64,000 bases of DNA from contig DASYYR010000071.1 in the NCBI GenBank assembly GCA_035933575.1, forward strand, positions 6,994 through 70,993, in the 5' to 3' direction. The stretch's first letter is position 1. Each line of letters starts with the position of its first letter. The notes beneath the pieces are model-generated. The model had not been told where the DNA came from. It saw nothing but the letters and a program-made list of their open reading frames with translations, and searched no databases. This document shows positions 1-64,000 of the stretch, in pieces. The translations under genes were made by a program, and so were the position numbers. This stretch comes from Candidatus Acidiferrales bacterium (GTDB lineage: Bacteria > Acidobacteriota > Terriglobia > Acidiferrales > UBA7541).

Positions 1-1838
1 TGGGAACGTCAGGCTGGCCGCCGCTGCTCGATAGTTCGGACGCGGGCCACGCCGAAGCCGCGCGCGAAATGCTGCAAAGCCATAACTGGGTGATCCTGCA
101 CATCGACGGGATCCGTTACTTGGAAAAGCCGCCGCTGCATTACTGGCTCGTCGCGATGAGCTACGCCGTATTCGGCGTCAGCGCGTTTGCCACGCGGCTG
201 CCTCTGGCGCTTGCCGTCGTGGGTCTGGTGCTGATGGTTTATTTTTTCGGGCGAAGATGGTTTGGCGACCGCGCGGGATTTTATGCCGGCCTGGTGATAT
301 GCACTTCGCCGGGCGTGTTTCTGTTCACTCGAATCATGCTTCCGGAGGCGATTTACGCGCTTTTTTTCACGGCGGCGTTTTATTTGTTTTTGCGCGCGTG
401 GCAAGGGACGCTTTCCGCGCGAGCCGGTTATTGGGGCGCGGCGGCGCTGATCGCGCTCTCCGTGCTGACGCGCTCGCTGATCGGCGTTGTGTTCCCCGTG
501 GCAATTCTCTTCTTTTTTCTGCTGGCCACGGGACGCTTAAAGGAATGGTGGAGATTGCCGCTGATTTCGTCGCTCATCGTTTTTTTGGTTGTGGCGCTGC
601 CGTGGCACATTGCCGCGTTATTCAGCGGGCACGGAGTTTTCGGTGGGTTTTTCTGGTTTTACTTCATCAACGAGCAAATTTTCCGCGCGCTTGGCTGGCG
701 CTATCCCGCCGATTACGAAGCTGTGCCGCTGTGGCTGTGGACCGCGGAGCACATTGTGTGGTTTTTCCCGTGGATTGTATTTTTGCCCTCCGCGATTCGC
801 GAAATTCCTCCGCTGAGCGAGTGGCGGAAAAATCTGAACGAACGCGGACAGGCTCTCGTGCTTTTGAGCGTTTGGGCGCTGTTCATTTTGCTTTTCTTTT
901 CCTGGACGAAAAGCCGCATGGAGTATTACAGCTTTAGCGCGTGGCCTGCGATTGCGATTTTGCTTGGCCTGGGATTGGCGCGTGCCGAGGAGCGCGCCGC
1001 AAAGTGGCTGCCCCGCGTGCAAGGCGCGCTCGCAGGGCTCGGCGTAGTCATCGCCGCAATTCTGGGCGCGATGTTGTGGGTTTCGCGCGGCATCTCCTCG
1101 ACCGGGGATATTTCTTCGCTGATGCAAATGCACCCGACGGGCTTTTATCGCGTGGCAATGTCCGACTTCATGGACCTGACTCCGCAAGCGTTCGCGGATT
1201 TGCGGCACCAGGCACTGGCGGCATTGATTGTTGTGCTCGTAGGATTTGTCGCCGCGTGGCTGCTCCGGATTCGCAAACACCAGGTCGCCTCCACCCTTGC
1301 GCTGGCTTGCGTAATGGGCGCGTTTTTTTTCTGCGCGAATTGGGCGCTCGGAGTTTTTACTCCGCGTCTCTCTTCCGAGCCGCTGGCGAAAATCATCATG
1401 AAGTATTACCAGTCGAACGATAAAATCGCTCTTTACGGAGAATATGACGCAGGGAGCAGCATCGGATTTTACACACGGCAACGAATCTGGATATTCAATG
1501 GGCGCTACAACGGTCTCGAGTTCGGATCGTATTATCCGGACGCGCCGCATATTTTTCTGGACGATCACACGTTCTGGCCGTTGTGGAATAGCAAGGAGCG
1601 TGTGTTTCTGGTGATTCCACCGGAAGAAACGCGGCAGGCGCTGGTGCGCATGCCTCCGAAGAACACTTTCCTGCTCGCGCAAATCGGCGGCAAAGCTGTT
1701 TACGTGAATCATCGCATCACGCCGAACGAACTAAGCCTGGCGAATCTGAAAAAATACGCAGAGCAGATGCCGGATGTCTCACCGAATGCCGCGCTATCGG
1801 GTTCGCTGCCTGGTCACGTTTCGCAAAAAAACGACTGA
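1..1838 (+). CDS. GT-C fold membrane glycosyltransferase, ArnT/PMT_2 (GT39/GT83-like) family; 5' end cut by window edge
   Basis: ORF 69..1838 stays open in the same frame back to base 3 (GTSGWPPLLDSSDAGHAEAAREMLQSHNWVILHIDGIRYLEKPPLHYW). This is the conserved first-loop motif of ArnT/PMT_2 enzymes. The rest is a multi-pass hydrophobic protein with a soluble C-terminal domain. Confidence 0.8.
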   Translation, partial: GTSGWPPLLDSSDAGHAEAAREMLQSHNWVILHIDGIRYLEKPPLHYWLVAMSYAVFGVSAFATRLPLALAVVGLVLMVYFFGRRWFGDRAGFYAGLVICTSPGVFLFTRIMLPEAIYALFFTAAFYLFLRAWQGTLSARAGYWGAAALIALSVLTRSLIGVVFPVAILFFFLLATGRLKEWWRLPLISSLIVFLVVALPWHIAALFSGHGVFGGFFWFYFINEQIFRALGWRYPADYEAVPLWLWTAEHIVWFFPWIVFLPSAIREIPPLSEWRKNLNERGQALVLLSVWALFILLFFSWTKSRMEYYSFSAWPAIAILLGLGLARAEERAAKWLPRVQGALAGLGVVIAAILGAMLWVSRGISSTGDISSLMQMHPTGFYRVAMSDFMDLTPQAFADLRHQALAALIVVLVGFVAAWLLRIRKHQVASTLALACVMGAFFFCANWALGVFTPRLSSEPLAKIIMKYYQSNDKIALYGEYDAGSSIGFYTRQRIWIFNGRYNGLEFGSYYPDAPHIFLDDHTFWPLWNSKERVFLVIPPEETRQALVRMPPKNTFLLAQIGGKAVYVNHRITPNELSLANLKKYAEQMPDVSPNAALSGSLPGHVSQKND

Positions 1839-1900
1839 TTCGGCGTTTTACTCTTGGGCGCGAAGATGTGTGTGGCATCATGTGCTAAAGGAGAATCCAT

Positions 1901-2875
1901 TTGCGCGCGGTTATTACAGGCGGAGCGGGATTTCTGGGATCGCATCTGTGCGACAAATTCATCGAGCGCGGATGGGAAGTGGTATGTCTGGACAATTTGA
2001 GCACCGGCGCGGAAGCGAACGTCCAGCATTTGATGGCGAATCCGCGTTTCAGTTTTGTGCGGCACGATGTGACACGCTATATCGACGTGCCCGGGCCATT
2101 GGATGCGGTGATGCACTTTGCGTCGCCGGCGAGTCCCGACGATTACCTGCGGCTGCCGATTCAAACCTTGAAAGTGGGTTCTCTGGGAACGCACAACGCA
2201 CTGGGACTGGCGCTCGCAAAAAAATCGCGATTCCTTTTGGCTTCGACATCAGAATGCTACGGAGATCCGGATGTGAGCCCGCAACCGGAGACGTACTGGG
2301 GACACGTGAATCCCATCGGGCCGCGCGGTGTTTATGACGAGGCGAAACGATTCGCTGAAGCAATGACGATGGCGTACCACCGCGCGCATGGAGTCGACAC
2401 CCGCATTGTGCGAATTTTCAATACATACGGTCCGCGCATGCGACTGAACGACGGGCGAGCGCTGCCGAATTTTCTTTATCAGGCGCTTTCAGGACAGGCG
2501 ATCACGGTTTACGGCGACGGGCATCAGACGCGCAGTTTTTGTTACGTGTCGGATTTGATCGCGGGAATTTTGGCGCTCTTTGATTCGGCGGAGCATTTGC
2601 CGACGAACATAGGAAATCCGCATGAAATTACAATTCTGGAATTCGCGGAACGCATTCGCGCAATCACGGGCGATAAGGCTGAGCTGGTGTTCAAGCCGTT
2701 GCCGCAGGACGACCCGAAAAGACGCTGCCCGGACATACGCAAGGCGCAAACGCTTTTGCATTGGGAACCGAAAGTGAGCCTGGAAGAAGGACTCAAGCTC
2801 ACCCTGGAATATTTTCAGAAGAAAGTTGCCGAGGAGCGCAACGTAACAGGCCAGAACTCCGGCGTGTCAGGCTAG
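1901..2875 (+). CDS. UDP-glucuronate decarboxylase (UDP-xylose synthase-type SDR)
   Basis: TTG start 8 nt after AAGGAG. N-terminal Rossmann motif [12 protein letters not shown] and catalytic YDEAK (YxxxK). Overall similarity in length and motifs to UXS/ArnA-C-terminal decarboxylases. Confidence 0.8.
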
Positions 2876-4249
2876 AACTCCGGCGGAAGTGGAAACCGCA
2901 AGGTCCGGCCTGCCGACGGAGTGATATTCGAAGCCGAACGATTTCATTTCCTGCGCGGAAAGCAAATTGCGACCGTCCAGCACCAGAGGTCTCGCCATGC
3001 TCTTATGGACGCGCTTCCAGTCAAGCTTGCGGAACTCTTCCCATTCCGTAACGATGAGCAGTGCATCCGCGCCGCGGGCCGCTTCGTATGCATCCGACGT
3101 GCAACTGAGATCTGGGAATTGCTCACCGATTTTTTCCATTGCTTGCGGATCGTAGGCCTTCAGCCGCACACCTTCCGTTTGCAGTTTCTTTATTAATTCG
3201 ATCGACGGGGCAAAGCGAATATCGTCGGTATTGGCTTTGAATGCCAGACCGAGAATACCGATCTGTTTCCCCTTGAGCACCCATAGCGAATGGCGAAGCT
3301 TTTCGACGAAGCCCGCGATTCGCTGATGGTTGATACGCTCGGCTTCGCGGAGCATGGCAAAGTTTATGCCGTTGCGTTCGGCCAGGCGCACAAATGCCTG
3401 GACATCCTTAGGCAGGCAGAAGCCGCCAAACCCGAGGCCGGGGCGCAGAAAGTGCGGCCCGATTCGCGGATCCAGGCCGACGCCGTGCATCACTTCTTCG
3501 ATATTTGCGCCCAGTTTTTCCGCCAGATCGGAAACCATGTTGGCGTACGAAATCTTCAGCGCGAGGAAGGAATTCGAAGCGTGCTTGATCAACTCCGCGC
3601 TATTGATTGTGGTGACCACCCAAGCGGGAGTTTTCATCGGCGGGCACGCGCCGTCATGCACCGGGCATTTGAACTTTTGTTCGAGCACCGGGCGGTAAAT
3701 TTCGTGAAGCTGCTTTTCGGCGATTTCGTCGTCGACACCAATCACGATGCGATCCGGGTGAAGAAAATCTCCGACGGCTGTGCCTTCACGCAAAAATTCC
3801 GGATTGGAAGCGACGCGGAAACGTACGCCGCCACGGCGTCCATAAATCCCGAGGACGCGCTTCAACTGCTGGCCCGTCTGCGCGGGGACGGTGCTCTTCT
3901 CGACGACGAGCTTGTCGGATTTGGCCTCGGTGGCAATCATCTGCGCGACGTGATCTATGGCGCTGAGATCCGCGTCGCCAGTGGGAAGCGGCGGAGTTCC
4001 CACGCAAATGAAGATCGCGTCGCCTTCCGCGGCAGCGCGAGGGTCGGCGGAAAAGGACAGGCGGCCTTCCTGGCGATTTCTTTCCACCACGCTGTCGAGA
4101 CCGGGCTCGAAAATCGGCAACTTGCCGGCTTCCAGCGTGTCGATTTTGGATTTGTCATTATCAGTGCAAAGAACGTGATGACCGAGTTCTGCAAGGCATG
4201 CGCCGGTGACAAGACCGACGTAACCTGCGCCTATTACGGATATTCGCAC
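2867..4249 (-). CDS. ugd: UDP-glucose 6-dehydrogenase
   Basis: [27 protein letters not shown]-binding N-terminus and [10 protein letters not shown] catalytic Cys motif, 460 aa. Convergent 9-nt overlap with the decarboxylase gene. Confidence 0.9.
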
Positions 4250-4389
4250 GGACTTCTCCCTGTGTGAGCCTTTATGAGATGGTACATGAGCCTTTCATTT
4301 GTGCCCAAGCATTTTCGTACAACTAGCTGGCCGCGCCAATACCCGAATTGCAGTATGCAACGGTTTGCACTCCGAGGGCCTCTGTAGCA

Positions 4390-6093
4390 TCACGATTTAG
4401 TGAGAAGGAAACTGCCGATGACGAGCGCGTCGGCGCCAGAACAGAAATAACTGCGCACGGCGTGGCGTGGAGACAGCACAAGCGGCTCGCCGAATAGGTT
4501 GAAGGAAGTGTTAAGCAAGACGGGCGCGGGCGCCTGCGTGCCGAAACCTTTCAACAAGTTCCAGAAAGAGGGATTGGCTTCTCGCGCCACGACATGGAGG
4601 CGTACCAGATCGCCGGGCAGCGTGTGCATGGCAAGCAAGTTTCGGTGCTCGGGGCGAAGGCGGCCCATCGTCGCCATGAAATGCGCCGGCGGCGTGGAAT
4701 CGAAATACTTGCCCGCATCTTCTTCGGGAACAGAGAGCGCGAATGGGCGAAAAGGCTCGCGGTGTTTCAGGTAGTCGTTGAGATTTTCCTTCACGTAGGG
4801 CGCCCAGGGCGAAGCGAGCATGCTGCGATTGCCCAGAGCACGCGGGCCGAATTCGGCTGCGCCCTGAAACCAGCCAACAATTTTTCCCGAAAGAAGCAGC
4901 TTCACTGTTTCGCTGATTCTTTGAGCGTCGGAATCCAACCAGCGATACGCTGCCTTGCAGTTGTCCAGGACTTTCTTGACGTCTTCATTCGAATAGCTCG
5001 GACCTAGATATAAATGCGCGAGAGGGGCGGTTCTCGCGTGCTTCGTTTTTTGCCCGCGAGCGAGCGACGCGGCGCCAAGAGCTGTTCCTTCATTCCCCGC
5101 CGCAGGTTGCACAAAGATTTTATCGAAGCCGGATTTCTGCTCCAGCGCGGAGACGAGAAGCGGATTGAGAAAAAGACCGCCCGCCACGCAAAGATGCTGT
5201 ATGCCGTGACGTGCCCGAAGAGATTCCGCCAAGTCCGTGATGACGATTTCGCACGCTCTTTGCAGGCTTGCCGCCAATGCGGCGCGCTTGGCGTCGCCGA
5301 CTTCGGCATTTGGCTGGAACGATACGCCAATTTTGTCGTAGAACTTTTTGGAGAATGCCAAACGGCCGGAGAATCCCGTGGTGAAAAAACTCGAATCCAG
5401 TCTGAGGGACAGGCCAGGTTTGCGACGAAACATTTCAAGAAATATGTCGAGGAAGTCGGGCTCCGCCGTGAGGCTGAGCCATTGTGTCTTATGCTCATGC
5501 TCGTGGGGGCGATAGCCGATCAACTCGGTGACTTGCGAATAGACCCACGCGACGGAATTGGGGAAGGACGCGGTCTGGTCGACGCGGATTTGTTCGCCTT
5601 CGCCGATGGCAAGCATTCCGGTGCGCCCATCGCCGTGCTCGTCACAAGTGAGAACCAACGCGCGATCGAACGGCGAGGCGAAAAACGCGCTGGCCGCGTG
5701 GCAAAGATGATGATCGAAATGGAGGAGCGGGACGCGGGCGTCTCCGGAAAGCAAGCGGAGGATTCGCTGATTGTTCAGGTCGCGGGCAAGTTCGCCCAGT
5801 GCTTTGCTTTCGTAGTAGGCACTGGAAATCGGGGCGACGGGCAGAAATCGTGCATGGAAAACGGAGCCGCGCGCCCAAGAATGCCAAGGCTTGCCGGCGA
5901 CAGCGATGGCGTCGAGGTCACGCCAGGCGATTCCAGCGTGTTCCAAGCAAAAGCGAATTGCCGCGCGAGGAATTCCGGATGCGATGCGAACGCGCTCGAG
6001 TTTCGATTCTTCGATGGCAGACGAGAAACCGGCGTCGCCAAGAAGGGCGGCAGCCGTGTCGTGCTCCAGCGCGGATAATCCGAGGAAGTACAT
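4390..6093 (-). CDS. Carbamoyltransferase, NodU/CmcH family (copy 1)
   Basis: 567 aa. N-terminal ASKHA-like block (LGLSALEHDTAAALL...EESKLERV) and C-terminal LNTSFN motif typical of NodU/CmcH O-carbamoyltransferases. Confidence 0.85.
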   Translation of the reverse strand: MYFLGLSALEHDTAAALLGDAGFSSAIEESKLERVRIASGIPRAAIRFCLEHAGIAWRDLDAIAVAGKPWHSWARGSVFHARFLPVAPISSAYYESKALGELARDLNNQRILRLLSGDARVPLLHFDHHLCHAASAFFASPFDRALVLTCDEHGDGRTGMLAIGEGEQIRVDQTASFPNSVAWVYSQVTELIGYRPHEHEHKTQWLSLTAEPDFLDIFLEMFRRKPGLSLRLDSSFFTTGFSGRLAFSKKFYDKIGVSFQPNAEVGDAKRAALAASLQRACEIVITDLAESLRARHGIQHLCVAGGLFLNPLLVSALEQKSGFDKIFVQPAAGNEGTALGAASLARGQKTKHARTAPLAHLYLGPSYSNEDVKKVLDNCKAAYRWLDSDAQRISETVKLLLSGKIVGWFQGAAEFGPRALGNRSMLASPWAPYVKENLNDYLKHREPFRPFALSVPEEDAGKYFDSTPPAHFMATMGRLRPEHRNLLAMHTLPGDLVRLHVVAREANPSFWNLLKGFGTQAPAPVLLNTSFNLFGEPLVLSPRHAVRSYFCSGADALVIGSFLLTKS

Positions 6094-6109
6094 TCACAGC
6101 ACAGGGATG

Positions 6110-7321
6110 CTATGGATTGTCGGCGCGTGCAAACGAGCGGCCGTTGGTCAGAATGCCGCGAAGTCCCATCAAAATCAGACGAGGCTGGCTGACGCAAACG
6201 CGCCAGAGAACTTTCAGGGCTTCATCGCGCGAATACTGGCTGAGGGAGCGTTTGGCGGGCGCGTTGAGCGAATCGACGAGCCGGCTGTAATCATCTTGCG
6301 TGAAGTGATGCATCGCGCGGCGAATCAAAAGGTGCATATCCAGTTCGCGCCGCAACTCGCGCAGTTCGCGGCTTGCGCCGCCACCGAGAATCGCTTCGGC
6401 GACTCCGGCTGCTCCGCGCAAACCGGTGACGATGCCTCCCACGGTGCTTACCTTGACCTGATCGGCTGCGTCGCCAACGAGAAAGACTTCCCCGCCGCCG
6501 AGTTTCTTCCGCACAGGAACCCAACGCGTATACACCGGAATACGGGCACCCTGAAAGGCGAGCGGCTCGAGATTACGCTTCACCAGAAATGCTTCGAGAT
6601 GCTTGCGCGCCTCGGAACCTACCTCGCCGATCAAACCGAGCGCACCACGCTCGGCGGATTCAGGTATCAGCCAGTAAAAATAAGGCGTGTCGGCGGGGAC
6701 GAACCAGACGCGGACGGTGTCGGGCGACATGTCTTTGGGAAGCGGCACAATGGCCTGAACGAGCGGGACCGTTTTAGATTTAGGCCATCCCGCAGCCTGG
6801 GCGACGCGACTCGAGGCGCCGTCTCCCGCGACAACTGTTTGCGCGGGAAACTGCTCGGTGCGGTTTTCCGCGGCATGCTCCAAGTCCAGAGTGATTTTGC
6901 CGTTCTCTGCGTTGAGGCCGCGAAAATTTCTGCCGAGCGCAATTTGCACTCCTGCTTCCTGCGCGTGTTTGGCAAGAGAATGAATGAGGGCAGAGCGCTC
7001 GATGATCAAATCGGGCTGGTCGAGTGTGATGGAGGCGGCGCGGCCGTCGGTGAAAAGCTCGAATTTGCGAATTTCGTTGACGATGCTCGGTGAGCCAACT
7101 TCACCCAAAATGTCATTCATACGCTGCGTGACAATCAGAGTGCGCGCAGCGGGATCAATGCTGGGGGATTGTTCGAACACACGAACCGCCACGTTGGCAC
7201 GGGCGAGCAGGTACGCAGTGAAAAGGCCGGCAGCAGAACCGCCGACTACGGCGACGGGGTCGCTGGACGTCTTTGGGACGCGGCGGCTGGTCGACGGCTG
7301 ATCAGGCGATGACAAGGGCAT
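6110..7321 (-). CDS. FAD-dependent oxidoreductase, geranylgeranyl-reductase-like family
   Basis: VAVVGGSAAGLFTAYLLA...VRVFEQ dinucleotide-binding fold. Second FAD motif is FLVGDAADQVKVSTVGGIVTGL. 403 aa. Confidence 0.6.
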   Translation of the reverse strand: MPLSSPDQPSTSRRVPKTSSDPVAVVGGSAAGLFTAYLLARANVAVRVFEQSPSIDPAARTLIVTQRMNDILGEVGSPSIVNEIRKFELFTDGRAASITLDQPDLIIERSALIHSLAKHAQEAGVQIALGRNFRGLNAENGKITLDLEHAAENRTEQFPAQTVVAGDGASSRVAQAAGWPKSKTVPLVQAIVPLPKDMSPDTVRVWFVPADTPYFYWLIPESAERGALGLIGEVGSEARKHLEAFLVKRNLEPLAFQGARIPVYTRWVPVRKKLGGGEVFLVGDAADQVKVSTVGGIVTGLRGAAGVAEAILGGGASRELRELRRELDMHLLIRRAMHHFTQDDYSRLVDSLNAPAKRSLSQYSRDEALKVLWRVCVSQPRLILMGLRGILTNGRSFARADNP

Positions 7322-7489
7322 CCTCTTCGACTGGAGTCTGTTGCGTGGCCCGCTACTCTGCCTCGGATGGAGGCTCTGAAGCGGCTGCTAACATCACTTT
7401 TATCGAATGCGGGCAGCCATACCACCATCACGGGGAAGGCAAGTGAGTATAGCGTATCTGTCTGCTTGCGCAAGATGGGACCGCCTGGG

Positions 7490-8554
7490 CTAGTCAGAAC
7501 CTGTGGGATGCAACTCAAGGACTTTCGGCTGGCGCTCGTAAGGGGAGCGTTCCAGGAACACTATGGCAGCGGCACCCGAGAGAAACAGCACGCCGCAGAG
7601 GGCATAAACCTGCAACGGAGACAGGTATGTCACGAGAAGGGCAAGCACGCCAAAGAGACAACCCACACCGTAAAGGAAGAGGACGGCACCTCTGTGGCCA
7701 AAGCCCAGGTTCGACAGGCGATGTGCGGTGTGGTCCTTGCCCGGGGACGTGAACGGTAACAGACCACGACGCAAACGGGAGATCGTGATTAGCGTGGTGT
7801 CAAAAATCGGCACGCCAAGGAGCAAAACTGGAACAAGCCAGTCAGCCAGAAAATGCCCATCGGTAGGCCGCAGTTTCAACCCGAGAGCCGCCATCAAGAA
7901 TCCAAGAAACATGGCTCCGCCATCACCCATGAAAATTTTCGCCGGAGAGAAATTCCACCGCAAGAAACCCAAGGCCGCGCCCAGAGTTGCAGCCGCAAGC
8001 GTACAGACGAGGATTTGCCCGTTAAGCAGCGCGGCGATGGTGAAAAAAGCCGCAGCCACGGCCGCGATGCCGGCGCAAAGACCATCCATGTGGTCGAGAA
8101 TGCTGAACGCCGCAGTGATTCCAACGACCCAGAAAAGAGTCAGCACGATATCCAGGAGGGTGCCGAACTTTCCCGGGAGAAAATCGGCGAAAACCCGGGC
8201 GTGAATTCCAGAAGCGATTAGGACGCACGCGGCCAAAGGCATGCTGACGAATAGCTTGATCTGATGATGAAGCATGCCGATGTCGTCCAGTATGCCGGTG
8301 ATGGCGAGGAGTGTGGCACCCGCGAGAACTGCCAGAATCTCAGCTCGGGTGTTGTTGTGCATTGTGACGACGACGGCCAGGACAAAACCGGCGTAAATGG
8401 CGGCCCCGCCGAGAAGCGGCATCGGCTTTACGTGGACCTTGCGCGGGTCGGGCCTATCTACCATGCCGATATGCAAGGCGAACCGGCGCACGGGCACTGT
8501 CAAGCCGAGTGACGCGAGAAGGGCGATAACGAAAGCAATCCAAATGGTCGACAT
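7490..8554 (-). CDS. Polyprenyl-phosphate HexNAc-1-phosphate transferase (MraY/WecA family, GT4 Pfam sense)
   Basis: Multi-pass membrane protein with VDRPDPRKVHVKPMPLLGG and ILDDIGML motifs characteristic of WecA/TagO. ATG at 8554 lies 8 nt after GGAG; an in-frame TTG at 8560 is an alternative start. Confidence 0.85.
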   Translation of the reverse strand: MSTIWIAFVIALLASLGLTVPVRRFALHIGMVDRPDPRKVHVKPMPLLGGAAIYAGFVLAVVVTMHNNTRAEILAVLAGATLLAITGILDDIGMLHHQIKLFVSMPLAACVLIASGIHARVFADFLPGKFGTLLDIVLTLFWVVGITAAFSILDHMDGLCAGIAAVAAAFFTIAALLNGQILVCTLAAATLGAALGFLRWNFSPAKIFMGDGGAMFLGFLMAALGLKLRPTDGHFLADWLVPVLLLGVPIFDTTLITISRLRRGLLPFTSPGKDHTAHRLSNLGFGHRGAVLFLYGVGCLFGVLALLVTYLSPLQVYALCGVLFLSGAAAIVFLERSPYERQPKVLELHPTGSD

Positions 8555-8570
8555 GAGCAAACTCCGATAG

Positions 8571-9584
8571 CTAGCGAGCTGTGAGCATTTTTTCGAGGCG
8601 TTCTTTTACTTGTTCTGGTTTTCTGTCGGCAAAATACCAATCCATGGTGCGGCGCAACCCATCGCGGAATTTCACTTTCGGCTCAAAGCCGAGAAGTTGT
8701 TTGGCGAGAGAGTTATCCGCAACGCGGTTTGCCGGACCCGTGGGCATATTACGCAGAAATTTGAAGTCGGCCTTCTTGCCTGCGTATTCAAGCGCAAGCT
8801 GGGCGGCGTCGATGACGCGGACGCGCTCCATGGTGCCGAGATTCACAGCCGTGCCGTCGTTGATTTTTTCCGCAGCAAGAATGGTGCCGTTGACGATATC
8901 GTCCACGTAAGTCCAATTGCGGATTTGCTGACCGTCGCCCCAAATCTCGAACGGATTCTGGCCTACGAATGCGCGGCCAATCATGGCGATCACAGCGTGA
9001 TTTTCGACGCCGCGCGGACCGTAGACAGTGAAGTAACGGCACGATGCTGCGCCGAGTTTATATTCGCGATGGTAGGCCTGAAGCGTCATTTCAGCCATCA
9101 ATTTTGCCCAGCCGTACATATTATCAGCGTCGTGTGGCGCTTTGACGTCGGCTTCCTTGAGATAGATTTCCTTGGTGGTGTCTGTCTGCATGTAATTCGG
9201 GTAGACGCATCCCGAGGACGCATAGCAAACTTTTTCGACCCCGGCTTTCACTGCTTCCCAGAAAACGAGTCCGTCGAGAAAAAGATTGGAAGCCGGGCCC
9301 GCCTGATGCAAATCAACGTAGCCGCGTCCGCCATGATCGGCGGCGAGGTGAAATACGACTTGGATGTCCTTCATGGCGCTGCGCGTTACGCCTGGTTCGC
9401 GTAAATCCGCTTCGATGAAGCTGACCCTTCCGGCTTTGACGTGATTCTGGATGTTTTCCAACCTGCCGCTCGACAGATCGTCCACAACGCGAACTTGCGC
9501 GCCGCGCTCGAGCAATTGGTCGACGAGATTTGAGCCGATGAAAGAGGCACCGCCGGTGACAAGTACCTTCCTATTTTTCCACAT
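8571..9584 (-). CDS. NAD-dependent sugar epimerase/dehydratase (extended SDR)
   Basis: VLVTGGASFIGSNLV Rossmann motif and YGWAK (YxxxK). 337 aa. Confidence 0.8.
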   Translation of the reverse strand: MWKNRKVLVTGGASFIGSNLVDQLLERGAQVRVVDDLSSGRLENIQNHVKAGRVSFIEADLREPGVTRSAMKDIQVVFHLAADHGGRGYVDLHQAGPASNLFLDGLVFWEAVKAGVEKVCYASSGCVYPNYMQTDTTKEIYLKEADVKAPHDADNMYGWAKLMAEMTLQAYHREYKLGAASCRYFTVYGPRGVENHAVIAMIGRAFVGQNPFEIWGDGQQIRNWTYVDDIVNGTILAAEKINDGTAVNLGTMERVRVIDAAQLALEYAGKKADFKFLRNMPTGPANRVADNSLAKQLLGFEPKVKFRDGLRRTMDWYFADRKPEQVKERLEKMLTAR

Positions 9585-10797
9585 GAGGATTGCTCCCGCA
9601 TTCAGGGGGGTGAATGCCTTCGAGGACTGCGACGAATTTCTGCAACTCGTTTACTCTAGCATAGTTTTCCGCTGCTTTACGGGCGCGTTCACCCATCGCA
9701 GCCAGCCGGGCCGGATCGCCCTTGAGCGCCCGGATAGCGTCAGCGACCTCCGATGGTTTGTCGGGATCGGCAACAAGACCGCAGTCTGTGGAGCGCACAA
9801 TCCGTGCGACATCAGTATCTTCCGGGGCGACGGCGAGAATTGGACGGCCCGCCGCGAGAATCGAATAGAGCTTGCTGGGCATGACGACGCCGCCAAGTCC
9901 ACGACGGATGGTGATGATATGGACGTCTCCTGCGGCCATGACGCAGGGTATTTCCTCGGGCGGCCGAAACGGCAAAAAACGCACCGTTGCGGAGTCACGG
10001 CTGGATTCTTCGAGACGCGCGCGACTGGCCCCATCTCCCACGAAAATCATGCGAGTGCCGTTCACCGGAAGCAGCTTCGAAGCTTCGAGCAGGGTATCCC
10101 ATGCGCCGTAAAATCCGAGGTTGCCCGCGTGAAGAACAACAAAATCGGCAGCGCCACGGATCTCGCTGATTGCGGGATGATCGAGAGGCGCGGAAACAGC
10201 CGGAAGCGAAGTGCCGTCGCGAACTACGACCACGCGCTCGGGATCCAGACCCTTTGCGAGGATGCGGTCGCGCATGTCGTCGCCCAGCACGATGACTCGC
10301 GCGGCTTGGCGCAAAGCCGCCCGGTGGAGGCGTTCCCAGAGGGCAACCCAACTTCGGGGGCGGACAATGTCGCCGCCGAGAGCCATGTCCGGATAAAGAT
10401 CGCGGATGTTATAGACAAAAGGAATGCCCTTGATTCGAGCGATGGTCGCGCCGACGATTCCGTTAAAGGGCGGGTCGGTCATGGCAAGAACGAGGTCGGC
10501 TTTGATGGACAAGGCGCGAGGAACGGCTAGAGCGGCGTAGGAAAGATAGTTGGCGACGCGGCGGCGCATTTGGTGACGAGGATAGGTGGTGGAACCCACA
10601 CGCTCGACGGTAAGATTGCCCACGACGCGACGGCGAAGGAAAGCAAAAGGATAGCGCTGATCGGGATCGTACGATGGACGCCCGGCCAGAACGGTAACTT
10701 GGTGGCGCTTGGACAAGGCATCGGCGACCACTGCGGCGATTTTTGCCGTCGCGGAAGTATCCGGTGGAAAATATTCGTTGAGCAGTAAAATGTTCAC
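9571..10797 (-). CDS. Glycosyltransferase family 4 (WcaI-like)
   Basis: GTG start. The N-terminus MNILLLNEYFPPDTSATAKI is typical of WcaI-type GT4 enzymes. GT-B C-terminal domain. The 3' end overlaps the next gene start by 14 nt. Confidence 0.8.
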   Translation of the reverse strand: MNILLLNEYFPPDTSATAKIAAVVADALSKRHQVTVLAGRPSYDPDQRYPFAFLRRRVVGNLTVERVGSTTYPRHQMRRRVANYLSYAALAVPRALSIKADLVLAMTDPPFNGIVGATIARIKGIPFVYNIRDLYPDMALGGDIVRPRSWVALWERLHRAALRQAARVIVLGDDMRDRILAKGLDPERVVVVRDGTSLPAVSAPLDHPAISEIRGAADFVVLHAGNLGFYGAWDTLLEASKLLPVNGTRMIFVGDGASRARLEESSRDSATVRFLPFRPPEEIPCVMAAGDVHIITIRRGLGGVVMPSKLYSILAAGRPILAVAPEDTDVARIVRSTDCGLVADPDKPSEVADAIRALKGDPARLAAMGERARKAAENYARVNELQKFVAVLEGIHPPECGSNPHVEK

Positions 10798-10852
10798 GGC
10801 AGTTCCGCGTTACCGTTTAGATGCACCGAAGCCACGTTATCCATCGATGTGT

Positions 10853-12646
10853 TCACGACTTCGTATCCAAAACAGCGGCAGACGATTCTTCGCGCGTAAT
10901 CTCTTGCGACTTCTTTTCGAGTAAGAAATTCCCCAAAACCAAAACGTCCATTTTAGTGCGATCGAAACAGGCCAAGGCTTCTTCGGGGCGGCAAACGATC
11001 GGCTCGTTGTCGTTGAACGACGTGTTCAGCAAAACAGGAACGCCAGTGAAGTCGCCGAACGCGCGGATGAGCCGCCAATAGAGCGGATGAGTTTCGCGGC
11101 TGACGGTCTGCAGACGCGCGGTGCCGTCAACATGCGTCGGCGCAGGAATTACCGCGCGCTTCGATGGACGCACCGGATACGCGAAAGTCATGAAGGGCGA
11201 GGGATGGATGCGTTCGAAATACTCTCCCGTGGCCTCCTCGAGAATCGAAGGAGCGAAAGGCCGGAAGGTTTCGCGGTGTTTGATGCGGCGATTGAGTATC
11301 TCTTTCATTTGCGCGCGGCGCGGATCGGCGAGAATGCTGCGGTTCCCCAAAGCGCGCGGACCCCATTCCGCGCGTCCCTGGTACCAGCCGACAATCTTTC
11401 CCTGGGCGATGTGTTTGGCGGTGGCCTGCACGAGGGCGTCTTCCTGGAGTTCCTCGATTTGAACATCTTCGGAATCCGAGCCGCGGCTCGATACGGTTTT
11501 GCGAATCTCCTCCGGTGTAAAACCAGGTCCCCAAAAGGCATGATTCATCTCAAAGGCACGGGGTTTTCCGAGAACTTGGTGGTATAGGGCAAACGCGGCG
11601 CCGAGAGAAAGGCCGCCGTCGCCAGCAGCAGGTTGGACGTAGATGCGCTCGAAAGGAGTGCGTTCGAGAATTTTCCCATTCGCCACGCAATTGAAAGCGA
11701 CGCCGCCGGCCAGGCAGAGGGTTTTCGCCTTAGTTCGCGCGTGGAGGGCGTTCACATTGGCCAATAGAATTTCTTCCAGATGCGCCTGCATGGACGCGGC
11801 CAAGTCCCTGTGGCGCTGCTCGAGGGGCTGTTCGGGCGCGCGAGTATGGCCGAGGCGTTCCTCGAGAAGAGGCGAGAAAAGACGGCCGAGCACCGGCGTT
11901 TCATTTGCCTTCTTCCAAGTCATTTCCGGGCCCGTCTTATGATGCATGAAATAACGAAGGTTGAGGCGGAAACCGATGGGAGCTTCGGCGCGAACGACTT
12001 CGCGGAGTTCGTCAAGATACGCGGGCGAGCCATAGGCGGCGAGGCCCATTACCTTGTATTCATCGCCGAACTTCCAGAAGCCCAGATATTGCGTCATTGC
12101 GGTGTAGAACATTCCGAGCGAATGAGGAAATGCGATGGAGCCATCGACGTGAATTTGCGAGCCTTCGCCGACTCCCCACATGGTGCTGGCGAAATCACCC
12201 AAGCCGTCGGCGGAGAGCACGGCGGCGCGGTCGAAAGGGGAAACAAAAAATGTGCTGGCCAGATGCGCCTGGTGGTGTTCAATGCGATGAAATTGCGCGC
12301 GAATGCTTTGCGGGTCCAGTTCGAATGCACTGGCGAGTTCTTCTTTCATTCCGGCGAAGCGCGATAGAACCTTGACGCGTTCGAGGGCAAAGCGGGGCAT
12401 GCGCAGTGCGAAGCGTAACTTTGTACCGAGGCGCGCCCATGGATTGCGTGGAATCGCGATGTGATCGACTTGAGATAACTTCACTCCTGCAGTTTCCAGA
12501 CAGTACTGGATGGCCTTGACCGGCAACCCTGCGGCGTACTTCACGCGATTCAGGCGCTCTTCTTCGACTGCTGCGACAAGGCGGCCATCCACGATAATTG
12601 CCGCCGAGGCATTTGCGTGGTATGCGTTAATTCCCAAGATAATCAT
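10853..12646 (-). CDS. Carbamoyltransferase, NodU/CmcH family (copy 2)
   Basis: 597 aa. MIILGINAYHANASAAIIVDGRLVAAVEEERLNRVK N-terminus and LNTSFN motif. Paralogous to 4390..6093, with clear but distant similarity by eye. Confidence 0.85.
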   Translation of the reverse strand: MIILGINAYHANASAAIIVDGRLVAAVEEERLNRVKYAAGLPVKAIQYCLETAGVKLSQVDHIAIPRNPWARLGTKLRFALRMPRFALERVKVLSRFAGMKEELASAFELDPQSIRAQFHRIEHHQAHLASTFFVSPFDRAAVLSADGLGDFASTMWGVGEGSQIHVDGSIAFPHSLGMFYTAMTQYLGFWKFGDEYKVMGLAAYGSPAYLDELREVVRAEAPIGFRLNLRYFMHHKTGPEMTWKKANETPVLGRLFSPLLEERLGHTRAPEQPLEQRHRDLAASMQAHLEEILLANVNALHARTKAKTLCLAGGVAFNCVANGKILERTPFERIYVQPAAGDGGLSLGAAFALYHQVLGKPRAFEMNHAFWGPGFTPEEIRKTVSSRGSDSEDVQIEELQEDALVQATAKHIAQGKIVGWYQGRAEWGPRALGNRSILADPRRAQMKEILNRRIKHRETFRPFAPSILEEATGEYFERIHPSPFMTFAYPVRPSKRAVIPAPTHVDGTARLQTVSRETHPLYWRLIRAFGDFTGVPVLLNTSFNDNEPIVCRPEEALACFDRTKMDVLVLGNFLLEKKSQEITREESSAAVLDTKS

Positions 12647-12699
12647 GCGCCTGACAATTCCCTCTTGCTGAAGCTCGGGATACCTGTTGATTGCCCTGA

Positions 12700-14670
12700 T
12701 CAGGATAGCGCGGAAGCGGCCTTTTTGTCCTTATCGATCGGGCGTTCGGCGACTCCGGCCAAATTTCGGCGGACCCACTCGTTGAGCACAAACAAACTCC
12801 AGGGCCGCGACCAGCTTGTGCGCCCGGCCAAGAAGTTCTGCCAGACACTCCTAACTTCCTTCTTGTCGATGATATCGCCAAGGGTTTGGTCACAATTTGT
12901 GAGTCCAGATTCGACGCGATCTCGTAGCGGGCCGCGCAGCCAATGTTCCCAGGGCAACGTGAATGTACGTTTAGTCTGGGACGCAATCTCTTTCGGCAAG
13001 AGGTCTCCAAGCGCCTCAATCAGCAGGGCCTTGCGCACGCCGTTCCTGTTTTTTACCGTTGCCGGAAGGCCGAGCGTCAATTCGACGAGCAAATGGTCCA
13101 AGAATGGGACGCGAACCTCGAGCGAATGGCGCATGCTCATGGTATCCGTGTCTCGAAGGAGCATGTTCGCGAGATAGGAGCGAATTTCCAGCCAGGAAAC
13201 TGCGGTGAAAGGGTCAAGTTGCGCGGCTTCGGCGGCTGCGGCGGCCGTCCAGGCGGAACACAATGAATCTTCCCAGTCAGCGCGATTGGTGCGGAGAAAC
13301 TGCGACACGGTTCGTGGCGGAAAGAGCGTTCGCGTGAAGAAATACGGATGCGGGAAATCGGCCGGAGCCGAAAACGCGCCGGCGAGCTTGAGAATTGAAT
13401 CGGGATGTGACGTCCATCCGGCCCACGCGCGAATAGAGGCGCTCCCGGCCTCACGCAATGGGGACGGGAGCAATCGCGAGAACGCCATCATGCGTGCTAC
13501 GCGGGGAGTGGAAGTGAAAGTGGAATAGCCGCCGAAAATTTCATCGCTGCCCAGGCCGGAGAGCGCGACTTTGAGGCCGGCTTGGCGCGCCGCCCAGGAT
13601 ACGAAATAAGTATTTATGCCGTCGACGCTGGGCTGGTCGAAAGCGGCAACGGCATCGTCGAGACGCAACTGCATTTCGTCGCCGCTCAGAAGCAACTCGG
13701 AATGCTCGGTTCCGAGAAGATTGGCCGTTCGGCGGGCGAGCAAGGCTTCGCTGAATTCCTGCTCCGGAAAGACTACGGTGAATGTTTTTATGCCGGACCG
13801 CCGGCGACTGGCTAGTGCGGCGAGCGCAGTGGAGTCAATGCCGCTGCTCAAGAAAATCCCTAGAGGCACATCCGCAAGCAAATGGCAGCCGACGGAATCT
13901 TCGAGCGCCGCGCGCACGCGCGCGACCGGTGAAGTCCCCGTTGGCTCGGGGGCGTCCGATCTGGTGGCTTCGGCGGCGCTCCAATAAGCACAGGGCCGAA
14001 ACGATGCGGACGGCTGATCGCAGGAAACGTAGCCGCAGTGGCCGGGCGGGAGCGAATAAATTCCGTCGACGAGCGACACAGGCTCGCTGACCGAACCGAA
14101 AAGCAGATAGCTGGGCAGCGCCTCGGTGGAGAGACGGCGCGGAATGCAATTGCTGGCGAGAAGCGCGCGCAGTTCGGAGGCGAAAAAGAATTTGTTCTCT
14201 ACGATGGCATAATACAGGGGCTTGATTCCCAACCGATCGCGCGCGAGGAAAACGCGCCGTGGGCGTCCGGATTTGCCCTCGGGCATTTCAAGAATTGCAA
14301 ATGCAAACATGCCACGCAAATGCCGCGGGCAGTCTTCACCCCAGGTTTCGTAGGCGTGGACAATCACCTCCGTGTCGGATTGGGTGCGGAAAACGTGGCC
14401 AGCAGATTCAAGTGAGCGCCGTAATTCGCGAAAGTTATAAATCTCGCCGTTGAAAAAGAGCGCGAGCGTGGAATTTTCGTTCCAAATGGGCTGTTGGCCG
14501 CCGGGAAGATCGATAATGCTGAGGCGCTGCATACCGAGGGCGGCGCCGGGAGCTATGAGCACGCCATTACCATCGGGGCCGCGATGCTCCATGGCGCGCA
14601 TCATGCGCTGGAGGGGTAAGGCAGCTTGATTTTGGTCTTCGGAGCCGATTACGCCACAGATTCCACACAT
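12700..14670 (-). CDS. Asparagine synthase (glutamine-hydrolysing)-type amidotransferase
   Basis: MCGICG N-terminal nucleophile Cys and SSGIDS PP-loop. 656 aa. Confidence 0.85.
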   Translation of the reverse strand: MCGICGVIGSEDQNQAALPLQRMMRAMEHRGPDGNGVLIAPGAALGMQRLSIIDLPGGQQPIWNENSTLALFFNGEIYNFRELRRSLESAGHVFRTQSDTEVIVHAYETWGEDCPRHLRGMFAFAILEMPEGKSGRPRRVFLARDRLGIKPLYYAIVENKFFFASELRALLASNCIPRRLSTEALPSYLLFGSVSEPVSLVDGIYSLPPGHCGYVSCDQPSASFRPCAYWSAAEATRSDAPEPTGTSPVARVRAALEDSVGCHLLADVPLGIFLSSGIDSTALAALASRRRSGIKTFTVVFPEQEFSEALLARRTANLLGTEHSELLLSGDEMQLRLDDAVAAFDQPSVDGINTYFVSWAARQAGLKVALSGLGSDEIFGGYSTFTSTPRVARMMAFSRLLPSPLREAGSASIRAWAGWTSHPDSILKLAGAFSAPADFPHPYFFTRTLFPPRTVSQFLRTNRADWEDSLCSAWTAAAAAEAAQLDPFTAVSWLEIRSYLANMLLRDTDTMSMRHSLEVRVPFLDHLLVELTLGLPATVKNRNGVRKALLIEALGDLLPKEIASQTKRTFTLPWEHWLRGPLRDRVESGLTNCDQTLGDIIDKKEVRSVWQNFLAGRTSWSRPWSLFVLNEWVRRNLAGVAERPIDKDKKAASALS

Positions 14671-14793
14671 AAGATTTTGCCGACTTCCCTTTAGGATTCA
14701 CCCTCTGTTACTTTACGACCAAACAGGTCAGGACTGGAAGATTGAACGCCGGACGTGCGCGCAGCGCTGGATGGTCTTTGTGTTGCGCAGAAG

Positions 14794-15633
14794 CTAATGC
14801 CTCAGAAAAGCGAGGCTGCCTGTTCGAAGGCGATCCCGGAGCCGGACTCGCTTAATACCGAGCCGGGGATAGGCAAACCATCCTAAAAGGAGCCTGACGA
14901 AACAGAAGAAGAGAAACAGGACTGCAGCACCTACACATGCGGTGAGAGATTCGCGTTCGACGAGGAGCGTTATCAGCGGAGACGCGTCCGCTTGAGGGTA
15001 AATCGTAGTCGCGATTTTTCCAAAGAGCGGGCCGAGAAAAGGAATCCGTCCAAAGTGGATATGCGCAGTGTGCTCGAACGAATATTCGGGAAGATAATTC
15101 TTGAGCCCCGATGTCGCGATTCGAAATACTTGCGGATCTTTGAGCTGTTCCGCGGTAAGGAGCGCCCCATCGGGGCCGCGCATCATGATTCGAAACGTGG
15201 GATCGACGACAATCCACCGCCCATTGAGCAGTACCTGGGTATCGACATGAGTCGTTGAGCCTCGGGCATTCAATAGCAACAGGCGCCGCACCTGCAAACC
15301 GCTGCTGGACGCCAGATTTATGAAGGCGTTGGCAGCGGAGCCACAAACCTGCAACAAAGCGCGGTAATTGAGAGTTTCCTCAGGATTGCGGAGAAGAAAT
15401 TCTCCCGCCACGGTTCCATCCTGGCGAGCCGGGCCGGATCTCATCCAATCCAGAATGGCTTGGACTTTTGCTTCAGGGGCAGCGTTGGTAGGTACGACCG
15501 CGTCAGAAAAGCCTCTCAAATATTGACGTGTCGAATATTCCCAACACAATGCGTAGAGCAGAAAAACCGCAGACGCTATGAGGAAAAGATTCGCGAGAGC
15601 CCAAGTTGAACGAAGCAACGGGTGATCTTTCAC
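14794..15633 (-). CDS. Membrane-anchored transglutaminase-like (Cys-His-Asp fold) protein
   Basis: The likely start is GTG 15633, which overlaps the upstream stop (GTGA); the annotated longer N-terminus lies inside the upstream gene. N-terminal TM segment (ALANLFLIASAVFLLYALCW). Core VCGSAANAF...THVDTQVLLNGRWIVVDPTF matches the C/H/D spacing of transglutaminase cores. C-terminal TM segment. Confidence 0.55.
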   Translation of the reverse strand: MKDHPLLRSTWALANLFLIASAVFLLYALCWEYSTRQYLRGFSDAVVPTNAAPEAKVQAILDWMRSGPARQDGTVAGEFLLRNPEETLNYRALLQVCGSAANAFINLASSSGLQVRRLLLLNARGSTTHVDTQVLLNGRWIVVDPTFRIMMRGPDGALLTAEQLKDPQVFRIATSGLKNYLPEYSFEHTAHIHFGRIPFLGPLFGKIATTIYPQADASPLITLLVERESLTACVGAAVLFLFFCFVRLLLGWFAYPRLGIKRVRLRDRLRTGSLAFLRH

Positions 15634-16835
15634 GACGCCGGCACCTCGGCAATCACGTCCCTGTAGATTGCTTCCATTTGGGACAATGGCTGCTCCCACG
15701 AAAGGCCACGCACGACGCCGGGGCAAGCATCGCGGAATTGGCCGGCAAGACTGCCTCCGTCGAGCAACAGTTTCAAGGCAGTGGCAATCGCACGAGAATC
15801 GTGCGGAACAACCAGGCCAGTTCGTCCGTCGACGATGGGGGCGATGCCGCACTGGTCAGTAAGGATCACGGGCGTGCCACAAGCCATGGCCTCGGCAGCG
15901 GAATTGCCGAAATTCTCGTTTTGCGAAGGCAAAACGAAGACGTCGGCATCCCGATACGCGGCCCACTTTGCATCATCATAGAGCGGTCCTGTAAACAAGA
16001 CATTGTCGGCAATCCCCGATGCCGCTGCAAGAGATTTTAGACGCGCCAAGTATGCATCGCTTTCCTCGGGACCAGCAAAAACGAGGACGGAGTCCGCGGT
16101 GTGCAGCGTTTCACGACGCCAGAGTGCGAACGCTTCGAGCAATAAGTCGGGACTCTTCTTAGGAACGAGGCGCCCAAGAAAAAGGACGATTCGTACTTGC
16201 GGCGAAATCGCCCACTTTTCGCGGAACGCACCGGCCGGTGGCAAAGAAACCGGGATGTCTATTCCATTGCGCCGGACGACGATGCGAACAGGATTAATTC
16301 CACCGGTCACGAGTTCCTGTTTTTCCTGCTCGGACGTGGCAATCACGCGCCGCGCGCCACGCAAAAGACGATTACCGAGAACGGCGTGATAAAGCTTCTT
16401 CGCGCGAAAATTTCGAACGATAGGGCGGAACATGCCCATGGGTTCGACCACGTACGGAACGTGGTACCTGCGACAGAAAAATGCCACCGGTGGTCCGAAC
16501 AGATCATACAAGCCATAAATATGTACGACATCGTACTTCGCGAGTGATGCCGAGCAATACTTTATCACGTCGGGATTAAGCGTCAGCGCCCGATAGCGCA
16601 TGCGACTGCGAAGGAAAATTGCTTGGACGTCTTGTTCTTCCGCGCACCATCCCCAACGGCACTTCTCTGCTTTCATAGCGGGCGCTAAAGATGGCTTGAA
16701 TCCAAAATCCGCGGTGAGAACGGTGACGTCATGGCCGCGACGAGAGAGGCCGAGAGCGATGGCGCGCACCTTGACGACGGGGCCGCCCTTCTCTTGAAAT
16801 GGATAGTAGGCCTGCACGGTTTTCAGAATGCGCAT
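15630..16835 (-). CDS. Glycosyltransferase family 4
   Basis: MRILKTVQAYYPFQEKGGP N-terminus and PSQNENFGNSAAEAMACGTPVI (EX7E) motif. The ORF is open to 16883, but ATG 16835 fits the family N-terminus. Confidence 0.8.
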   Translation of the reverse strand: MRILKTVQAYYPFQEKGGPVVKVRAIALGLSRRGHDVTVLTADFGFKPSLAPAMKAEKCRWGWCAEEQDVQAIFLRSRMRYRALTLNPDVIKYCSASLAKYDVVHIYGLYDLFGPPVAFFCRRYHVPYVVEPMGMFRPIVRNFRAKKLYHAVLGNRLLRGARRVIATSEQEKQELVTGGINPVRIVVRRNGIDIPVSLPPAGAFREKWAISPQVRIVLFLGRLVPKKSPDLLLEAFALWRRETLHTADSVLVFAGPEESDAYLARLKSLAAASGIADNVLFTGPLYDDAKWAAYRDADVFVLPSQNENFGNSAAEAMACGTPVILTDQCGIAPIVDGRTGLVVPHDSRAIATALKLLLDGGSLAGQFRDACPGVVRGLSWEQPLSQMEAIYRDVIAEVPAS

Positions 16836-16895
16836 TGTTCGGGACCGCCGCTCAGATCCGTAAACGCCGGCTGCACTCCGCATCGGCGACGGCCG

Positions 16896-17133
16896 CTAAC
16901 GCCGCCTCTGCGCTTCGATCACTGCCGCGAAATCCTGATCGCCGTACCCGTGCTTGACTGCATCTTCAAACACTTCGATAGCCGGAACAGCGGTCTTCGG
17001 CGTCAGCCCGCGCTGCTTTGAGAGGGATGTCCTTGCTGATGGCCTTGATCGCCACTGGCAGTGTTTGGCGATCCAGATAGCTGATCGCGATGGCCATACT
17101 GATCAGAATCGCAATGCGCCAGCGTAGCGCCAT
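16896..17133 (-). pseudogene. Fused remnants: MFS transporter N-terminus (~38 codons) joined out of frame to the C-terminal ~40 codons of a HIBADH/GarR-type dehydrogenase
   Basis: Minus strand from ATG 17133 reads MALRWRIAILISMAIAISYLDRQTLPVAIKAISKDIPL, the classic start of ACS-family MFS sugar-acid transporters. A different frame downstream reads KQRGLTPKTAVPAIEVFEDAVKHGYGDQDFAAVIEAQRRR* (stop 16896-16898). This resembles the C-terminal helix pattern of 3-hydroxyisobutyrate/tartronate-semialdehyde reductases. Confidence 0.45.
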
Positions 17134-17395
17134 TTTCTCCCCGCGTGCCCACACGCCGTGCAGCAACAAACGAGGCGAGCATGATAGCAAACGGTTTTGC
17201 GGTTCGGGTGCGCCGTTTCGCGGGCCCGCTTCCGGCCACCCTCTAAAAATAGACTTGAATCGGCGGCGCGGCATGGTGTATACACGGGCCACTGGTATCC
17301 TGAAGCGGAAATTCCGAAGCGCAAGATTGTTCATTCGTGCGAAGAGACACGTGCTCGGCAGCTCTGCCCGGCAGGGAGAAGGGAGGCTCACACTC

Positions 17396-18496
17396 ATGAG
17401 AATCTCGGCCGTAAACCGACAACAGCACCCGCGAGCCCGAATTCGATGGATGGCGGTCGCGGCGATCATTGCTTTTATGCTCCTGGGCGTAAAAACGTAC
17501 GCACAGGACGCCCAAACGCAGACGCCGACTCTCCGTTTGCAAGTTGACGCTAACGACCAGGTGGCCGCCAGCATGAGTTCGGCGTATCGCGTCCACATTC
17601 TGCCTGTGAATACGACCCGTGCGCATCAGTATTCACCCTTGCAAAACGCGTCTGGCGTTCCTCCCGCCTCCGTGGGCGTTACAAATCTCGAACAAACAGC
17701 CCCAGAATCTCTTACTTCTACCACTACCGTGCCGTCATTGCCCGCGCCGGGCTTCTATCCGTCCGACCTGACGAATCCGTTGCACGGAAAAGTCCTCACG
17801 TCGGCGCAATCCAATCCGATCTACGTCGACTGCGCAGCCACTTGCTGGGGAACTCCGGCAACGTTCCTGACCAATCTGGAGAACAGCACGTTCATCCATG
17901 TGACAGACCAATATGTAGGACTCACGACCAACAGCCGCTACACGGTGGGCGCGGCAGCCAGCGTGACTTATCCAGTGTTCACCGCGCTCAGCGACAACGA
18001 CATTCTTCAAATCGTGCATTCGGCGGCAAAATTAATTGGCACAGGGTATGGCCACATCTATCACGTATTTTTGCCCAGCGGAGTAGACGTTTGTTTCGTC
18101 GGAACATCCTCGTGTTACTCCCCCAACAACACGGCGACATTCACGTTCTGCGCATATCACTCCAGCGTGACATTCAGCGACATCGGTCACGTGCTTTTCA
18201 CGGTTGAGCCTTATCAGGCCGTTTCCGGATGTGAAGTGGTCCAGCCGAGCCCGAATGGCGCGCTTGTCGATTCGACGAGCAACGTTCTCTCGCACGAGAC
18301 GTTTGAAACCATCACCGACCCGGATCCGTCCAGTGGGTGGGTTGCGCAAAGTTCGCTCCCGGTCCTTGGCGCCGAGATTGGCGATCTGTGCGAAACGCCA
18401 ACTTTCGGGTACGGTGCGTTCGCGATTGGCACTAAGACTTATGAGGTTCAGCCAGAGTACTCAAACAAGTATCACGGCTGCGCCAACGTTCCCTAG
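17396..18496 (+). CDS. Secreted Cys-rich hypothetical protein
   Basis: ATG 17396 lies 9 nt after GGGAGG. Signal-peptide-like segment WMAVAAIIAFMLLGVKTYAQD, then 8 Cys and an SHETFETITDPDP motif. This is the only plus-strand gene in a ~25 kb minus-strand block. I do not recognise the family. Confidence 0.55.
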   Translation: MRISAVNRQQHPRARIRWMAVAAIIAFMLLGVKTYAQDAQTQTPTLRLQVDANDQVAASMSSAYRVHILPVNTTRAHQYSPLQNASGVPPASVGVTNLEQTAPESLTSTTTVPSLPAPGFYPSDLTNPLHGKVLTSAQSNPIYVDCAATCWGTPATFLTNLENSTFIHVTDQYVGLTTNSRYTVGAAASVTYPVFTALSDNDILQIVHSAAKLIGTGYGHIYHVFLPSGVDVCFVGTSSCYSPNNTATFTFCAYHSSVTFSDIGHVLFTVEPYQAVSGCEVVQPSPNGALVDSTSNVLSHETFETITDPDPSSGWVAQSSLPVLGAEIGDLCETPTFGYGAFAIGTKTYEVQPEYSNKYHGCANVP

Positions 18497-19662
18497 CAGC
18501 TTGTTAAGAGAAGTAAGAATTGTTCCGCGATGGCGTCCCACGAAAAATATTTCTGTTCGGCCAGTAGACTGCGCTGGTGCATCTCGTCGCGGAATTTGGC
18601 GTCGCACAGCACGCGCTTAAGCGCTTCTGCAACGCCCACGCGGTCGCCGGGATCAGCCAGGAGCACACCGGCTTCGGTGATTGGGAACGCAGTTTCTTCT
18701 CCGCGGTAACCGACAACCGGAAGACCACACGCAATTCCCGCAATGGCGCTCCCTCGTCGGGTGGAAATATGCCCACGCACGCAAAGCAACACATCAGCCA
18801 TCAAAAACTGTCGCTGGATTTGCTCTGGGGGCAGTACTCCAAGGACGGTCAGCACAACACCGGATCCTTCCAGATCTTTTCGCAGCGTGGCCTCAGCTTC
18901 CGCTGCCCCTCTTCCCATCACGACCAACCTTAGGCTCGCAACGGAGGACATAGCCTGCCTGATAACGTAAGAAATATCGGCCGATTCATGGCAGCTTCGT
19001 GAGCCATCCGTGACACCAAACACGGCAACAGTCAGGATGCTGGCGGATCTTGGACTGCTATCCAGATTTTGCAGTTCACTCTCAGGAAAATTGCTTCCCA
19101 CGGGAATGAATGTCGCTCTATCAGCGCTTCGCCGAAGCCAGGGGACATTCTTCGCCGGCACAGTCAACACGGAGCGCGTTGCCCAGGTGTACGCTCTGCG
19201 CATCACTTGATATTGGTAAGCCACCCTCAACCGGTTTTTCCAGCCATGTGCCTGGTCGTTTCGTATGTCGTGAAAGACCATGCAAACCTTCGCGCCTCGC
19301 ATTCTGAGAATCACGAGCACGGCCAGGGCGCCCAAAGGGAAGCCGCGTCGCGACCACATTAGCGAGGTATACTGGAGAAGTACCCACTTCCCTTTCCACG
19401 CCTGGCTTTCTCTCCAAAGTTGTCCGCTGGAACGCAACCATCCCTGAGTTTCCCAGCGCACTTCGACCACATCCAGATGTTCCCCTCGACGCGCAAACGC
19501 CTGGCTCAACTGCAAACAATAATCTCGCACTCCATCCGTAGGAAGATCTTGCCGGCCTAACAAAGCGATCGCAGCAATCGGGGAGCTCAGCGCCCGACGA
19601 AGCGGCGGAATAGCTCCTGATGACATCGCCAATGCGTACTCCTCTCTTATCCGCCACACCAC
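18493..19662 (-). CDS. Glycosyltransferase, GT-B fold (GT1/GT4-like)
   Basis: The C-terminal domain ...LLCVRGHISTRRGSAIAGIACGLPVVGYRG... resembles the GT-B nucleotide-sugar binding half. The start is uncertain (19662 or ATG 19626). Confidence 0.6.
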   Translation of the reverse strand: MVWRIREEYALAMSSGAIPPLRRALSSPIAAIALLGRQDLPTDGVRDYCLQLSQAFARRGEHLDVVEVRWETQGWLRSSGQLWRESQAWKGKWVLLQYTSLMWSRRGFPLGALAVLVILRMRGAKVCMVFHDIRNDQAHGWKNRLRVAYQYQVMRRAYTWATRSVLTVPAKNVPWLRRSADRATFIPVGSNFPESELQNLDSSPRSASILTVAVFGVTDGSRSCHESADISYVIRQAMSSVASLRLVVMGRGAAEAEATLRKDLEGSGVVLTVLGVLPPEQIQRQFLMADVLLCVRGHISTRRGSAIAGIACGLPVVGYRGEETAFPITEAGVLLADPGDRVGVAEALKRVLCDAKFRDEMHQRSLLAEQKYFSWDAIAEQFLLLLTSC

Positions 19663-19774
19663 TTCGATTTGTTTTTTGTTAGACCAGCTTCTGGCTCTTC
19701 AGGTCACTCTTCGATTTCGCCGACCTCGTCAAAATCGCCTGCGCGCTAAAGTCTTGTAGGTGCGAATCCTATTC

Positions 19775-20881
19775 CTATCCGTTCAATCCGCAGTACCCAG
19801 CCAGTGTGGCCCTAAAATACTCGAATCCATGGTGTGCGCGAACAAATTCTCCGGCTCGCTGGCCCATTCCCAGTCGCTGATCATCGTTGGACAATAGAGC
19901 GCGCAGCGCACCGGGAAGCGACGACGGATTATTTGGCTCAACTAATATTCCGGTGATTCCATCTTCGACAATGTCTGGAATTCCGCCAAGAGCTGTGCCA
20001 ATGACCGGTTTTCGAAAAGCCATTGCTTCGAGAAACACGAGCCCAAAACCCTCGCCTGTGCTGGGCAAAGCAAAAATGTCGCATGCAGCGTAACAGGCTG
20101 CGAGTTCGTCGCGGGACAGGCCTGAGATAAAATGGACATTGTCCCGCGGGTTTGCCGCAAGCGCGAGTTTCTTCAACCGTGGCAGATCATCACCCTCGCC
20201 TACGAGTACAAGATGCAAATTGGGGAATTCCCGCGTCAATTCTGAGACGGCATGAATCAACAGATCAGCACCCTTATAACGCTCGCTCGCTGCCCATCGG
20301 CCGACGGAAAGCACGATTCTGCCGTGCGGAAATTGCGATGGCCGTGGAAGGCCATCCGGTAAATCTGCGAGATTCAGAAAATCAGGATCAAGCGGCCAGG
20401 GAAGCCGGCGGATGTTTTCGGGGCGCACGCTTTGCACGGACGTGAGCTTACGTGCTGTGTCAGAACTGGGAGCGAGGACCATGCTGGCATTGCGGAGGGC
20501 TTTGCGGCGGAGCGGAGGCAACGGCTGCCAAACCTCAATTCCGTGCGTGCCGATGATAATTTGCGCTTGCGGGGCAAGAACACGCATAGCCGCCGTAATC
20601 GGCGCGAGATTAGGATGCGCCGCGAAAATGACCTCTGGGCGAGCGCGGGCAAGACGGAGGGCAGCGACAATAAATCGCGATTTGCTGCGGGCGAAACCTC
20701 GATACCTAAAACGTAACCCTGCGATTGCGGCTTCGTGTTCTCCGTTTGCGTCGTTGAGGCTGAGAAAAACGCACGAACGGCCGCGCTCGCTGGCAATGGA
20801 AGCGAGAGCGGCAGCAGTTTGACGGCCAGCCATTTGAATGCCGCCCACGCTGGCAAGTCCGGGAAAGAGTCCCACGATCAT
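19775..20881 (-). CDS. Glycosyltransferase family 4
   Basis: MIVGLFPGLASVGGIQ N-terminus and PSTGEGFGLVFLEAMAFRKPVI (EX7E). The ORF is open to 20959, but that extension overlaps the upstream gene. Confidence 0.75.
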   Translation of the reverse strand: MIVGLFPGLASVGGIQMAGRQTAAALASIASERGRSCVFLSLNDANGEHEAAIAGLRFRYRGFARSKSRFIVAALRLARARPEVIFAAHPNLAPITAAMRVLAPQAQIIIGTHGIEVWQPLPPLRRKALRNASMVLAPSSDTARKLTSVQSVRPENIRRLPWPLDPDFLNLADLPDGLPRPSQFPHGRIVLSVGRWAASERYKGADLLIHAVSELTREFPNLHLVLVGEGDDLPRLKKLALAANPRDNVHFISGLSRDELAACYAACDIFALPSTGEGFGLVFLEAMAFRKPVIGTALGGIPDIVEDGITGILVEPNNPSSLPGALRALLSNDDQRLGMGQRAGEFVRAHHGFEYFRATLAGYCGLNG

Positions 20882-20927
20882 CAGAGTGTGATCGTCCGAA
20901 TATTGGAGCAGCGCAAAAACTGGCCAG

Positions 20928-22148
20928 TCATGACGCATCCTGTCGCGCGCTGGCGGCATGGGCGCGATGCTTTCTTTCTAAAGCATCGATTAAGAGCGCG
21001 GCGAACTCACGGGCGTTGCGCTCCCAAGTATATTGTTGCACGGTGGAAATCGCCTGTTCGCTCAAGCGCGAACGCAACGCGGCACACTCGTAGAGCTGCC
21101 GGATTTTTTCCGCCAAGGTCCCGGCGTCGGAGGGATCCGGGACGACAATTCCATTGTCCCCGTCTGAAATAATTTCCGAAATGCCGCACGCGGCGCTGAC
21201 TATAACGGGGACACCGCAAGCCATTGCTTCGGCGGGCGGCAGCGGAAGCACATCTTCCTTCGATGGGCCGACATATATATCGGCCGCGCTGTAATAAAAC
21301 TCGACATCGTTACGGACTGGCAGAAAGTGAGCACGGCCAGCGAGCAAATTCCTCTGCAAAGCACTTTGATATGGCGATGGATCGTCACTGCCGACGACAA
21401 GGAGATGGAGTGGAAGCTCAGGGAGAAGACCCATCGCTTCCAAAATAACAGGCAGTCCTTTATTTTGCCAACCGTTGCCGATGAGCAGGAGCGCGAAGTG
21501 CTCTGGGGCGAGGTGAAGTTGCTGCCGAGCAGAGTCACGCAATTCCAACCGGCGTTGGGGACTGAATACGTCGTGATCCAAGCCGAAATACACAGCGGGA
21601 AACGGCCCTGTGCGGCCGTAAGATTCTTGCAAAGGCGCGGCCGTTCGCTGGGTGATGAGGATGAGAGACGTTTCCGGATTTGCGTATATGCGTTTCTCGA
21701 GCAATGCAATGAGCCGGTAATACAAACGCCGATGCAGCGATCGGGCTGACGCGAAACCAAAAGATTTGCCCATTTCCGGATTCGATGGATTGCGGCGCAA
21801 CAGCTCCGCGAAGACGATGTGGACGGAAATCACGTCGGCATCGAGACAATTGATTCCCGGAGAAAAGGTGAGGTCGTAGCGCCGACCAGCAAAGCGCGCG
21901 TCCCATTTGCGTCGAAAGTGGTTACAGGTGAACCACCAAAGATAATTGAGAATATGCGGACCGGGGAGCTTGGAAATTTTGTGCCAGATGACGCGAGACG
22001 AGTCCAGGCCTTCCACATTCTGGCTATACACGTGAATTTCAAATTGATCGGCTAAACGCGAAACCCATTCGGCGACGTAGCGCTCGGTGCCGTGGTGCCT
22101 GTCAATGAATGGCGAGACAACTGCGAGACGCGGCCGTCGCGTAGTCAT
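20928..22148 (-). CDS. Glycosyltransferase family 4
   Basis: LAVVSPFIDRHHGTERYV N-terminus and GPSKEDVLPLPPAEAMACGVPVIV motif. 406 aa. Confidence 0.8.
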   Translation of the reverse strand: MTTRRPRLAVVSPFIDRHHGTERYVAEWVSRLADQFEIHVYSQNVEGLDSSRVIWHKISKLPGPHILNYLWWFTCNHFRRKWDARFAGRRYDLTFSPGINCLDADVISVHIVFAELLRRNPSNPEMGKSFGFASARSLHRRLYYRLIALLEKRIYANPETSLILITQRTAAPLQESYGRTGPFPAVYFGLDHDVFSPQRRLELRDSARQQLHLAPEHFALLLIGNGWQNKGLPVILEAMGLLPELPLHLLVVGSDDPSPYQSALQRNLLAGRAHFLPVRNDVEFYYSAADIYVGPSKEDVLPLPPAEAMACGVPVIVSAACGISEIISDGDNGIVVPDPSDAGTLAEKIRQLYECAALRSRLSEQAISTVQQYTWERNAREFAALLIDALERKHRAHAASARQDAS

Positions 22149-22204
22149 AGCGGTTTTGAATAGGTCGGGTCAATCATGACTGTGTTCGGGGTTTGCATCG
22201 CGGG

Positions 22205-23827
22205 TTATATCGGAGTTCTCGTTGACATGGTGATTTCGCGGGCGGGTGGGACGGTGAGAATGTCCGGCAAGCGGAATAGCATGCCAACTAGAATCCAGAG
22301 AAATGCATTGTTGACAAAATTCTCGTAGATATCGAGGCCAAGGAATGTGAGCGGATAGAGAAGAACAAACGCGTACCAGAAAATTGCGATCGCAACCGGG
22401 AACAAGCGCGTGTGCTTGAGTTGCCGGACAACTTTCCACGCAGACCAGAGCAGTGCAGCGGTCCAGAGAATCCAAAGGAAGGGCGCCAGAATCCCCATCT
22501 CTACAATAAGTTGGCCATAGCCCTCTTCGACGGAGATATTTGGAGCGGGTCCAGCCACCTTGCTTACATATTGACCGCCGAGCGACGCCCTTCCCGTGCC
22601 GTTTCCGACGATCCAGTGGGGTCTCGAAAATGCATCCACGAGATTTTCGACAGGATAACTCCATGCTCGGTCACCTAGCTCATACGCCGAACTGCTTGGT
22701 AGAAGAGTCTGGGAATAAAAATCGAAGCGAGAGGCGGCGGCAGATGGGAAAAAGGCGATAAAAACCGCAAGCCCGACCGCGGCGAACATGATGCTGCGCC
22801 GGATGGCCTTCATCAGGCGACGCCCCTGACCATCACGCACCGGCGCGCCCCACAAATACGCCACCGTCAACGTCGAAGTGCTAATCAGAGAATACAAAAA
22901 GGCCGTCCGAGAGCCGCTTAGAAGAACGGCTACGGCGATCAGTGCGATTCCCCCGAGGACCATTTTTCGCCTTCGAAACTTAGAGAGGATGAAGTAGCCA
23001 GCCGCGCCCAACCCGACGATCGTCGCGAGCACCAAAAAGAAAGCGAATCGTCCAGAACTGACAAATACAGAACACGGCAGCAAGAAAATCTGATTGGTCA
23101 AGGGCGTGACCTTTTCGAGCGCGGCGAGGTCTTGCAGCTCCGGCGCGAGAGTAGCAGGGCTGAGGAACGTCGGCCCCACTACCGCCTGAATAATGCCCAG
23201 CAGAGAAATGATACCGGCGAGAACCATGAACACGATCAAAAACCGCCACAAGTCCCGATCATCGCGGATGAGTGCATAGCCAACGAACATCAGCGGAAAG
23301 TAGTAAAAATAGAGCTTTATGCCGAGAATGCCATACAAAACGCTTGGAGAATACGGGTTGAATACCTGGAGGACGGCGAGCCAGAAGAACAAGCTGAAGA
23401 AGAGCAGGAACGGAGGCCGAAAGAGTTTCGCGCGGCCGCGGCGAATCGCGACGAAGAGAGATAGGTACGTGAGGCCCGCGAGAACGTCCTTGGCGAAATA
23501 GATCGCCATATTATTGCCAAGATATTTGCGAATGAGATCTTCAAACAGCAACCAGACAATGAATAAAAAAAAGCCCATGCGCCAACTCTTAAGGATGGTA
23601 AGAGCGATGGCACAAAGCACGAATCCCATGCCCGCAAACGTGAGCATTTTGGTCTGGCCCGCGGAAATCCACTGCGCGGCCTGCCATGCGGCCAGAATGG
23701 AAAATAGGAAGAGGGCCACGGAGATTAGTGTCTGGCTCCGCAATCCGAGAAAGCGAAATTCACCGAAAGAAGTGGTGCGGTTCCTGATTCCGAGTCTTGC
23801 TGCCCAACTCGTCATATTGGTTTCCAA
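22205..23827 (-). CDS. O-antigen ligase/polymerase-like (Wzy_C) polytopic membrane protein
   Basis: 540 aa with more than 10 hydrophobic segments. Contains the LLSGSRTAFL motif typical of the Wzy_C/O-antigen ligase domain. Confidence 0.7.
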   Translation of the reverse strand: METNMTSWAARLGIRNRTTSFGEFRFLGLRSQTLISVALFLFSILAAWQAAQWISAGQTKMLTFAGMGFVLCAIALTILKSWRMGFFLFIVWLLFEDLIRKYLGNNMAIYFAKDVLAGLTYLSLFVAIRRGRAKLFRPPFLLFFSLFFWLAVLQVFNPYSPSVLYGILGIKLYFYYFPLMFVGYALIRDDRDLWRFLIVFMVLAGIISLLGIIQAVVGPTFLSPATLAPELQDLAALEKVTPLTNQIFLLPCSVFVSSGRFAFFLVLATIVGLGAAGYFILSKFRRRKMVLGGIALIAVAVLLSGSRTAFLYSLISTSTLTVAYLWGAPVRDGQGRRLMKAIRRSIMFAAVGLAVFIAFFPSAAASRFDFYSQTLLPSSSAYELGDRAWSYPVENLVDAFSRPHWIVGNGTGRASLGGQYVSKVAGPAPNISVEEGYGQLIVEMGILAPFLWILWTAALLWSAWKVVRQLKHTRLFPVAIAIFWYAFVLLYPLTFLGLDIYENFVNNAFLWILVGMLFRLPDILTVPPAREITMSTRTPI

Positions 23828-23838
23828 TTATGACTGTA

Positions 23839-25056
23839 TCACGCCTCGCTTGGGGGCGATTTCCGCAGGTCAATGGCCCGCTCGATCCCATGCACGAAAC
23901 TATCGATATACGCCCGCGGCGACCATTCGGCAATGCGCCGCTCCGCGGCTTCGCCGTAACGGCGAAGAGCTTCACGATCAGACAATGTGCGCCGAAGAAG
24001 GTTCGTCAGCGCGTCGACATCTTCAAACGGATAAACGAATCCCGTTTCGTACTGGCTGATCAGGTCGAATTTGGCACCGACGCGGTCGCTGACGATTGCG
24101 CCATGGCCGCAAAGCATCATTTCATTCACTACCACACCAAAAGGCTCGTATTCCGAAGGGAGAACAAGCAGATCGGAACCGCAATACACCCGCGGCAAAC
24201 CGGACTGATTAACGAATCCGAGGAAACGAGTTTGAGCGAAAACGCCGAGAGTTTTCGCTTGGGCCTCAAGCTCGTTTCGCATCGGACCATCTCCCGCATA
24301 AACGAGATAACTACCAGGCACATTCGCGCTGGCAAATGCGCGCAGCAGGTCTTGAGGGCGCTTCCAAGGCTGCAACTTGGCGCAAAAAAGCGCTACAGGG
24401 GCCTCGGCAGGAATGTTCCAGTCCCGCCGCACGGCCGCACGATCCACGCGCGCAGCCTGGTCGATCCACCATTCGTTATGAACAACATAAGGCATTAGCA
24501 TCACGCGGTCCGGAGGAATACCTAGCGACCGCATCAACGAGACTGTGCCGGAGGATGGTGCGATGACGACATCGGCCAGACGGAAAAGTCTGGGCCAAAG
24601 ATATTTCTTGATTTTCGTCTTCCAGGCACGATCATCGCGCGGGCTTATATCGTGCGCGTCGGTACCGAAGAGAATCGGGACGCGCGAAAGTTTTGCGGCC
24701 GCTAAAGCGATCCAGAACGTGGCGCAAATGTAGCCGGTGAACATGACAACAGCGTCGAATTTCCCGGCGCGTATTAGCCGCCAAACACCTGGATTGATCA
24801 GGCCGAAGAATTTACCAACGACGGGACGCGGTGAAATGTTTCTGAGCTTTACCCACGGATAATTGTCGAGCAAGGGAATGTCCCAAGCAACTTGAACGCC
24901 GAAGTCAGGATCGACATGAGCTTCTGCCCCTTCCAGACTGCAATACGCGACGAGTATTTCGAGCTCCGGACGCTGCGCCATGAGGCGCCACATGGGGGAG
25001 CCGTATTGAGTGGGATGCGTGCATAGCAAGAGGGCGCGTAACTTCTTGTCAGCCAT
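23839..25056 (-). CDS. Glycosyltransferase family 4
   Basis: ATG 25056 (MADKKLRALLLCTHPTQYGSP) lies 20 nt after the upstream stop. PSEYEPFGVVVNEMMLCGHGAI (EX7E). The longer ORF to 25269 overlaps the upstream gene. Confidence 0.75.
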   Translation of the reverse strand: MADKKLRALLLCTHPTQYGSPMWRLMAQRPELEILVAYCSLEGAEAHVDPDFGVQVAWDIPLLDNYPWVKLRNISPRPVVGKFFGLINPGVWRLIRAGKFDAVVMFTGYICATFWIALAAAKLSRVPILFGTDAHDISPRDDRAWKTKIKKYLWPRLFRLADVVIAPSSGTVSLMRSLGIPPDRVMLMPYVVHNEWWIDQAARVDRAAVRRDWNIPAEAPVALFCAKLQPWKRPQDLLRAFASANVPGSYLVYAGDGPMRNELEAQAKTLGVFAQTRFLGFVNQSGLPRVYCGSDLLVLPSEYEPFGVVVNEMMLCGHGAIVSDRVGAKFDLISQYETGFVYPFEDVDALTNLLRRTLSDREALRRYGEAAERRIAEWSPRAYIDSFVHGIERAIDLRKSPPSEA

Positions 25057-25075
25057 TATGAAGAAACCGGGCTTC

Positions 25076-26134
25076 TCATCCAGGGTTTGAACGTGTCCGA
25101 ATTCCAACGGGCACAGCATCCGCAAGTTTTCCACGGAAGCGCTGCAAATCATGCTCGGCGTACCAGCTGCGCATGCGGTAGAAAGCGCTCGGCGGCATGA
25201 ACAGCGTGGATGCCAGTACGAGCCATTTGAACAGAGCGTAAGAAGGGCTGTTCTGCTCGTAAGCGGCACGGAATCGTTTACGCTCCAACGCGAAGGTCTG
25301 CCACGGCCATCCGCCGTCCAAGATGATGCGCAAGCGTTCGCATTCCAGCAGATCAGGTTTCACGAAGGCAGCCACAGCATCCGGTGGCACTCCGGCGGCA
25401 GACAGATAGGGCGGCAGAAAGTCAAAATTTGCCTTTACGATTTCGTATTTGCGCCGCACATCCGCCGGATTCGTAGATCGAGACTCAAACAGATTGCCGC
25501 GATGCAACCGGTAGAAACCAAGGGCTTGATCGAGAACAATCGCTCCGCCAAGTGCAAGAGCCAGGGACATAAGAACAATGTCAAAAAAGACAAAACGTTC
25601 CGAGACTGGCCCGATTTGATCGAGAACGCGGCGCCGAATGGCGAGTTTACTCGTCGAAAGAAAAGTGCAACCAGAACGCGCCACGCGCGCGGCTTCCGCG
25701 TTCGCCAAGTTGAGACAGTATGTTCTCTCGGGCACCACTGGCTGAGTGCGAGAAGCATCGTCGCGAACTTCGAAGTATCCGTGGCCGACCGCCGCAATGC
25801 CAGGATTGTGCTCAAATGCGTCAAGGACGGCACGCAGTTTTCCCGCGGCCCACCAATCGTCGGCGTCGAGGAACGCTACAATCGGAGCATGCGTTTCGGG
25901 AATTGCGGCGTTAAAGGCGGAGACCTGGCCGCCGTTTTTCTTGTGGATATATCGAACACGCGGCGCGAATTTTGCGACAAGGGATGCTGTGTTGTCCGTT
26001 GAGCCATCGTCCACTACGACGATCTCGAGTTCCGACGGCGAAAGTCCCTGCTCGAGGACGCTGACGAGCGCCTCCTCGATGAAATGCTCCTGGTTGTAGG
26101 TGTCAATTAGGGCGGAGACGAGCGGTGTTGTCAT
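25076..26134 (-). CDS. Glycosyltransferase family 2
   Basis: The start ATG 26134 overlaps the upstream stop (ATGA). VSALIDTYNQEHFIEEALVSVLEQ...VVVDDGSTD and FLDADD motifs. Confidence 0.8.
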   Translation of the reverse strand: MTTPLVSALIDTYNQEHFIEEALVSVLEQGLSPSELEIVVVDDGSTDNTASLVAKFAPRVRYIHKKNGGQVSAFNAAIPETHAPIVAFLDADDWWAAGKLRAVLDAFEHNPGIAAVGHGYFEVRDDASRTQPVVPERTYCLNLANAEAARVARSGCTFLSTSKLAIRRRVLDQIGPVSERFVFFDIVLMSLALALGGAIVLDQALGFYRLHRGNLFESRSTNPADVRRKYEIVKANFDFLPPYLSAAGVPPDAVAAFVKPDLLECERLRIILDGGWPWQTFALERKRFRAAYEQNSPSYALFKWLVLASTLFMPPSAFYRMRSWYAEHDLQRFRGKLADAVPVGIRTRSNPG

Positions 26135-27105
26135 TGTACTTTCGCACGAGCGGAACGCCAATGACGCAGAAACTTGCGTTGGATGGTTTTCAGCGCGGGG
26201 CGAACCGCATTTCTCAGTGGATGAGGATCGAATTCCCTCACGGTCCGTAGTATTGTCCTCTTCAAGTCCAGAGGGGCGTGTGTGCTCATCACGGTTGGAA
26301 CCCACATATTTGCTGCGGACTCGCCTAGTTTTTCGAGGACGGCTTTTGTCGGCGTCGCTTGAGTTAAGATCCAGCGTATCACGGCAAAGTACTCCATCAC
26401 GTCCACATTTGTCCGACCAGCCTGGCTCCGCACACTTGCGTCGTGAAACCGAAAATAATTGAGCGGCTCCGACAAATACGCGACCTTGCCCGTAAGGGCC
26501 ATAGCCGCCCAAAGCTTCCAATCGCCGCAGAGGCGCAGGCTTTCGTCCGCGCCACCGACACGTTCATAGAAGGTCTTACGAAAGACAACGGCACTGGCGT
26601 TGGGAACAAGATTGGTGCGTACGAAGTAGGTCCGGCATTCTTCGTAGCCGTCGACACAAAAATCAGTAGTCCAACGGCGTCGGTCGAGGCAATTTAACTG
26701 ATCGTCGGCGAATCCTTCGATCTGGTCGTCGACAGAGACATGCCATGACTGGCAATACGCATAGACGACTTTTGGATCGGCGTTGAGCGTGGCGACCAAA
26801 CGTTCGAGCAGCCTTTCGCCGGCGTAGTCGTCGGACTCAGCAATCCATACGTATTCACCGCGTGCGAGTCGTACACCTTTGTTCCACTGCTTGAACGGAT
26901 TTCCGGAATTGACCGGATTTAACTCGGTTCTTACTCTCGGGTCGCTGGCGTACGACGAGAGAATCGAGCGACTGTCGTCGGTGGAGCAGTCATCGAGGAG
27001 GATCAACTCGAAGTCCTGAAACGTCTGCTGCAGGATGCTATCGATGCGCTTGCGCAGGAAGCGCGCGTGGTTGTAGTTGGGAACAATGACGCTGACGGTT
27101 GGCAC
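26131..27105 (-). CDS. Glycosyltransferase family 2
   Basis: GTG start. VSVIVPNYNHARFLRKRIDSILQQTF..LILLDDCSTD and ESDD motifs. Confidence 0.85.
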   Translation of the reverse strand: MPTVSVIVPNYNHARFLRKRIDSILQQTFQDFELILLDDCSTDDSRSILSSYASDPRVRTELNPVNSGNPFKQWNKGVRLARGEYVWIAESDDYAGERLLERLVATLNADPKVVYAYCQSWHVSVDDQIEGFADDQLNCLDRRRWTTDFCVDGYEECRTYFVRTNLVPNASAVVFRKTFYERVGGADESLRLCGDWKLWAAMALTGKVAYLSEPLNYFRFHDASVRSQAGRTNVDVMEYFAVIRWILTQATPTKAVLEKLGESAANMWVPTVMSTHAPLDLKRTILRTVREFDPHPLRNAVRPALKTIQRKFLRHWRSARAKVQ

Positions 27106-27304
27106 TTTGTTTCACACGTTTGCTTGCACGAATTTTCAATCAGCCCGTTGTGCGGTTAAAAGATCACGACTCATCCGCTGATTAAGACTCGGCGGAAGGC
27201 TCGCAGGTCTCACCGCAGGCGGGCGCAGCATCGATTATCTAGTATCATTGTGAGAGTCGCAAGTAAGCGGGCCATCGCCCGTGAGACATTGCAGAGGGAA
27301 CTGA

Positions 27305-28270
27305 ATGAAGGTTAGCGTGATGGTGATTACTTACAACCATGAGCGATTCATCGCGCAGGCGCTGGAGGGGGTTTTAGCGCAGAAAGTAAACTTCGACTAT
27401 GAGGTTGTGGTGGGAGAAGACTGCTCGACGGACCGAACGCGCGAAATCCTGATGGATTTCCATCGCCGGTACCCTGACAAGATTGTGCCGCTGCTGAGAG
27501 ATCACAATATCGGCGGGAAGGAGAACTTGCTTGCCACACTGGCCGCATGCCGAGGCCAGTACGTGGCACTGCTCGAGGGCGACGACTACTGGATTTCCGA
27601 GGATAAGCTCCAGAAACAGGTCGATTTCCTCGATGCGCATCCGGATTTCGCTATGTGCTGTTCGAGAGTGGAAATAGTGCATGAGGATGGGACGCACGCG
27701 AGTGAGATATGGCCGAGCAGGGTCGCGGGGGCGTATGGACTGGAAGACTTGCTTGCTGAAAATTTCGTCGCGACGTGTTCCGTGTTGTACCGATGGGATT
27801 CCGTCGAGCCGCTTCCCGCGTGGTTTCGCAAGGTGAGGCCGGGTGACTGGGCACTCCATGCATTGGTGACCAGGACGGCAAAAATTGAGCTGATGGATGA
27901 TGTGATGGCCGTGTACCGCGTGCATGCGGGAAGTCTGTGGTCGACCCAAACGGAACGCACGCGATTTCGAAAGGCTGTACGGATGCTGAAGGCCCTCGAT
28001 AAACATCTGGAGTTTCAATACACAAGCACGATACGGCGCACGATTGCGCGTCACCGACGCTACGTCGCCGAAGCTCGCCTTGGCATGGCTCACGCTGCGC
28101 GAGAGAAAGGCAATCGAGGGGAAACAGCGAAGCAAGTTGCTGGCTACCTGTGGAATGGCGGGTTGAAGTATCCCGATACGTGGCGCGCCTTTGCGTCGTT
28201 CACCGGGTATGCGCTCTTCGGTTCGTGGTACGAGGCCATCCGCAAAGCGAAGCAGGCCAGTCGCGGCTGA
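27305..28270 (+). CDS. Glycosyltransferase family 2
   Basis: ATG after GAGGGA. VSVMVITYNHERFIAQALEGVLAQ...VVGEDCSTD and LEGDDYW motifs. Confidence 0.85.
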   Translation: MKVSVMVITYNHERFIAQALEGVLAQKVNFDYEVVVGEDCSTDRTREILMDFHRRYPDKIVPLLRDHNIGGKENLLATLAACRGQYVALLEGDDYWISEDKLQKQVDFLDAHPDFAMCCSRVEIVHEDGTHASEIWPSRVAGAYGLEDLLAENFVATCSVLYRWDSVEPLPAWFRKVRPGDWALHALVTRTAKIELMDDVMAVYRVHAGSLWSTQTERTRFRKAVRMLKALDKHLEFQYTSTIRRTIARHRRYVAEARLGMAHAAREKGNRGETAKQVAGYLWNGGLKYPDTWRAFASFTGYALFGSWYEAIRKAKQASRG

Positions 28271-28476
28271 AATGGATGTTGCGCGGGTTACTTCGTTGCT
28301 TCGACAATGAGCAGGGTCTCGACGCGGGTTTCGCGGTTACATAGCTCAGAGTGTTACAATTCCGTGTGGACTTCTGGACCGCGCTCGTTTGCGAACTGCT
28401 GTCGTGTAGCCATAACTTCTTTCCGGACAATATAGACCGCGTCCGTTTCCCCGAACGCATTTCGCTACGGCGTTCG

Positions 28477-29415
28477 ATGAAAGATAAGCTACTTCAACTA
28501 GCGGCATCGAAGCGAATGTCGCGGCGTCCATTCATCGATCCATCTGATGTGGCGAATGTTCTCGGCGTCGAGGGCTTGCCGCAGACTTACGAAGCATTAG
28601 AGGATCGTGAGTCGCGCGAACTGTTCGTGAAGCTGCTAGTCTACCGCATCTTAGGGCCGCGCAAGGTCAAGCTGCCTCTCAACACGCCATCCTATTGGGA
28701 AAAGGTCGAGCGGGCAAAGCAACACAGGATTGAGGAGAAAGTGGTCCAGAACGTTCCCGTAGTCGACTCACTTGACCTGTACGAGATCGACCATTTGCAG
28801 CTGATCGCCCGCAACATCGTCAATACCTTCCTGCTGGAACAGTACCGCTGCGATCGCGCAGACGTGCGTGTTCGGCCGGGGGATGTGGTTATAGACGCTG
28901 GTGGTTGCTGGGGGGACACGGCGCTCTACTTCGCACAGAGGGCCGACTATGTGTATTGCTACGAATGCGTTCCGTCGAACATAGCAATCCTGAGGAAGAA
29001 CCTCGAACTAAATCCTAAGCTAGGGCAAAAGATCTCTCTTGTAACGAAGGCGCTGCACCGGGAACCTGGAAGAACGCTCAACTTTTCAGATAATGGTCCC
29101 GGTAGCCGCAGCAGCGCGGAGGGCTTCGAAGTAACGACGGATGCCATCGATAATTTGGTTAGCACAAATGGCCTGCGGCGGGTCGACTTCATCAAAATGG
29201 ACATTGAAGGAGCCGAGATGGATGCGTTAAGAGGTGCGGAACGGACAATTCGTTCTCACAGACCACGCCTTGCTGTCTGCGTCTACCACTCGCTGGAGGA
29301 TTTCGTTCGCATACCCAGGTGGATCGGGTCCCTTGGTCTCGGATACAAGTTCTACCTCGACCACTTCACAATCCACGCCGAGGAAACGATCCTATTCGCC
29401 AGAGCGCCGAAGTAA
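28477..29415 (+). CDS. FkbM-family SAM-dependent methyltransferase
   Basis: VVIDAGGCWGDTALYFA and FIKMDIEGAEMDAL hallmark motifs. ATG 28477 is preferred over the longer ORF from 28351. Confidence 0.8.
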   Translation: MKDKLLQLAASKRMSRRPFIDPSDVANVLGVEGLPQTYEALEDRESRELFVKLLVYRILGPRKVKLPLNTPSYWEKVERAKQHRIEEKVVQNVPVVDSLDLYEIDHLQLIARNIVNTFLLEQYRCDRADVRVRPGDVVIDAGGCWGDTALYFAQRADYVYCYECVPSNIAILRKNLELNPKLGQKISLVTKALHREPGRTLNFSDNGPGSRSSAEGFEVTTDAIDNLVSTNGLRRVDFIKMDIEGAEMDALRGAERTIRSHRPRLAVCVYHSLEDFVRIPRWIGSLGLGYKFYLDHFTIHAEETILFARAPK

Positions 29416-29620
29416 TAGGCCGCTCGCCTGCTTGGCCAATGGGCAAGCTGGCAGCCGGCCTACTGCGGGGAGGGCGGTTCTGGTAATGTAAAGTGAGACG
29501 AAGCAGACGGTTCGTCCCTAGGCGCGCAGGCAGCACTGGTGTGGCTAGCGCCTTGCACGAGGCATCTAAGAAAGGCATGGACGGATACAGGAAGGTGGAC
29601 GTGTACGAAGGTAAGGGCAC

Positions 29621-30508
29621 ATGAGCACGGCGACGGCTCCGGAGCAGACGCTGGCGGAAGCGGCGCGCGCGCCGATGGGAGCGGGGGAACGGCCGGTGGT
29701 TGTGATACGCCCGACGCGGGGATGGACCGCGCTGCGGCTGGGCGAGCTGTGGAAGTATCGCGAGCTGCTGTACTTCCTGGTGTGGCGGGACGTAAAGGTC
29801 CGCTACAAACAGACGATGCTGGGAGCGGCGTGGGCCGTGCTGCAGCCGTTGCTGACGATGATGATTTTCACGCTGCTGTTCAGCAAGCTGGCCAAGGTGC
29901 CCTCCGAGGGCGTGCCGTATCCGATTTTTGCCTACTGCGCGCTGGTGCCGTGGACGCTGTTTGCGTTCGCGCTGGCCCAATCAGGGAATAGTCTGATCAC
30001 CAGCCAGAATCTGGTGACAAAGGTCTATTTCTCGCGGCTGGTGATTCCCATCGCGCCGGTGCTGGTGGGCTTGGTGGACTTCGGCATCGCGTTTGTGCTG
30101 CTGCTGGGAATGATGGCTTACTACGGTGTGCACCCGGGAATTGCGATTGTGACGCTGCCGCTGTTCCTGTTGCTGGCCGTCGCCACGTCGCTGGGAGTGG
30201 GGTTGTGGCTCTCGGCGCTGAACGTGGAATATCGCGACGTGCGGCACACGATTCCGTTTCTCACGCAGTTCTGGCTGTTCGCGTCACCGATTGCGTATCC
30301 GAGCAGCGCCGTGCCAGCGAAGTGGCGGGTGCTCTATGGGTTGAATCCTATCGCGGGAGTGGTGGAGGGATTTCGGTGGGCGCTGCTGGGAACGCACAGG
30401 CCGTCCGTGCCGATGCTGCTGGCCTCTTCGGCGATGGTGGCGTTGCTTATTTTTAGCGGATTGGTCTACTTCCGCCGAGTGGAGAAGACTTTCGCGGATG
30501 TGGTGTGA
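29621..30508 (+). CDS. ABC-2 type polysaccharide export permease (Wzm/TagG-like)
   Basis: RELLYFLVWRDVKVRYKQTMLGAAWAVLQPLL signature of O-antigen/teichoic acid ABC-2 permeases, with 6 TM segments. Confidence 0.85.
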   Translation: MSTATAPEQTLAEAARAPMGAGERPVVVIRPTRGWTALRLGELWKYRELLYFLVWRDVKVRYKQTMLGAAWAVLQPLLTMMIFTLLFSKLAKVPSEGVPYPIFAYCALVPWTLFAFALAQSGNSLITSQNLVTKVYFSRLVIPIAPVLVGLVDFGIAFVLLLGMMAYYGVHPGIAIVTLPLFLLLAVATSLGVGLWLSALNVEYRDVRHTIPFLTQFWLFASPIAYPSSAVPAKWRVLYGLNPIAGVVEGFRWALLGTHRPSVPMLLASSAMVALLIFSGLVYFRRVEKTFADVV

Positions 30509-30538
30509 CGAGGAGTTTGGCTCGCCGGTACGGCACAT

Positions 30539-31846
30539 ATGAGCGCATTGGCAATCCACGCTGAAGGGATCGGGAAGCTCTATCACATCGGGCGACGGCA
30601 GACGCACAGGAATTTGCGGGATGCGCTGACAGACACGATGACGGCGCCCTTTCGCGCGGTGCGAGCGCGACTGAGCGGCGCGCAGGGAAATGGCAACTCG
30701 CGGGGAGAAACATTCTGGGCGCTGCGCAACGTTTCATTTGACATTGAAGAAGGCGAGATCATCGGCATTATTGGACGCAATGGCGCTGGAAAATCCACAT
30801 TGCTGAAAATCCTGTCGCGCATCACGGAACCGACCGAAGGGCGAGCGGTGATTCACGGGCGCGCGGGAAGCTTGCTGGAAGTGGGCACAGGGTTTCATCC
30901 CGAGTTGACCGGACGGGAGAACATTTTCCTGAACGGGGCGATCCTGGGAATGTCGAAAGGAGAGATAGCGCGGAAGTTCGACGAGATCGTTGCGTTCTCG
31001 GAGGTTGAAAAGTTCATCGACACACCGGTGAAACATTATTCGAGCGGAATGTACGTGCGGCTGGCGTTCGCGGTGGCCGCGTATCTGGAGACAGAAGTTC
31101 TGTTCGTGGACGAAGTGCTGTCGGTGGGAGACGGAGAATTTCAGAAGAAGTGCCTCAACAAAATGCAGGGCGCGGGCGACGAGGGGCGCACCGTTTTCCT
31201 GGTGTCGCACAACCTGACGGCGATCCAGCGGCTTTGCCAAAAAGTGTTTTGGCTAGAGCACGGAAACATTGTGCTTTCGGGAACCGCAAAGGAAGTGGTG
31301 GGCGCGTATCTGAGCTCCACTTCGACGGCTGTTACGGAGCAAGAGTGGCCGGACCCGGATACGGCGCCGGGCAACGAAACGGTAAGGCTTCGCAGCGCGC
31401 GAGTGCGGCCGGTGGAACGGGGCGCGGGCGATGAAATTAACGTGCGGACACCATTCGCCATAGAATTCGAATACTGGAACTTGAAACCGCAGGCGCGGCT
31501 CAACTTGAGCCTGGTGGTGTACACAGAAGACGGAACGATGGCGTTCGTCACCGGGCCGAGAGGTGAACCGGTGTGGAATGGCAAACCGTTTCCGGCGGGA
31601 TTGTTCCGCAGCGTGTGCTATGTGCCGGGCGACCTGCTGAACGACGGGATTCATCGCCTGCTGTTGCTGGTGGTGGAAAACCGATCCGTGGTCATCTACC
31701 GCCACGAGGACGTGCTGACGTTCGAAGTGAAGGAAGATATCTCGATGAGAGACGGCTGGCTTGGCGACTGGCCGGGGGCGACGCGGCCCATGCTGCGATG
31801 GACGACTGAGTTGATGTCACCGATCGCCGCCGAGCAACGGCGTTGA
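30539..31846 (+). CDS. Polysaccharide export ABC ATPase (Wzt/TagH-like) with C-terminal extension
   Basis: Walker A GRNGAGKST, signature YSSGMYVRL and Walker B LFVDEV. About 180 extra C-terminal residues sit where Wzt glycan-cap-binding domains occur. Confidence 0.85.
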   Translation: MSALAIHAEGIGKLYHIGRRQTHRNLRDALTDTMTAPFRAVRARLSGAQGNGNSRGETFWALRNVSFDIEEGEIIGIIGRNGAGKSTLLKILSRITEPTEGRAVIHGRAGSLLEVGTGFHPELTGRENIFLNGAILGMSKGEIARKFDEIVAFSEVEKFIDTPVKHYSSGMYVRLAFAVAAYLETEVLFVDEVLSVGDGEFQKKCLNKMQGAGDEGRTVFLVSHNLTAIQRLCQKVFWLEHGNIVLSGTAKEVVGAYLSSTSTAVTEQEWPDPDTAPGNETVRLRSARVRPVERGAGDEINVRTPFAIEFEYWNLKPQARLNLSLVVYTEDGTMAFVTGPRGEPVWNGKPFPAGLFRSVCYVPGDLLNDGIHRLLLLVVENRSVVIYRHEDVLTFEVKEDISMRDGWLGDWPGATRPMLRWTTELMSPIAAEQRR

Positions 31847-31876
31847 CGCTGGTGACCGGCTGCTTGCGTCCAGATT

Positions 31877-32608
31877 ATGCGCGATCACAAACAGGCCGAT
31901 AAAGTGACCTATCCCAAGTCTGACTACAAGGAGTATCCGAAGACGCTCGATCCAAACGATCTTTGGGGTCAGGTGCGTCGCACGGTCTACGGCAAGCCCG
32001 TGTCCGACGAGCAGATCGCATTGATCGTTGCAGCAATTCGCGCCGGATTGCAATTCTCCAAAGAGGATATCGTCTTGGATCTCGCCTGTGGAAACGGAGC
32101 GTTGTCGAGTTATTTTTTTGAGGACTGCCGCTCGCTTCATGGCGTTGATTACTCGCCCTATCTGATTGAAATCGCCACGAAGCGGTTTCAAGTTCTGGGA
32201 AACTCGACGTTTATGGTGGACGACGCCGTTCATTATGTTCAAAGTGAGCCCGAGCCAGGCCGTTTCACAAAAGCGTTGTGTTACGGAAGCTTCGCTTTTT
32301 TTACCGAAGCGGACGCGCGACAGATACTCCGCGGTTTGCGCGAAAGATTCGTCAACGTGAGTCGCCTTTTTATCGGCAATGTGCCAGATCGAGATCGCGC
32401 GCATCTTTTTTATCCGCCGGGAACGGATTACTCTTCTGAATTGAAAGATCATGCAGGGCAAATCGGGATTTGGCGATCACAGGCTGAATTCTATACGCTT
32501 GCTGCGGACGAAGGATGGGAACTCACGTCAACCTTAATGCCACCTGAATATTATGCGGCCCATTACCGCTTCGACGCACTCCTAACGCCAAAGGCTCGGC
32601 TGCGATAG
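31877..32608 (+). CDS. Class I SAM-dependent methyltransferase
   Basis: Motif I VLDLACGNGAL. 243 aa. Confidence 0.7.
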   Translation: MRDHKQADKVTYPKSDYKEYPKTLDPNDLWGQVRRTVYGKPVSDEQIALIVAAIRAGLQFSKEDIVLDLACGNGALSSYFFEDCRSLHGVDYSPYLIEIATKRFQVLGNSTFMVDDAVHYVQSEPEPGRFTKALCYGSFAFFTEADARQILRGLRERFVNVSRLFIGNVPDRDRAHLFYPPGTDYSSELKDHAGQIGIWRSQAEFYTLAADEGWELTSTLMPPEYYAAHYRFDALLTPKARLR

Positions 32609-32626
32609 CTTTTGGAGGGCCTATCG

Positions 32627-33832
32627 GTGCAATCCATGAGGAAGACAAACACGACGGAGCTTGCAATTTTCGGAGGAGCAAAATTATTTGAGCAGCCGAA
32701 GTCGACCTCAAACCTCGTGGCGCCTGATTTCGAAAGATTTCTGAATTATTCAAAGCAATTCTTTAACAAACGGCATTATACCAATAACGGCCCGCTCGTC
32801 CGGCTGTTGGAAAAGCGTCTGGCGGATTTTCACCAGGCGCAATTTTGCGTGACATTCTGCAGCGGCTTCTGGGCGATTGCGGTGACAATGACAGCGCTGG
32901 CGCTTAGAGGGAGAAGCGAGGTCATCATTCCTTCGTTGTCCTACCGCCGCATCGCGGACCTGGCCGCGTGGGCGAAGTTGAAGCCCCGGTTTTGCGAGGT
33001 CGAGACGGATACTTTGGCGATGAGCGCCGGGACGGTTGTTCCGTGCATCAACGACCAAACGGCGTTGATCGTCGGGATGCATCCAATCGTCAATTGCTGC
33101 GACGTGGCGGGACTGGCAAGCCTGGCGGATGAGCATCGAATTCCGTTGTTGTTTGATTCGGTGGAGTCGGTTTACGAAGGCTGTTCATTGGGGAAAATCG
33201 GCGGCTTCGGGGACGCGGAATGTTTCTCGCTGCACGCGAGCAAACTGATTAACGGTTTTGAGGGCGGCTATGTGACCACCGATAACAAAGCACTGGCCGA
33301 TAAATTGGCTGCCCTGCGCGGGTTTGGTTTTATGGGACAGGATAACATCGTCGTTGCCGGCGGGCTGAACGCAAAGCTGAATGAGATTCATGCGGCGATG
33401 GCGCTCGCCAATCTGGATGAACTTGAGGTTCAAATCATCCGCAACCGCGAGCGATATGAACGCTACAAACGCGGCCTGGCCCCTGTGAGAGGTATTCGTC
33501 TGGTCGAATTCGATGAGGCCCATCCAACCAGCTACAAAAATATTCTTGTCGAATTGCTCCCCGAGTGGCCATTAAGCCGACGCCGCACGCTGGCGGTTCT
33601 GCACGCCGAAAATATTCTGGCACGCCCCTATTACTCGCCACCGCTCCACCAAAAGAAAATGGACTATCCGCATATTCCGGCCAGCCTAGCAGTGACTGAT
33701 TTGCTGGCCGAACGTTTTATGCTGCTTCCCTGCGGCGAGTTTGTGACGGTCGAAGATATTGACGGCGTCATCGGGTTGTTGGATTTTTTGTACCGACAAG
33801 GGCCGTCCATTGAAGCCCACGCGGCCTCATAA
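32627..33832 (+). CDS. DegT/DnrJ/EryC1/StrS-family sugar aminotransferase
   Basis: Fold-type I PLP enzyme layout with ...FSLHASKLINGFEGG (PLP Lys). GTG 32627 lies 8 nt after GGAGGG; TTG 32612 and ATG 32636 are alternatives. Confidence 0.8.
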   Translation: MQSMRKTNTTELAIFGGAKLFEQPKSTSNLVAPDFERFLNYSKQFFNKRHYTNNGPLVRLLEKRLADFHQAQFCVTFCSGFWAIAVTMTALALRGRSEVIIPSLSYRRIADLAAWAKLKPRFCEVETDTLAMSAGTVVPCINDQTALIVGMHPIVNCCDVAGLASLADEHRIPLLFDSVESVYEGCSLGKIGGFGDAECFSLHASKLINGFEGGYVTTDNKALADKLAALRGFGFMGQDNIVVAGGLNAKLNEIHAAMALANLDELEVQIIRNRERYERYKRGLAPVRGIRLVEFDEAHPTSYKNILVELLPEWPLSRRRTLAVLHAENILARPYYSPPLHQKKMDYPHIPASLAVTDLLAERFMLLPCGEFVTVEDIDGVIGLLDFLYRQGPSIEAHAAS

Positions 33833-35043
33833 TGAAAACTCATAAAACGCGAGAGAAGAGCTTCGCCCTGTTCGGCGCGCCGCCAGCATTTGAGAAGCCA
33901 CTGCCGGTGGCGCAACTTTATTTTCCGTCGTGGGAACGCTATGAAGCTGCGATGCGCGGTATCTTCGAGCGCAGGTATTACACGAACCAAGGCCCCTTGG
34001 CGCGCCAACTTGAAGAACAACTCCAGCAATTCCTTGGTGTGAAGCATGCCATCTGCGTGGCAAATGCCACCATTGGTTTAATGATGGCTGCGGAGGCGCT
34101 GAACCTGAAGGGCAAAGTGATCCTGCCCGCGTTCACTTTCGTGGCTTCGGCCCAGTCATTGAGTTGGTGCGGGATAGAGCCAGTCTTCTGTGACGTGAAT
34201 CCACTGACCCATCACATGACACCGGCGAATTTGGAAAAATGCCTGGACAGCGGCGTTAGCGGAATCATGGGTGTGAACTTGTGGGGCGGGACTTGCGATC
34301 CAACCGCCATTACGGAATTTGCCCGCCAGCACGCGCTGCCGGCGTATTTCGATTCGGCGCACGCGTTTGGCTGCGCGGTAAACAAAGTAAAAGTAGGCAA
34401 TTTTGGCAGCGTGGAAGTTTTCTCATTTCATGCGACGAAAATTTTGAGCGCCACGGAAGGCGGTTGCCTTTGCACAAATGACGACGATTTGGCAGCCCGA
34501 CTGCGAAATATCCGGAGCAGCTACGGCGCCGGAAAACCTATGGATGTACTCAAGACCGCCAATGGCCGAATGTCGGAAGCCCAGGCGGCGATCGCGCTGA
34601 TGAGCCTGGGGGATTTTCCGGAAAATCAGCGGAACAACGAGCGTCTCCGCCAATCCTATGAGGCGCGCCTGAATTCCATTCCTGGAATTCGCGTTATCAA
34701 ACCTTCCGGCGTTTCCTTTTCGAACTATCAATATCTGGTTTGCGAGGTGGACGAAAATTTGCTGGGCTTTCCCCGGGATGTTTTGCTCACGCTGTTGAAG
34801 GCTGAGAACGTTATCTGCCGGCGTTATTTTTATCCCGGCGTGCATCGCACTATTGAATACGTTTCAAAACAGCAAACGGGGGCTGATCTGCCGGTTACGG
34901 ACCGCCTATGTGCCACGTGTCTCCAATTCCCCATAGGAGCGATGGTTACGCTTGAGGCTGTTGAGACGATCTGCGACATCGTGCAACGGGCGCATCTCGC
35001 GTCGGAATTATTCCAATCTGTACCTACTCAGGAGTGGCAATGA
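33832..35043 (+). CDS. DegT/DnrJ/EryC1/StrS-family sugar aminotransferase
   Basis: FSFHATKILSATEGG PLP-Lys motif. The start overlaps the upstream stop by 1 nt (TAATG). Confidence 0.85.
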   Translation: MKTHKTREKSFALFGAPPAFEKPLPVAQLYFPSWERYEAAMRGIFERRYYTNQGPLARQLEEQLQQFLGVKHAICVANATIGLMMAAEALNLKGKVILPAFTFVASAQSLSWCGIEPVFCDVNPLTHHMTPANLEKCLDSGVSGIMGVNLWGGTCDPTAITEFARQHALPAYFDSAHAFGCAVNKVKVGNFGSVEVFSFHATKILSATEGGCLCTNDDDLAARLRNIRSSYGAGKPMDVLKTANGRMSEAQAAIALMSLGDFPENQRNNERLRQSYEARLNSIPGIRVIKPSGVSFSNYQYLVCEVDENLLGFPRDVLLTLLKAENVICRRYFYPGVHRTIEYVSKQQTGADLPVTDRLCATCLQFPIGAMVTLEAVETICDIVQRAHLASELFQSVPTQEWQ

Positions 35044-35076
35044 GACTTGGCATCATGCAACCGTTGGAGAGCTGAT

Positions 35077-35808
35077 GTGCGCTTTGGCATTATGCAGCCG
35101 TACTTCTTTCCATACCTCGGACATTTCGCGCTGATCGCCAATGTCGATTCATGGGTTGTCTTCGATGTGACGCAATACACGCCAAAGAGTTGGATCAGCC
35201 GCAATCGCGTATTGCACCCGGCCGCAGGAACGAACTGGATCAGTGTTCCGCTAAGGCATTCCAGCAGATCGATCAAAATCCATGAAGCAAAAATACTCGA
35301 TTTGAATGCAACAGCGCAATCGACCGTCGGCAAGCTGAGTCATTATCGACGTCGCGCACCCTTCTACAGGGAGGTCGAGGAGCTTGTTAAAGCGACCTTC
35401 GCTGCTTGTGGCGACGATGATTCTCTGGTGAATTTGAACGTGCATGGCCTAGATATGATGTGCGAATACCTAGGAATCCCTTTTCAACGACAAATTTGTT
35501 CGCAGATGAGTTTGCCTTTCCCTGCCGAAACGGGACCCGGCGATTGGGCACCCGAAATCTGCCGCCTTGTCGGCGCGACGTCCTATTTGAACCCGATCGG
35601 CGGCAAGGCATTGTTCGACCCCAAAAAGTTCGACGAGATTGGCGTATCGCTGGCTTTCTTGTCGATGGCGGAATTCAGGTACGAAACCAAACCGTTCGAA
35701 TTCATTCCGCATTTGTCGATTATCGACGTATTGATGTGGAATTCCCCCGAAACCGTTAGAAACGCAATAAAAATGTGCGCTTCTATCGACCAAGCGCGCG
35801 TGGGCTAG
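35077..35808 (+). CDS. WbqC-family protein (polysaccharide-cluster protein of unknown function)
   Basis: (V)RFGIMQPYFFPYLGHFALI is the hallmark WbqC N-terminus. Start is GTG 35077 or ATG 35092. Confidence 0.75.
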   Translation: MRFGIMQPYFFPYLGHFALIANVDSWVVFDVTQYTPKSWISRNRVLHPAAGTNWISVPLRHSSRSIKIHEAKILDLNATAQSTVGKLSHYRRRAPFYREVEELVKATFAACGDDDSLVNLNVHGLDMMCEYLGIPFQRQICSQMSLPFPAETGPGDWAPEICRLVGATSYLNPIGGKALFDPKKFDEIGVSLAFLSMAEFRYETKPFEFIPHLSIIDVLMWNSPETVRNAIKMCASIDQARVG

Positions 35809-35946
35809 GCGTCACTGAAAGGCGCCGCCGAAAGTCGTTTGGAGTGTAGAACGTGCTCGTCGAGGACACCGAAATGCAACGTGCTCGCCGCTTCCGGCGC
35901 ATTGACGTCCCTGCTCGCATACGAGTTGTGTTTGCGGCGGTCATGG

Positions 35947-37422
35947 CTATTGCTTTTTGTCTGACTTAGGCTCGTCCTTGCCCAGTTGGCGCAAATCCTT
36001 TTTCTCGATACCTTGCATCATTTCATGGCGACGAGTGAAGTAGTGGGCCACCGAAGTCGACAGGTCCGTTGGCACCACGCGGAATTGGTTCGAAGCCATT
36101 TCGCTCCAGGAAATCGGGCCACGCTCCGGGATCAAATGCATACCCCACTGAAACAACAAGCCCAAGTTCCATAATACCAGTAATGCGATCCCGGCAATCG
36201 CGCCTCGCCAAGCAACGCGAGTGTCACGCACGAGTTTCTCGGACGCAGCGAGAAGCGCCGTGAAGCCAAGAACGAATATCGGCGTCAACGATACGAAGAA
36301 GCGGTTGCCGTAAGAGGAGATTCCGTCCCAATCGGGATAAGTTGCGATCAGGAAGTAAAAGGCCAACGCGGACAAGACGACCGCCCATCCAAGCACGCGG
36401 TCGCGGCGCACTACGAAAAACAGCCCTGCGGAGGCGAGCAATAAAATAGGCGTCCAACTGAACAGCCCATGATCGGAAGAGAAAAGCACTTGGGCCAACA
36501 GAGGATTCGTCAAATGCCAGACGCCCACCTCGGTGTAGCCGGTCGAGAACGGACTGCCATAAATTATCCAGCGACTGACCAGAGTAGGAAGAAACGCAAA
36601 AACCAGGGTGGCTGCAAATACGCAGCTTCCCAGAACAAGGGGCCGAAATTCGCGTGTCTTGCTTGATGGTGCAGAACGAAGAATGCGCGCGGCAGTGACG
36701 ATCAATTCCACAAGCACTACGAGAAGAAAAAGCGCGTTTGGATAGTAGACGTCGAGCATGAGTCCGGCAATCAGTCCGAGCAGAAGCCACTGCGACAAGG
36801 TTCGCGCGGCTCGTGTGCGGTCCCAATACCACAGGAATAATGCGACGATAAAGGCGGAGTGTGCATGGGACCACGACGGATTGAAGTACATATAAACGAG
36901 CAAAGAACTCGCAAACCAGATGCCGAGGGTCGCGAGAAAGGCCCAGCGCTCAGAAAAGTATTTTCGTGCCAGGCGAAACGAAAGGAACAGTCCAAGGAAT
37001 CCGGCCAACGCTGTAATGAACGCCATAGTGTCGATGTAAGGCCAGGAAAAACCGTCGGCAGGAATACGGGCGCCCAAATGATCCGCAGCGAGGACCGCGG
37101 TGTGTGTCACGGCGAGAAAAGGGATCCAAATCAGCGCCGGACCGATGGTGAAGTGATTGTCCAAGTGGCCGGTGCGCGTATATTGGTCGGCCCGCAGGTG
37201 GCCAGAGGCATCAATTCTGCCCAAATAGAAACTGGGATTCGCGCGGAGCCAGTCCTGCTCGAACTGCAGATTATGATTCACGACGATGGCTCGCGCATAG
37301 GCGTAATAGCCGACTCCATCGCCGCGCACCCAGGGATTCGCCAACGGCAAGGTTAGGATAAAAATCAGAATAAGGATCTTGTCGTATCCATTCAGCGTCG
37401 CGCTTTGCCCCGGCGAGGTCAT
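35947..37422 (-). CDS. Polytopic membrane protein, probable GT-C fold glycosyltransferase (ArnT/PMT-like)
   Basis: 491 aa and strongly hydrophobic. The first-loop segment PWVRGDGVGYYAYARAIVVNHNLQFEQDW (acidic/aromatic loop after TM1) resembles GT-C enzymes. Family assignment is tentative. Confidence 0.55.
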   Translation of the reverse strand: MTSPGQSATLNGYDKILILIFILTLPLANPWVRGDGVGYYAYARAIVVNHNLQFEQDWLRANPSFYLGRIDASGHLRADQYTRTGHLDNHFTIGPALIWIPFLAVTHTAVLAADHLGARIPADGFSWPYIDTMAFITALAGFLGLFLSFRLARKYFSERWAFLATLGIWFASSLLVYMYFNPSWSHAHSAFIVALFLWYWDRTRAARTLSQWLLLGLIAGLMLDVYYPNALFLLVVLVELIVTAARILRSAPSSKTREFRPLVLGSCVFAATLVFAFLPTLVSRWIIYGSPFSTGYTEVGVWHLTNPLLAQVLFSSDHGLFSWTPILLLASAGLFFVVRRDRVLGWAVVLSALAFYFLIATYPDWDGISSYGNRFFVSLTPIFVLGFTALLAASEKLVRDTRVAWRGAIAGIALLVLWNLGLLFQWGMHLIPERGPISWSEMASNQFRVVPTDLSTSVAHYFTRRHEMMQGIEKKDLRQLGKDEPKSDKKQ

Positions 37423-37423
37423 T

Positions 37424-38209
37424 TTACTTCACTGCGATCGCCAGCAAACTCTGGCCGACAGGCGGCTCCCAAATCTGTTCTAGTCTGAAACTCCACGGAA
37501 TGATCCAACGGTCATACCAACGCACCTGACGAGGCCGGAGCGTCCTCTGCCGAAGGACTCTGCCGGCAAAAAACCAGGAAGCGATACCCAGAAAGTTGAC
37601 GTAACGGGCCTGTTCGACGCGAAAACCCGCGCGTTCAAGTTTCTTCCTCAATATAGGTTTGCTATAGCGACGGTGATGCTCGAAGGCCGCGTCGAGAGAA
37701 CCGTAATTCCATTCGAGAGCTGGCACGAACAGCAACACGCGGCCGCCAGGACGCAACGAGTGCTGTATTTGCAGTAAAAGAGCGTCGTCATCAGAGATGT
37801 GTTCGAGAACATTTACAAGAACGATCGAATCGGCAGACTCCTCCAGCACAGAGGGATCAAACGCGCCGGAGTGAAGCCGAAGCCGAGGATTATCCCCGAA
37901 TTGCTTCTGCAATAAGGGAAACAGATTGGCGCTCGGCTCAAAAAGAACAAGTTTCGAAATGCGATTAATTCTCAACAGCAATTCAGAAAAAGTGCCTGCA
38001 CCGGCCCCGATCTCAATAACTCTCGTGCCGAGATATGGAGCAAAAAAATCCAGAATCCAGCGACAATAATTCCGGGCCTGTGCCATCGCATCCAACTCGG
38101 TTCCGGAATAGACAAACGGATCGTTCACGTTGGCCAGGCTACCGACTACGCATTCCACGAATGCGCAGCTGGTCCCGGAATTCCGCAACGCGAGCGCTTT
38201 CGAAAACAT
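37424..38209 (-). CDS. Class I SAM-dependent methyltransferase
   Basis: Motif I VIEIGAGAGTF and post-I LFEPS. The stop lies 1 nt before the next gene's start. Confidence 0.75.
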   Translation of the reverse strand: MFSKALALRNSGTSCAFVECVVGSLANVNDPFVYSGTELDAMAQARNYCRWILDFFAPYLGTRVIEIGAGAGTFSELLLRINRISKLVLFEPSANLFPLLQKQFGDNPRLRLHSGAFDPSVLEESADSIVLVNVLEHISDDDALLLQIQHSLRPGGRVLLFVPALEWNYGSLDAAFEHHRRYSKPILRKKLERAGFRVEQARYVNFLGIASWFFAGRVLRQRTLRPRQVRWYDRWIIPWSFRLEQIWEPPVGQSLLAIAVK

Positions 38210-38239
38210 TACATTCCCCGCTAGACCCGCCCCAAATTC

Positions 38240-39292
38240 TCACAGAGCCACCGTTCCTCCGGCTTCGGTTTCAGCGCTCGCCGGTACGAACAATGGTACA
38301 GGCTGCCCAGCCTCGACAACAATGCCTTCGCGTTTCGTGCGGAAATATGCGACGACTCTGTCTACGATAGAGTGAAGAGGCGTTGTGGGGCAATCTCCGG
38401 CGATCCTATGAAGCTTTTCGAGAGAAGGAACCCTGCGGAGCATGTCTTCGAAGCCGGGCTCGTATGCTTCGTCGTAGGGGACATAAGTGATTGGAGAAGA
38501 GCTCGCGGTTCTTTGCTTGACCATTTGGGCGAGGGCTTCGATCGTCACTTCCTGGTTGCTACCAATGTTAACGACCTCTCCCACAGCCAGACCGCTATCC
38601 ACCAAGCGAAGGACGGCCCGAATGCAGTCCTGAACATCGCAGAAACACCGAGACTGTTGCCCAGATCCAAAAATAGTGATGGCGGGCCCATCGAGAGCTT
38701 GCGCCACGAAATTCGGCAAGACCATTCCGTACCGGCCTGTTTGCCGGGGGCCTACGGTGTTGAAGAAACGCGCGACGATGACGGGCAATTTTTTTTCTTT
38801 CCAATACGAAAGAGCCAGAAATTCATCGAGCGCTTTCGATGCCGCATAACTCCAGCGGCCTTTCGTCGTGGGGCCGAGGACAAGGTCTGAATCCTCGTGG
38901 AAGGGTATCTTGTCGCTTTTTCCGTACACTTCCGAGGTGGATGCCGTAAAGACAAGCTTCTTTTTCTTGCTGGCGGCTTCGAGAACCATCTGCGTGCCAT
39001 TGACGTTCGTTTCGATGGTGCGGACTGGGCTTTCGACGATTAGCCGTACGCCGACTGCCGCGGCCAGGTGAAAGACAACCTCCGATTCGTCTACTAACTC
39101 CGCCAGAAGATGGCGATTTTGAAGCGAGTCGAACACATAATGAAATCTACTGCTACTTTTCAGGTGGCGGATATTTTCGACACTGCCAGTCGACAAATCG
39201 TCCAGAATAAAAACATCGTCACCGCGCGCAATCAATTGTTCCGCAAGATGCGACCCGATGAATCCAGCTCCGCCTGTGATGAGTGAGCGCAT
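38240..39292 (-). CDS. NAD-dependent sugar epimerase/dehydratase (extended SDR, UXS/ArnA-C-like)
   Basis: ITGGAGFIGSHLAEQL and YAASK (YxxxK). 350 aa. Confidence 0.8.
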   Translation of the reverse strand: MRSLITGGAGFIGSHLAEQLIARGDDVFILDDLSTGSVENIRHLKSSSRFHYVFDSLQNRHLLAELVDESEVVFHLAAAVGVRLIVESPVRTIETNVNGTQMVLEAASKKKKLVFTASTSEVYGKSDKIPFHEDSDLVLGPTTKGRWSYAASKALDEFLALSYWKEKKLPVIVARFFNTVGPRQTGRYGMVLPNFVAQALDGPAITIFGSGQQSRCFCDVQDCIRAVLRLVDSGLAVGEVVNIGSNQEVTIEALAQMVKQRTASSSPITYVPYDEAYEPGFEDMLRRVPSLEKLHRIAGDCPTTPLHSIVDRVVAYFRTKREGIVVEAGQPVPLFVPASAETEAGGTVAL

Positions 39293-39311
39293 GAATACCC
39301 TCCGTTAGAGA

Positions 39312-41582
39312 TTATGAAATTTTGCCGGGCGTCTTTGCCTCTTCTTCTTCCCCATAGGCATAAGAGTAGGGATGATAGCGATACGAGTAGTAGTAATCCG
39401 GAGCGCCAGAATCTACAGCATTCAAAATAACTCCGAGTAACCGACCTTTCACGGCGGAAAGCAAGTCGCGAGTGCGGCCGAACGCTTCCTTCGGCGTCTC
39501 TCCGCTCCAAACGACAAGTAACACGCCGTCGACGACGGCCGAGAGAATCACGGCGTCTGTAGCCGCCATAATGGGTGGAGAGTCCAAAACGATGAACTTG
39601 TAGCGGCGGCGCAGATCTTCGATGCCCTCGGACATTCGGTGCGAGGACAAGAGGTCTGCCGGATTCGGCGGAATTGGTCCGGTCAAGATCGCGTCCATGT
39701 TCGGAATCGCCGGATGCGAAACGACCACGTCGTGCAAGGTCGCAACTCCGGCAAGATACGAACTAAGTCCGATGTCCTGCCCGTGACCATTAGGCAGGTT
39801 CAAGGCTCTCCTGATTCCGGGCTTCCTCAAATCAGCATCGACCAAGAGGGTGCGGTCTCCCAGTTGAGCGAGAGTTACGGCAAGGTTGGCCGCAGACGTT
39901 GTCTTTCCCTCGCGTGGCAGCGCGCTGGTAACCAAAATGACCTGAGGAGGATGGTCGGGCTGCGAAAGCAAGAGCGACGTTCTTAAGGCTCGAAACGCTT
40001 CCGAAACGACCGATTTTGGCTGTTGCAGCGAAATCAACTCGATGCGCGAATCAGGGCCGTCCGCGTTGATTGCTGCTTGGCGAGAAATTCGTACGAGTGA
40101 GCGACTGCCATTCCCGTTCGAGAAAGCTGGTACCACGGCGAGAGACGGCAACCCGGTCAAATGCAGGATATCGTCGGGCGACTTGACGGTATTATCGAGG
40201 TATTCCCGCAGAAATGCGATGCCCACTCCGCCGACGATTCCGACAAGAAATGCCAGCAAAATATTTCGGGATTTTTGCGGACGCGCCGGCGTGGACGGCA
40301 CAAGCGCCGGATCGACGACACGGATGTTGCTGGAACGCAAGCCAGCGGAAATGCCAGCCTCTTTCAGTTTTTGGAGTAATCCATCGTAGAGCTCTTTGTC
40401 CGACTCCGCGTCATGTTTCAAGAGGTTATATTCGACCAATTTCTGGGCCATATTATCAGCCAGGACCTCTTGGCGGTTTAAGTCACGTTCGACCAGAGCC
40501 TCCCGAGCCTGCGTTTCACGATAATCCGTGTCGATCTGGTGAATCATCCCTTGCTTCGTGTCATCCAACTGTTTTTGCAGATCAGCTTCTTCGGCTTTAA
40601 GCCGCTGAACTTTAGGGTAATTTGGCCCGAACTGATTGAGCGCATCGATGTACTGTTCATCCAGATCCGATTTTTTCTTGACAAGATCCTGCACCGCGGA
40701 GTTTCCCAGAACGGCAGTCAATGACTCGGCGTTTGCCGAATGAGCCAACTGGTACGTGGCCTCCTTTTGTGCAAGTTGGGTCTGAATGTCGGTGAGGGTC
40801 TTGCTGAGGTCCGCAAGCTTTTGCGTGGTCGTATTCTGATTTGCATCGACCATCCAGATTTGGTTTTGGCGTTCATAGACGACTTCATCTTGTTCCGACT
40901 TTTCCATCTTGGCGCGCAGGTCTTCTAATTCGGAGCGGAGGAAGTCCGAGGCACGCATTGTCGCGTCATAATGACTCTGCAAATTTGCTTCGATAAAATT
41001 CTGGACATGAGCGTTTACGACTTGAGCCGCGAGCTGTGGATCTTGCGCCGCGAACTGCACTTCAATGAGCCTGCTGTTGGGCACACGAATGACGCTTAGT
41101 GCACCAAGAAACGCGCCCAAAATGGGGGGCTCTTTCTGATTGGGTCCGAGCGTCACCAACTCGCCAGGATTGCCACCGAATTCCGGGTAGCGGGGCAAAT
41201 CCATCGAGCGAATGGTCTTCATCGCAAGAGTTTCGCTCTCCAGGATTTTGATCTGCGTTTCAATGTAATTGTCCAGATCGACGGACATATCAAAGGAATT
41301 ACTGTCCTGGAACGGAAGTGTATTATAACTCTCGCGGTCGACTTCGACTCGTGCCGATGCCACATACACAGGCTTCATCTTAAAGGATGCAATGGTCACG
41401 ATTGTGACGACGGTCAGGAGAAAAGTGAGGATCATCCACTGATGTTTTCGTAGGATGATAAAGTAGTCGCGTAGATTCGGATCACGCGCAACGGGCTCCC
41501 AGTTCACGGGCGGAGTCGGCGACACAACGGACAAGGAATCCCTGCGTCGTTCAATCGGTGCGAGTTTTGGCGCTTCCTCCAT
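39312..41582 (-). CDS. Polysaccharide co-polymerase / tyrosine autokinase (Wzc/GumC-type PCP-2a)
   Basis: N-terminal Wzz-like TM and coiled-coil region. Walker A is LPREGKTTSAANLA. The C-terminal Tyr cluster is DYYYSYRYHPYSYAYG. Confidence 0.9.
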   Translation of the reverse strand: MEEAPKLAPIERRRDSLSVVSPTPPVNWEPVARDPNLRDYFIILRKHQWMILTFLLTVVTIVTIASFKMKPVYVASARVEVDRESYNTLPFQDSNSFDMSVDLDNYIETQIKILESETLAMKTIRSMDLPRYPEFGGNPGELVTLGPNQKEPPILGAFLGALSVIRVPNSRLIEVQFAAQDPQLAAQVVNAHVQNFIEANLQSHYDATMRASDFLRSELEDLRAKMEKSEQDEVVYERQNQIWMVDANQNTTTQKLADLSKTLTDIQTQLAQKEATYQLAHSANAESLTAVLGNSAVQDLVKKKSDLDEQYIDALNQFGPNYPKVQRLKAEEADLQKQLDDTKQGMIHQIDTDYRETQAREALVERDLNRQEVLADNMAQKLVEYNLLKHDAESDKELYDGLLQKLKEAGISAGLRSSNIRVVDPALVPSTPARPQKSRNILLAFLVGIVGGVGIAFLREYLDNTVKSPDDILHLTGLPSLAVVPAFSNGNGSRSLVRISRQAAINADGPDSRIELISLQQPKSVVSEAFRALRTSLLLSQPDHPPQVILVTSALPREGKTTSAANLAVTLAQLGDRTLLVDADLRKPGIRRALNLPNGHGQDIGLSSYLAGVATLHDVVVSHPAIPNMDAILTGPIPPNPADLLSSHRMSEGIEDLRRRYKFIVLDSPPIMAATDAVILSAVVDGVLLVVWSGETPKEAFGRTRDLLSAVKGRLLGVILNAVDSGAPDYYYSYRYHPYSYAYGEEEEAKTPGKIS

Positions 41583-41605
41583 CAGAAAGACCTTTCGTTT
41601 TCTCC

Positions 41606-42661
41606 CTACGGGATTCGATAAATCGCTATGCCAGTGCCAATTCCGAGGGCCGCCGTGCTAGCCCTGCCCAGAATCCGCTTTGCGGAGCTGTCTGGAACGT
41701 ACAAAACGTCGCTTGCGTACAGCCGAACGTCCGGAACCTTGCGGTCCATTATTTTTTTCAATTTGACGTTGATCTGCTTGGTTTCGCCAGTGGCGGGATC
41801 TTTGCGCAATATCACAGCGTTGTTGGCTTTGGCCGTACCTTGGAGACCGTGAGCCAAAGCGATAATCTTCATGGTATTAATTGCTTCGCCCGGGTCGTTC
41901 AGCGTATAGCCTCCAGGCTGCACGACAGCACCCGCTACATAAACGATACCTGCTCGAGGTACCGTGATCACATCTCCGCCGTACACAGGAATATTGAAAG
42001 CAGGATCGCCGGACCGCAACAGGTCAGATACACGAATCTTAATGATCGTAGGCTTGTCATTGGGTGTATCCACAGGCGGATCAGCTTCGCCACACGTAGC
42101 CGCCGGTTCTGTTTCGCGGGTGATGAGGACGGAATCGCCAGCGTCGTCGGCAATGCCGTTCGCTGAAGCGAGCACTTCGAGTAAACTTGTCGGTCGCACT
42201 TCGTGAAAAACAATGGGATGCCCCACGGCGCCGATTACCGAAATTGGATCGCTGCTCTGCTCCTTGACCATGACCGAGACTTGCGGGTGCATTACCAGTC
42301 CATTGACCTGAAGCAGTTTCTCAATTCTTTGACCGAGTTGAAACGGCGTGCACCCGGCTACCGGAATGCGCTCGGGAACTAGGGGCAGTGAGATAAGTCC
42401 GGTCGGGTCTACGCGAACATCACGAGAGAGATCGGGCACATCGAAAACGTCGATATGTACAACATCGCCCGCGCCGATCGGGATATCTCCCATCGGAGGG
42501 CGCGCCGTTTGCGCCAGTTCGTGAATTCTAGCGTTCGCCTGCTGCGAAGTTTGCACCTTATCTTGGCTGAAGCAGGCTTGAGCCCCACACAAAAGGAAAA
42601 GGATCAACCAGATAGAGTACGCCCTTCCGCAGTCCAGTGCCTTCTGGACCGTAGAAGCCAT
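41606..42661 (-). CDS. Outer-membrane polysaccharide export protein (Wza-like: Poly_export + SLBB domains)
   Basis: IGAGDVVHIDVFDVPDLS (Poly_export PES motif region) and repeated SLBB-like segments. ATG 42661 gives a signal-peptide-like N-terminus; the ORF is open to 42715. Confidence 0.85.
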   Translation of the reverse strand: MASTVQKALDCGRAYSIWLILFLLCGAQACFSQDKVQTSQQANARIHELAQTARPPMGDIPIGAGDVVHIDVFDVPDLSRDVRVDPTGLISLPLVPERIPVAGCTPFQLGQRIEKLLQVNGLVMHPQVSVMVKEQSSDPISVIGAVGHPIVFHEVRPTSLLEVLASANGIADDAGDSVLITRETEPAATCGEADPPVDTPNDKPTIIKIRVSDLLRSGDPAFNIPVYGGDVITVPRAGIVYVAGAVVQPGGYTLNDPGEAINTMKIIALAHGLQGTAKANNAVILRKDPATGETKQINVKLKKIMDRKVPDVRLYASDVLYVPDSSAKRILGRASTAALGIGTGIAIYRIP

Positions 42662-42738
42662 GAATCGACAGAGACCCCGGCGAAAACTATGAACTAGGGT
42701 CTGACCCAAAGTCAATGCCCGAAGTCGTGTAGCATCCT

Positions 42739-43974
42739 CTAAGGGTGCAGTGCGGGTTTCTTACGTTCTAGTACTGGAGTAGTGCTCAGCGCGATCATCC
42801 CCAAAAAGACTAGTCCGTTCGCCGGAATGTGGAGGTTGAAGTCCACAAGACTATGCACCGCCATGCCGGCGCATGCGGTTACTCCGGCGGCGTGTATCGC
42901 CTTGGAAAAAGACGTTTGCTCCCGGACGAGGCGCATTCTAGCCTCGCGAAGCCACAGCAGGAGGAAAGCCAGCGCGCAAATCCCGCCCACGATGCCAGTT
43001 TCGGCTAAGGCTTCAACATAGTCGTTGTGAGCGTGATCCACGATTTTTCCGTCATAGTAAGGTTCATAACGGGGATACACAGCAACCAGAGTGCCAAGCC
43101 CGCAACCGATGAGTGGGTGAGCCAAAAATACATGCCACGTTCCTTTGAGCATGGTTACGCGGCGATTCGCGGTGAGTTCGTCGGCGTGGCTACTAAAACG
43201 ATCCAAGATGCGATTGGTTCCCAACCAACCCACTGCAAGCAGGGCCGCCAGCAACACGATTGCAAAAGGCACCATCTGCGACTTTTTGGAACGCGCAACG
43301 TAGACGATCAGCGCAAGAACGCCTACTTCAAAGACGAAGCTCACGATCCCGCCGCGGGAACCCGTCAGCAGCAATGCAGCAATCGGCGCCACGGTCAGTA
43401 TACCGACGAATGGCATTTGCTCCGTGCGTACGCCACGGAACAGGACTAGCGAAAGACCGACGGGCGCGAGAAGCTCCATCAATCCCGCAAAATCATTGCG
43501 ATTTACGTATGGACCAAACGGATTGCCTCCGTTCGTCAACGGCCGATACCAGTACAGCACATAGTGGGACGTAAAATTCTGCGCAATACCGAACACGGCG
43601 ACACCAAACGCAAAACACATTAAAAACCATGTTAAAAATCTCAAGTCGCGCGGATTGTGAAACGCTTGGCCAATTAAGAAAAACAGCAGCGAACAAGCGG
43701 ATATCTTCAACAGTGCAACACTGGTGAGAAATGGATACGCAGTCGCTCCGAACGCCAGCTGCAACATCGCAATTCCGAGGAAAGCTAAAAGAGGCCAATA
43801 GATAGGGCTCCAATGCGTTTCGATTTCGCGATTGTGACAGATCAGAATCGCCCACCATAGAAAAAGAAGGGCCGCACCGGCTTCCAGAATGGATTCCGAC
43901 CAGATCTCAACCGTGCCGAAGGCCAGAACGCTGAACACGATCAGCAGGCAGATTCCTATTCGAAGAAGTCTCAT
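42739..43974 (-). CDS. O-antigen ligase-like (Wzy_C) membrane protein
   Basis: 411 aa and polytopic, with the LLTGSRGGIVSF Wzy_C motif. Confidence 0.75.
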   Translation of the reverse strand: MRLLRIGICLLIVFSVLAFGTVEIWSESILEAGAALLFLWWAILICHNREIETHWSPIYWPLLAFLGIAMLQLAFGATAYPFLTSVALLKISACSLLFFLIGQAFHNPRDLRFLTWFLMCFAFGVAVFGIAQNFTSHYVLYWYRPLTNGGNPFGPYVNRNDFAGLMELLAPVGLSLVLFRGVRTEQMPFVGILTVAPIAALLLTGSRGGIVSFVFEVGVLALIVYVARSKKSQMVPFAIVLLAALLAVGWLGTNRILDRFSSHADELTANRRVTMLKGTWHVFLAHPLIGCGLGTLVAVYPRYEPYYDGKIVDHAHNDYVEALAETGIVGGICALAFLLLWLREARMRLVREQTSFSKAIHAAGVTACAGMAVHSLVDFNLHIPANGLVFLGMIALSTTPVLERKKPALHP

Positions 43975-45275
43975 AACGAAGGGTGGTTAGACTGCGCCGC
44001 CTCTGGGACCATTGTGACGTCATCAATCCAGATCGCGCCGCTAATTTTATTATCGAATAAACGACTGGGAAAACGAACTAGTCGAACTTCAAGAAAATGA
44101 GTGTTCGGGCTGGTTGTGACTTTCGCGCGCAGCGCGGTCCACGGCATCGTTCCCACAATGTTCGGAGTCAACACGTAGACATCGCGCTCGTGCCGCGGAT
44201 CGAAGAGCTCAAAGTGGAGCCCGCTGTCCGTGGAAATAGACTCAGTGCGCACATAGGCCTGAAAGTCGTAAGTAGTATCCGGTCGAGCTGGTTCAATCTG
44301 CTGCACGTGAGCAAAATCCATATTTACGCCGCCGGTGAAACCTACACGCAGAGATTGCGAACCAGAATGATAAACGGAAGAATCGGTGCTGATATACGCT
44401 CCCGGAAGCTGCTGAAAGCGCCAATCGAGGCCGCCATTCGCTATTGGGGTCTCGAATCCTCCATTCCAGACAATGGAATCATCCATGGGCGTCGCAACGG
44501 GCCAGCGTGACGCTTCGAGCGCTTCGTGCCATACGCGTCGCGCGTCATCGGCGCGATCCTCAGCAATCAGTTCATCCAGTAATGGAAATGTCCTTCTGAT
44601 TTCAATGACCTGCCGGCGAGAGAGCGCAACAATTCGCTTCCAGGCTTCGAGCGCGTCTTGTGTTTCATGAATGCCTAGAAAAAAATCCAACGCTGTAAGA
44701 TCGGCGTCTTCATTTGCCGGAAGAACGCTGCCAAGAATCAAATTCACATCTGGATCAAAATTCCAAACACTTCGTATCGCCAATGGTGTCAGGCTCGGAT
44801 CATTCAGGAGGGCTCGATGGATTTCCGAAAGACCTTGTGTCGCCTGGCCCTGACGAAGAAGAAAATTTCCATACTTCCATGCGACGTCCGCGGAAATCGG
44901 ATAATCGCGCTTTGCGTTTTCGTACGCTTCCTGTGCGTGCGAGACATCTCCCGTGGCTTCGTACGCATTTGCCAGCGCAATCCAATGTGACGCGGACAAA
45001 GGATTTATGCGCACTGCGCGGAGGTAATAGGATATCGCGAGGCTCGGGTTGGTTTCATTGAGAGAGAACTGTGTGGACTCACCTAGTCGCGCCCACGCCT
45101 CAGCATTTCCGGGAACCAATTCGGCCGCACGAATTTGCTTAGCAGGTTGTCCTGAGTTTTCCCAATACCAAGCCAAACTCAGCTTGCCCGCTTGATAAAT
45201 CATCGTTGCTGAAACTGCCACGGCCAAGCAAAGGATCGCCCATCGTCTGCCGGAACCTTCGAAATTCGACCCCAC
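43971..45275 (-). CDS. Membrane-anchored TPR-repeat protein with C-terminal CBM_4_9-like carbohydrate-binding domain
   Basis: GTG start and one N-terminal TM. TPR-like repeats (AWARLG.., IALANAYEATGDVSHAQEAYENA). C-terminal NGGFE...W beta-sandwich signature. The stop overlaps the next start (ATGA). Confidence 0.6.
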   Translation of the reverse strand: MGSNFEGSGRRWAILCLAVAVSATMIYQAGKLSLAWYWENSGQPAKQIRAAELVPGNAEAWARLGESTQFSLNETNPSLAISYYLRAVRINPLSASHWIALANAYEATGDVSHAQEAYENAKRDYPISADVAWKYGNFLLRQGQATQGLSEIHRALLNDPSLTPLAIRSVWNFDPDVNLILGSVLPANEDADLTALDFFLGIHETQDALEAWKRIVALSRRQVIEIRRTFPLLDELIAEDRADDARRVWHEALEASRWPVATPMDDSIVWNGGFETPIANGGLDWRFQQLPGAYISTDSSVYHSGSQSLRVGFTGGVNMDFAHVQQIEPARPDTTYDFQAYVRTESISTDSGLHFELFDPRHERDVYVLTPNIVGTMPWTALRAKVTTSPNTHFLEVRLVRFPSRLFDNKISGAIWIDDVTMVPEAAQSNHPSL

Positions 45276-45366
45276 GATTTTGTAATCTGCTATGAAGCCG
45301 ACTTGATACGCAAGGACAAAATTGAAGGCATCGCTGTACGGGCCGGCAGCCGGACAGATGAGAATT

Positions 45367-46365
45367 TCATCTGAGGTTGCGAGCGAGATCTTCGCAAACT
45401 AAGTCATACAGCCGCCCTAATTGCGCAGTAGAATCGCGGGCGACCAGGTTGCGAATCGGTAGAGACTCCGCGATTTGGCCCAGTACGCGAAATTCTTGAG
45501 CTCGCATCGTCGTGTCAAGAATCGTGTTGCCGTAGGTATTGGCCACCAGACTCATCAGAGCGGCCTGGGGAGGGAGAGCCTCGATAAAAGGCGCGCGTGA
45601 ATCGCCCGAACGATTTGCCAATATATAAATCGCTGCCAGCGGAAGTGCTTCGCGTTCCAATCGCGAACCGCTGCCTTCTAATGGCACGCGAAGCTTATCC
45701 ACCGCAGGCATTTCAGAGACCGGCTTATCCTCCCCGGTAAGCATGTACACCGTCTCCGGCCAGAGATTCAGATAAGGAAAAGCGGGAAGAACACAGAAGG
45801 AACGTCCGCGCTCAACGAGGGAAGCGATATCGTCCGACAGAATGGAATGGCCTCTTCGTGCAAACAATGCAGCAGTGGTCGATTTCCCAGCGCCCGGCAC
45901 ACCGACAAACGCTATCGCTTTGCGTTTGAATGCAACTGCGCTCGCATGCAGGCATATGACTCCGCGGAGACGCAGCACAACCCCGAGCACTGGGCCGAGT
46001 AGAAAATCGGCGACGTCATTCTGCTCCATCGGCTTCTCCATGGGCGCGGCGCAGCGTATGCCGATGTTGGTCAAGCTGGCATTCAGGTAGAACGTGAGAC
46101 CATGGCTATAGTGGATCCTATATCCCCCGTCATTATTTCGTTTCCAGATTTTCAGGGCCGGATGGCCGTTCTCGTCGCAGATCTCGCTCACATACCAAGG
46201 CGTTTCTTCCGCGGCGTCCTGCGCGGACTGTACTTCGTCCGCGTCAAAGTTTACCGAGACATCCTGGGGAGCGTCTGGGGTTGATTCGACTGGATCAAGT
46301 CTGGGAATAGGTTGGTTGGACGCTAACCGAAGGCCGTAAATAACGTAAGAATAGGGCCACTTCAC
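45367..46365 (-). CDS. HPr-kinase-like (HprK C-terminal domain-type) P-loop kinase, lasso-cluster associated
   Basis: The P-loop is FVGVPGAGKSTTAALFARRGHSILSDD. The GTG start overlaps the stop of precursor ORF A2 (ccGTGAag). Confidence 0.7.
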   Translation of the reverse strand: MKWPYSYVIYGLRLASNQPIPRLDPVESTPDAPQDVSVNFDADEVQSAQDAAEETPWYVSEICDENGHPALKIWKRNNDGGYRIHYSHGLTFYLNASLTNIGIRCAAPMEKPMEQNDVADFLLGPVLGVVLRLRGVICLHASAVAFKRKAIAFVGVPGAGKSTTAALFARRGHSILSDDIASLVERGRSFCVLPAFPYLNLWPETVYMLTGEDKPVSEMPAVDKLRVPLEGSGSRLEREALPLAAIYILANRSGDSRAPFIEALPPQAALMSLVANTYGNTILDTTMRAQEFRVLGQIAESLPIRNLVARDSTAQLGRLYDLVCEDLARNLR

Positions 46366-46493
46366 GGAAACCTCGTCTTGTGTTGTCTACTCCTGCCCGC
46401 GTCAGGTGCACCTGTGTGCCCCACCTTTTGCGTCAGGTCCTTGACGGTTCCATGAATAATTAAGACAGGAGACTTGTATGGTTTCTTCGACAC
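46362..46493 (-). CDS. Lasso peptide precursor A2 (43 aa; not in supplied ORF track)
   Basis: The hand translation is (V/M)SKKPYKSPVLIIHGTVKDLTQKVGHTGAPDAGRSRQHKTRFP*. The leader fits YxxPxLx3Gx5Tx exactly. It is a tandem paralogue of A1. Confidence 0.65.
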   Translation of the reverse strand: MSKKPYKSPVLIIHGTVKDLTQKVGHTGAPDAGRSRQHKTRFP

Positions 46494-46600
46494 GCGGCAA
46501 ACAATCAGGTTGGTTGATCGTACTAAAAACTCTGCATCCGGCTTCGTCGTGAAACCGGGCTTCTTAGGAAGATACGACGAATCTAACGGTGATAAAGACT

Positions 46601-46753
46601 CTAAACCCTTGTCTTGATACGGCCCCTCCCACCCCCAACGTCAAACGTGCCGTGCGATCCAACGTTGCGGGTCAGGTCTGCAACCGTACCATGAACGATC
46701 AAGACAGGAGATTTATATGGCTTCTTCGACACATCAGACCTTGCCGGCTGCAT
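46601..46753 (-). CDS. Lasso peptide precursor A1 (50 aa from ATG 46753, or 43 aa from GTG 46732; not in supplied ORF track)
   Basis: The hand translation is MQPARSD(V)SKKPYKSPVLIVHGTVADLTRNVGSHGTFDVGGGRGRIKTRV*. AGGTGG lies 6 nt before the ATG. The leader fits YxxPxLx3Gx5Tx. Confidence 0.65.
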   Translation of the reverse strand: MQPARSDVSKKPYKSPVLIVHGTVADLTRNVGSHGTFDVGGGRGRIKTRV

Positions 46754-46800
46754 GGTCTACCACCTCATGAATTCTATACTAATTCGGTAGCACGACCGCA

Positions 46801-46829
46801 ATCATAAAGTTTTCGGGCGCCTCGAACAA
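46801..46829 (-). promoter_or_regulatory. Candidate sigma70-type promoter for the precursor genes (TTGTTC-17 nt-TATGAT)
   Basis: On the minus strand the -35 TTGTTC is at 46829-46824 and the -10 TATGAT at 46806-46801, about 45 nt upstream of A1. This is a pattern match only. Confidence 0.2.
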
Positions 46830-46895
46830 ACAACGCTACTACATTTACGGGCCGTGTTCACCTCGAAAATTCAACGACTGCGGCGCGCGTTGCTT

Positions 46896-48746
46896 CTAGT
46901 CGCTCAACGTTGGCTTTGCAGAAAGCGACAACAGCCAGAAGTTGAGACAAGCGGGATTTATTTTCAGTTCTGCTTCTTCCTCGTTCATATCTGGCCGCAA
47001 CAACGACGCCGGGCTCCCATTAATATAATGCTTTAACTGGTGGGCGGGTTGCATTTTGACCAGGGGTTCTGTCTCGTCGCACTTCAGAGCTGCAAGTAAG
47101 GGGTGAAAAGGGGATGGAGTCTTCGGCCTCAATCGTATTGCCTCGGGCAGCCTTCCGCGCATCGTTTCGCGCAGCAGGTACTTGCGGAAGAACCATGGCA
47201 TCGAGGGTAAGGCTAGAAGAAAGTTCACCAACCGGAGGTCCAGAAACGGATACCGGACCTCAACCGGTTGATGTGTTGTACCAGGATTTTCCATCCGAAA
47301 CAGGAAATCCCATTGAGGCAAGAAAAGCGAGGCATAGCCTCGAGGATGGCGTGGATGAGTGTTCCAGGGAAGGTTGTCGAGTGGGCTACTCCAACGAGCC
47401 TGGAGATTGAAGCGGGCTGCCAGATCGGGCTGTATCCAGTCAGGAAAGGACGCGCGGGATTCGCGCGGCGAAAACAAGCGTCGCATTCTGCGCAAAGGGC
47501 CTCGAAGACCATCGGGCGCCTGGAACCTGCGCAAAACGTGCTCAGCCAAATCCGCAAGCGCTCGACCGGAACGCCCTTCGCGCCAAAGGTGGCTAAGGTG
47601 CTGTATCATCTCAAACTCCATCAAATTGTCGATACCTTCTCCGGAAAACAAGACGTTCACTTTAGCCGCAATCGCTTTGAATTCGCCCGTCAGAGTGCTC
47701 GGGAAGGGGTACGCAATCGGTTCGGGCCAGTGCATATTGGGATCGTCCCAGCCGTCAAGGATTCCCACGCTGTCGACCACCGAAAAATGAAGCGGAATCT
47801 GAAAAGCAGAAGCCACGGCGCGGGCAGCGCTTGGGTCACTGTCAGATGAAACGTTCTGATGGATCGACGTAAACGCGTGCAGTTCCAACGCTGGGTATTT
47901 TTCTTTATGCAATTCATGAGCCACAGCCGCGACACTTGAGGAATCGAGCCCGCCACTTAGAAGAATTCCGGCTTTGTTCGTCCGCAGCCGGTCTTCGACG
48001 GCGCTCTTAAATAGTTCACCAAAGTGTTCAATGTATTCGCGACGCCGCTGATAGTGAATCGCGCCGTCCGTGGGCGGACGCCAGTACTCTCGCAAATAGA
48101 TCCCGGAATGCGACCATCGAAGAAAGTGCGCGCGCGGCAGGCGGTGGATGTCGGCAAATGAAGTTGAGGCGGGATCATAATTCATCCCGAAAAGAAGGAA
48201 ATCCGCGATCGCTGCATCATTCAACCGATCGGAAACTGGGGGATGAAGGCGGAGGCAATCAAGTGTGTTGCTAAAGATAAAGGAATGGTCAACTTCAGCG
48301 AAGTAAAAAGGCCTGATGCCGAAATGATCGCAAGCGCAAAAAAGCTGGGCGCGCTTTGCGTCCCAAATGGCGAACGCAAAATCCCCGAGGAGGTGATCGA
48401 GACACGCCTCACCCCATGCCTCATAAGCGTGGAGGAGCAATTGAGGATCCGCATCGGAAAGGTTGACTTCCCTGCCGCTCGAACGAAGGGCATCGACGAG
48501 TTCTCTTCGGGCGTCGAGACGCGCATCTGCCACGATCCAGGTGCGCCCGTCGAGGGTTGCCGGCTGGCGTTCAGGCTCGGAATTGTTCGCATGAGAAAGA
48601 AGCGCGTGACCCAGCCCGACAGGACCGTCGGTCCAAATTTCCTGCGCGTCCGGTCCGCGGAAGGACAGCCAGTTCGTCATCCGACGCAACAGATCGGAAT
48701 CGACTGGCCTACCATCCGAGTAGGCTATGCCGACAATCCCACTCAT
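46896..48746 (-). CDS. Lasso peptide isopeptide-bond-forming cyclase (Asn-synthetase-like, C protein)
   Basis: The N-terminus is MSGIVGI, with Ser replacing the glutaminase Cys. The PP-loop is LLSGGLDSSSVAAVA. 616 aa. The start overlaps the B2 stop (ATGA). Confidence 0.85.
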   Translation of the reverse strand: MSGIVGIAYSDGRPVDSDLLRRMTNWLSFRGPDAQEIWTDGPVGLGHALLSHANNSEPERQPATLDGRTWIVADARLDARRELVDALRSSGREVNLSDADPQLLLHAYEAWGEACLDHLLGDFAFAIWDAKRAQLFCACDHFGIRPFYFAEVDHSFIFSNTLDCLRLHPPVSDRLNDAAIADFLLFGMNYDPASTSFADIHRLPRAHFLRWSHSGIYLREYWRPPTDGAIHYQRRREYIEHFGELFKSAVEDRLRTNKAGILLSGGLDSSSVAAVAHELHKEKYPALELHAFTSIHQNVSSDSDPSAARAVASAFQIPLHFSVVDSVGILDGWDDPNMHWPEPIAYPFPSTLTGEFKAIAAKVNVLFSGEGIDNLMEFEMIQHLSHLWREGRSGRALADLAEHVLRRFQAPDGLRGPLRRMRRLFSPRESRASFPDWIQPDLAARFNLQARWSSPLDNLPWNTHPRHPRGYASLFLPQWDFLFRMENPGTTHQPVEVRYPFLDLRLVNFLLALPSMPWFFRKYLLRETMRGRLPEAIRLRPKTPSPFHPLLAALKCDETEPLVKMQPAHQLKHYINGSPASLLRPDMNEEEAELKINPACLNFWLLSLSAKPTLSD

Positions 48747-49213
48747 TTTTGTGCAACCATCTTGCCGGTGACAGGACCCGCGAAAGGCGCATATCGAGTC
48801 TGTACGTCGTCCGAGTCATTGATCGCGCGCCCGGCGACCTCAATCCACGCGTGAGCTTCTAACTGATTGCCAATCTTCCTTGCGCCAATTCGCAATTGCG
48901 CCGGAATTCCCCGCCGTCGAAGTAGCCAGCACAACGCAATCGAACGGGAAAGGCAGTTTCCGCGAACGACACCGCGGCGGGAGGCAGCATCCAGCATGCG
49001 GCTGGCAGACTGAGACTCGGTGAAGATCCGGGTGGCATCACGCTGATTCGTCAAGACAGCGCTGCCGTGCCATTTTTCCGAGGCCTGCTGAATGCGTCGA
49101 AACGTGGATACGCGCAACCAGATCACCACAACTGGAAGGAATAGCAATCCCAGAAAAAAATCTCGGCGCTCCCGGCCGGAGAGATTACAAAAGCGCACCC
49201 AAGTAGCATTCAT
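48743..49213 (-). CDS. Lasso peptide leader peptidase B2 (transglutaminase-core family)
   Basis: RGNCLSRSIALCWLLRRRGIPAQLRIGAR...LEAHAWIEVAGRAINDSDD gives the Cys/His/Asp arrangement of lasso B2 proteins. 156 aa. Confidence 0.85.
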   Translation of the reverse strand: MNATWVRFCNLSGRERRDFFLGLLFLPVVVIWLRVSTFRRIQQASEKWHGSAVLTNQRDATRIFTESQSASRMLDAASRRGVVRGNCLSRSIALCWLLRRRGIPAQLRIGARKIGNQLEAHAWIEVAGRAINDSDDVQTRYAPFAGPVTGKMVAQK

Positions 49214-49330
49214 CGCGTTTACCGTAGCCGCGCTTGGCTCCTTGTTACTATAGATGCGATGACCGCAGAAAAGCGCTTAATACGGAGCACATCAGAATTG
49301 TTTCCGGCAATAATTTGTGGCCGCGAAGCT

Positions 49331-49645
49331 TCAGGGAGAATCACCAGTCAACTCCACTAGGCCCTCACGAAGCAATTTTTCAAGCAGGGCGCGTAGATCG
49401 CTTTCGGCTTGCTGCGGAGTGACATCGTATTCCTCGACGATCACGTCGCGAATCGCACTCATGTTCGTGGGTTGCTGGAGCAACTGCCAAATCCGCGCTC
49501 CGACGGGATCCAATCCATAATAGACACTGTTCTTCATGTTGAGGATGGCCGCCTCATCGCCCAGTTCGCACGAAACCTGCTGCTTCGTTGCCACGAGAAT
49601 CGCATCGTTGGTGAGGTCGCTGTTCATCGAAACCTTCCCGAACAT
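49331..49645 (-). CDS. PqqD-family RiPP recognition element (lasso B1)
   Basis: AILNMKNSVYYGLDPVGARIWQLLQQPTNMSAIRDVIVEEYDV...LLEKLLREGLVEL is a canonical PqqD-like sequence. About 100 aa. Confidence 0.85.
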   Translation of the reverse strand: MFGKVSMNSDLTNDAILVATKQQVSCELGDEAAILNMKNSVYYGLDPVGARIWQLLQQPTNMSAIRDVIVEEYDVTPQQAESDLRALLEKLLREGLVELTGDSP

Positions 49646-49808
49646 GAATAGAGGGTAGCCGTATATTCTTCAGTTCAACATCAAGAGCAGTAGGATCGCA
49701 ACCCTTAGAGATTGCGTGAAGACGACTGCGTAATTCTACTTGGATTTGCCGCGGCCGGGCAACGCCGAACTGGATTCCGAACGGCAAGTTCGGTTATAAA
49801 GACAATCC

Positions 49809-50618
49809 GTGGCCGCGGACGCGATCATCGTTCGAAATCTCGAGAAATATTTCCCGCCTTCCTATTCGGGGTGGCGGGCCCTGATGCAGCCAGTAGCACG
49901 TCTTACGCTGCGAGCGCTGGCAGGAGTTTCGCTCTCTGTCGAGCGGGGAGAAGCCGTCGCGCTGATTGGCGAAAATGGCGCTGGCAAATCCACGCTGCTT
50001 AGAGTGCTGGCCACTTTAATTGTGCCGTCGCGCGGGCAGGCCGAGATTTTCGGTTGCGATGTAGTAAGAGATGGAGCGGGCGCGCGCAGGCAACTTGGCT
50101 ATTACACCAGCGGCGACGAGGGATTTTATGGACGCTTGACTGGACGCGAGAATCTGCGTCTGTTCGCGACAATGAATAATTTAACGCGTCGTGAAGCGTC
50201 GCGGAGAATTGACGAGCTGGCAGAATTGCTGGGCATGAACGAGATATTGGACCGGCAGTCGCGCACCTATTCGACAGGCATGTTGCAGCGATTGGGCCTC
50301 GCGCGGTCTCTTCTACACGCGCCGGCAGTGCTACTTCTCGACGAGCCTACGCGCAGCCTTGATCCCTTGGCGGCGGCCGAGTTTCGCCGTTTCCTCAAAA
50401 ACGACATCGTGAGCCGGCTTGGGACGACGCTGCTCTTTGCCTCTCACACGCTCGGCGAAGTTGAAGAGATGGCAAGTCGAGTTGTATTACTTGCCGAAGG
50501 GCGCATCCTCGCATTCGATACTCCGCGCAATCTGTGTGGACGGACAGGCGCGGCCCATTTACAGGGAGCTCTCGAACGCCTGGCGGGACCGTTTTCCTCG
50601 ACGGAACGTAACGGATGA
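49809..50618 (+). CDS. ABC transporter ATP-binding protein
   Basis: GTG start. Walker A GENGAGKST, signature YSTGMLQRL and Walker B LLLDEP. Confidence 0.85.
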   Translation: MAADAIIVRNLEKYFPPSYSGWRALMQPVARLTLRALAGVSLSVERGEAVALIGENGAGKSTLLRVLATLIVPSRGQAEIFGCDVVRDGAGARRQLGYYTSGDEGFYGRLTGRENLRLFATMNNLTRREASRRIDELAELLGMNEILDRQSRTYSTGMLQRLGLARSLLHAPAVLLLDEPTRSLDPLAAAEFRRFLKNDIVSRLGTTLLFASHTLGEVEEMASRVVLLAEGRILAFDTPRNLCGRTGAAHLQGALERLAGPFSSTERNG

Positions 50619-51436
50619 ACATGCGCCTTACGATTGAAAAGTTGTGGGCCTTTTTTCGCCGTGACCTTGCGATTGCACGCGGCTATCGCAGCGCCTTTAT
50701 TTTGGAAGCTTGCGAGGCGTTGTTTGGTGTCGCCACGTTTTACTACCTTTCGCGATTCGTCGAGAGCCCTCAACTCTCGAGCGCCCTTCCGCAAGGAGGC
50801 AGCTATTTCGCATTTGCGTTGATCGGCTTTGCCTTCTTCGATTATCTGGGCGTGGCCTTCAATGCATTTGACTCAAGCCTCGAGGAGGCGCGTCAGAATC
50901 GCACGCTCGAAGCATTGCTCGTGACACAAACTTCGCTTCCCATCACGCTGCTGGGTTCCGTAATCTATCCGTTCGTTCTGACGTCCTTACGCACTGTGGT
51001 GTATCTCGGATGGGGAGTTCTCTTATTCGGGTTTTCGGCCCGCTCAGCAAACTGGCTTGGCGCGATACTGATCCTGCTGGCTTCAATCCTGGCGTTTGCC
51101 GGCCTGGGAATTTTCTCGACCAGCTACACGCTGCTATTCAAACGCGGCAATCCGGCAAAATGGATTCTTCTGGGGCTTTCTGGATTTCTCGGCGGGACGA
51201 TGTATCCGGTTTCGATTTTGCCGAAATACTTGCAGGATGTCGCGCGATTGATTCCGATCACCTATTCGCTGGAGGGTATGCGCGCCGCGCTGCTCGGCGG
51301 AGCACCGCTTCGCCTGTTGTGGCCTTCGATCGTTGCTTTGATGGTCTTTGCGGCAATTTTATTACCGCTGTCCTTTTTCACGTTTGCGTGGGCGCTGCGC
51401 CGGACAAAAATCACCGGAACACTCACGCATATCTAG
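50615..51436 (+). CDS. ABC-2 type transporter permease
   Basis: The start overlaps the ATPase stop (ATGA). 6 hydrophobic segments. 273 aa. Confidence 0.8.
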   Translation: MNMRLTIEKLWAFFRRDLAIARGYRSAFILEACEALFGVATFYYLSRFVESPQLSSALPQGGSYFAFALIGFAFFDYLGVAFNAFDSSLEEARQNRTLEALLVTQTSLPITLLGSVIYPFVLTSLRTVVYLGWGVLLFGFSARSANWLGAILILLASILAFAGLGIFSTSYTLLFKRGNPAKWILLGLSGFLGGTMYPVSILPKYLQDVARLIPITYSLEGMRAALLGGAPLRLLWPSIVALMVFAAILLPLSFFTFAWALRRTKITGTLTHI

Positions 51437-51472
51437 CTATGAATGAAAAACGGCTGGCACAGCGGAACGTTT

Positions 51473-52321
51473 TCAGTCGAAGAAACGATATCGCAAAATG
51501 GCATAGAGCGTCACCACGCCGTCGCGCCAAGTGATTTTCTTGCCTTCCTCGTACGAGCGGCCCGCGTAAGAAATCGGGACTTCGTAAATTCGCCATCGTG
51601 CCTTGGCCACGCGCGCCGTTACTTCCGGCTCGAAGCCGAAGCGATTCGAGCGCAGGCGCATGCCTCGAATGACCTCCTTGCGAAAAACCTTGTAGCAGGT
51701 CTCCATGTCGGAAAGGGTTAAATTGGTGACAATGTCTGAAAGCAGCGTCAAGAACTTGTTGCCGACGTAATGCCAAAAAAAGTGGACGCGCTGCGGTCCG
51801 CCCAGGAACCTGGACCCGTAAACTACGTCAGCTCGTCCGTCGAGGATGGGCTCGATCAGTTTGGCGTATTCACGCGGGTCATATTCGAGATCAGCATCCT
51901 GAACGAGAAGAATATCGCCACTCGCCTCGGCGAAGCCTCGCCGCAGTGCGGCGCCTTTCCCTTGGTTGTGTTCCTGAAATAGAAAATGGATGTTGCTCAA
52001 GGGCAAACGCGAGCGTCCCCCGAGAATTTCCGCCTCCGTTTCGCCGGCTTGCTGAAGGCGGTGCATCTCGGTCAGCCATTCACGAGTCCCGTCGGTGGAC
52101 CCATCATCAACGACCACAATTTCATGCGCGACGCCAACTGCCTGTACGCGCCGCAGAATCTCCTCGATGAACGCCCGCTCGTTATAGGCAGCAATGATCA
52201 CGGAAACGGTCACGGGAACTTTGCTGTCCGCATTTGCGTCGAATGCCGCCTGGGCCGTGGCAGGCCGGCGCTCCTGTTCAGATGTGCGAGAAGGAACCAT
52301 GGGTACTTGCTCACTCCGCAT
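51473..52321 (-). CDS. Glycosyltransferase family 2, polyprenyl-phosphate sugar synthase-like (DPM1/ArnC-type soluble form)
   Basis: VSVIIAAYNERAFIEEIL...VVVDDGSTDGT and VQDADLEYDP motifs. The C-terminus is KITWRDGVVTLYAILRYRF. Confidence 0.75.
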   Translation of the reverse strand: MRSEQVPMVPSRTSEQERRPATAQAAFDANADSKVPVTVSVIIAAYNERAFIEEILRRVQAVGVAHEIVVVDDGSTDGTREWLTEMHRLQQAGETEAEILGGRSRLPLSNIHFLFQEHNQGKGAALRRGFAEASGDILLVQDADLEYDPREYAKLIEPILDGRADVVYGSRFLGGPQRVHFFWHYVGNKFLTLLSDIVTNLTLSDMETCYKVFRKEVIRGMRLRSNRFGFEPEVTARVAKARWRIYEVPISYAGRSYEEGKKITWRDGVVTLYAILRYRFFD

Positions 52322-52378
52322 GAAGAGATTAACACGAGGGGTTCCACGTCACATATCGGAAGCGAATTTGCCGGTATT

Positions 52379-52434
52379 GGGTCAGTTTGAATTTTGACTC
52401 TTTGTGGCACGATCAAGAAAATTCAAACTGACCC
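52379..52434. repeat. Perfect 17-bp inverted repeat (GGGTCAGTTTGAATTTT ... AAAATTCAAACTGACCC) with 22-nt spacer in a divergent intergenic region
   Basis: Read directly. The left arm 52379-52395 is the exact reverse complement of the right arm 52418-52434. Confidence 0.9.
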
Positions 52435-52490
52435 ACCACCGATTTGCCTTCTCGATTGCGCGCCGGGGCCGGAAAAAGTAAAGTTGAACG

Positions 52491-53609
52491 GTGAAGACTC
52501 TGATGAAAGTGCCCTATTTCGATTTAAAAGCTCAGTATAACGGGTTGCGGGAAGAAATTCTCGAAGCGCTCGACCGCGTTTGCCGCAACGCATCGTTCAG
52601 CCTGGGCGACGAAGTAGCCGCGTTCGAAAAGGAATTCGCGGCGTACTGTGAAGCGAAACATTGTATCGCGCTAAATTCAGGGACCAGCGCGCTGCATTTG
52701 GCGCTGCTGGCCGCGGGGATCGGGCCAGGCGACGAAGTCATCACCAGCCCGAATACGTTCATTGCCACAGCTGAAGCAATCGCTTACACAAACGCAAAGA
52801 CCGTGTTTGTGGACATTGACCCGCTGAATTCGAACATAGATCCACAACTGGTGGAGCGTGCCATCACGGCGCGCACCAAGGCGATACTGCCGATTCACCT
52901 CTACGGCCGACCGGCCAACATGGACGTGCTCGAAGGGATTGCGCACTCGCATAAAGTGGCACTCATCGAAGATGCTTGCCAGGCCCACGGCGCGCGATTT
53001 CGCGGGCGGCGCGTCGGCGCTTTAGGCAACTCGGGCGCGTTCAGTTTCTACCCGTCGAAGAATCTGGGAGCGTATGGCGAGGCGGGGGCGTTGGTCACTA
53101 ACGATGAGCGCATCGCCGACTATTGCCGCGCGGCGCGAAGCCATGGAGAAGCGCACCGGTATTTCCACGATTTCATCGGCTACAACTACCGCATGGAAGG
53201 TTTTCAAGGTGCAGTGCTGCGCGTGAAGTTGCGCCACCTGGACGATTGGTCGGCGAGTCGAAAGGTGCTTGCGCAACGCTACCGCGAGCAACTTGGCACC
53301 GCCCGCCTCGACATGCCACAAGACGACCCGCGCGACGAATGCGCGTATCACTTGTTTGTGGTTTACGTCGATAACCGTGATTCCGTGAAGCAGCAACTTG
53401 AAGAACGCGGCATAGGGACAGCTGTGCATTACCCGCGGCCCTTGCATTTGCAAAAAGCCCTGGCGAATCTGGGATACCGCGCCGGCAATTTCCCTCATGC
53501 TGAACGTGCGTGCGAACGCGCCCTCGCATTGCCTTTCTTTCCGGAGATGACCGAGGAGCAGGTGGATTATGTCGCGGATTCGATAATGGAAATCACTGGC
53601 AAACGATAA
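52491..53609 (+). CDS. DegT/DnrJ/EryC1/StrS-family sugar aminotransferase (ArnB/WecE-like)
   Basis: VPYFDLKAQY N-terminus and FSFYPSKNLGAYGEAG PLP-Lys motif. Start is GTG 52491 or ATG 52503. Confidence 0.85.
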   Translation: MKTLMKVPYFDLKAQYNGLREEILEALDRVCRNASFSLGDEVAAFEKEFAAYCEAKHCIALNSGTSALHLALLAAGIGPGDEVITSPNTFIATAEAIAYTNAKTVFVDIDPLNSNIDPQLVERAITARTKAILPIHLYGRPANMDVLEGIAHSHKVALIEDACQAHGARFRGRRVGALGNSGAFSFYPSKNLGAYGEAGALVTNDERIADYCRAARSHGEAHRYFHDFIGYNYRMEGFQGAVLRVKLRHLDDWSASRKVLAQRYREQLGTARLDMPQDDPRDECAYHLFVVYVDNRDSVKQQLEERGIGTAVHYPRPLHLQKALANLGYRAGNFPHAERACERALALPFFPEMTEEQVDYVADSIMEITGKR

Positions 53610-53665
53610 GTTGCCAACGCCGCAACGAAAGCTCTTGCGCAGATTTTGATTCCATGACCAGCATT

Positions 53666-56392
53666 TCAGGCGGAGGCGCGCCGTTCCAGGCTTTTATCCT
53701 CGCCAGACGGCGGTGCCGGCGCATTGCGGGATTCAGTGAAAGTGCCCAGGAGTTTCTCCTTCATCGCCTGCGCCAATCCATCGAATACATCGATGCATGC
53801 TTTGCGCATCGCGTCTTCGGCACCGCGAATTAGGGAATCCATGCGTTTCTGGTTCAATGCGTCAAGCTGGTTCACGGTTGCATCGAGCCAGGAGTTTCCC
53901 GCAGAGCGAAGCCGATCCTCATGGCGCTCAAGCTCTTCAGCTCCCAATCCTTCTTGTTTCGCAGACCATTCCGCGAGTTGAGTTTTACCCTGTTCCCGGA
54001 ACACGTCGAGTGTGGCGCCAAGCTGCGATGCGAGGCTCTCGTTCGATTGTGCCAGGTTTCGGTCCGTCGTCATTGCGAGCTGTTCTTGAAAGTGACTAAA
54101 CGAAGTCTGTGCGCGCGCTTGCAGGCTATGCAAGACTTGCTCGGCTGCATCCTCCAGCCGCTTGCGCTCCTGTTCGCTTCGGACATTGCTTTCAGCAACG
54201 GCATGCTCGGCCGCATCTTCCGCCGCCGCTTGTATCCTTTGCTCAAAGGTTCGCGCGACTCCCTCCGCCGTTTCCTCAAATTGGTTCTTCGCTGCGTCAA
54301 CTTGCTTCTGCGAAAGCGCTCCAAAGAGCTCAGCGGTGATCTTCAGCTGAGAAGCTTCGATTTTCCCAAGGTGCGTGCGATATTTTTCCGTCGCTTTCGC
54401 GGCCACTTCATCGATGCCTCTCCCTGCATTATTGACAGAGTCTTCCATGCGCGCGTCCAGCCGTGAAAAACTGCGTTGCAACTGTTCTTCGCACGCTTTT
54501 GCGAGCCCAACCGAGGCTTCCCCCGCCATTCGCGCCGTATTCGCCTGAAGTTCCTCGACCCACTTCGCAGAAACCTGTCTGCCTGCAAGCTCGAAATCGC
54601 TCTGCAAACCCGTGAGCATCGATGACATATTTTCCGTTGCTTCTTGCTGCAAATGCGCAGAAGCCTGCCGCAACCGCTCACGGTGAATGTGTAGAAGTTC
54701 TTTCGCCTGCTCTTCGTGAACGGACAGTTGCCGCGTGGCCTCAGCCGCCTTTTCCAAAACTGGAGCAATCCTTGCATCGATTTCGCCAGCCGTTTGTTCC
54801 ACTCTCTGCTTGCTCATTTCCGTCAACCGTGATTCGGCACACTCCATCGAACGTTTTTGCAGTTCAGCCGCCCGCCGATCCAGTTCCGCAACCCGCGATG
54901 CGACGTCCGATTCCAGACGCTGACGCAATTCATTCAAACTGTCCCGACTCGCCGCTTCGAGCTGTCTGGAATATTCGGAGAAGTGCGTCGCAGCGTTTTC
55001 GATTTCCGTCAAAGAAGTTTTCGTGCGGGCTATTTCTTGACCGAGCGCGCTCTTCACCTCATCAAGCGCAGCGCGCGCGGTTTCGATACTGAGTCCGGAA
55101 TCCTGCTGGAGATCTGCGACTCGCGCCGCCACTTTTTGCTCGGCGGCTTGCAATATTTGTTGAGAGCTGTCGGTAACACGGCCGACGAGCCTTTGTGCGG
55201 CGCTATCGATCGAGGATTCGAGAAGGTCACTCCACTGTGTCTGAGCGCGAGCCATTTCCTCTTGCAGATGCTGACGTACTCTCTCCCGGATTGCCAGCAT
55301 CTCTACGGCATTCCCTTGCTCAAGAGCAATCTGGTGTTCCGCGCGCGATCCCAGTTCCTTTCGGATCTCATCGAGCTGCTGTGACAGTTTTTCCTCGAGA
55401 CGCCGCTGCGCCTGGCCCGCAACTTCTTCGGAAACGGTGCGCACTTCCCCGCGCAAATCTTCCACACGGCGTTCCCATTCCAAAAGTGCGGCTTGGGTTC
55501 GCTCGATTGCCTCGCCCCATGAAGTGTTCAGGTTTTCGTGAACCTCCTGCCTCGCCTGGGCCACCTGGGCGATTAACCTCCGCGTCAAATCCGAAGAAAT
55601 CTGTTCCCTCGCAGATGACTCCCGACCTTCGAATTCCTGACGCCATTTTTCATAGAAGGCCTCCGCCGTGGCGCGATGTTCCTGATTCAACTGATTATGC
55701 AGTTCGCCCCTGAGGCTGGTGGCGCGTTCGTCAACTACTTGCTCGGCAACCTCTCGCGCTTTTTCAACCGCTTTCTGTGCCTGAAATTCGAATTGATGAC
55801 GAAGCTCTCGCAGGAGAGGGCTTTCCTCAATATTGAGCTCGGTCGCCTGTTCCGCGCTGCTGGGGGAAGACTGACGGCCGGAGCTGGCAAGCAAATCCTC
55901 CAAGTAAGAAGCGAGAGGGCCCTCTTGCGGGACTACTTCCATCGCGCTCACAACTTTTTCTGTGACGTCTGCGCCAGGATGGGTCGCGGAGCTTACGTCC
56001 GCCGTCTCCATGCCCTCGATGCTACTGCTCACCCAGTCCACCGGAGGGAGCGCGACACCCCAGACGTTGCTGCCCATTTCCAGTTCGACACCAACTTGAA
56101 ACAACTCACGCAAAGTACGGGGTCTCTGGATCCAGGTGACACGCGCGCGGGTGTTGAGTTGTTCCCTCTGTCTCTGTCCGGCAGGGACCTCGATGGTAAT
56201 CCAGGTGTTTTTCGGGAGGTGGTGCTTGGAGGCGTAGCGGCAACCGTGGAAGCTGAGGCTTTGCGTCGACGTTCGCTCTTCAAACGGCTGCCCTAACAAA
56301 TCCGTGCCGCGAATGATTATTGGCAGCGTCTGTTCAATACGGGTGCTCCGCCGTCGTTGCTCTCCCAAGTAGGTAGAAGCTGCCTGCGCCAC
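53666..56392 (-). CDS. PilZ-domain protein fused to ~770-aa alpha-helical/coiled-coil region
   Basis: GTG start. The N-terminus has RRRSTR (RxxxR), then SLSFHG about 30 aa later (near-canonical D/NxSxxG). The rest is Ala/Glu/Gln/Arg-rich with no Cys-rich or TM regions and has an apolipoprotein-like composition. Confidence 0.6.
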   Translation of the reverse strand: MAQAASTYLGEQRRRSTRIEQTLPIIIRGTDLLGQPFEERTSTQSLSFHGCRYASKHHLPKNTWITIEVPAGQRQREQLNTRARVTWIQRPRTLRELFQVGVELEMGSNVWGVALPPVDWVSSSIEGMETADVSSATHPGADVTEKVVSAMEVVPQEGPLASYLEDLLASSGRQSSPSSAEQATELNIEESPLLRELRHQFEFQAQKAVEKAREVAEQVVDERATSLRGELHNQLNQEHRATAEAFYEKWRQEFEGRESSAREQISSDLTRRLIAQVAQARQEVHENLNTSWGEAIERTQAALLEWERRVEDLRGEVRTVSEEVAGQAQRRLEEKLSQQLDEIRKELGSRAEHQIALEQGNAVEMLAIRERVRQHLQEEMARAQTQWSDLLESSIDSAAQRLVGRVTDSSQQILQAAEQKVAARVADLQQDSGLSIETARAALDEVKSALGQEIARTKTSLTEIENAATHFSEYSRQLEAASRDSLNELRQRLESDVASRVAELDRRAAELQKRSMECAESRLTEMSKQRVEQTAGEIDARIAPVLEKAAEATRQLSVHEEQAKELLHIHRERLRQASAHLQQEATENMSSMLTGLQSDFELAGRQVSAKWVEELQANTARMAGEASVGLAKACEEQLQRSFSRLDARMEDSVNNAGRGIDEVAAKATEKYRTHLGKIEASQLKITAELFGALSQKQVDAAKNQFEETAEGVARTFEQRIQAAAEDAAEHAVAESNVRSEQERKRLEDAAEQVLHSLQARAQTSFSHFQEQLAMTTDRNLAQSNESLASQLGATLDVFREQGKTQLAEWSAKQEGLGAEELERHEDRLRSAGNSWLDATVNQLDALNQKRMDSLIRGAEDAMRKACIDVFDGLAQAMKEKLLGTFTESRNAPAPPSGEDKSLERRASA

Positions 56393-56555
56393 GATTGCCC
56401 CCCGGATGCCAGCCCTTGGCAGAGCATAGCACTCCGAAGCGTCGCGGTCGAGAAGTGAGCAGCCGGAAAAGCAATCACGATGGGGAAACTGCGCCGCGAA
56501 ACCCGGTCTCCGGCAAGCGACCGCGCCCTGGCCTTTGGGTGCACCGCAATTACGT

Positions 56556-57716
56556 CTACGGTTTCTTCTTTTTCACGACCACCGTCGTAGCCGTACCTCC
56601 GCTCAATTGCGCCAGGCTTTCGAGCGAAGCTTTAGCATCGGCCGCGTGCGGACCGGTAGGCTGAAGTTCCAGGTACTTCTGATACGCTTCGAGCGTTCCT
56701 GGTGGAATAATATAAACATCCTTCCCGCCCTCTTTCTTGGCATCAATCTGGTTGGTTAGTGCATTGCCCAGTAAATACCAAGCGTCCGCATCCTTTGGGT
56801 CCATCTGGGTCGCTTTCTGCAGGGGTTCGGTGGCATCCTTCATCTTTCCAGAGTTTGACAGCACGATGCCTATGTTTTTGTAGCAACTCTCCCCCTCCAT
56901 TTTATTGGTTGGGTCGAGGGTCGCGGCTTTGTCGCACGCTGCGCCGGCATCCGGGAGCTTGCCCACGCGCGCCAAATCTGTTCCCAATTGCATGTACAAA
57001 CCGGGCGTAGGCTTGAGTACCACGGCTTTTTGAAGCGCATCCACGGCTTCCGGGTATTTTCCGGCGCCGTCATAAGCCATACCCAAATTCCCCAAAATCG
57101 TCGGCAAATTGGGATCCTTATCGGGAGCGCTCTGCTGCGCCTGCTCGAATTCGGTGACGGCCGTTTGGTAATCCGTGTTCAGTTTGGCCTGTAGTGTGGC
57201 CTTCTGGTCCGGAGGCGACGTGCTGAGTTGCTGCTTCGTTGCATCGGCATCCGCTATGGCATGAACCCCGTTGTCGAAGTGCGTTTTCATTTCCTTGAAT
57301 TTATTCGCGGCCTCTTGCTGCTTTTTCGCCGCCTCGGGGTCGTAGCCCGACTTCTTGGCGATCGCCTGGAAGTTTTCGTTGAGTACCGTACCCTTGTCGC
57401 CAGCGCCGATGCTGACCTGGACTTGATCTGTGTAATCGATGTTGTCCTTCTTAAAGTTTACGTTGTAGATGCCGTTCTCCAGGCCAATTTGCCGGTACAC
57501 GCCTTCTTTGTCGGTTTTAACGACGAAATGCGCTCCATTGTCCTTGTTCGTTATCGTGACGACGACGTCGGGATAGGGATTGCCCTGCAGGTCCAACACC
57601 TTGCCCGACAGGCGGCCTGTTTGTGCCCATGTCGCCGGCGTAAGTAAAAGTATCGGCGCCAACAGAAGCGCCAGGAACAAAACGTAGCCCCCGAGTTTCG
57701 TGATTGAACGCTTCAT
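56556..57716 (-). CDS. Secreted CarboxypepD_reg-like + TPR-repeat protein
   Basis: Signal peptide (LGGYVLFLALLLAPILLLTPATWAQ). GRLSGKVLDLQGNPYPDVVVTITN...DKEGVYRQIGLENGIYNV is a Cna-B/CarboxypepD_reg-type beta domain. Several TPR-like repeats follow. Confidence 0.7.
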   Translation of the reverse strand: MKRSITKLGGYVLFLALLLAPILLLTPATWAQTGRLSGKVLDLQGNPYPDVVVTITNKDNGAHFVVKTDKEGVYRQIGLENGIYNVNFKKDNIDYTDQVQVSIGAGDKGTVLNENFQAIAKKSGYDPEAAKKQQEAANKFKEMKTHFDNGVHAIADADATKQQLSTSPPDQKATLQAKLNTDYQTAVTEFEQAQQSAPDKDPNLPTILGNLGMAYDGAGKYPEAVDALQKAVVLKPTPGLYMQLGTDLARVGKLPDAGAACDKAATLDPTNKMEGESCYKNIGIVLSNSGKMKDATEPLQKATQMDPKDADAWYLLGNALTNQIDAKKEGGKDVYIIPPGTLEAYQKYLELQPTGPHAADAKASLESLAQLSGGTATTVVVKKKKP

Positions 57717-57758
57717 AAGAGCATTCCTCCCAATTATATATTTAGATGCACATGCCGA

Positions 57759-58448
57759 TTATCGCGCAACTTGTGCCCTGTACGCGATAGGATCTGTGTG
57801 TCCTGCCTGCGAGAAGGCGCGCAGCCGCAGCCGACAACTATCGCAAACTCCACACGCTTCGTAATCCGATTGGTAACAGGACCATGTGAGTCCCAGCGGC
57901 GCTCCTAATTCCACGCCCTTCCGCACAATTTCGCTTTTGTACATGTGAATCACCGGGGTCACGATTTCGATCTGCGTCTCTGGCCGCGTCCCAACGCGTA
58001 CCAGCTCAGCAAACGTCTCATAATACTCCGGCCGGCAATCGGGATATCCAGAACTGTCTTCGAAAACGGCGCCAATGTAAATCGCCGTCGCGCCGATTAC
58101 TTCCGCCCAGCTCACTGCGGCGGACAGAAAATGTGCGTTGCGAAATGGAACATAAGTAATGGGAATCGTCGCTGAATTATCCGGCAAGTTCTCAGGTACG
58201 GTAATGCCCGAGTCGGTCAATGCCGAGCCGCCGATCTGCGCCAACGAATCAAACCGCACAACAAGCCTTTTCCCCACACCGTAAAAATCCGCGATCTCTT
58301 CGAAAGCGCGCCGTTCGCGCTGTTCGGTTCGCTGGCCATAGCTTGCATGGAGCAATGCAAGAGAATGCGTCTGGTTCGCAATCGCCGTTGTGACACACGA
58401 GTCCATGCCGCCACTCAGGAGCACCACCGCTTTTGACTTCGAGGTCAT
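57759..58448 (-). CDS. queC: 7-cyano-7-deazaguanine (preQ0) synthase
   Basis: AVVLLSGGMDSCV PP-loop and C-terminal CxxCxxC Zn motif (CGVCDSCRLR). 229 aa. Confidence 0.9.
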   Translation of the reverse strand: MTSKSKAVVLLSGGMDSCVTTAIANQTHSLALLHASYGQRTEQRERRAFEEIADFYGVGKRLVVRFDSLAQIGGSALTDSGITVPENLPDNSATIPITYVPFRNAHFLSAAVSWAEVIGATAIYIGAVFEDSSGYPDCRPEYYETFAELVRVGTRPETQIEIVTPVIHMYKSEIVRKGVELGAPLGLTWSCYQSDYEACGVCDSCRLRLRAFSQAGHTDPIAYRAQVAR

Positions 58449-58479
58449 TACCTATGCGAGCACCCTAAGACTCATTGTC

Positions 58480-59169
58480 CTACACACCGTGCATCGCGGG
58501 ATCCCAAACGAATTTGTGCAGTTGCAATCCGAGGCGCACCGGTAAGTTCTCCGCCAAAATCCATTCCGCCAGCTCGCGCGCATCCATCGCAGGCCATGCG
58601 CCAGCCGGATCGGCAAAAACCGGCGAAAAAAGAATCTCGTGAACTCGTTCGCGAAGCCGATGCTGGGTCATGAATTCGCGGGCGAAATCATAATCCCGCC
58701 GGCTGGCAATCACGAACTTGATTTCATCTTTCTTTTCGAGCGCTTCCAGGTTCGCAAGATTGAACTTTCCGCTTTCTCCTGAGTCCGGGCATTTCACATC
58801 CACGATTTTCACCACTTCGCGCGGCAACTTGCTTATGTCGCGCTCTCCACTCGTCTCGATCAAAACCGTGTAGCCTGAATCGAGCAGCCGCTGCGCCAGT
58901 TCGGGCGTCTCAGGCTGCAAGAGCGGCTCGCCTCCGGTAATTTCAATCAGACGGACGTTTCTGCCGCCGTTCTCTTCTCCATGGCCAGAAAAATCATCCA
59001 CGCGTCTCAAGATGTCCTCCACGGAGTATTTCGTCCCTCCGTGAAACGCATAGGCCGTGTCGCACCACTTGCAGCGCAAATTGCAGCCTGTCAGGCGCAC
59101 AAAAATGCACGGCAGCCCGGCGTAGCTGCTTTCGCCCTGGATCGACTTGAAAATTTCCGTGATGAACAT
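58480..59169 (-). CDS. queE: 7-carboxy-7-deazaguanine synthase (radical SAM)
   Basis: EIFKSIQGES...FVRLTGCNLRCKWCDT matches the QueE N-terminus and CX3CX2C-type cluster motif. Confidence 0.9.
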   Translation of the reverse strand: MFITEIFKSIQGESSYAGLPCIFVRLTGCNLRCKWCDTAYAFHGGTKYSVEDILRRVDDFSGHGEENGGRNVRLIEITGGEPLLQPETPELAQRLLDSGYTVLIETSGERDISKLPREVVKIVDVKCPDSGESGKFNLANLEALEKKDEIKFVIASRRDYDFAREFMTQHRLRERVHEILFSPVFADPAGAWPAMDARELAEWILAENLPVRLGLQLHKFVWDPAMHGV

Positions 59170-59191
59170 TGGTCATGCGCCAACTTTCATG

Positions 59192-59365
59192 TCAGCGTCC
59201 CGCCGTTTGCGACGCGCGCCGCCGCAGATAAATAACTCCGCCAATCGCCGCCGCCAACTCCCCAACAATCACCGGCACGGCCACCGCCAATCCGTAGCCC
59301 ACGTAGAGCCATACGAAGGAAACGATGAAGGCAGGAATCGCAATGATCAGGAAGGCTCGGTTCAC
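59192..59365 (-). CDS. Small (57 aa) two-TM membrane protein between queD and queE (not in ORF track)
   Basis: The hand translation is (V/M)NRAFLIIAIPAFIVSFVWLYVGYGLAVAVPVIVGELAAAIGGVIYLRRRASQTAGR*. GAGG lies 7 nt before the GTG. The ORF neatly fills the queD-queE gap. Confidence 0.45.
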   Translation of the reverse strand: MNRAFLIIAIPAFIVSFVWLYVGYGLAVAVPVIVGELAAAIGGVIYLRRRASQTAGR

Positions 59366-59379
59366 GGTGGCGCCTCAGG

Positions 59380-59811
59380 TTACGGCCGGAAAGTCGCGGC
59401 CGACGTGTCGGTCTCCCAAACGGTGATGCTTGCCACAGCCGCGCCGTTTGATGAAGTGTGCATCTGGCGCGACGTCTCATCGTAAATGTAGCGCGCAATG
59501 TTCTCAGCGGAGGGATTGAGCGTGTCAAACGGCGCGAAATCGTTCAGATTTTTGTGATCCAGCGAGCGGATCACCGACTGAATCACGTGCTTCAAATGCA
59601 CGAAATCGTAAAGCAGGCCGGTCTTATCCAACTCTTGTCCCGCCAGGGTAATCCGCACGCGATAATTATGCCCGTGCTGATTCTCGCATTTTCCCTTGTA
59701 TCCGCGCAGATAGTGGCCCGCGGCGAAGCTTTCTTCCACGCTCACTTCGTACACATCCGGCTCCTGTTCGGTTCCAGCGACGCCACCGTCCCGCGAAACA
59801 CTTGCGCTCAT
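59380..59811 (-). CDS. queD: 6-carboxy-5,6,7,8-tetrahydropterin synthase
   Basis: FAAGHYLRGYKGKCENQHGHNYRV gives the QueD/PTPS Zn-binding His and Cys motif. The ATG overlaps the helicase stop (ATGA). Confidence 0.9.
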   Translation of the reverse strand: MSASVSRDGGVAGTEQEPDVYEVSVEESFAAGHYLRGYKGKCENQHGHNYRVRITLAGQELDKTGLLYDFVHLKHVIQSVIRSLDHKNLNDFAPFDTLNPSAENIARYIYDETSRQMHTSSNGAAVASITVWETDTSAATFRP

Positions 59812-61760
59812 AATTCCTGTGCGAAACGCGCCACTTCGGCAAGGTCTTGTGTAACGGTGTATTCGGGCAGCGACTCCAGGAAAATTCTACCATACTGCAT
59901 GCGCTGGATGCGGTTGTCGAGGATTGCCAGCACGCCGCGATCGTTTCGCGAGCGAATCAGCCGGCCGAATCCCTGTTTGAGCGATAAGACTGCTTTTGGG
60001 ACTTGATATTCCGCAAAGGGATTCTGTCCGTCTTCCTGCAACGCTCGCACGCGAGCCGCGACAATCGGATCGGACGGAACTGCGAACGGCAGCCGGTCGA
60101 TAATCACGCATGAAAGCTGCGCCCCCGGTACGTCCACTCCTTGCCAGAAACTCGCCGTCGCGAGCAGCACAGCGCCGGGCGTCGCCCGAAAACGATCGAG
60201 CAGCGCCGACCGTGGCGCCGTCCCTTGCAGCAGCAGCGGATATGGAATCATCCCGGCCAGCCGCTCGTGAACTTCCCGCATTTGCGCGTAGCTGGTGAAC
60301 AGGCAAAACGCCCGCCCGCGCGTTAATTTCAAGATCTGCGCGATTTCCTCCGCTGCCCGCGCCGAAAAATTCGCATGCCGCACGTCCGGCAGCGCCGGTG
60401 GAATATAAAGCAGCGCCTGACTGCGATAGTCGAATTCCTGCGGCAACACTTCTTCGCGCGATCCCGAAATTCCCAGCCGCTGCTTCACGTAGTCGAACCG
60501 GCCTCCCACCGCGAGCGTCGCCGATGTCAGCACAATCGTATCGAACTGTTCGAAGAGCCTTTCGCGCAGGATGTTGCTGACATCGATGGGCGTCGCCACC
60601 AGATAAACACCTTTCCCGCGCCGCTCGAACCAGTAGACGTAACCTTTCTCTTCGCTTTCGAGAAGGAACGCCAGTTCGCGCCGTAGTTCGGCTGCGCGCC
60701 TGGCGATGTTGAGCACTTCCTCGGGCTTCGAACTCAGCGCGGACAACTCCGTCTCCAGCCGTTTCAGCGCCGCCGCCAGCCCCTCGTGTGGCTCGCGATT
60801 GCGCTCCAGAAACGCCGCTCGTTCCGCCGGCTCGAATGGAAAGCGACCCTCGCGCTCGGGAAAAGCTTCAAAAAATGCGTGCGCCCGTTCGCGAATCTGG
60901 GCTAGGGGACGCCGGGTCGCCGCTGTGCCTGCATTTACCATGCGCAATGTTTGTTCGGCGTCGCGTGCCAGTTCGTCAAATTTGTAACTCGAAATGGCAC
61001 GGCCAAAATAATCGCTCGCCACATCCTCGATTTCATGCGCTTCGTCGAAAATCACCGCTGCATACTCCGGTAAAATCGAGCCAAAATCGTCCTGCCGCAG
61101 CGCCAGGTCGGCAAAAAATAAATGATGGTTCACGATGACCACGTCGGCTTCTTGCGCCCGCTGCCTCATGGCTGTCAGAAAGCACTTCTGGAATTCAGGA
61201 CATTTCTGCCCCGTGCACGCGTCCTTGCGCGCATCGATGCGATTCCAAAGCTCCGCGTCGTCCGGCAGAAAGTCCAGCTCCGCGCGATCACCCGTCTCCG
61301 TCAATTTCTCCCACTCGCGAATTTGCGCGAACCAGTCGATCTCATCCATTCCGCGCAGCACCGGCTGGTTTGCCATCAGATGAACCTTCTGCCGGCAAAC
61401 AAAGTTGTTGCGTCCTTTCATCAGCGCCACTTTCAAGTCGGGCGCGAAGTGCTTGCGCAGAAAAGGAATGTCCTTCTGGAAAAGCTGCTCTTGCAGAGAC
61501 TTCGTGGCCGTCGAAATCACCACACGCCGTCCGCTGCGAATCGCCGGAATCAAATACGCGAGAGTTTTTCCGGTGCCGGTTCCCGCTTCGATCAGGGTGT
61601 GCTGATGCTTCTGAAACGCCTCATCGATCATTTCCGCCATTTCAAGTTGCGCGCGCCGGAACTCGTATCCCGGATGGCATTTCTCCAGCATCCCACCGGG
61701 ACCGAAAATATCGGCCATGGTGATGATGACTTTCGCTTCACTTGTCGCTCGCTTCGCCAT
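59808..61760 (-). CDS. DinG/XPD-family ATP-dependent DNA helicase
   Basis: EAGTGTGKTLAYLIPA (Walker A) and VIFDEAHEIE (DEAH). The C-terminus is ...ILDNRI. Start is ATG 61760 or 61718; the ORF open to 62003 overlaps the divergent gene's start region. Confidence 0.8.
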   Translation of the reverse strand: MAKRATSEAKVIITMADIFGPGGMLEKCHPGYEFRRAQLEMAEMIDEAFQKHQHTLIEAGTGTGKTLAYLIPAIRSGRRVVISTATKSLQEQLFQKDIPFLRKHFAPDLKVALMKGRNNFVCRQKVHLMANQPVLRGMDEIDWFAQIREWEKLTETGDRAELDFLPDDAELWNRIDARKDACTGQKCPEFQKCFLTAMRQRAQEADVVIVNHHLFFADLALRQDDFGSILPEYAAVIFDEAHEIEDVASDYFGRAISSYKFDELARDAEQTLRMVNAGTAATRRPLAQIRERAHAFFEAFPEREGRFPFEPAERAAFLERNREPHEGLAAALKRLETELSALSSKPEEVLNIARRAAELRRELAFLLESEEKGYVYWFERRGKGVYLVATPIDVSNILRERLFEQFDTIVLTSATLAVGGRFDYVKQRLGISGSREEVLPQEFDYRSQALLYIPPALPDVRHANFSARAAEEIAQILKLTRGRAFCLFTSYAQMREVHERLAGMIPYPLLLQGTAPRSALLDRFRATPGAVLLATASFWQGVDVPGAQLSCVIIDRLPFAVPSDPIVAARVRALQEDGQNPFAEYQVPKAVLSLKQGFGRLIRSRNDRGVLAILDNRIQRMQYGRIFLESLPEYTVTQDLAEVARFAQEL

Positions 61761-61935
61761 TTTGTCTGAGGTTACCGAACGGTGCGCACAACCCGAATAG
61801 TTAAAATAGCACAGGGCGGGGGCGGATTCCGGTTCGAGGGTGACGCTACATGAGTTTGCATGCGCGATTGTTCGTTCAGCGTGCTTCGGGAAGCCCCTAA
61901 GCACGAGCGGCGATTCTTTGTTACAATTGAGTGCT

Positions 61936-63576
61936 TTGCTCACCGTTAACAACATCTCCATGCGCTTCGGCGCCAGAGTTCTGTTCGACGACGTGTCTTG
62001 CACGTTTGGCGCGGGCCGACGCTACGCCATCACGGGGCCGAACGGCGCGGGCAAGTCCACGTTCATGAAAATTTTGACCGGCGAAATTGAGCCTTCCAAG
62101 GGCACGATTGGGCGGCCGAAAAAGCTCGGCGTTCTGCGCCAGGACCAGTTTGCCTTCGACAAATTTCGCGTCATCGACACAGTAATCATGGGCAACGCGG
62201 CTCTGTGGAAAGCGCTCGAAGAACGTGACGCGCTCTACGCCAAGCCGCACGAGTCGATGACCGACAAAGACGGCATGAGGCTCGGCGAACTCGAAGGCAT
62301 CGTCGGCGAAGAGGGCGGCTACACAGCGGAAGCCGATGCCGCGATATTGCTCGACGGTTTGGACGTGAACGCGTCGCTGCACGAACGCAAAATGGGCGAA
62401 TTGCAGGGCGGACAAAAAGTTCGCGTCTTGCTGGCTCAAGCTTTGTTCGGCAATCCTCCCGCGCTGTTGCTCGACGAACCCACAAACCACCTCGATCTCG
62501 ATTCCGTTCACTGGCTTCAGGATTATCTCTGTAACTACGACGGCGTGGTCATCGTGATTTCTCACGACCGCCATTTTCTCAATAGCGTCAGCACGCACAC
62601 CGCCGACATCGACTATCAAACGATCATCATGTACACCGGCGGATACGACGACATGGTCCTCGCCAAGACGCAGATTCGCTCGCGCATCGAATCCGAAAAC
62701 GCCCAACGCGAAAAGAAAATCGCGCAACTGAACGAATTCATCGCGCGCTTTTCGGCCGGCACGCGGTCCTCGCAAGTAATGTCACGCAAAAAAGAAGTCG
62801 AGCGCATACAGACTTCGGAGCTGGCGCGGTCCAACATCGCGCGGCCCTACATTCGCTTCGACATGAATCTCCCCTCGGGTCGCCATCCGCTCGAATTTAA
62901 GGGCCTCGCGAAAGCGTATGACGGCCAGCGAGTGATTCAGGGATTTTCGGCAAATGTGGCGCGCGGAGAAAAAATCGCGCTAACCGGCCGCAACGGCGCG
63001 GGCAAAACCACTCTGCTCAAATCGCTGATCCGCTGCGCGGCGGGACACATCAGCGACGAAGACCGCAGATTCCCCATCGACCATGGCACCGTGAAATGGG
63101 GACACGCGGTGGATGTCGGCTACTTCGCGCAGGATCACACCGATTCCATCGCCAGGGGAACCACCGTGATCGAGTGGCTGCATCAGTTCAGGCCGCAAGC
63201 GTCGCAGGAGGAATTGCGCGGGCTGCTCGGCCAGATGCTTTTCAGCGGCGATGACGCGTTGAAGCCCACGCGTGCGCTTTCCGGCGGCGAAGCGGCGCGC
63301 GTGATTTTCTGCCGCTTGATGCTGCAAAAACCTAATTTCCTCGTCCTCGACGAGCCGACCAACCACCTCGATCTCGAATCCATCAACGCCCTCAACATCG
63401 CCTTGCAGCGCTATGACGGCACTGTGCTGCTCGTCACGCACGACCACGACGTGATCGACGAAGTCGCCACGCGCATCTGGCACATCGAAGCCGGCCACGT
63501 CGAAGATTTCAATGGCCCCTATGCCGATTATCTGGCGGCTGAACAGCAGAAAATCTCTAGCCTAACGGATCGCTGA
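61936..63576 (+). CDS. ABC-F family ATPase (two ABC domains, no TMD)
   Basis: GPNGAGKST / LQGGQKVR / LLLDEPTNHLD, then GRNGAGKTT / LSGGEAAR / LVLDEPTNHLD. The likely TTG start at 61936 gives (M)LTVNNISMRFG; the ORF is open from 61840. Confidence 0.85.
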   Translation: MLTVNNISMRFGARVLFDDVSCTFGAGRRYAITGPNGAGKSTFMKILTGEIEPSKGTIGRPKKLGVLRQDQFAFDKFRVIDTVIMGNAALWKALEERDALYAKPHESMTDKDGMRLGELEGIVGEEGGYTAEADAAILLDGLDVNASLHERKMGELQGGQKVRVLLAQALFGNPPALLLDEPTNHLDLDSVHWLQDYLCNYDGVVIVISHDRHFLNSVSTHTADIDYQTIIMYTGGYDDMVLAKTQIRSRIESENAQREKKIAQLNEFIARFSAGTRSSQVMSRKKEVERIQTSELARSNIARPYIRFDMNLPSGRHPLEFKGLAKAYDGQRVIQGFSANVARGEKIALTGRNGAGKTTLLKSLIRCAAGHISDEDRRFPIDHGTVKWGHAVDVGYFAQDHTDSIARGTTVIEWLHQFRPQASQEELRGLLGQMLFSGDDALKPTRALSGGEAARVIFCRLMLQKPNFLVLDEPTNHLDLESINALNIALQRYDGTVLLVTHDHDVIDEVATRIWHIEAGHVEDFNGPYADYLAAEQQKISSLTDR

Positions 63577-63607
63577 AGACGGAATTCTAGCCTTAAACCA
63601 CGAGAAC

Positions 63608-63684
63608 TAATTAGCAATGGTGGGGCTGGGGAGAGTCGAACTCCCGACACGCAGTTTAGGAAACTGCTGCTCTATCCGTCTGAG
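63608..63684 (-). tRNA. tRNA-Arg (anticodon CCT), CCA encoded
   Basis: A manual cloverleaf was built. Acceptor GGGGCTG/CAGCCCC, D arm GCTC-AGACGGATA-GAGC and anticodon arm GCAGT-TTCCTAA-ACTGC. Variable loop GTGTC, T arm GGGAG-TTCGACT-CTCCC, discriminator A then CCA. Confidence 0.9.
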
Positions 63685-63772
63685 CTACAGCCCCGCATGA
63701 AAACCGCAGCGCCCAATAGCTTAACACTGCGGCGTAGCTCTGTTGTAGCATAGAGAGCTAGCCGAGTTAACC

Positions 63773-64000
63773 ATGGACGCGCGCAAGAAAATCCGGCGAA
63801 AACTGCTCGCGGCGCACCGCTCCGCGCGAAGCTGGCGCATGGTCGCGAAGGCCCTCATCTCGACCAAGCATCCCCTGCTCGCGCACATCATTCCCATCCG
63901 GCGCTGCAATCTGGCGTGCGCGTATTGCAACGAATACGACGATTTCTCGAAGCCCGTCCCGCTCGACGAGATGCTCCGCCGCGTCGACCGCCTCGCTTCC
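63773..64000 (+). CDS. Radical SAM protein, 3' end cut by window edge
   Basis: [20 protein letters not shown]...[18 protein letters not shown] carries a CX3CX2C motif about 50 aa from the start. The ORF runs off the window. Confidence 0.65.

Follow-up and report, generated by a model that had tools for sequence, protein, structure and literature searches.

A predicted kinase-bearing lasso peptide cluster forms an accessory cassette in a polysaccharide locus of Candidatus Acidiferrales

This study analysed a stretch of 64,000 nucleotides from a Candidatus Acidiferrales bacterium (GCA_035933575.1; here referred to as the window), in which a block of lasso peptide-type genes lies next to a polysaccharide (EPS) export operon (Table 1). 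On the minus strand, a recognition element (B1), a leader peptidase (B2) and a cyclase (C) are followed by two small precursor genes (A1 and A2) and a kinase gene (K), while two ABC exporter genes run in the opposite direction; downstream lies an operon with the gene order TPR/Wzy/Wza/Wzc/epimerase/methyltransferase. Every open reading frame was found where the initial annotation had placed it, and all eight in the cluster are full length, with the P-loop, SDD, SGGLDSS and Cys/His motifs intact and the overlaps conserved. Translational coupling is suggested by the overlaps themselves, i.e., the ATGA of B2 and C, which was read directly, and the GTGA in which the start of K overlaps the stop of A2.

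Table 1. Coordinates of the cluster genes, the adjoining operon start and the intergenic elements in the window.
Feature	Position	Strand	Evidence
ABC-2 type permease, putative lasso exporter or immunity subunit	50615..51436	+	PF01061 7e-16; PF12698
ABC transporter ATP-binding subunit (NBD), DrrA-like	49809..50618	+	PF00005 8e-30
Divergent intergenic region, promoter-like site for lasso operon	49646..49808	.	consensus match
B1, PqqD-type RiPP recognition element	49331..49645	-	PF05402 4e-18
B2, transglutaminase-like leader peptidase	48743..49213	-	PF13471 3e-23
C, Asn-synthetase-like lasso cyclase (macrolactam synthetase)	46896..48746	-	PF00733 5e-31
Precursor A1, 50 aa	46601..46753	-	NF033521 lasso_leader_L3 22 bits (cutoff 19)
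Precursor A2, 43 aa	46362..46493	-	NF033521 19.4 bits (cutoff 19)
K, HprK/PEPCK-fold kinase, predicted precursor kinase	45367..46365	-	TIGR04352 1e-8; PF07475 0.005
Conserved 41-nt motif ATTTTGTCCTTGC-N12-CTTCATAGCAGATTAC	45282..45322	-	alignment of loci
TPR + CBM_4_9 membrane protein, first gene of EPS operon	43971..45275	-	TPR families, PF02018

HMM, profile, fold and BLAST evidence places the cluster proteins in lasso families, and the HMM searches put B1, B2 and C where the initial annotation had proposed. B1, previously called a PqqD-type recognition element, scores 65.9 bits against PF05402 (cutoff 23.4) and 65 bits (6e-18) against NF033536 lasso_PqqD_Bac, under the cutoff of 80, and is 27% identical to BsfB1 (E 6e-12). 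B2 lies above the cutoffs of both PF13471 (82 bits, cutoff 26) and NF033537 lasso_biosyn_B2 (86.3 bits, cutoff 33), shares 36% identity with BsfB2 (E 4.5e-8) and carries the Cys/His pair that had been claimed for it (Cys in GNCLSRS, His in EAHAW). C matches PF00733 Asn_synthase with 108.9 bits (cutoff 21); its best NCBIfam match is the lasso cyclase model NF033535 (353 bits, under the clade-specific cutoff of 525), which outscores TIGR01536 (233) and TIGR03108 (187). NF033535 and NF033536 are clade-specific "exception" models, and the window scores fall under their curated cutoffs. The SGGLDSS PP-loop of C and its N-terminus MSGIVG, in which the glutaminase Cys2 is missing, are as described earlier.

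The two small open reading frames proposed as lasso precursors both match lasso leader models, reaching or exceeding the NF033521 cutoff and matching NF033528 at 3e-6 (A1) and 2e-6 (A2). A1 has a leader ending in SKKPYKSPVLIVHGTVADLTR and a predicted core NVGSHGTFDVGGGRGRIKTRV, is preceded by a GAGGTGG Shine-Dalgarno sequence 5' of its ATG, and is conserved in three related loci (L001, L010, L011). A2 consists of the leader MSKKPYKSPVLIIHGTVKDLTQ and the predicted core KVGHTGAPDAGRSRQHKTRFP; the same three loci contain near-identical copies, and no Shine-Dalgarno sequence is visible for A2. The region 46366-46895 had been described as free of any reading frame of at least 60 aa, which holds for the minus strand; the plus strand contains a 72-aa frame (46589-46807) that is antisense to A1 and surely spurious. 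The expectation that automatic annotation leaves this region empty was borne out by the gene caller in the closest metagenomic relative, L001.

Precursor conservation was assessed for 86 unique precursors from about 80 loci. In the leader, Y-17 and P-14 are invariant (86/86 each), and L/I-12 and T-2 are each present in 84/86; Asp occupies core position 9 in 80 of the 86. A1 and A2 keep every one of these positions (Y-17, P-14, L-12, T-2, D9). Gly is mostly found at core position 3, as in both window cores, and at position 4 in some, with Asp remaining at 9. Core residue 1 varies strongly (K, T, A, N, R and others), to a degree that is unusual among lasso cyclases. From the positions conserved across the 86 precursors we infer a 9-residue ring, in which the variable residue 1 would be joined to Asp9 and the register set by Y-17/P-14/L-12/T-2. 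Towards the C-terminus, a Thr occurs within the last six residues of 79 of the 80 canonical cores, at position 18 in 58 and directly preceded by K/R in 55; the window cores terminate in KTRV and KTRFP. Across the 80 cores there is no conserved Ser, whereas Thr18 is conserved.

The HPr-kinase-like gene reported to follow the precursors was confirmed by several lines of evidence besides PF07475. Its product shares 37% identity over 148 aa with BsfK, a validated lasso-precursor kinase (E 5e-15); the family profile matches the HprK/P structures 1jb1 and 2qmh (E 4e-6) over a region spanning the P-loop GVPGAGKST and SDD, and an AF2 model (pLDDT 83) matches PEPCK and HprK/P folds. An HPr-rel-A system was considered and rejected, given scores under the curated TIGR04352/TIGR04353/TIGR04355 cutoffs for kinase A (34.4 vs 200 bits), kinase B (24.5 vs 200) and the PqqD-family chaperone (25.4 vs 35) and a single kinase gene. 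An NTP_transf_5 nucleotidyltransferase gene, present in 17 related loci, was not found in the window by tblastn with the N protein of L090. The conserved [K/R]17-Thr18 is a candidate phospho-site, in place of the Ser of known systems. To our knowledge, Ser is the acceptor of the HprK-like RiPP kinases described so far. An S3T substitution, moreover, was not accepted by LppK (PMC13381572), and for both reasons Thr18 is an uncertain acceptor.

The split, divergent ABC exporter (NBD plus ABC-2 permease) was likewise recovered, with a 4-nt overlap between its genes. The best matches of the pair are DrrA/DrrB-type, all under cutoffs (for the NBD, TIGR01188 drrA, 1.6e-58), and a Wzt_C domain is absent. 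In four loci (L008, L016, L018, L091) the permease is missing and the lasso genes are retained. Between B1 and the NBD gene, a promoter-like TTGCCC-18 nt-TAGAAT site (minus strand, 49762-49733) is a match to the consensus only (9/12 positions), and the number of such matches in the region does not exceed that in shuffles.

Judged by its genes, 45367-51436 is a complete lasso peptide cluster of class II, probably a functional one, and belongs to the kinase-bearing, paeninodin-like branch, a reading to which we assign a probability of roughly 0.8; the class II assignment is made because the cores lack Cys. Two of the three features seen as unusual in the initial annotation, namely the precursors 3' of the cyclase and the kinase tailoring gene, are less unusual than that. 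B1-B2-C-A-K is the usual order of a large family (about 75 loci, including cyanobacteria), and kinase-bearing lasso clusters are a class already known, with the same cluster type previously cloned from a soil metagenome. Homologues of the kinase number more than 2,900, mostly in Candidatus Acidiferrales MAGs, plus cyanobacteria.

Paeninodin-like clusters (PadeK, ThcoK, SyanK; pseudomycoidin PsmK/PsmN) resemble the window in their split B1/B2, Asn-synthetase-like cyclase, ABC exporter and HprK-like kinase, which acts on the linear precursor, as is predicted here. They differ in that the window precursors lack a C-terminal Ser and have Thr18 after K/R as their sole conserved hydroxyl, so that neither the C-terminal Ser of paeninodin nor the Ser3 of BsfA and LppA is available in the window cores. 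Furthermore, the nucleotidyltransferase absent from the window is frequent but not universal among them, their exporter is a fused MsbA-like pump instead of a split DrrAB-like ABC-2 pair, and the window host belongs to the Acidobacteriota, with Gram-negative Wza/Wzc machinery. The bsf cluster of Bradymonas sediminis (BsfA/B1/B2/K; PMC10368454) has a homologous kinase, B1 and B2 and the same Y-17/P-14/L-12 spacing, a rule taken from that study, which also noted phosphorylated lasso precursors in silico in Acidobacteriaceae. BsfA, however, has Ile(-2), Gly1-Asp8 and phospho-Ser3, whereas precursors of the window family carry Thr at -2 and Asp at core position 9, vary at residue 1 and lack Ser3.

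The best-scoring models for the window precursors and cyclase are cyanobacterial, i.e., NF033528 (lasso_cyano) and NF033535 (lass_lactam_cya), although the window scores are under the cutoffs of both. The B1-B2-C-A-K order is common to the window and L068, L087 and L048. Unlike the window, cyanobacterial loci have an added PRMT-like methyltransferase, a fused ABC pump and NTP_transf_5 after K, and lie outside polysaccharide loci. A closer counterpart is the acidobacterial BGC 44.1 (and 40.1) from soil metagenomes (PMC9064862), with the same gene set and cluster type. Its permease (822 bp), NBD (810), B1 (303), B2 (471), C (1863) and A (150) compare with 822, 810, 315, 471, 1851 and 153 bp in the window, i.e., the ABC genes and B2 are equal and the others at most 12 bp apart. 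In that study the cluster was cloned from soil, with kinase, EPS context and precursor logic unannotated, and the product was not obtained.

Based on these features, B1 would bind the YxxPxL leader motif of the two ribosomal precursors. By analogy with PadeK and BsfK, the HprK-like kinase would phosphorylate the still-linear precursor before folding, most likely at Thr18/19 in the C-terminal [K/R]-T-x-x, the sole conserved core hydroxyl. B2 would then cut after T(-2)-x(-1), and the cyclase would adenylate Asp9 and link it to the new N-terminal amine. The predicted product has a 9-residue ring and a cationic 12-residue tail, with a mass of roughly 2.15-2.36 kDa, and the divergent ABC-2 pair may export it or protect the producer. 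For the leader-free, dehydrated peptides the calculated monoisotopic masses are 2151.14 Da (A1) and 2284.21 Da (A2), or 1938.03 and 2057.04 Da with the alternative start, in each case with or without a further 79.97 Da.

That the cluster sits inside an EPS export locus, as annotated initially, is supported by the Wzy_C, Poly_export/Wza and Wzc genes found downstream. The TPR + CBM_4_9 protein that opens this operon belongs to a family with 949 matches, all Acidiferrales-type. The 91-nt gap between K and the TPR gene is present (45276-45366), but it is not the distinctive feature it was taken for, as spacer length ranges among loci between 88 and 8,293 nt, with unrelated inserts. The 41-nt motif in this gap occurs once in the window, stops 6 nt short of the TPR gene and is kept in 18 aligned loci with a kinase, an OMP gene or GT2 (the lasso-less L092) upstream; Rfam gave no match for it. 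Judged by this conservation, the motif is the boundary element of the EPS operon and likely a promoter or operator of its own. The operon seems to be equipped with a separate control element at its upstream end. No terminator was found in the 91-nt gap, so transcriptional coupling or read-through into the EPS operon may still occur.

Linkage was assessed in 37 species-representative acidobacterial loci, each flanked by 8 kb or more of sequence on either side. A TPR/Wzy block lies within 10 kb in 24 of them (20 co-directional, 4 divergent) and, reciprocally, three of four TPR-CBM homologues (48-55% identity) have lasso genes upstream. L092 shares the window synteny (DinG-QueE-QueC-TPR-PilZ-DegT-GT2 / TPR-Wzy-Wza-Wzc) and has a clean deletion of B1 through K, with the EPS operon intact; the spacer there measures only 290 nt and contains what is left of B1 (residues 2-32) as well as the motif conserved upstream of the TPR gene. 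The missing block nearly equals the boundaries 45367-51436 proposed beforehand. Taken together, the 24/37 linkage, this deletion and the 41-nt motif in front of the TPR gene identify the cluster as an accessory cassette, located between GT2 and the TPR/Wzy/Wza/Wzc operon, and not as a required EPS component. The host polysaccharide locus is conserved across Candidatus Acidiferrales and persists without the cassette. Paeninodin-like clusters of Bacilli often lie within capsular polysaccharide loci (PMC8498205, PMC13381572), and kinase-type lasso clusters in such loci were reported in 2026 (PMC13381572); the present locus brings this recently reported pairing to soil Acidobacteria.

A closer tie between the two parts is conceivable, though unlikely. 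The lasso peptide could have a function within polysaccharide biogenesis, in which case both gene sets would form one functional unit and possibly one transcript. The peptide might then accept or prime glycans through phospho-Thr, form part of the matrix, or act as a signal tuning Wzc/Wzy-dependent export. The adjacency, kept in 24/37 species loci with two orientations and kinase identities of 42-92%, points in this direction, as do the terminator-free kinase-TPR interval, the divergent-type loci in which only C-A-K adjoin the TPR gene, and the arrangement in L094, where NTP_transf_5-methyltransferase and 2OG-oxygenase genes separate K from the TPR gene. Kinase-type clusters of Bacilli, moreover, lie independently within capsular polysaccharide loci (PMC13381572), and pseudomycoidin is phospho-glycosylated (PMC8498205). 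However, L092 retains an intact EPS operon without B1 through K, and its TPR protein is found on many contigs; the link is missing in 13/37 acidobacterial loci and in all four loci from other phyla, housekeeping genes flank the cyanobacterial L068, the spacer is variable in length and content, and the conserved motif accompanies the TPR gene independently of lasso genes. Since every linked locus belongs to a single order, common ancestry can account for much of this distribution.

Least probable, and largely refuted, is the reading that the lasso assignment goes too far and that C, as an exosortase-type amidotransferase, and the ABC-2 pair, as a Wzm/Wzt-like exporter, merely belong to the polysaccharide genes. 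ABC-2 transporters commonly export glycans, GT2 and DegT are adjacent, and C matches TIGR03108 at 7e-55, yet as an XrtA/PEP-CTERM amidotransferase it reaches 186.9 bits, where the cutoff is 816.9, and stays below its lasso cyclase score, and begins with MSG, not MCG, so that Cys2 is lacking. In addition, a conserved lasso precursor and then a kinase always lie 3' of C, the ABC pair remains with B1 in L003 and L004 despite a replaced far GT2/DegT flank, and L094 has a separate Wzt_C-type ABC pair elsewhere in its locus. It is also very improbable that the cluster is a decaying remnant that makes no product and is heading for loss as in L092. Decay does occur among relatives, e.g., a split cyclase in L002/L003, lost or truncated ABC genes in L008, a truncated B2 in L093 and the entire deletion in L092, but the window's eight reading frames, catalytic motifs and overlaps are intact, and both of its precursors retain every conserved position.

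The gene coordinates proposed in the initial annotation, which had called a lasso peptide cluster on the minus strand, were all confirmed by an ORF listing of the window, and the call itself is supported by HMM, precursor and kinase evidence. B1, the PqqD-type RRE, matches PqqD (4e-18, Pfam), and B2, the leader peptidase, matches Transglut_core3 (3e-23) and scores 86 bits against the lasso B2 model NF033537 (NCBIfam; cutoff 33). The cyclase C matches Asn_synthase (5e-31); among the NCBIfam models it scores highest against NF033535, the lasso cyclase model, with 353 bits, under the clade-specific cutoff of 525. As asparagine synthase and exosortase amidotransferase scored 233 and 187 bits, respectively, C was rejected as an asparagine synthetase or an EPS amidotransferase. 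The small ORFs A1 and A2 both reach or exceed the cutoff of the lasso leader model NF033521. The motifs NCLSRS, EAHAW, SGGLDSS and MSGIVG were all found in the ORF translations. B2 and C overlap by ATGA, and the A2 stop and the kinase start overlap in a GTGA. The statement that 46366-46895 contains no ORF of at least 60 aa holds for the minus strand only, as a 72-aa ORF runs antisense to A1 on the plus strand. A GC-rich hairpin lies soon after the A1 stop, with UUUUU 8 nt further; it could be a weak attenuator raising the precursor-to-enzyme ratio, and is statistically not distinctive (z = -1.4). An Rfam scan of 45000-52500 returned no match.

Coordinates of features in the window and in related loci
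Feature	Sequence	Coordinates	Strand	Remark
TPR gene	window	43971-45275	minus	first gene of the EPS operon
Interval between GT2 and TPR genes	window	45276-51472
TPR-upstream motif	window	45322-45282	minus	ATTTTGTCCTTGC-N12-CTTCNTAGCAGATTAC, 41 nt
Hairpin	window	46525-46558	minus	8 bp
72-aa ORF	window	46589-46807	plus
Cyclase (C)	window	48746-46896	minus
B2	window	49213-48743	minus
B1	window	49645-49331	minus
Split ABC-2 exporter	window	49809-51436	plus	divergent from B1
PilZ protein	window	53666-56392	minus	908 aa; N-terminal PilZ domain, long apolipoprotein-like coiled coil
Interval between GT2 and TPR genes	L092	9711-10000
Genes after the kinase (cyanobacterial locus)	L068	11007-15224
Locus with three cyclase homologues	L060	5275-18505

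The kinase is matched weakly by library HMMs (TIGR04352, 1e-8; Hpr_kinase_C, 0.005). A profile of 14 sequences of the kinase family matched HprK/P structures with E 4e-6, over a stretch that takes in both the P-loop and the catalytic Asp-Asp, and the AlphaFold model (pLDDT 83) matches PEPCK and HprK/P folds. BsfK of Bradymonas sediminis, a lasso-precursor kinase validated by experiment and translated here from PMC10368454, shares 37% identity with the window kinase over 148 residues (E 5e-15); BsfB1 and BsfB2 are likewise matched by B1 and B2. Profile, fold and BsfK homology together make the kinase call stronger than the library HMMs did. Membership of an HPr-rel-A or a SynChlorMet system was rejected on scores and on absent partner genes.

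More than 2,900 kinase homologues were found, most of them in Candidatus Acidiferrales/Acidoferrales MAGs. Scanning species-representative genomes with the kinase returned 80 loci, on which the window proteins were placed by tblastn; the nearest genome locus, L010, has a kinase 92% identical to that of the window. Looking up the cyclase by exact sequence gave no public contig. The usual order is B1-B2-C-A-K, also in cyanobacteria, Blastocatellia and Pyrinomonadaceae. Precursors downstream of the cyclase, previously regarded as unusual, are thus the standard arrangement across the mapped loci, and neither is the kinase a novelty, since lasso clusters with a kinase form a recognised class (PMC8498205). 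Phosphorylated lasso precursors in Acidobacteria have been noted in silico (PMC10368454), and a cluster cloned from a soil metagenome in 2022, which yielded no product, shares the gene set of the window and has genes of nearly equal size (PMC9064862). Several loci, mostly of the genus Acidiferrum, hold only cyclase, precursor and kinase (L032, L035, L040, L051, L057/L090 and L089; also L029, L072 and L074), and an HMM search up to 10 kb away from these detected neither B1 nor B2. Most of these trios are transcribed divergently from the TPR/Wzy/Wza/Wzc block and have an NTP_transf_5 gene close by. Pseudomycoidin is a precedent for leader- and peptidase-independent synthesis (PMC6993621).

Related loci yielded 86 unique precursor sequences, which carry the canonical leader residues Tyr -17, Pro -14, Leu/Ile -12 and Thr -2, a position rule stated in PMC10368454. 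Asp lies exactly 11 residues past Thr(-2) in 80 of the 86, which argues for a predicted nine-residue ring that begins at residue 1, a variable position (K, T, A, N, R and others), and closes at Asp9, counted from the first residue after cleavage. The earlier estimate of ~2 kDa peptides implied a seven-residue Gly1-Asp7 ring. This model was rejected: Gly is present in only 62/86 precursors, with Pro, Arg, Met or Leu sometimes in its place, and it moves from its common core position 3 to position 4 in several sequences while Asp stays fixed relative to Thr(-2). The cores, of 19-24 residues, are cationic and free of Cys. Their sole conserved hydroxyl is Thr18, with a Thr within the last six residues in 79/80 and usually a preceding Lys/Arg, making Thr18 a reasoned but uncertain candidate phospho-acceptor. 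The uncertainty arises because known HprK-like RiPP kinases use a C-terminal Ser (PMC8498205) or Ser3 (PMC10368454; PMC13381572), whereas the candidate here is a Thr, and LppK does not accept an S3T substitution (PMC13381572). If Thr is used by the kinase, the known acceptor range of this kinase type widens.

The cluster is embedded in polysaccharide genes, with Wzy_C, Wza/Poly_export, Wzc, an epimerase/dehydratase and a methyltransferase on its 3' side and GT2, DegT and a PilZ coiled-coil protein upstream. Among 37 acidobacterial species loci with at least 8 kb on both sides, the TPR/Wzy block is co-directional and 3' of the kinase in 20 (spacers 88-8,293 nt), divergent upstream in four and absent in 13; it was found in none of the four loci of other phyla, and housekeeping genes flank the cyanobacterial locus L068. 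Reciprocally, with the TPR-CBM protein as seed (949 homologues), lasso genes stood directly upstream in 3/4 relatives at 48-55% identity. In many relatives (e.g., L028, L031, L034, L041 and L045), the gene of an Ig-repeat protein of ~1,100-1,200 aa, which in L090 has DUF7948/SBBP/ASH-type domains, lies some 1.3-4.6 kb 3' of the kinase. This gene explains the spacers of ~5 kb before the TPR gene; the window has no such gene. The PilZ protein is kept at the locus edge in many relatives and may be a c-di-GMP-responsive part of the polysaccharide system.

Such placement is shared with paeninodin-like clusters of Bacilli, which sit inside capsular polysaccharide loci and for which a biofilm role has been speculated (2026, PMC13381572). 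Kinase-type lasso peptides might accordingly be a cross-phylum accessory of surface-polysaccharide systems, the phosphopeptide being tied to glycan assembly or to matrix/biofilm control rather than acting as a free antimicrobial. This reading, which would span Acidobacteria (Wzy/Wza/Wzc) and Bacilli (capsule loci), is considered unlikely, at a probability of roughly 15%; within it, phospho-Thr could, for example, be a sugar attachment point. Functional coupling is partly contradicted by L092, the remaining one of the four TPR-CBM relatives, with the whole synteny of the window (DinG, QueE, QueC, TPR, PilZ, DegT and GT2, then TPR-Wzy-Wza-Wzc), in which 290 nt separate GT2 from the TPR gene versus 6.2 kb in the window. 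This spacer still codes B1 residues 2-32 (E 1e-4), fused to the conserved motif preceding the TPR gene in the window, and is a deletion scar, indicating that the lasso cluster was lost from an otherwise intact locus. Having been lost from a locus that kept the EPS operon, the lasso module is an accessory cassette, and the operon persists without it.

Acidobacteria dominate many soils, and to our knowledge no lasso peptide from them has been characterised. The window supplies a complete two-precursor cluster with explicit predictions (ring to Asp9, masses, candidate phospho-Thr18). Under the nine-residue ring model the predicted monoisotopic masses are 2151.14 Da for A1 and 2284.21 Da for A2, and under the alternative start 1938.03 and 2057.04 Da; phosphorylation would add 79.97 Da to each. 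The window adds to earlier work the finding of lasso-kinase and polysaccharide genes side by side in a second, unrelated phylum, a precursor logic of the Thr type and, as a control, a natural deletion, so that the capsule/biofilm question raised for Bacilli becomes testable in a Gram-negative setting with the deletion variant as control.

Across 18 aligned loci, the TPR-upstream motif always lies just upstream of the TPR gene, regardless of the preceding gene. As no second copy occurs in the window, it was rejected as an operator shared with the lasso promoter. It matched no Rfam family and is read as a putative control element of the EPS operon itself. Its end lies 6 nt ahead of the GTG start, and the EPS transcript may be leaderless or nearly so. 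Terminator scanning and folding (z = -0.6) gave no convincing intrinsic terminator in the 91-nt kinase-TPR gap, so read-through into the EPS operon is possible.

In L068, the genes that come after the kinase encode a PRMT-like (arginine methyltransferase-like) protein, a fused ABC pump and NTP_transf_5, and similar ORF sizes occur 3' of the kinase in L087, L085, L060, L061 and L073, all outside Acidiferrales. This points to additional tailoring, which might take place at the conserved K/R beside Thr. In a further locus, L094, NTP_transf_5 is fused to a methyltransferase, and a 2OG oxygenase is encoded as well. L060, from a MAG labelled Deltaproteobacteria, has a single kinase surrounded by two B1 genes and three cyclase homologues, which gives it the look of a compound or duplicated lasso locus.

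Follow-up and report, generated by a model that had tools for sequence, protein, structure and literature searches.

Tandem lasso peptide precursor genes next to an HPr-kinase-like kinase gene in an uncultured Acidobacteriota bacterium, with Asn and Lys as probable first ring residues

Lasso peptides with a non-canonical residue at the start of the ring have been characterized in several systems. The closest in this respect is metanodin, from a Steroidobacterales-like soil metagenome, where Asn has been proven experimentally to be residue 1, with Thr at leader position -2 (PMC12670498). The precursor A1 described here is predicted to use Asn as its ring-forming residue in the same way, and both A1 and its tandem partner A2 share with metanodin the Thr at -2 and a nine-residue ring on Asp, with which the MS/MS data are consistent for metanodin and which is predicted here. 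Like the A2 homologues in metagenome contigs, the metanodin precursor gene was missed by automated gene callers (PMC12670498). In other respects the two systems differ. Metanodin comes from an unrelated proteobacterial ABC organization with an isopeptidase and no kinase, its core is dissimilar, and its product was seen by MS, whereas the products of the present locus are predicted from its genes. Other non-canonical first residues (Phe, Glu, Trp, Tyr) occur in the palassoptides A1 and A2, made with the cyclase PalC (PMC13632552), and in fusilassin, cellulassin and halolassin (bioRxiv 10.1101/2020.11.25.399105). Phe1 and Glu1 have been proven for the palassoptides, whose cyclase takes any residue 1 but Pro, and a large survey, as it is cited in the same paper, found Pro alone missing at position 1 (PMC13632552); lasso peptides with Trp1 and Tyr1 are also known (10.1101/2020.11.25.399105). 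The palassoptide group resembles our locus in having two divergent precursors per enzyme set and a cyclase tolerant at position 1, but the palassoptides and fusilassin-type peptides are actinobacterial, have eight- or nine-residue rings on Glu or Asp, lack a kinase and have other leaders and cores.

A second set of relatives is defined by a kinase. Clusters of the paeninodin type (PadeA, ThcoA, SyanA, pseudomycoidin) share with the present one a split B1/B2 and an HprK-like kinase, which in the paeninodin type acts on the precursor. However, paeninodin-type precursors end in a phosphorylated Ser, while A1 ends in Val (KTRV) and A2 in Pro (KTRFP), and many of these clusters carry a nucleotidyltransferase, for which no match was found among the neighbouring genes scanned here. 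The BsfA/BsfK system of Bradymonas sediminis also has the split B1/B2, an HPr-kinase-like kinase and the YxxPxL leader motif at -17 to -12, and the catalytic motifs of BsfK have the same spacing as those of our kinase, H-15-G-3-G-2-GKS-16-DD (PMC10368454). BsfA has Ile at -2, a Gly1-Asp8 ring and a phosphorylated Ser3 (PMC10368454), whereas A1 and A2 have Thr at -2 and Gly at position 3, and their only conserved hydroxyl residue is a Thr near the C-terminus. Acidobacteriaceae leaders with Ile or Val at -2 (PMC10368454) were considered as possible kin of A1 and A2 and rejected, since the precursors, with YQADE tails, form an unrelated family. A further cluster, BGC 44.1, a metagenomic lasso cluster from Acidobacteriia, very probably belongs to the same family, as judged by gene order and gene sizes. 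The gene order is the same, and the sizes (ABC permease 822 bp, ATPase 810, PqqD 303, B2 471, C 1863, A 150) are near-identical (PMC9064862). No kinase gene is listed for BGC 44.1; it was cloned without such a gene, and no product was detected (PMC9064862). Our literature search returned nothing specific on the present precursor family, on lasso peptides of Acidiferrales or on the TIGRFAM "HprK-related kinase A" system.

The window, by which we mean the whole 64,000-nt stretch of Candidatus Acidiferrales DNA that was analysed, contains a complete lasso peptide gene cluster of class II with split B, as judged from its genes: B1, B2, C, the precursors A1 and A2 and an HPr-kinase-like kinase, with a divergent ABC-2 exporter. 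B1 (49331..49645, minus strand, 104 aa) is a PqqD-type RiPP recognition element (RRE; Pfam PF05402, E = 4e-18) that scores 64.8 bits against the NCBIfam model lasso_PqqD_Bac, under its cut-off of 80. B2 (48743..49213, minus strand, 156 aa) is a transglutaminase-like leader peptidase (NCBIfam NF033537, lasso_biosyn_B2, 86.3 bits against a cut-off of 33; Pfam Transglut_core3, E = 3e-23) with the motifs CLSRS (Cys87) and HAWI (His121). The asparagine-synthetase-like lasso cyclase C (46896..48746, minus strand, 616 aa; Pfam Asn_synthase and GATase_7) matches PF00733 with E = 5.5e-31 and NCBIfam lass_lactam_cya (NF033535) with 353 bits, under the strict cut-off of 525; it has an SGGLDS PP-loop at residue 264, starts with MSG and lacks the N-terminal catalytic Cys. 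In a comparison of 87 related loci, chosen for the most part by a homologue of the kinase, 84 had a C homologue, and in 54 a homologue of B1 stands on the 5' side of B2 and C, in unchanged order. The exporter (49809..51436, plus strand) consists of an ATPase (49809-50618, Pfam ABC_tran) and a permease (50615-51436, Pfam ABC2_membrane); the pair has the matching divergent position in 36-43 of the 87 loci and probably serves in export or immunity.

The two precursor genes are tandem ORFs on the minus strand. A1 (46601-46753) encodes 50 aa from its ATG, MQPARSDVSKKPYKSPVLIVHGTVADLTRNVGSHGTFDVGGGRGRIKTRV, with the leader at 46667-46753 and the predicted core, NVGSHGTFDVGGGRGRIKTRV, at 46604-46666; the codons of Asp9 and of the conserved Thr19 are at 46642-46640 and 46612-46610. 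A2 (46362-46493) encodes 43 aa from a GTG, VSKKPYKSPVLIIHGTVKDLTQKVGHTGAPDAGRSRQHKTRFP, with the leader at 46428-46493, the predicted core, KVGHTGAPDAGRSRQHKTRFP, at 46365-46427, and the codons of Asp9 and the conserved Thr18 at 46403-46401 and 46376-46374. A preliminary description of this DNA had reported two ORFs that share a GTG (46732 and 46493), measure 132 nt each from it and start 239 nt apart, with nearly identical leaders matching the lasso motif YxxPxLx3Gx5Tx. All of this was confirmed: the leaders agree at 19 of 22 positions, and the motif is matched exactly in both. It had also made both products 43 aa long, which is correct for A2; the start of A1 is instead the upstream ATG, because a Shine-Dalgarno sequence is present (GAGGTGG, 46766-46760, minus strand, read directly from the sequence) and all homologues begin M[QHR][LP]. 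A GGAGG-like box is kept at this place in the family alignment. Against the NCBIfam lasso leader model NF033521 (cut-off 19), A1 scores 22.1 and A2 19.4 bits, in both cases only by way of a two-residue insertion before the Gly at +3.

For A2, no recognizable Shine-Dalgarno sequence was found upstream of the GTG. A 1-nt indel between the window and the related locus L001 lies 22 nt upstream of this codon, indicating that A2 coding begins at or near the GTG. The unusual start might suggest that A1 is the sole functional precursor and that A2, with its short N-terminal leader, is a decaying, untranslated duplicate, the more so as A2 is absent from the more distant locus L003 and was left uncalled by gene callers in all metagenome contigs examined. 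We consider this very unlikely. Homologues of both A1 and A2 are kept in related metagenome contigs, and both genes are under purifying selection, which is stronger on A2 (pN/pS 0.05-0.2; compared with the relatives, 6-9 differences are synonymous and 1-3 non-synonymous) than on A1 (pN/pS 0.2-1.0, the changes clustering in the core). At L001, L002 and L004-L009 A2 has kept an intact ORF with the leader motif, Asp9 and the K-T-R tail, and L011, L012, L013 and L021 likewise have a second precursor copy. A1 and A2 are thus real, conserved precursor genes of the lasso peptide cluster, as a check of homologous loci for both ORFs supports.

The precursor family comprises 372 cluster representatives at E <= 1e-3, mainly from Candidatus Acidiferrales MAGs, and the leader pattern is matched by 153 of 157 family proteins (P0001-P0157). 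In nearly all of the 87 loci the kinase gene is directly preceded, on the same strand, by one or two precursor ORFs. The cleavage site was assessed on 239 unique precursors, numbered from the residue after the conserved Thr(-2)-x(-1). From position 7 onward, the first acidic residue stands at +9 in 216 of these, 13 have it at +8 and 6 at +10, so that an Asp or Glu stands nine residues past Thr-x in 90% of the family. In A1 and A2 alike this residue is Asp, Asp9, within the range of core positions 7-9 in which a ring acceptor (Asp or Glu) is looked for. Position +1 is hypervariable, with A, K, T, N, S and R among the residues seen: Lys is found there in 43 of the 239 and Asn in 33, and the canonical A, S or G in 88. 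The preliminary description preferred cleavage after the Arg or Gln that follows the Thr, giving 21-aa cores with Asn1 or Lys1 and a nine-residue ring on Asp9, and the family comparison favours the same site.

The other possibility is that the core begins two residues further on, at the conserved Gly (GSHGTFD... in A1, GHTGAPD... in A2). The cores would then have 19 aa and a seven-residue ring between Gly1 and Asp7, and the Thr would stand at -4. Gly does occupy +3 in 203 of the 239 members (85%), the two-residue insertion in the NF033521 alignment falls just ahead of it, and a Gly...Asp7 spacing is seen in the huascopeptin precursor. Seven-residue rings exist among lasso peptides, the xanthomonins being an example. 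Nevertheless, we regard a Gly start as unlikely. Among the 36 members without Gly at +3, 27 retain the Asp at +9, and five have at +3 a Pro, which cannot be residue 1 (PMC13632552). In the sister group with the first acid at +8, only a six-residue ring would result. The hypervariable residue (K, N, R, T, M, Q, H) would come to stand at -2, which is read by the B2 protease, and the position of the Thr, exactly 15 residues past the Tyr as in canonical leaders, would be left unexplained. The presence of the acid at +9 even where Gly is missing thus speaks for a leader that ends in Thr(-2)-x(-1) and for an X1-Asp9 ring of nine residues. By this comparison the A1 ring probably starts with Asn and the A2 ring with Lys, which would be normal for their large unstudied family. 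With this site the older rule of thumb, Gly, Ala, Ser or Cys at core position 1, does not hold for A1 (Asn) or A2 (Lys). The preliminary description saw a departure from the rules in either outcome; this is outdated, as lasso peptides with Asn1, Phe1, Glu1, Trp1 and Tyr1 have already been made, and Asn or Lys at position 1 would no longer surprise specialists.

Immediately downstream of A2 lies K (45367..46365, minus strand, 332 aa), an HPr-kinase-like peptide kinase whose start codon, GTG, shares nucleotides with the stop codon of A2 (GTGA). Its abutment on A2 went unmentioned in the earlier finding. Pfam Hpr_kinase_C is matched by 13 of 13 aligned members of the kinase family, and the family profile matches the solved HPr kinase 1jb1 across the catalytic region with E = 6e-6. 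K has the catalytic H / GxxGxGKS / DD motif, with H140, G155, G158, G160, K161, S162, D178 and D179 as the invariant residues of the family. Kinase homologues were found in more than 200 genome contigs, the highest identity to the window among them being 92% (L008).

The precursors linked to these kinases share a candidate target. The K-T-R near the C-terminus, noted before as common to A1 and A2, is indeed present, but it is part of a wider [K/R]-Thr motif of the family that had gone unremarked. Each of the 83 unique kinase-linked precursors carries a hydroxyl residue at a distance of one to five residues from its C-terminal end, Thr in 81 and Ser in 2, and in 74 of them the residue before it is K or R. 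At every other core position Ser and Thr reach 33% or less in this set, and they make up only 6% of last residues; position 3 is Gly in 62 of the 83. Two family members without the Thr tail come from loci with no kinase gene in view. The near-universal [K/R]-Thr may therefore be the phosphosite, a suggestion made from its conservation alone. The lasso kinases characterized so far target a C-terminal Ser or Ser3, not an internal Thr (PMC10368454). Neither A1 nor A2 has the C-terminal Ser phosphoacceptor of the paeninodin type, and the BsfA-type combination of Ser or Thr at core position 3 with Ile or Val at -2 is likewise absent from both, which have Gly and Thr at these positions.

Upstream of A1, in the spacer to C, a promoter-like element (46773..46801, minus strand) consists of a -35 box TTGCGG (46801-46796), 17 nt, and a -10 box TATAGA (46778-46773). 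In 69 of 88 sequences (the 87 loci and the window) the element, with the consensus AACtTTTGGTTGCAGTc-N12-GGTATAAC, is present and keeps a constant distance to the first precursor gene, and it persists even at loci where the kinase is only 40-45% identical. It would thus seem to be a dedicated promoter of the precursor genes. A different promoter had been proposed before, TTGTTC-17-TATGAT (46829-46824 and 46806-46801). The sequence is there, 23 nt upstream of TTGCGG-17-TATAGA, but it agrees with the consensus at 8 of 12 positions, was not called by a promoter scan and is kept in the closest relatives only. A reading of the conserved AAC...CGT-like bases within the family-wide element as an ECF-sigma promoter was dropped on inspection, the spacing being about 13-14 nt and not 16-17. 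The proposed 8-bp stem between A1 and A2, TTCGTCGT (46581-46574) with ACGACGAA (46550-46543), is also present, with a 23-nt loop. As a hairpin it found no support: the fold of minimum energy does not contain it, the energy falls short of significance (z = -1.4), and the 5' arm is altered in L001, L004 and L006 without a compensating change in the 3' arm.

With a probability of roughly 0.7, we therefore read A1 and A2 as encoding the substrates of a class II lasso pathway of an uncultured Acidobacteriota bacterium, related most closely to Candidatus Acidiferrales MAGs. This pathway would operate as follows. The conserved promoter in the C-A1 spacer would drive A1, A2 and K. B1 would bind the YxxPxL part of the leader, and the HPr-kinase-like enzyme would phosphorylate the precursor, most likely on the Thr of the C-terminal [K/R]-Thr-x(1-5); by analogy with characterized lasso kinases, this step would precede leader removal and be assisted by B1. 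The B2 cysteine protease would then cleave past Thr(-2)-Arg/Gln(-1), and C would activate the Asp9 side chain and couple it to the alpha-amine of Asn1 (A1) or Lys1 (A2), such that the nine-residue ring closes around the cationic 12-residue tail. The divergent ABC-2 transporter would export the products.

It could also be that the products are not threaded at all, but are phosphorylated linear or branched-cyclic peptides whose role is linked to the neighbouring genes for polysaccharide export. TPR/CBM, Wzy-like and Poly_export genes adjoin the cluster in 34-49 of the 87 loci, and HprK-like kinases with RREs are also known to yield linear polyphosphorylated peptides (PMC13381572); the failure to obtain a lasso peptide from a cluster of the same architecture by heterologous expression (PMC9064862) would fit as well. 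This seems highly improbable to us, as most loci retain both B2 and the cyclase C next to the precursors, the acceptor Asp is at a fixed, ring-compatible distance, and the linear-peptide clusters of PMC13381572 are defined by the absence of a cyclase. The threaded, nine-residue-ring reading has observations counting against it too: the Gly at +3 in 85% of the family together with the NF033521 insertion is what a Gly start would lead one to expect, A2 has its GTG start without a recognizable Shine-Dalgarno sequence, and BGC 44.1 gave no product in either E. coli or Burkholderia (PMC9064862). A possible reason for the last is that the expressed BGC 44.1 did not include the downstream kinase gene.

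Acidobacteriota are abundant in soil and rarely cultured, and almost no natural products have been characterized from them. The window is a clean, complete example of a widespread Acidobacteriota lasso family that is as yet without any product. The main reading predicts X1-Asp9 nine-residue rings (Asn1 in A1, Lys1 in A2), a phospho-Thr by the C-terminus and a dedicated precursor promoter, and the family is a natural test bed for the tolerance of lasso cyclases at position 1. A bolder proposal, which we consider quite unlikely when all its parts are taken jointly, is that the family is a functionally distinct lasso branch combining a residue-1-tolerant cyclase, an internal phospho-Thr and a link to polysaccharide export. 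If true, almost any residue 1 would be used, Lys most commonly, placing a free epsilon-amine beside the ring junction, and the kinase would act on a new site of tailoring, an internal Thr two to four residues away from the C-terminus. The peptide would act with a Wzy/Wza/Wzc-type locus, for example as an exopolysaccharide signal or regulator and not as an antibiotic, which would account for the linkage of the two gene sets through rearrangements in many Acidobacteriota genomes.

The two tandem precursor genes, A1 (46601-46753, minus strand; translation MQPARSDVSKKPYKSPVLIVHGTVADLTRNVGSHGTFDVGGGRGRIKTRV) and A2 (46362-46493, minus strand; translation VSKKPYKSPVLIIHGTVKDLTQKVGHTGAPDAGRSRQHKTRFP), lie within a complete lasso cluster carried on the same strand. 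It consists of B1, a PqqD-type recognition element (49331-49645), B2, a transglutaminase-like peptidase with CLSRS and HAWI motifs (48743-49213), C, an Asn-synthetase-like cyclase with an SGGLDS PP-loop and without an N-terminal Cys (46896-48746), and K, an HPr-kinase-like protein of 332 aa (45367-46365), its GTG start codon overlapping the stop codon of A2. An ABC-2 ATPase/permease pair (49809-51436) is divergent from the cluster. Recomputation gave the same geometry as the preliminary description, with 132 nt for each precursor from the shared GTG and 239 nt between the starts, and the leader motif named there, Y-x2-P-x-L-x3-G-x5-T-x, is exact in both A1 and A2. The two leaders are identical at 19 of 22 positions, and in each precursor an Asp stands nine residues past Thr-x. 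Scores with the NCBIfam lasso leader model (22.1 bits for A1, 19.4 bits for A2) both reach its cut-off of 19 bits.

The most likely start of A1 is its ATG, since a GAGGTGG Shine-Dalgarno sequence lies seven bases 5' of it and all eight homologues found begin, as M[QHR][LP]..., at this point. A2 starts with GTG; between the window and the related contig L001, a 1-nt indel 22 nt 5' of this codon alters the upstream frame. No Shine-Dalgarno sequence was found 5' of the A2 GTG in the window. The ATG present in the first copy is repeatedly missing from second precursor copies (A2 and those of loci L011, L012 and L013), which appear to begin at a GTG immediately 5' of SKKP; for example, the second copy in L012 is MQRPRADVSKKP, versus AQRPRAAVSKKP for the first.

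Metagenome homologues close to A1 share 67-93% identity with it, on contigs that repeat the lasso cluster. The ORFs are conserved at homologous loci, where an intact A2 lies in the stretch without called genes that separates A1 from the kinase gene (L001, L002, L004-L009). Nei-Gojobori counts against four relatives gave pN/pS values of 0.05-0.2 for A2 and 0.2-1.0 for A1, where the non-synonymous changes are clustered in the core. The first residue after the leader Thr-x (+1) alternates between Asn and Arg in A1 among close relatives, and the A1 core, judged from such comparisons, is diversifying. The second copy shows stronger purifying selection than the first, despite the missing Shine-Dalgarno sequence in the window. 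Together, the leader-model scores, the homologues, the intact A2 copies and the pN/pS values indicate that A1 and A2 are both coding and both under selection.

A profile of ten sequences searched against 1.84 billion proteins yielded 372 cluster representatives at E <= 1e-3, and 153 of 157 family proteins examined had the leader pattern. Kinase homologues numbered 2,947, those with names all being "hypothetical protein" from Candidatus Acidiferrales, Acidoferrales or Terriglobales MAGs. Scanning GTDB representative genomes with the kinase alignment gave 80 loci, nearly all in Acidobacteriota MAGs, the top match being 92% identical. At nearly every locus one or two precursor ORFs lie immediately 5' of the kinase gene, and the order ABC, then divergent B1-B2-C-A-K, is broadly kept. 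The lasso peptide cluster, with its two precursors, is genuine, complete and conserved, and belongs to a large uncharacterised acidobacterial family carrying an HprK-like kinase. A published soil metagenome cluster, BGC 44.1, shares its gene order and gene sizes with window 45367-51436. Only its A, B1, B2, C, D1 and D2 genes were cloned, and no product resulted; the kinase gene, which trails the precursor in the acidobacterial family here, was absent from the construct (PMC9064862).

Some precursors (P0043, P0102, P0104, P0122, P0134, P0139, P0153 and P0156; loci L088-L091) form a sister group with the same leader but with the first acid at +8 and with tails that are G-S/T-rich at the end (e.g. 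...DGLTGSRLL) and lack a [K/R]-Thr motif. There was no kinase gene in the two contexts examined, in one of which PqqD and B2 genes lie ~5.6 kb off, past two large SdrD_B/CarboxypepD_reg proteins. Three metagenome proteins (P0088, P0010 and P0073) hold two complete leader-core units within one reading frame, P0088 reading ...KKPYHTPKLTVYGNLPTITRTLGTQEGIDGG...KKPYHTPKLTVYGNLPTITGTLGTQGASDGG...; such proteins could be tandem precursors that have fused, or the result of read-through between neighbouring genes.

For the leader cleavage site, 239 unique precursors were pooled. The first acid at position 7 or beyond falls at +9 in 216, at +8 in 13 and at +10 in 6. Residue +1 is hypervariable (A 53, K 43, T 34, N 33, S 28, R 16, M 9, Q 7, G 7, H 6), while +2 is largely Val or Ile. 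With the leader Thr at -2, A1 and A2 would have Asn1-Asp9 and Lys1-Asp9 nine-residue rings in 21-aa cores, a reading to which we give a probability of roughly 0.7; the structure preferred in the preliminary description is thus probably right. That the core instead begins at +3, with a Gly1-Asp7 ring, is unlikely. It would suit the Gly found at +3 in 203 of the 239 precursors (85%) and the two-residue insertion required to align the generic NCBIfam leader model, but 27 of the 36 members without this Gly still keep Asp at +9 (for example SKPGNKGHD, NKRGSRGND, THTSGAHPD and KNLTGGKAD, all from bona fide B1-B2-C-A-K loci). Moreover, five members have Pro at +3, a residue unable to be position 1: it was absent there from a large survey, and E1P was the sole variant that PalC could not make (PMC13632552). 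In the group whose first acid is at +8, a core beginning at +3 would have room for no more than a six-residue ring. Such a start would also place the hypervariable residue at -2, which is where the B2 protease reads, and give no account of a Thr fixed exactly 15 residues past Tyr, as in canonical leaders.

Asn1 and Lys1 had been presented as breaking the rules for lasso peptides, a claim that is now out of date, as Asn1, Phe1, Glu1, Trp1 and Tyr1 lasso peptides are already published. For example, metanodin (2025) has Asn1 by MS/MS, with Thr at -2 and fragments consistent with a nine-residue ring, and Gln1 is predicted in its nearest homologue (PMC12670498). The palassoptides (2026) have Phe1 and Glu1, and their cyclase takes every residue at position 1 but Pro (PMC13632552); Trp1 occurs in fusilassin and cellulassin, and Tyr1 in halolassin (10.1101/2020.11.25.399105). 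The commonest residue 1 in kinase-linked precursors is Lys (21/83), so A1 and A2 are to be regarded as typical of their family.

The kinase family profile matches the solved HPr kinase 1jb1 over the catalytic region (E = 6e-6). Thirteen diverse homologues all share H140, G155, G158, G160, K161, S162, D178 and D179, spaced as reported for the catalytic motif of the lasso kinase BsfK (PMC10368454). Across 83 unique kinase-linked precursors, the C-terminal tail carries Thr (81) or Ser (2) 1-5 residues from the end, most often third-last, preceded by Lys in 41 and Arg in 33; Ser/Thr reaches at most 33% at any other core position, and only 6% at the last residue. P0153 and P0102, which lack the [K/R]-Thr tail, come from loci with no kinase gene in view. 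It is this tail conservation that makes Thr19 of A1 and Thr18 of A2 candidate phosphoacceptors, at about even odds. Characterised lasso kinases target a C-terminal Ser (paeninodin type) or Ser3 (BsfA) (PMC10368454), and neither acceptor residue is present in A1 or A2.

Of 88 sequences compared (the 87 related loci L001-L087 and the window), 69 have a promoter-like element at a fixed distance 5' of the first precursor gene. Its consensus is AACtTTTGGTTGCAGTc-N12-GGTATAAC, after which come a GGAGG box and ATG. In the window (46773-46801, minus strand) it reads TTGCGG (46801-46796), 17 nt, TATAGA (46778-46773). It persists in loci where the kinase is only 40-45% identical, which is unusually high conservation for non-coding DNA at such divergence. 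Such conservation suggests a separate promoter for the precursor and kinase genes. The promoter first proposed, TTGTTC-17-TATGAT, has 8 of 12 consensus matches, was uncalled by a promoter scan and is retained only in the nearest relatives. The 8-bp stem described between A1 and A2 is present in the sequence, but lies outside the minimum-energy fold (z = -1.4), and relatives differ in its 5' arm without a compensatory change in the 3' arm.

The lasso cluster sits inside a large polysaccharide biosynthesis/export island. At 39312-45275 (minus strand) it adjoins TPR/CBM, Wzy_C-like, Poly_export and Wzz/GNVR tyrosine-kinase-like genes. Genes of these kinds border the cluster in 34-49 of the 87 related loci (noted among L008-L087); they follow it on the same strand or else lie inverted on its upstream side (L030, L033, L038, L049, L054, L063, L080, L082). 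The gene for the kinase-less relative P0102 (L091) is found among Wzi, Poly_export and Wzz genes, with an NTP_transf_5 gene adjacent. The flanking biosynthesis genes in the window (28351-39292 and 51473-53609) encode an FkbM-type methyltransferase, a Wzm/Wzt-like ABC exporter, two DesI-like sugar aminotransferases, an NAD-dependent epimerase/dehydratase, PMT_2-like and family-2 glycosyltransferases and a DegT aminotransferase. A 908-aa ORF (53666-56392, minus strand) has as its sole Pfam match a weak, sub-threshold one to Apolipoprotein-type helical repeats, scoring 27.8 bits against a cut-off of 90.

None of the papers examined describes a characterised natural lasso peptide with Lys1, which would therefore still be a first if demonstrated. 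Four further features go beyond the literature found: residue 1 is hypervariable across the whole family, the conserved Thr near the C-terminus is a candidate new phosphosite, the promoter is conserved, and linkage to polysaccharide export genes recurs.
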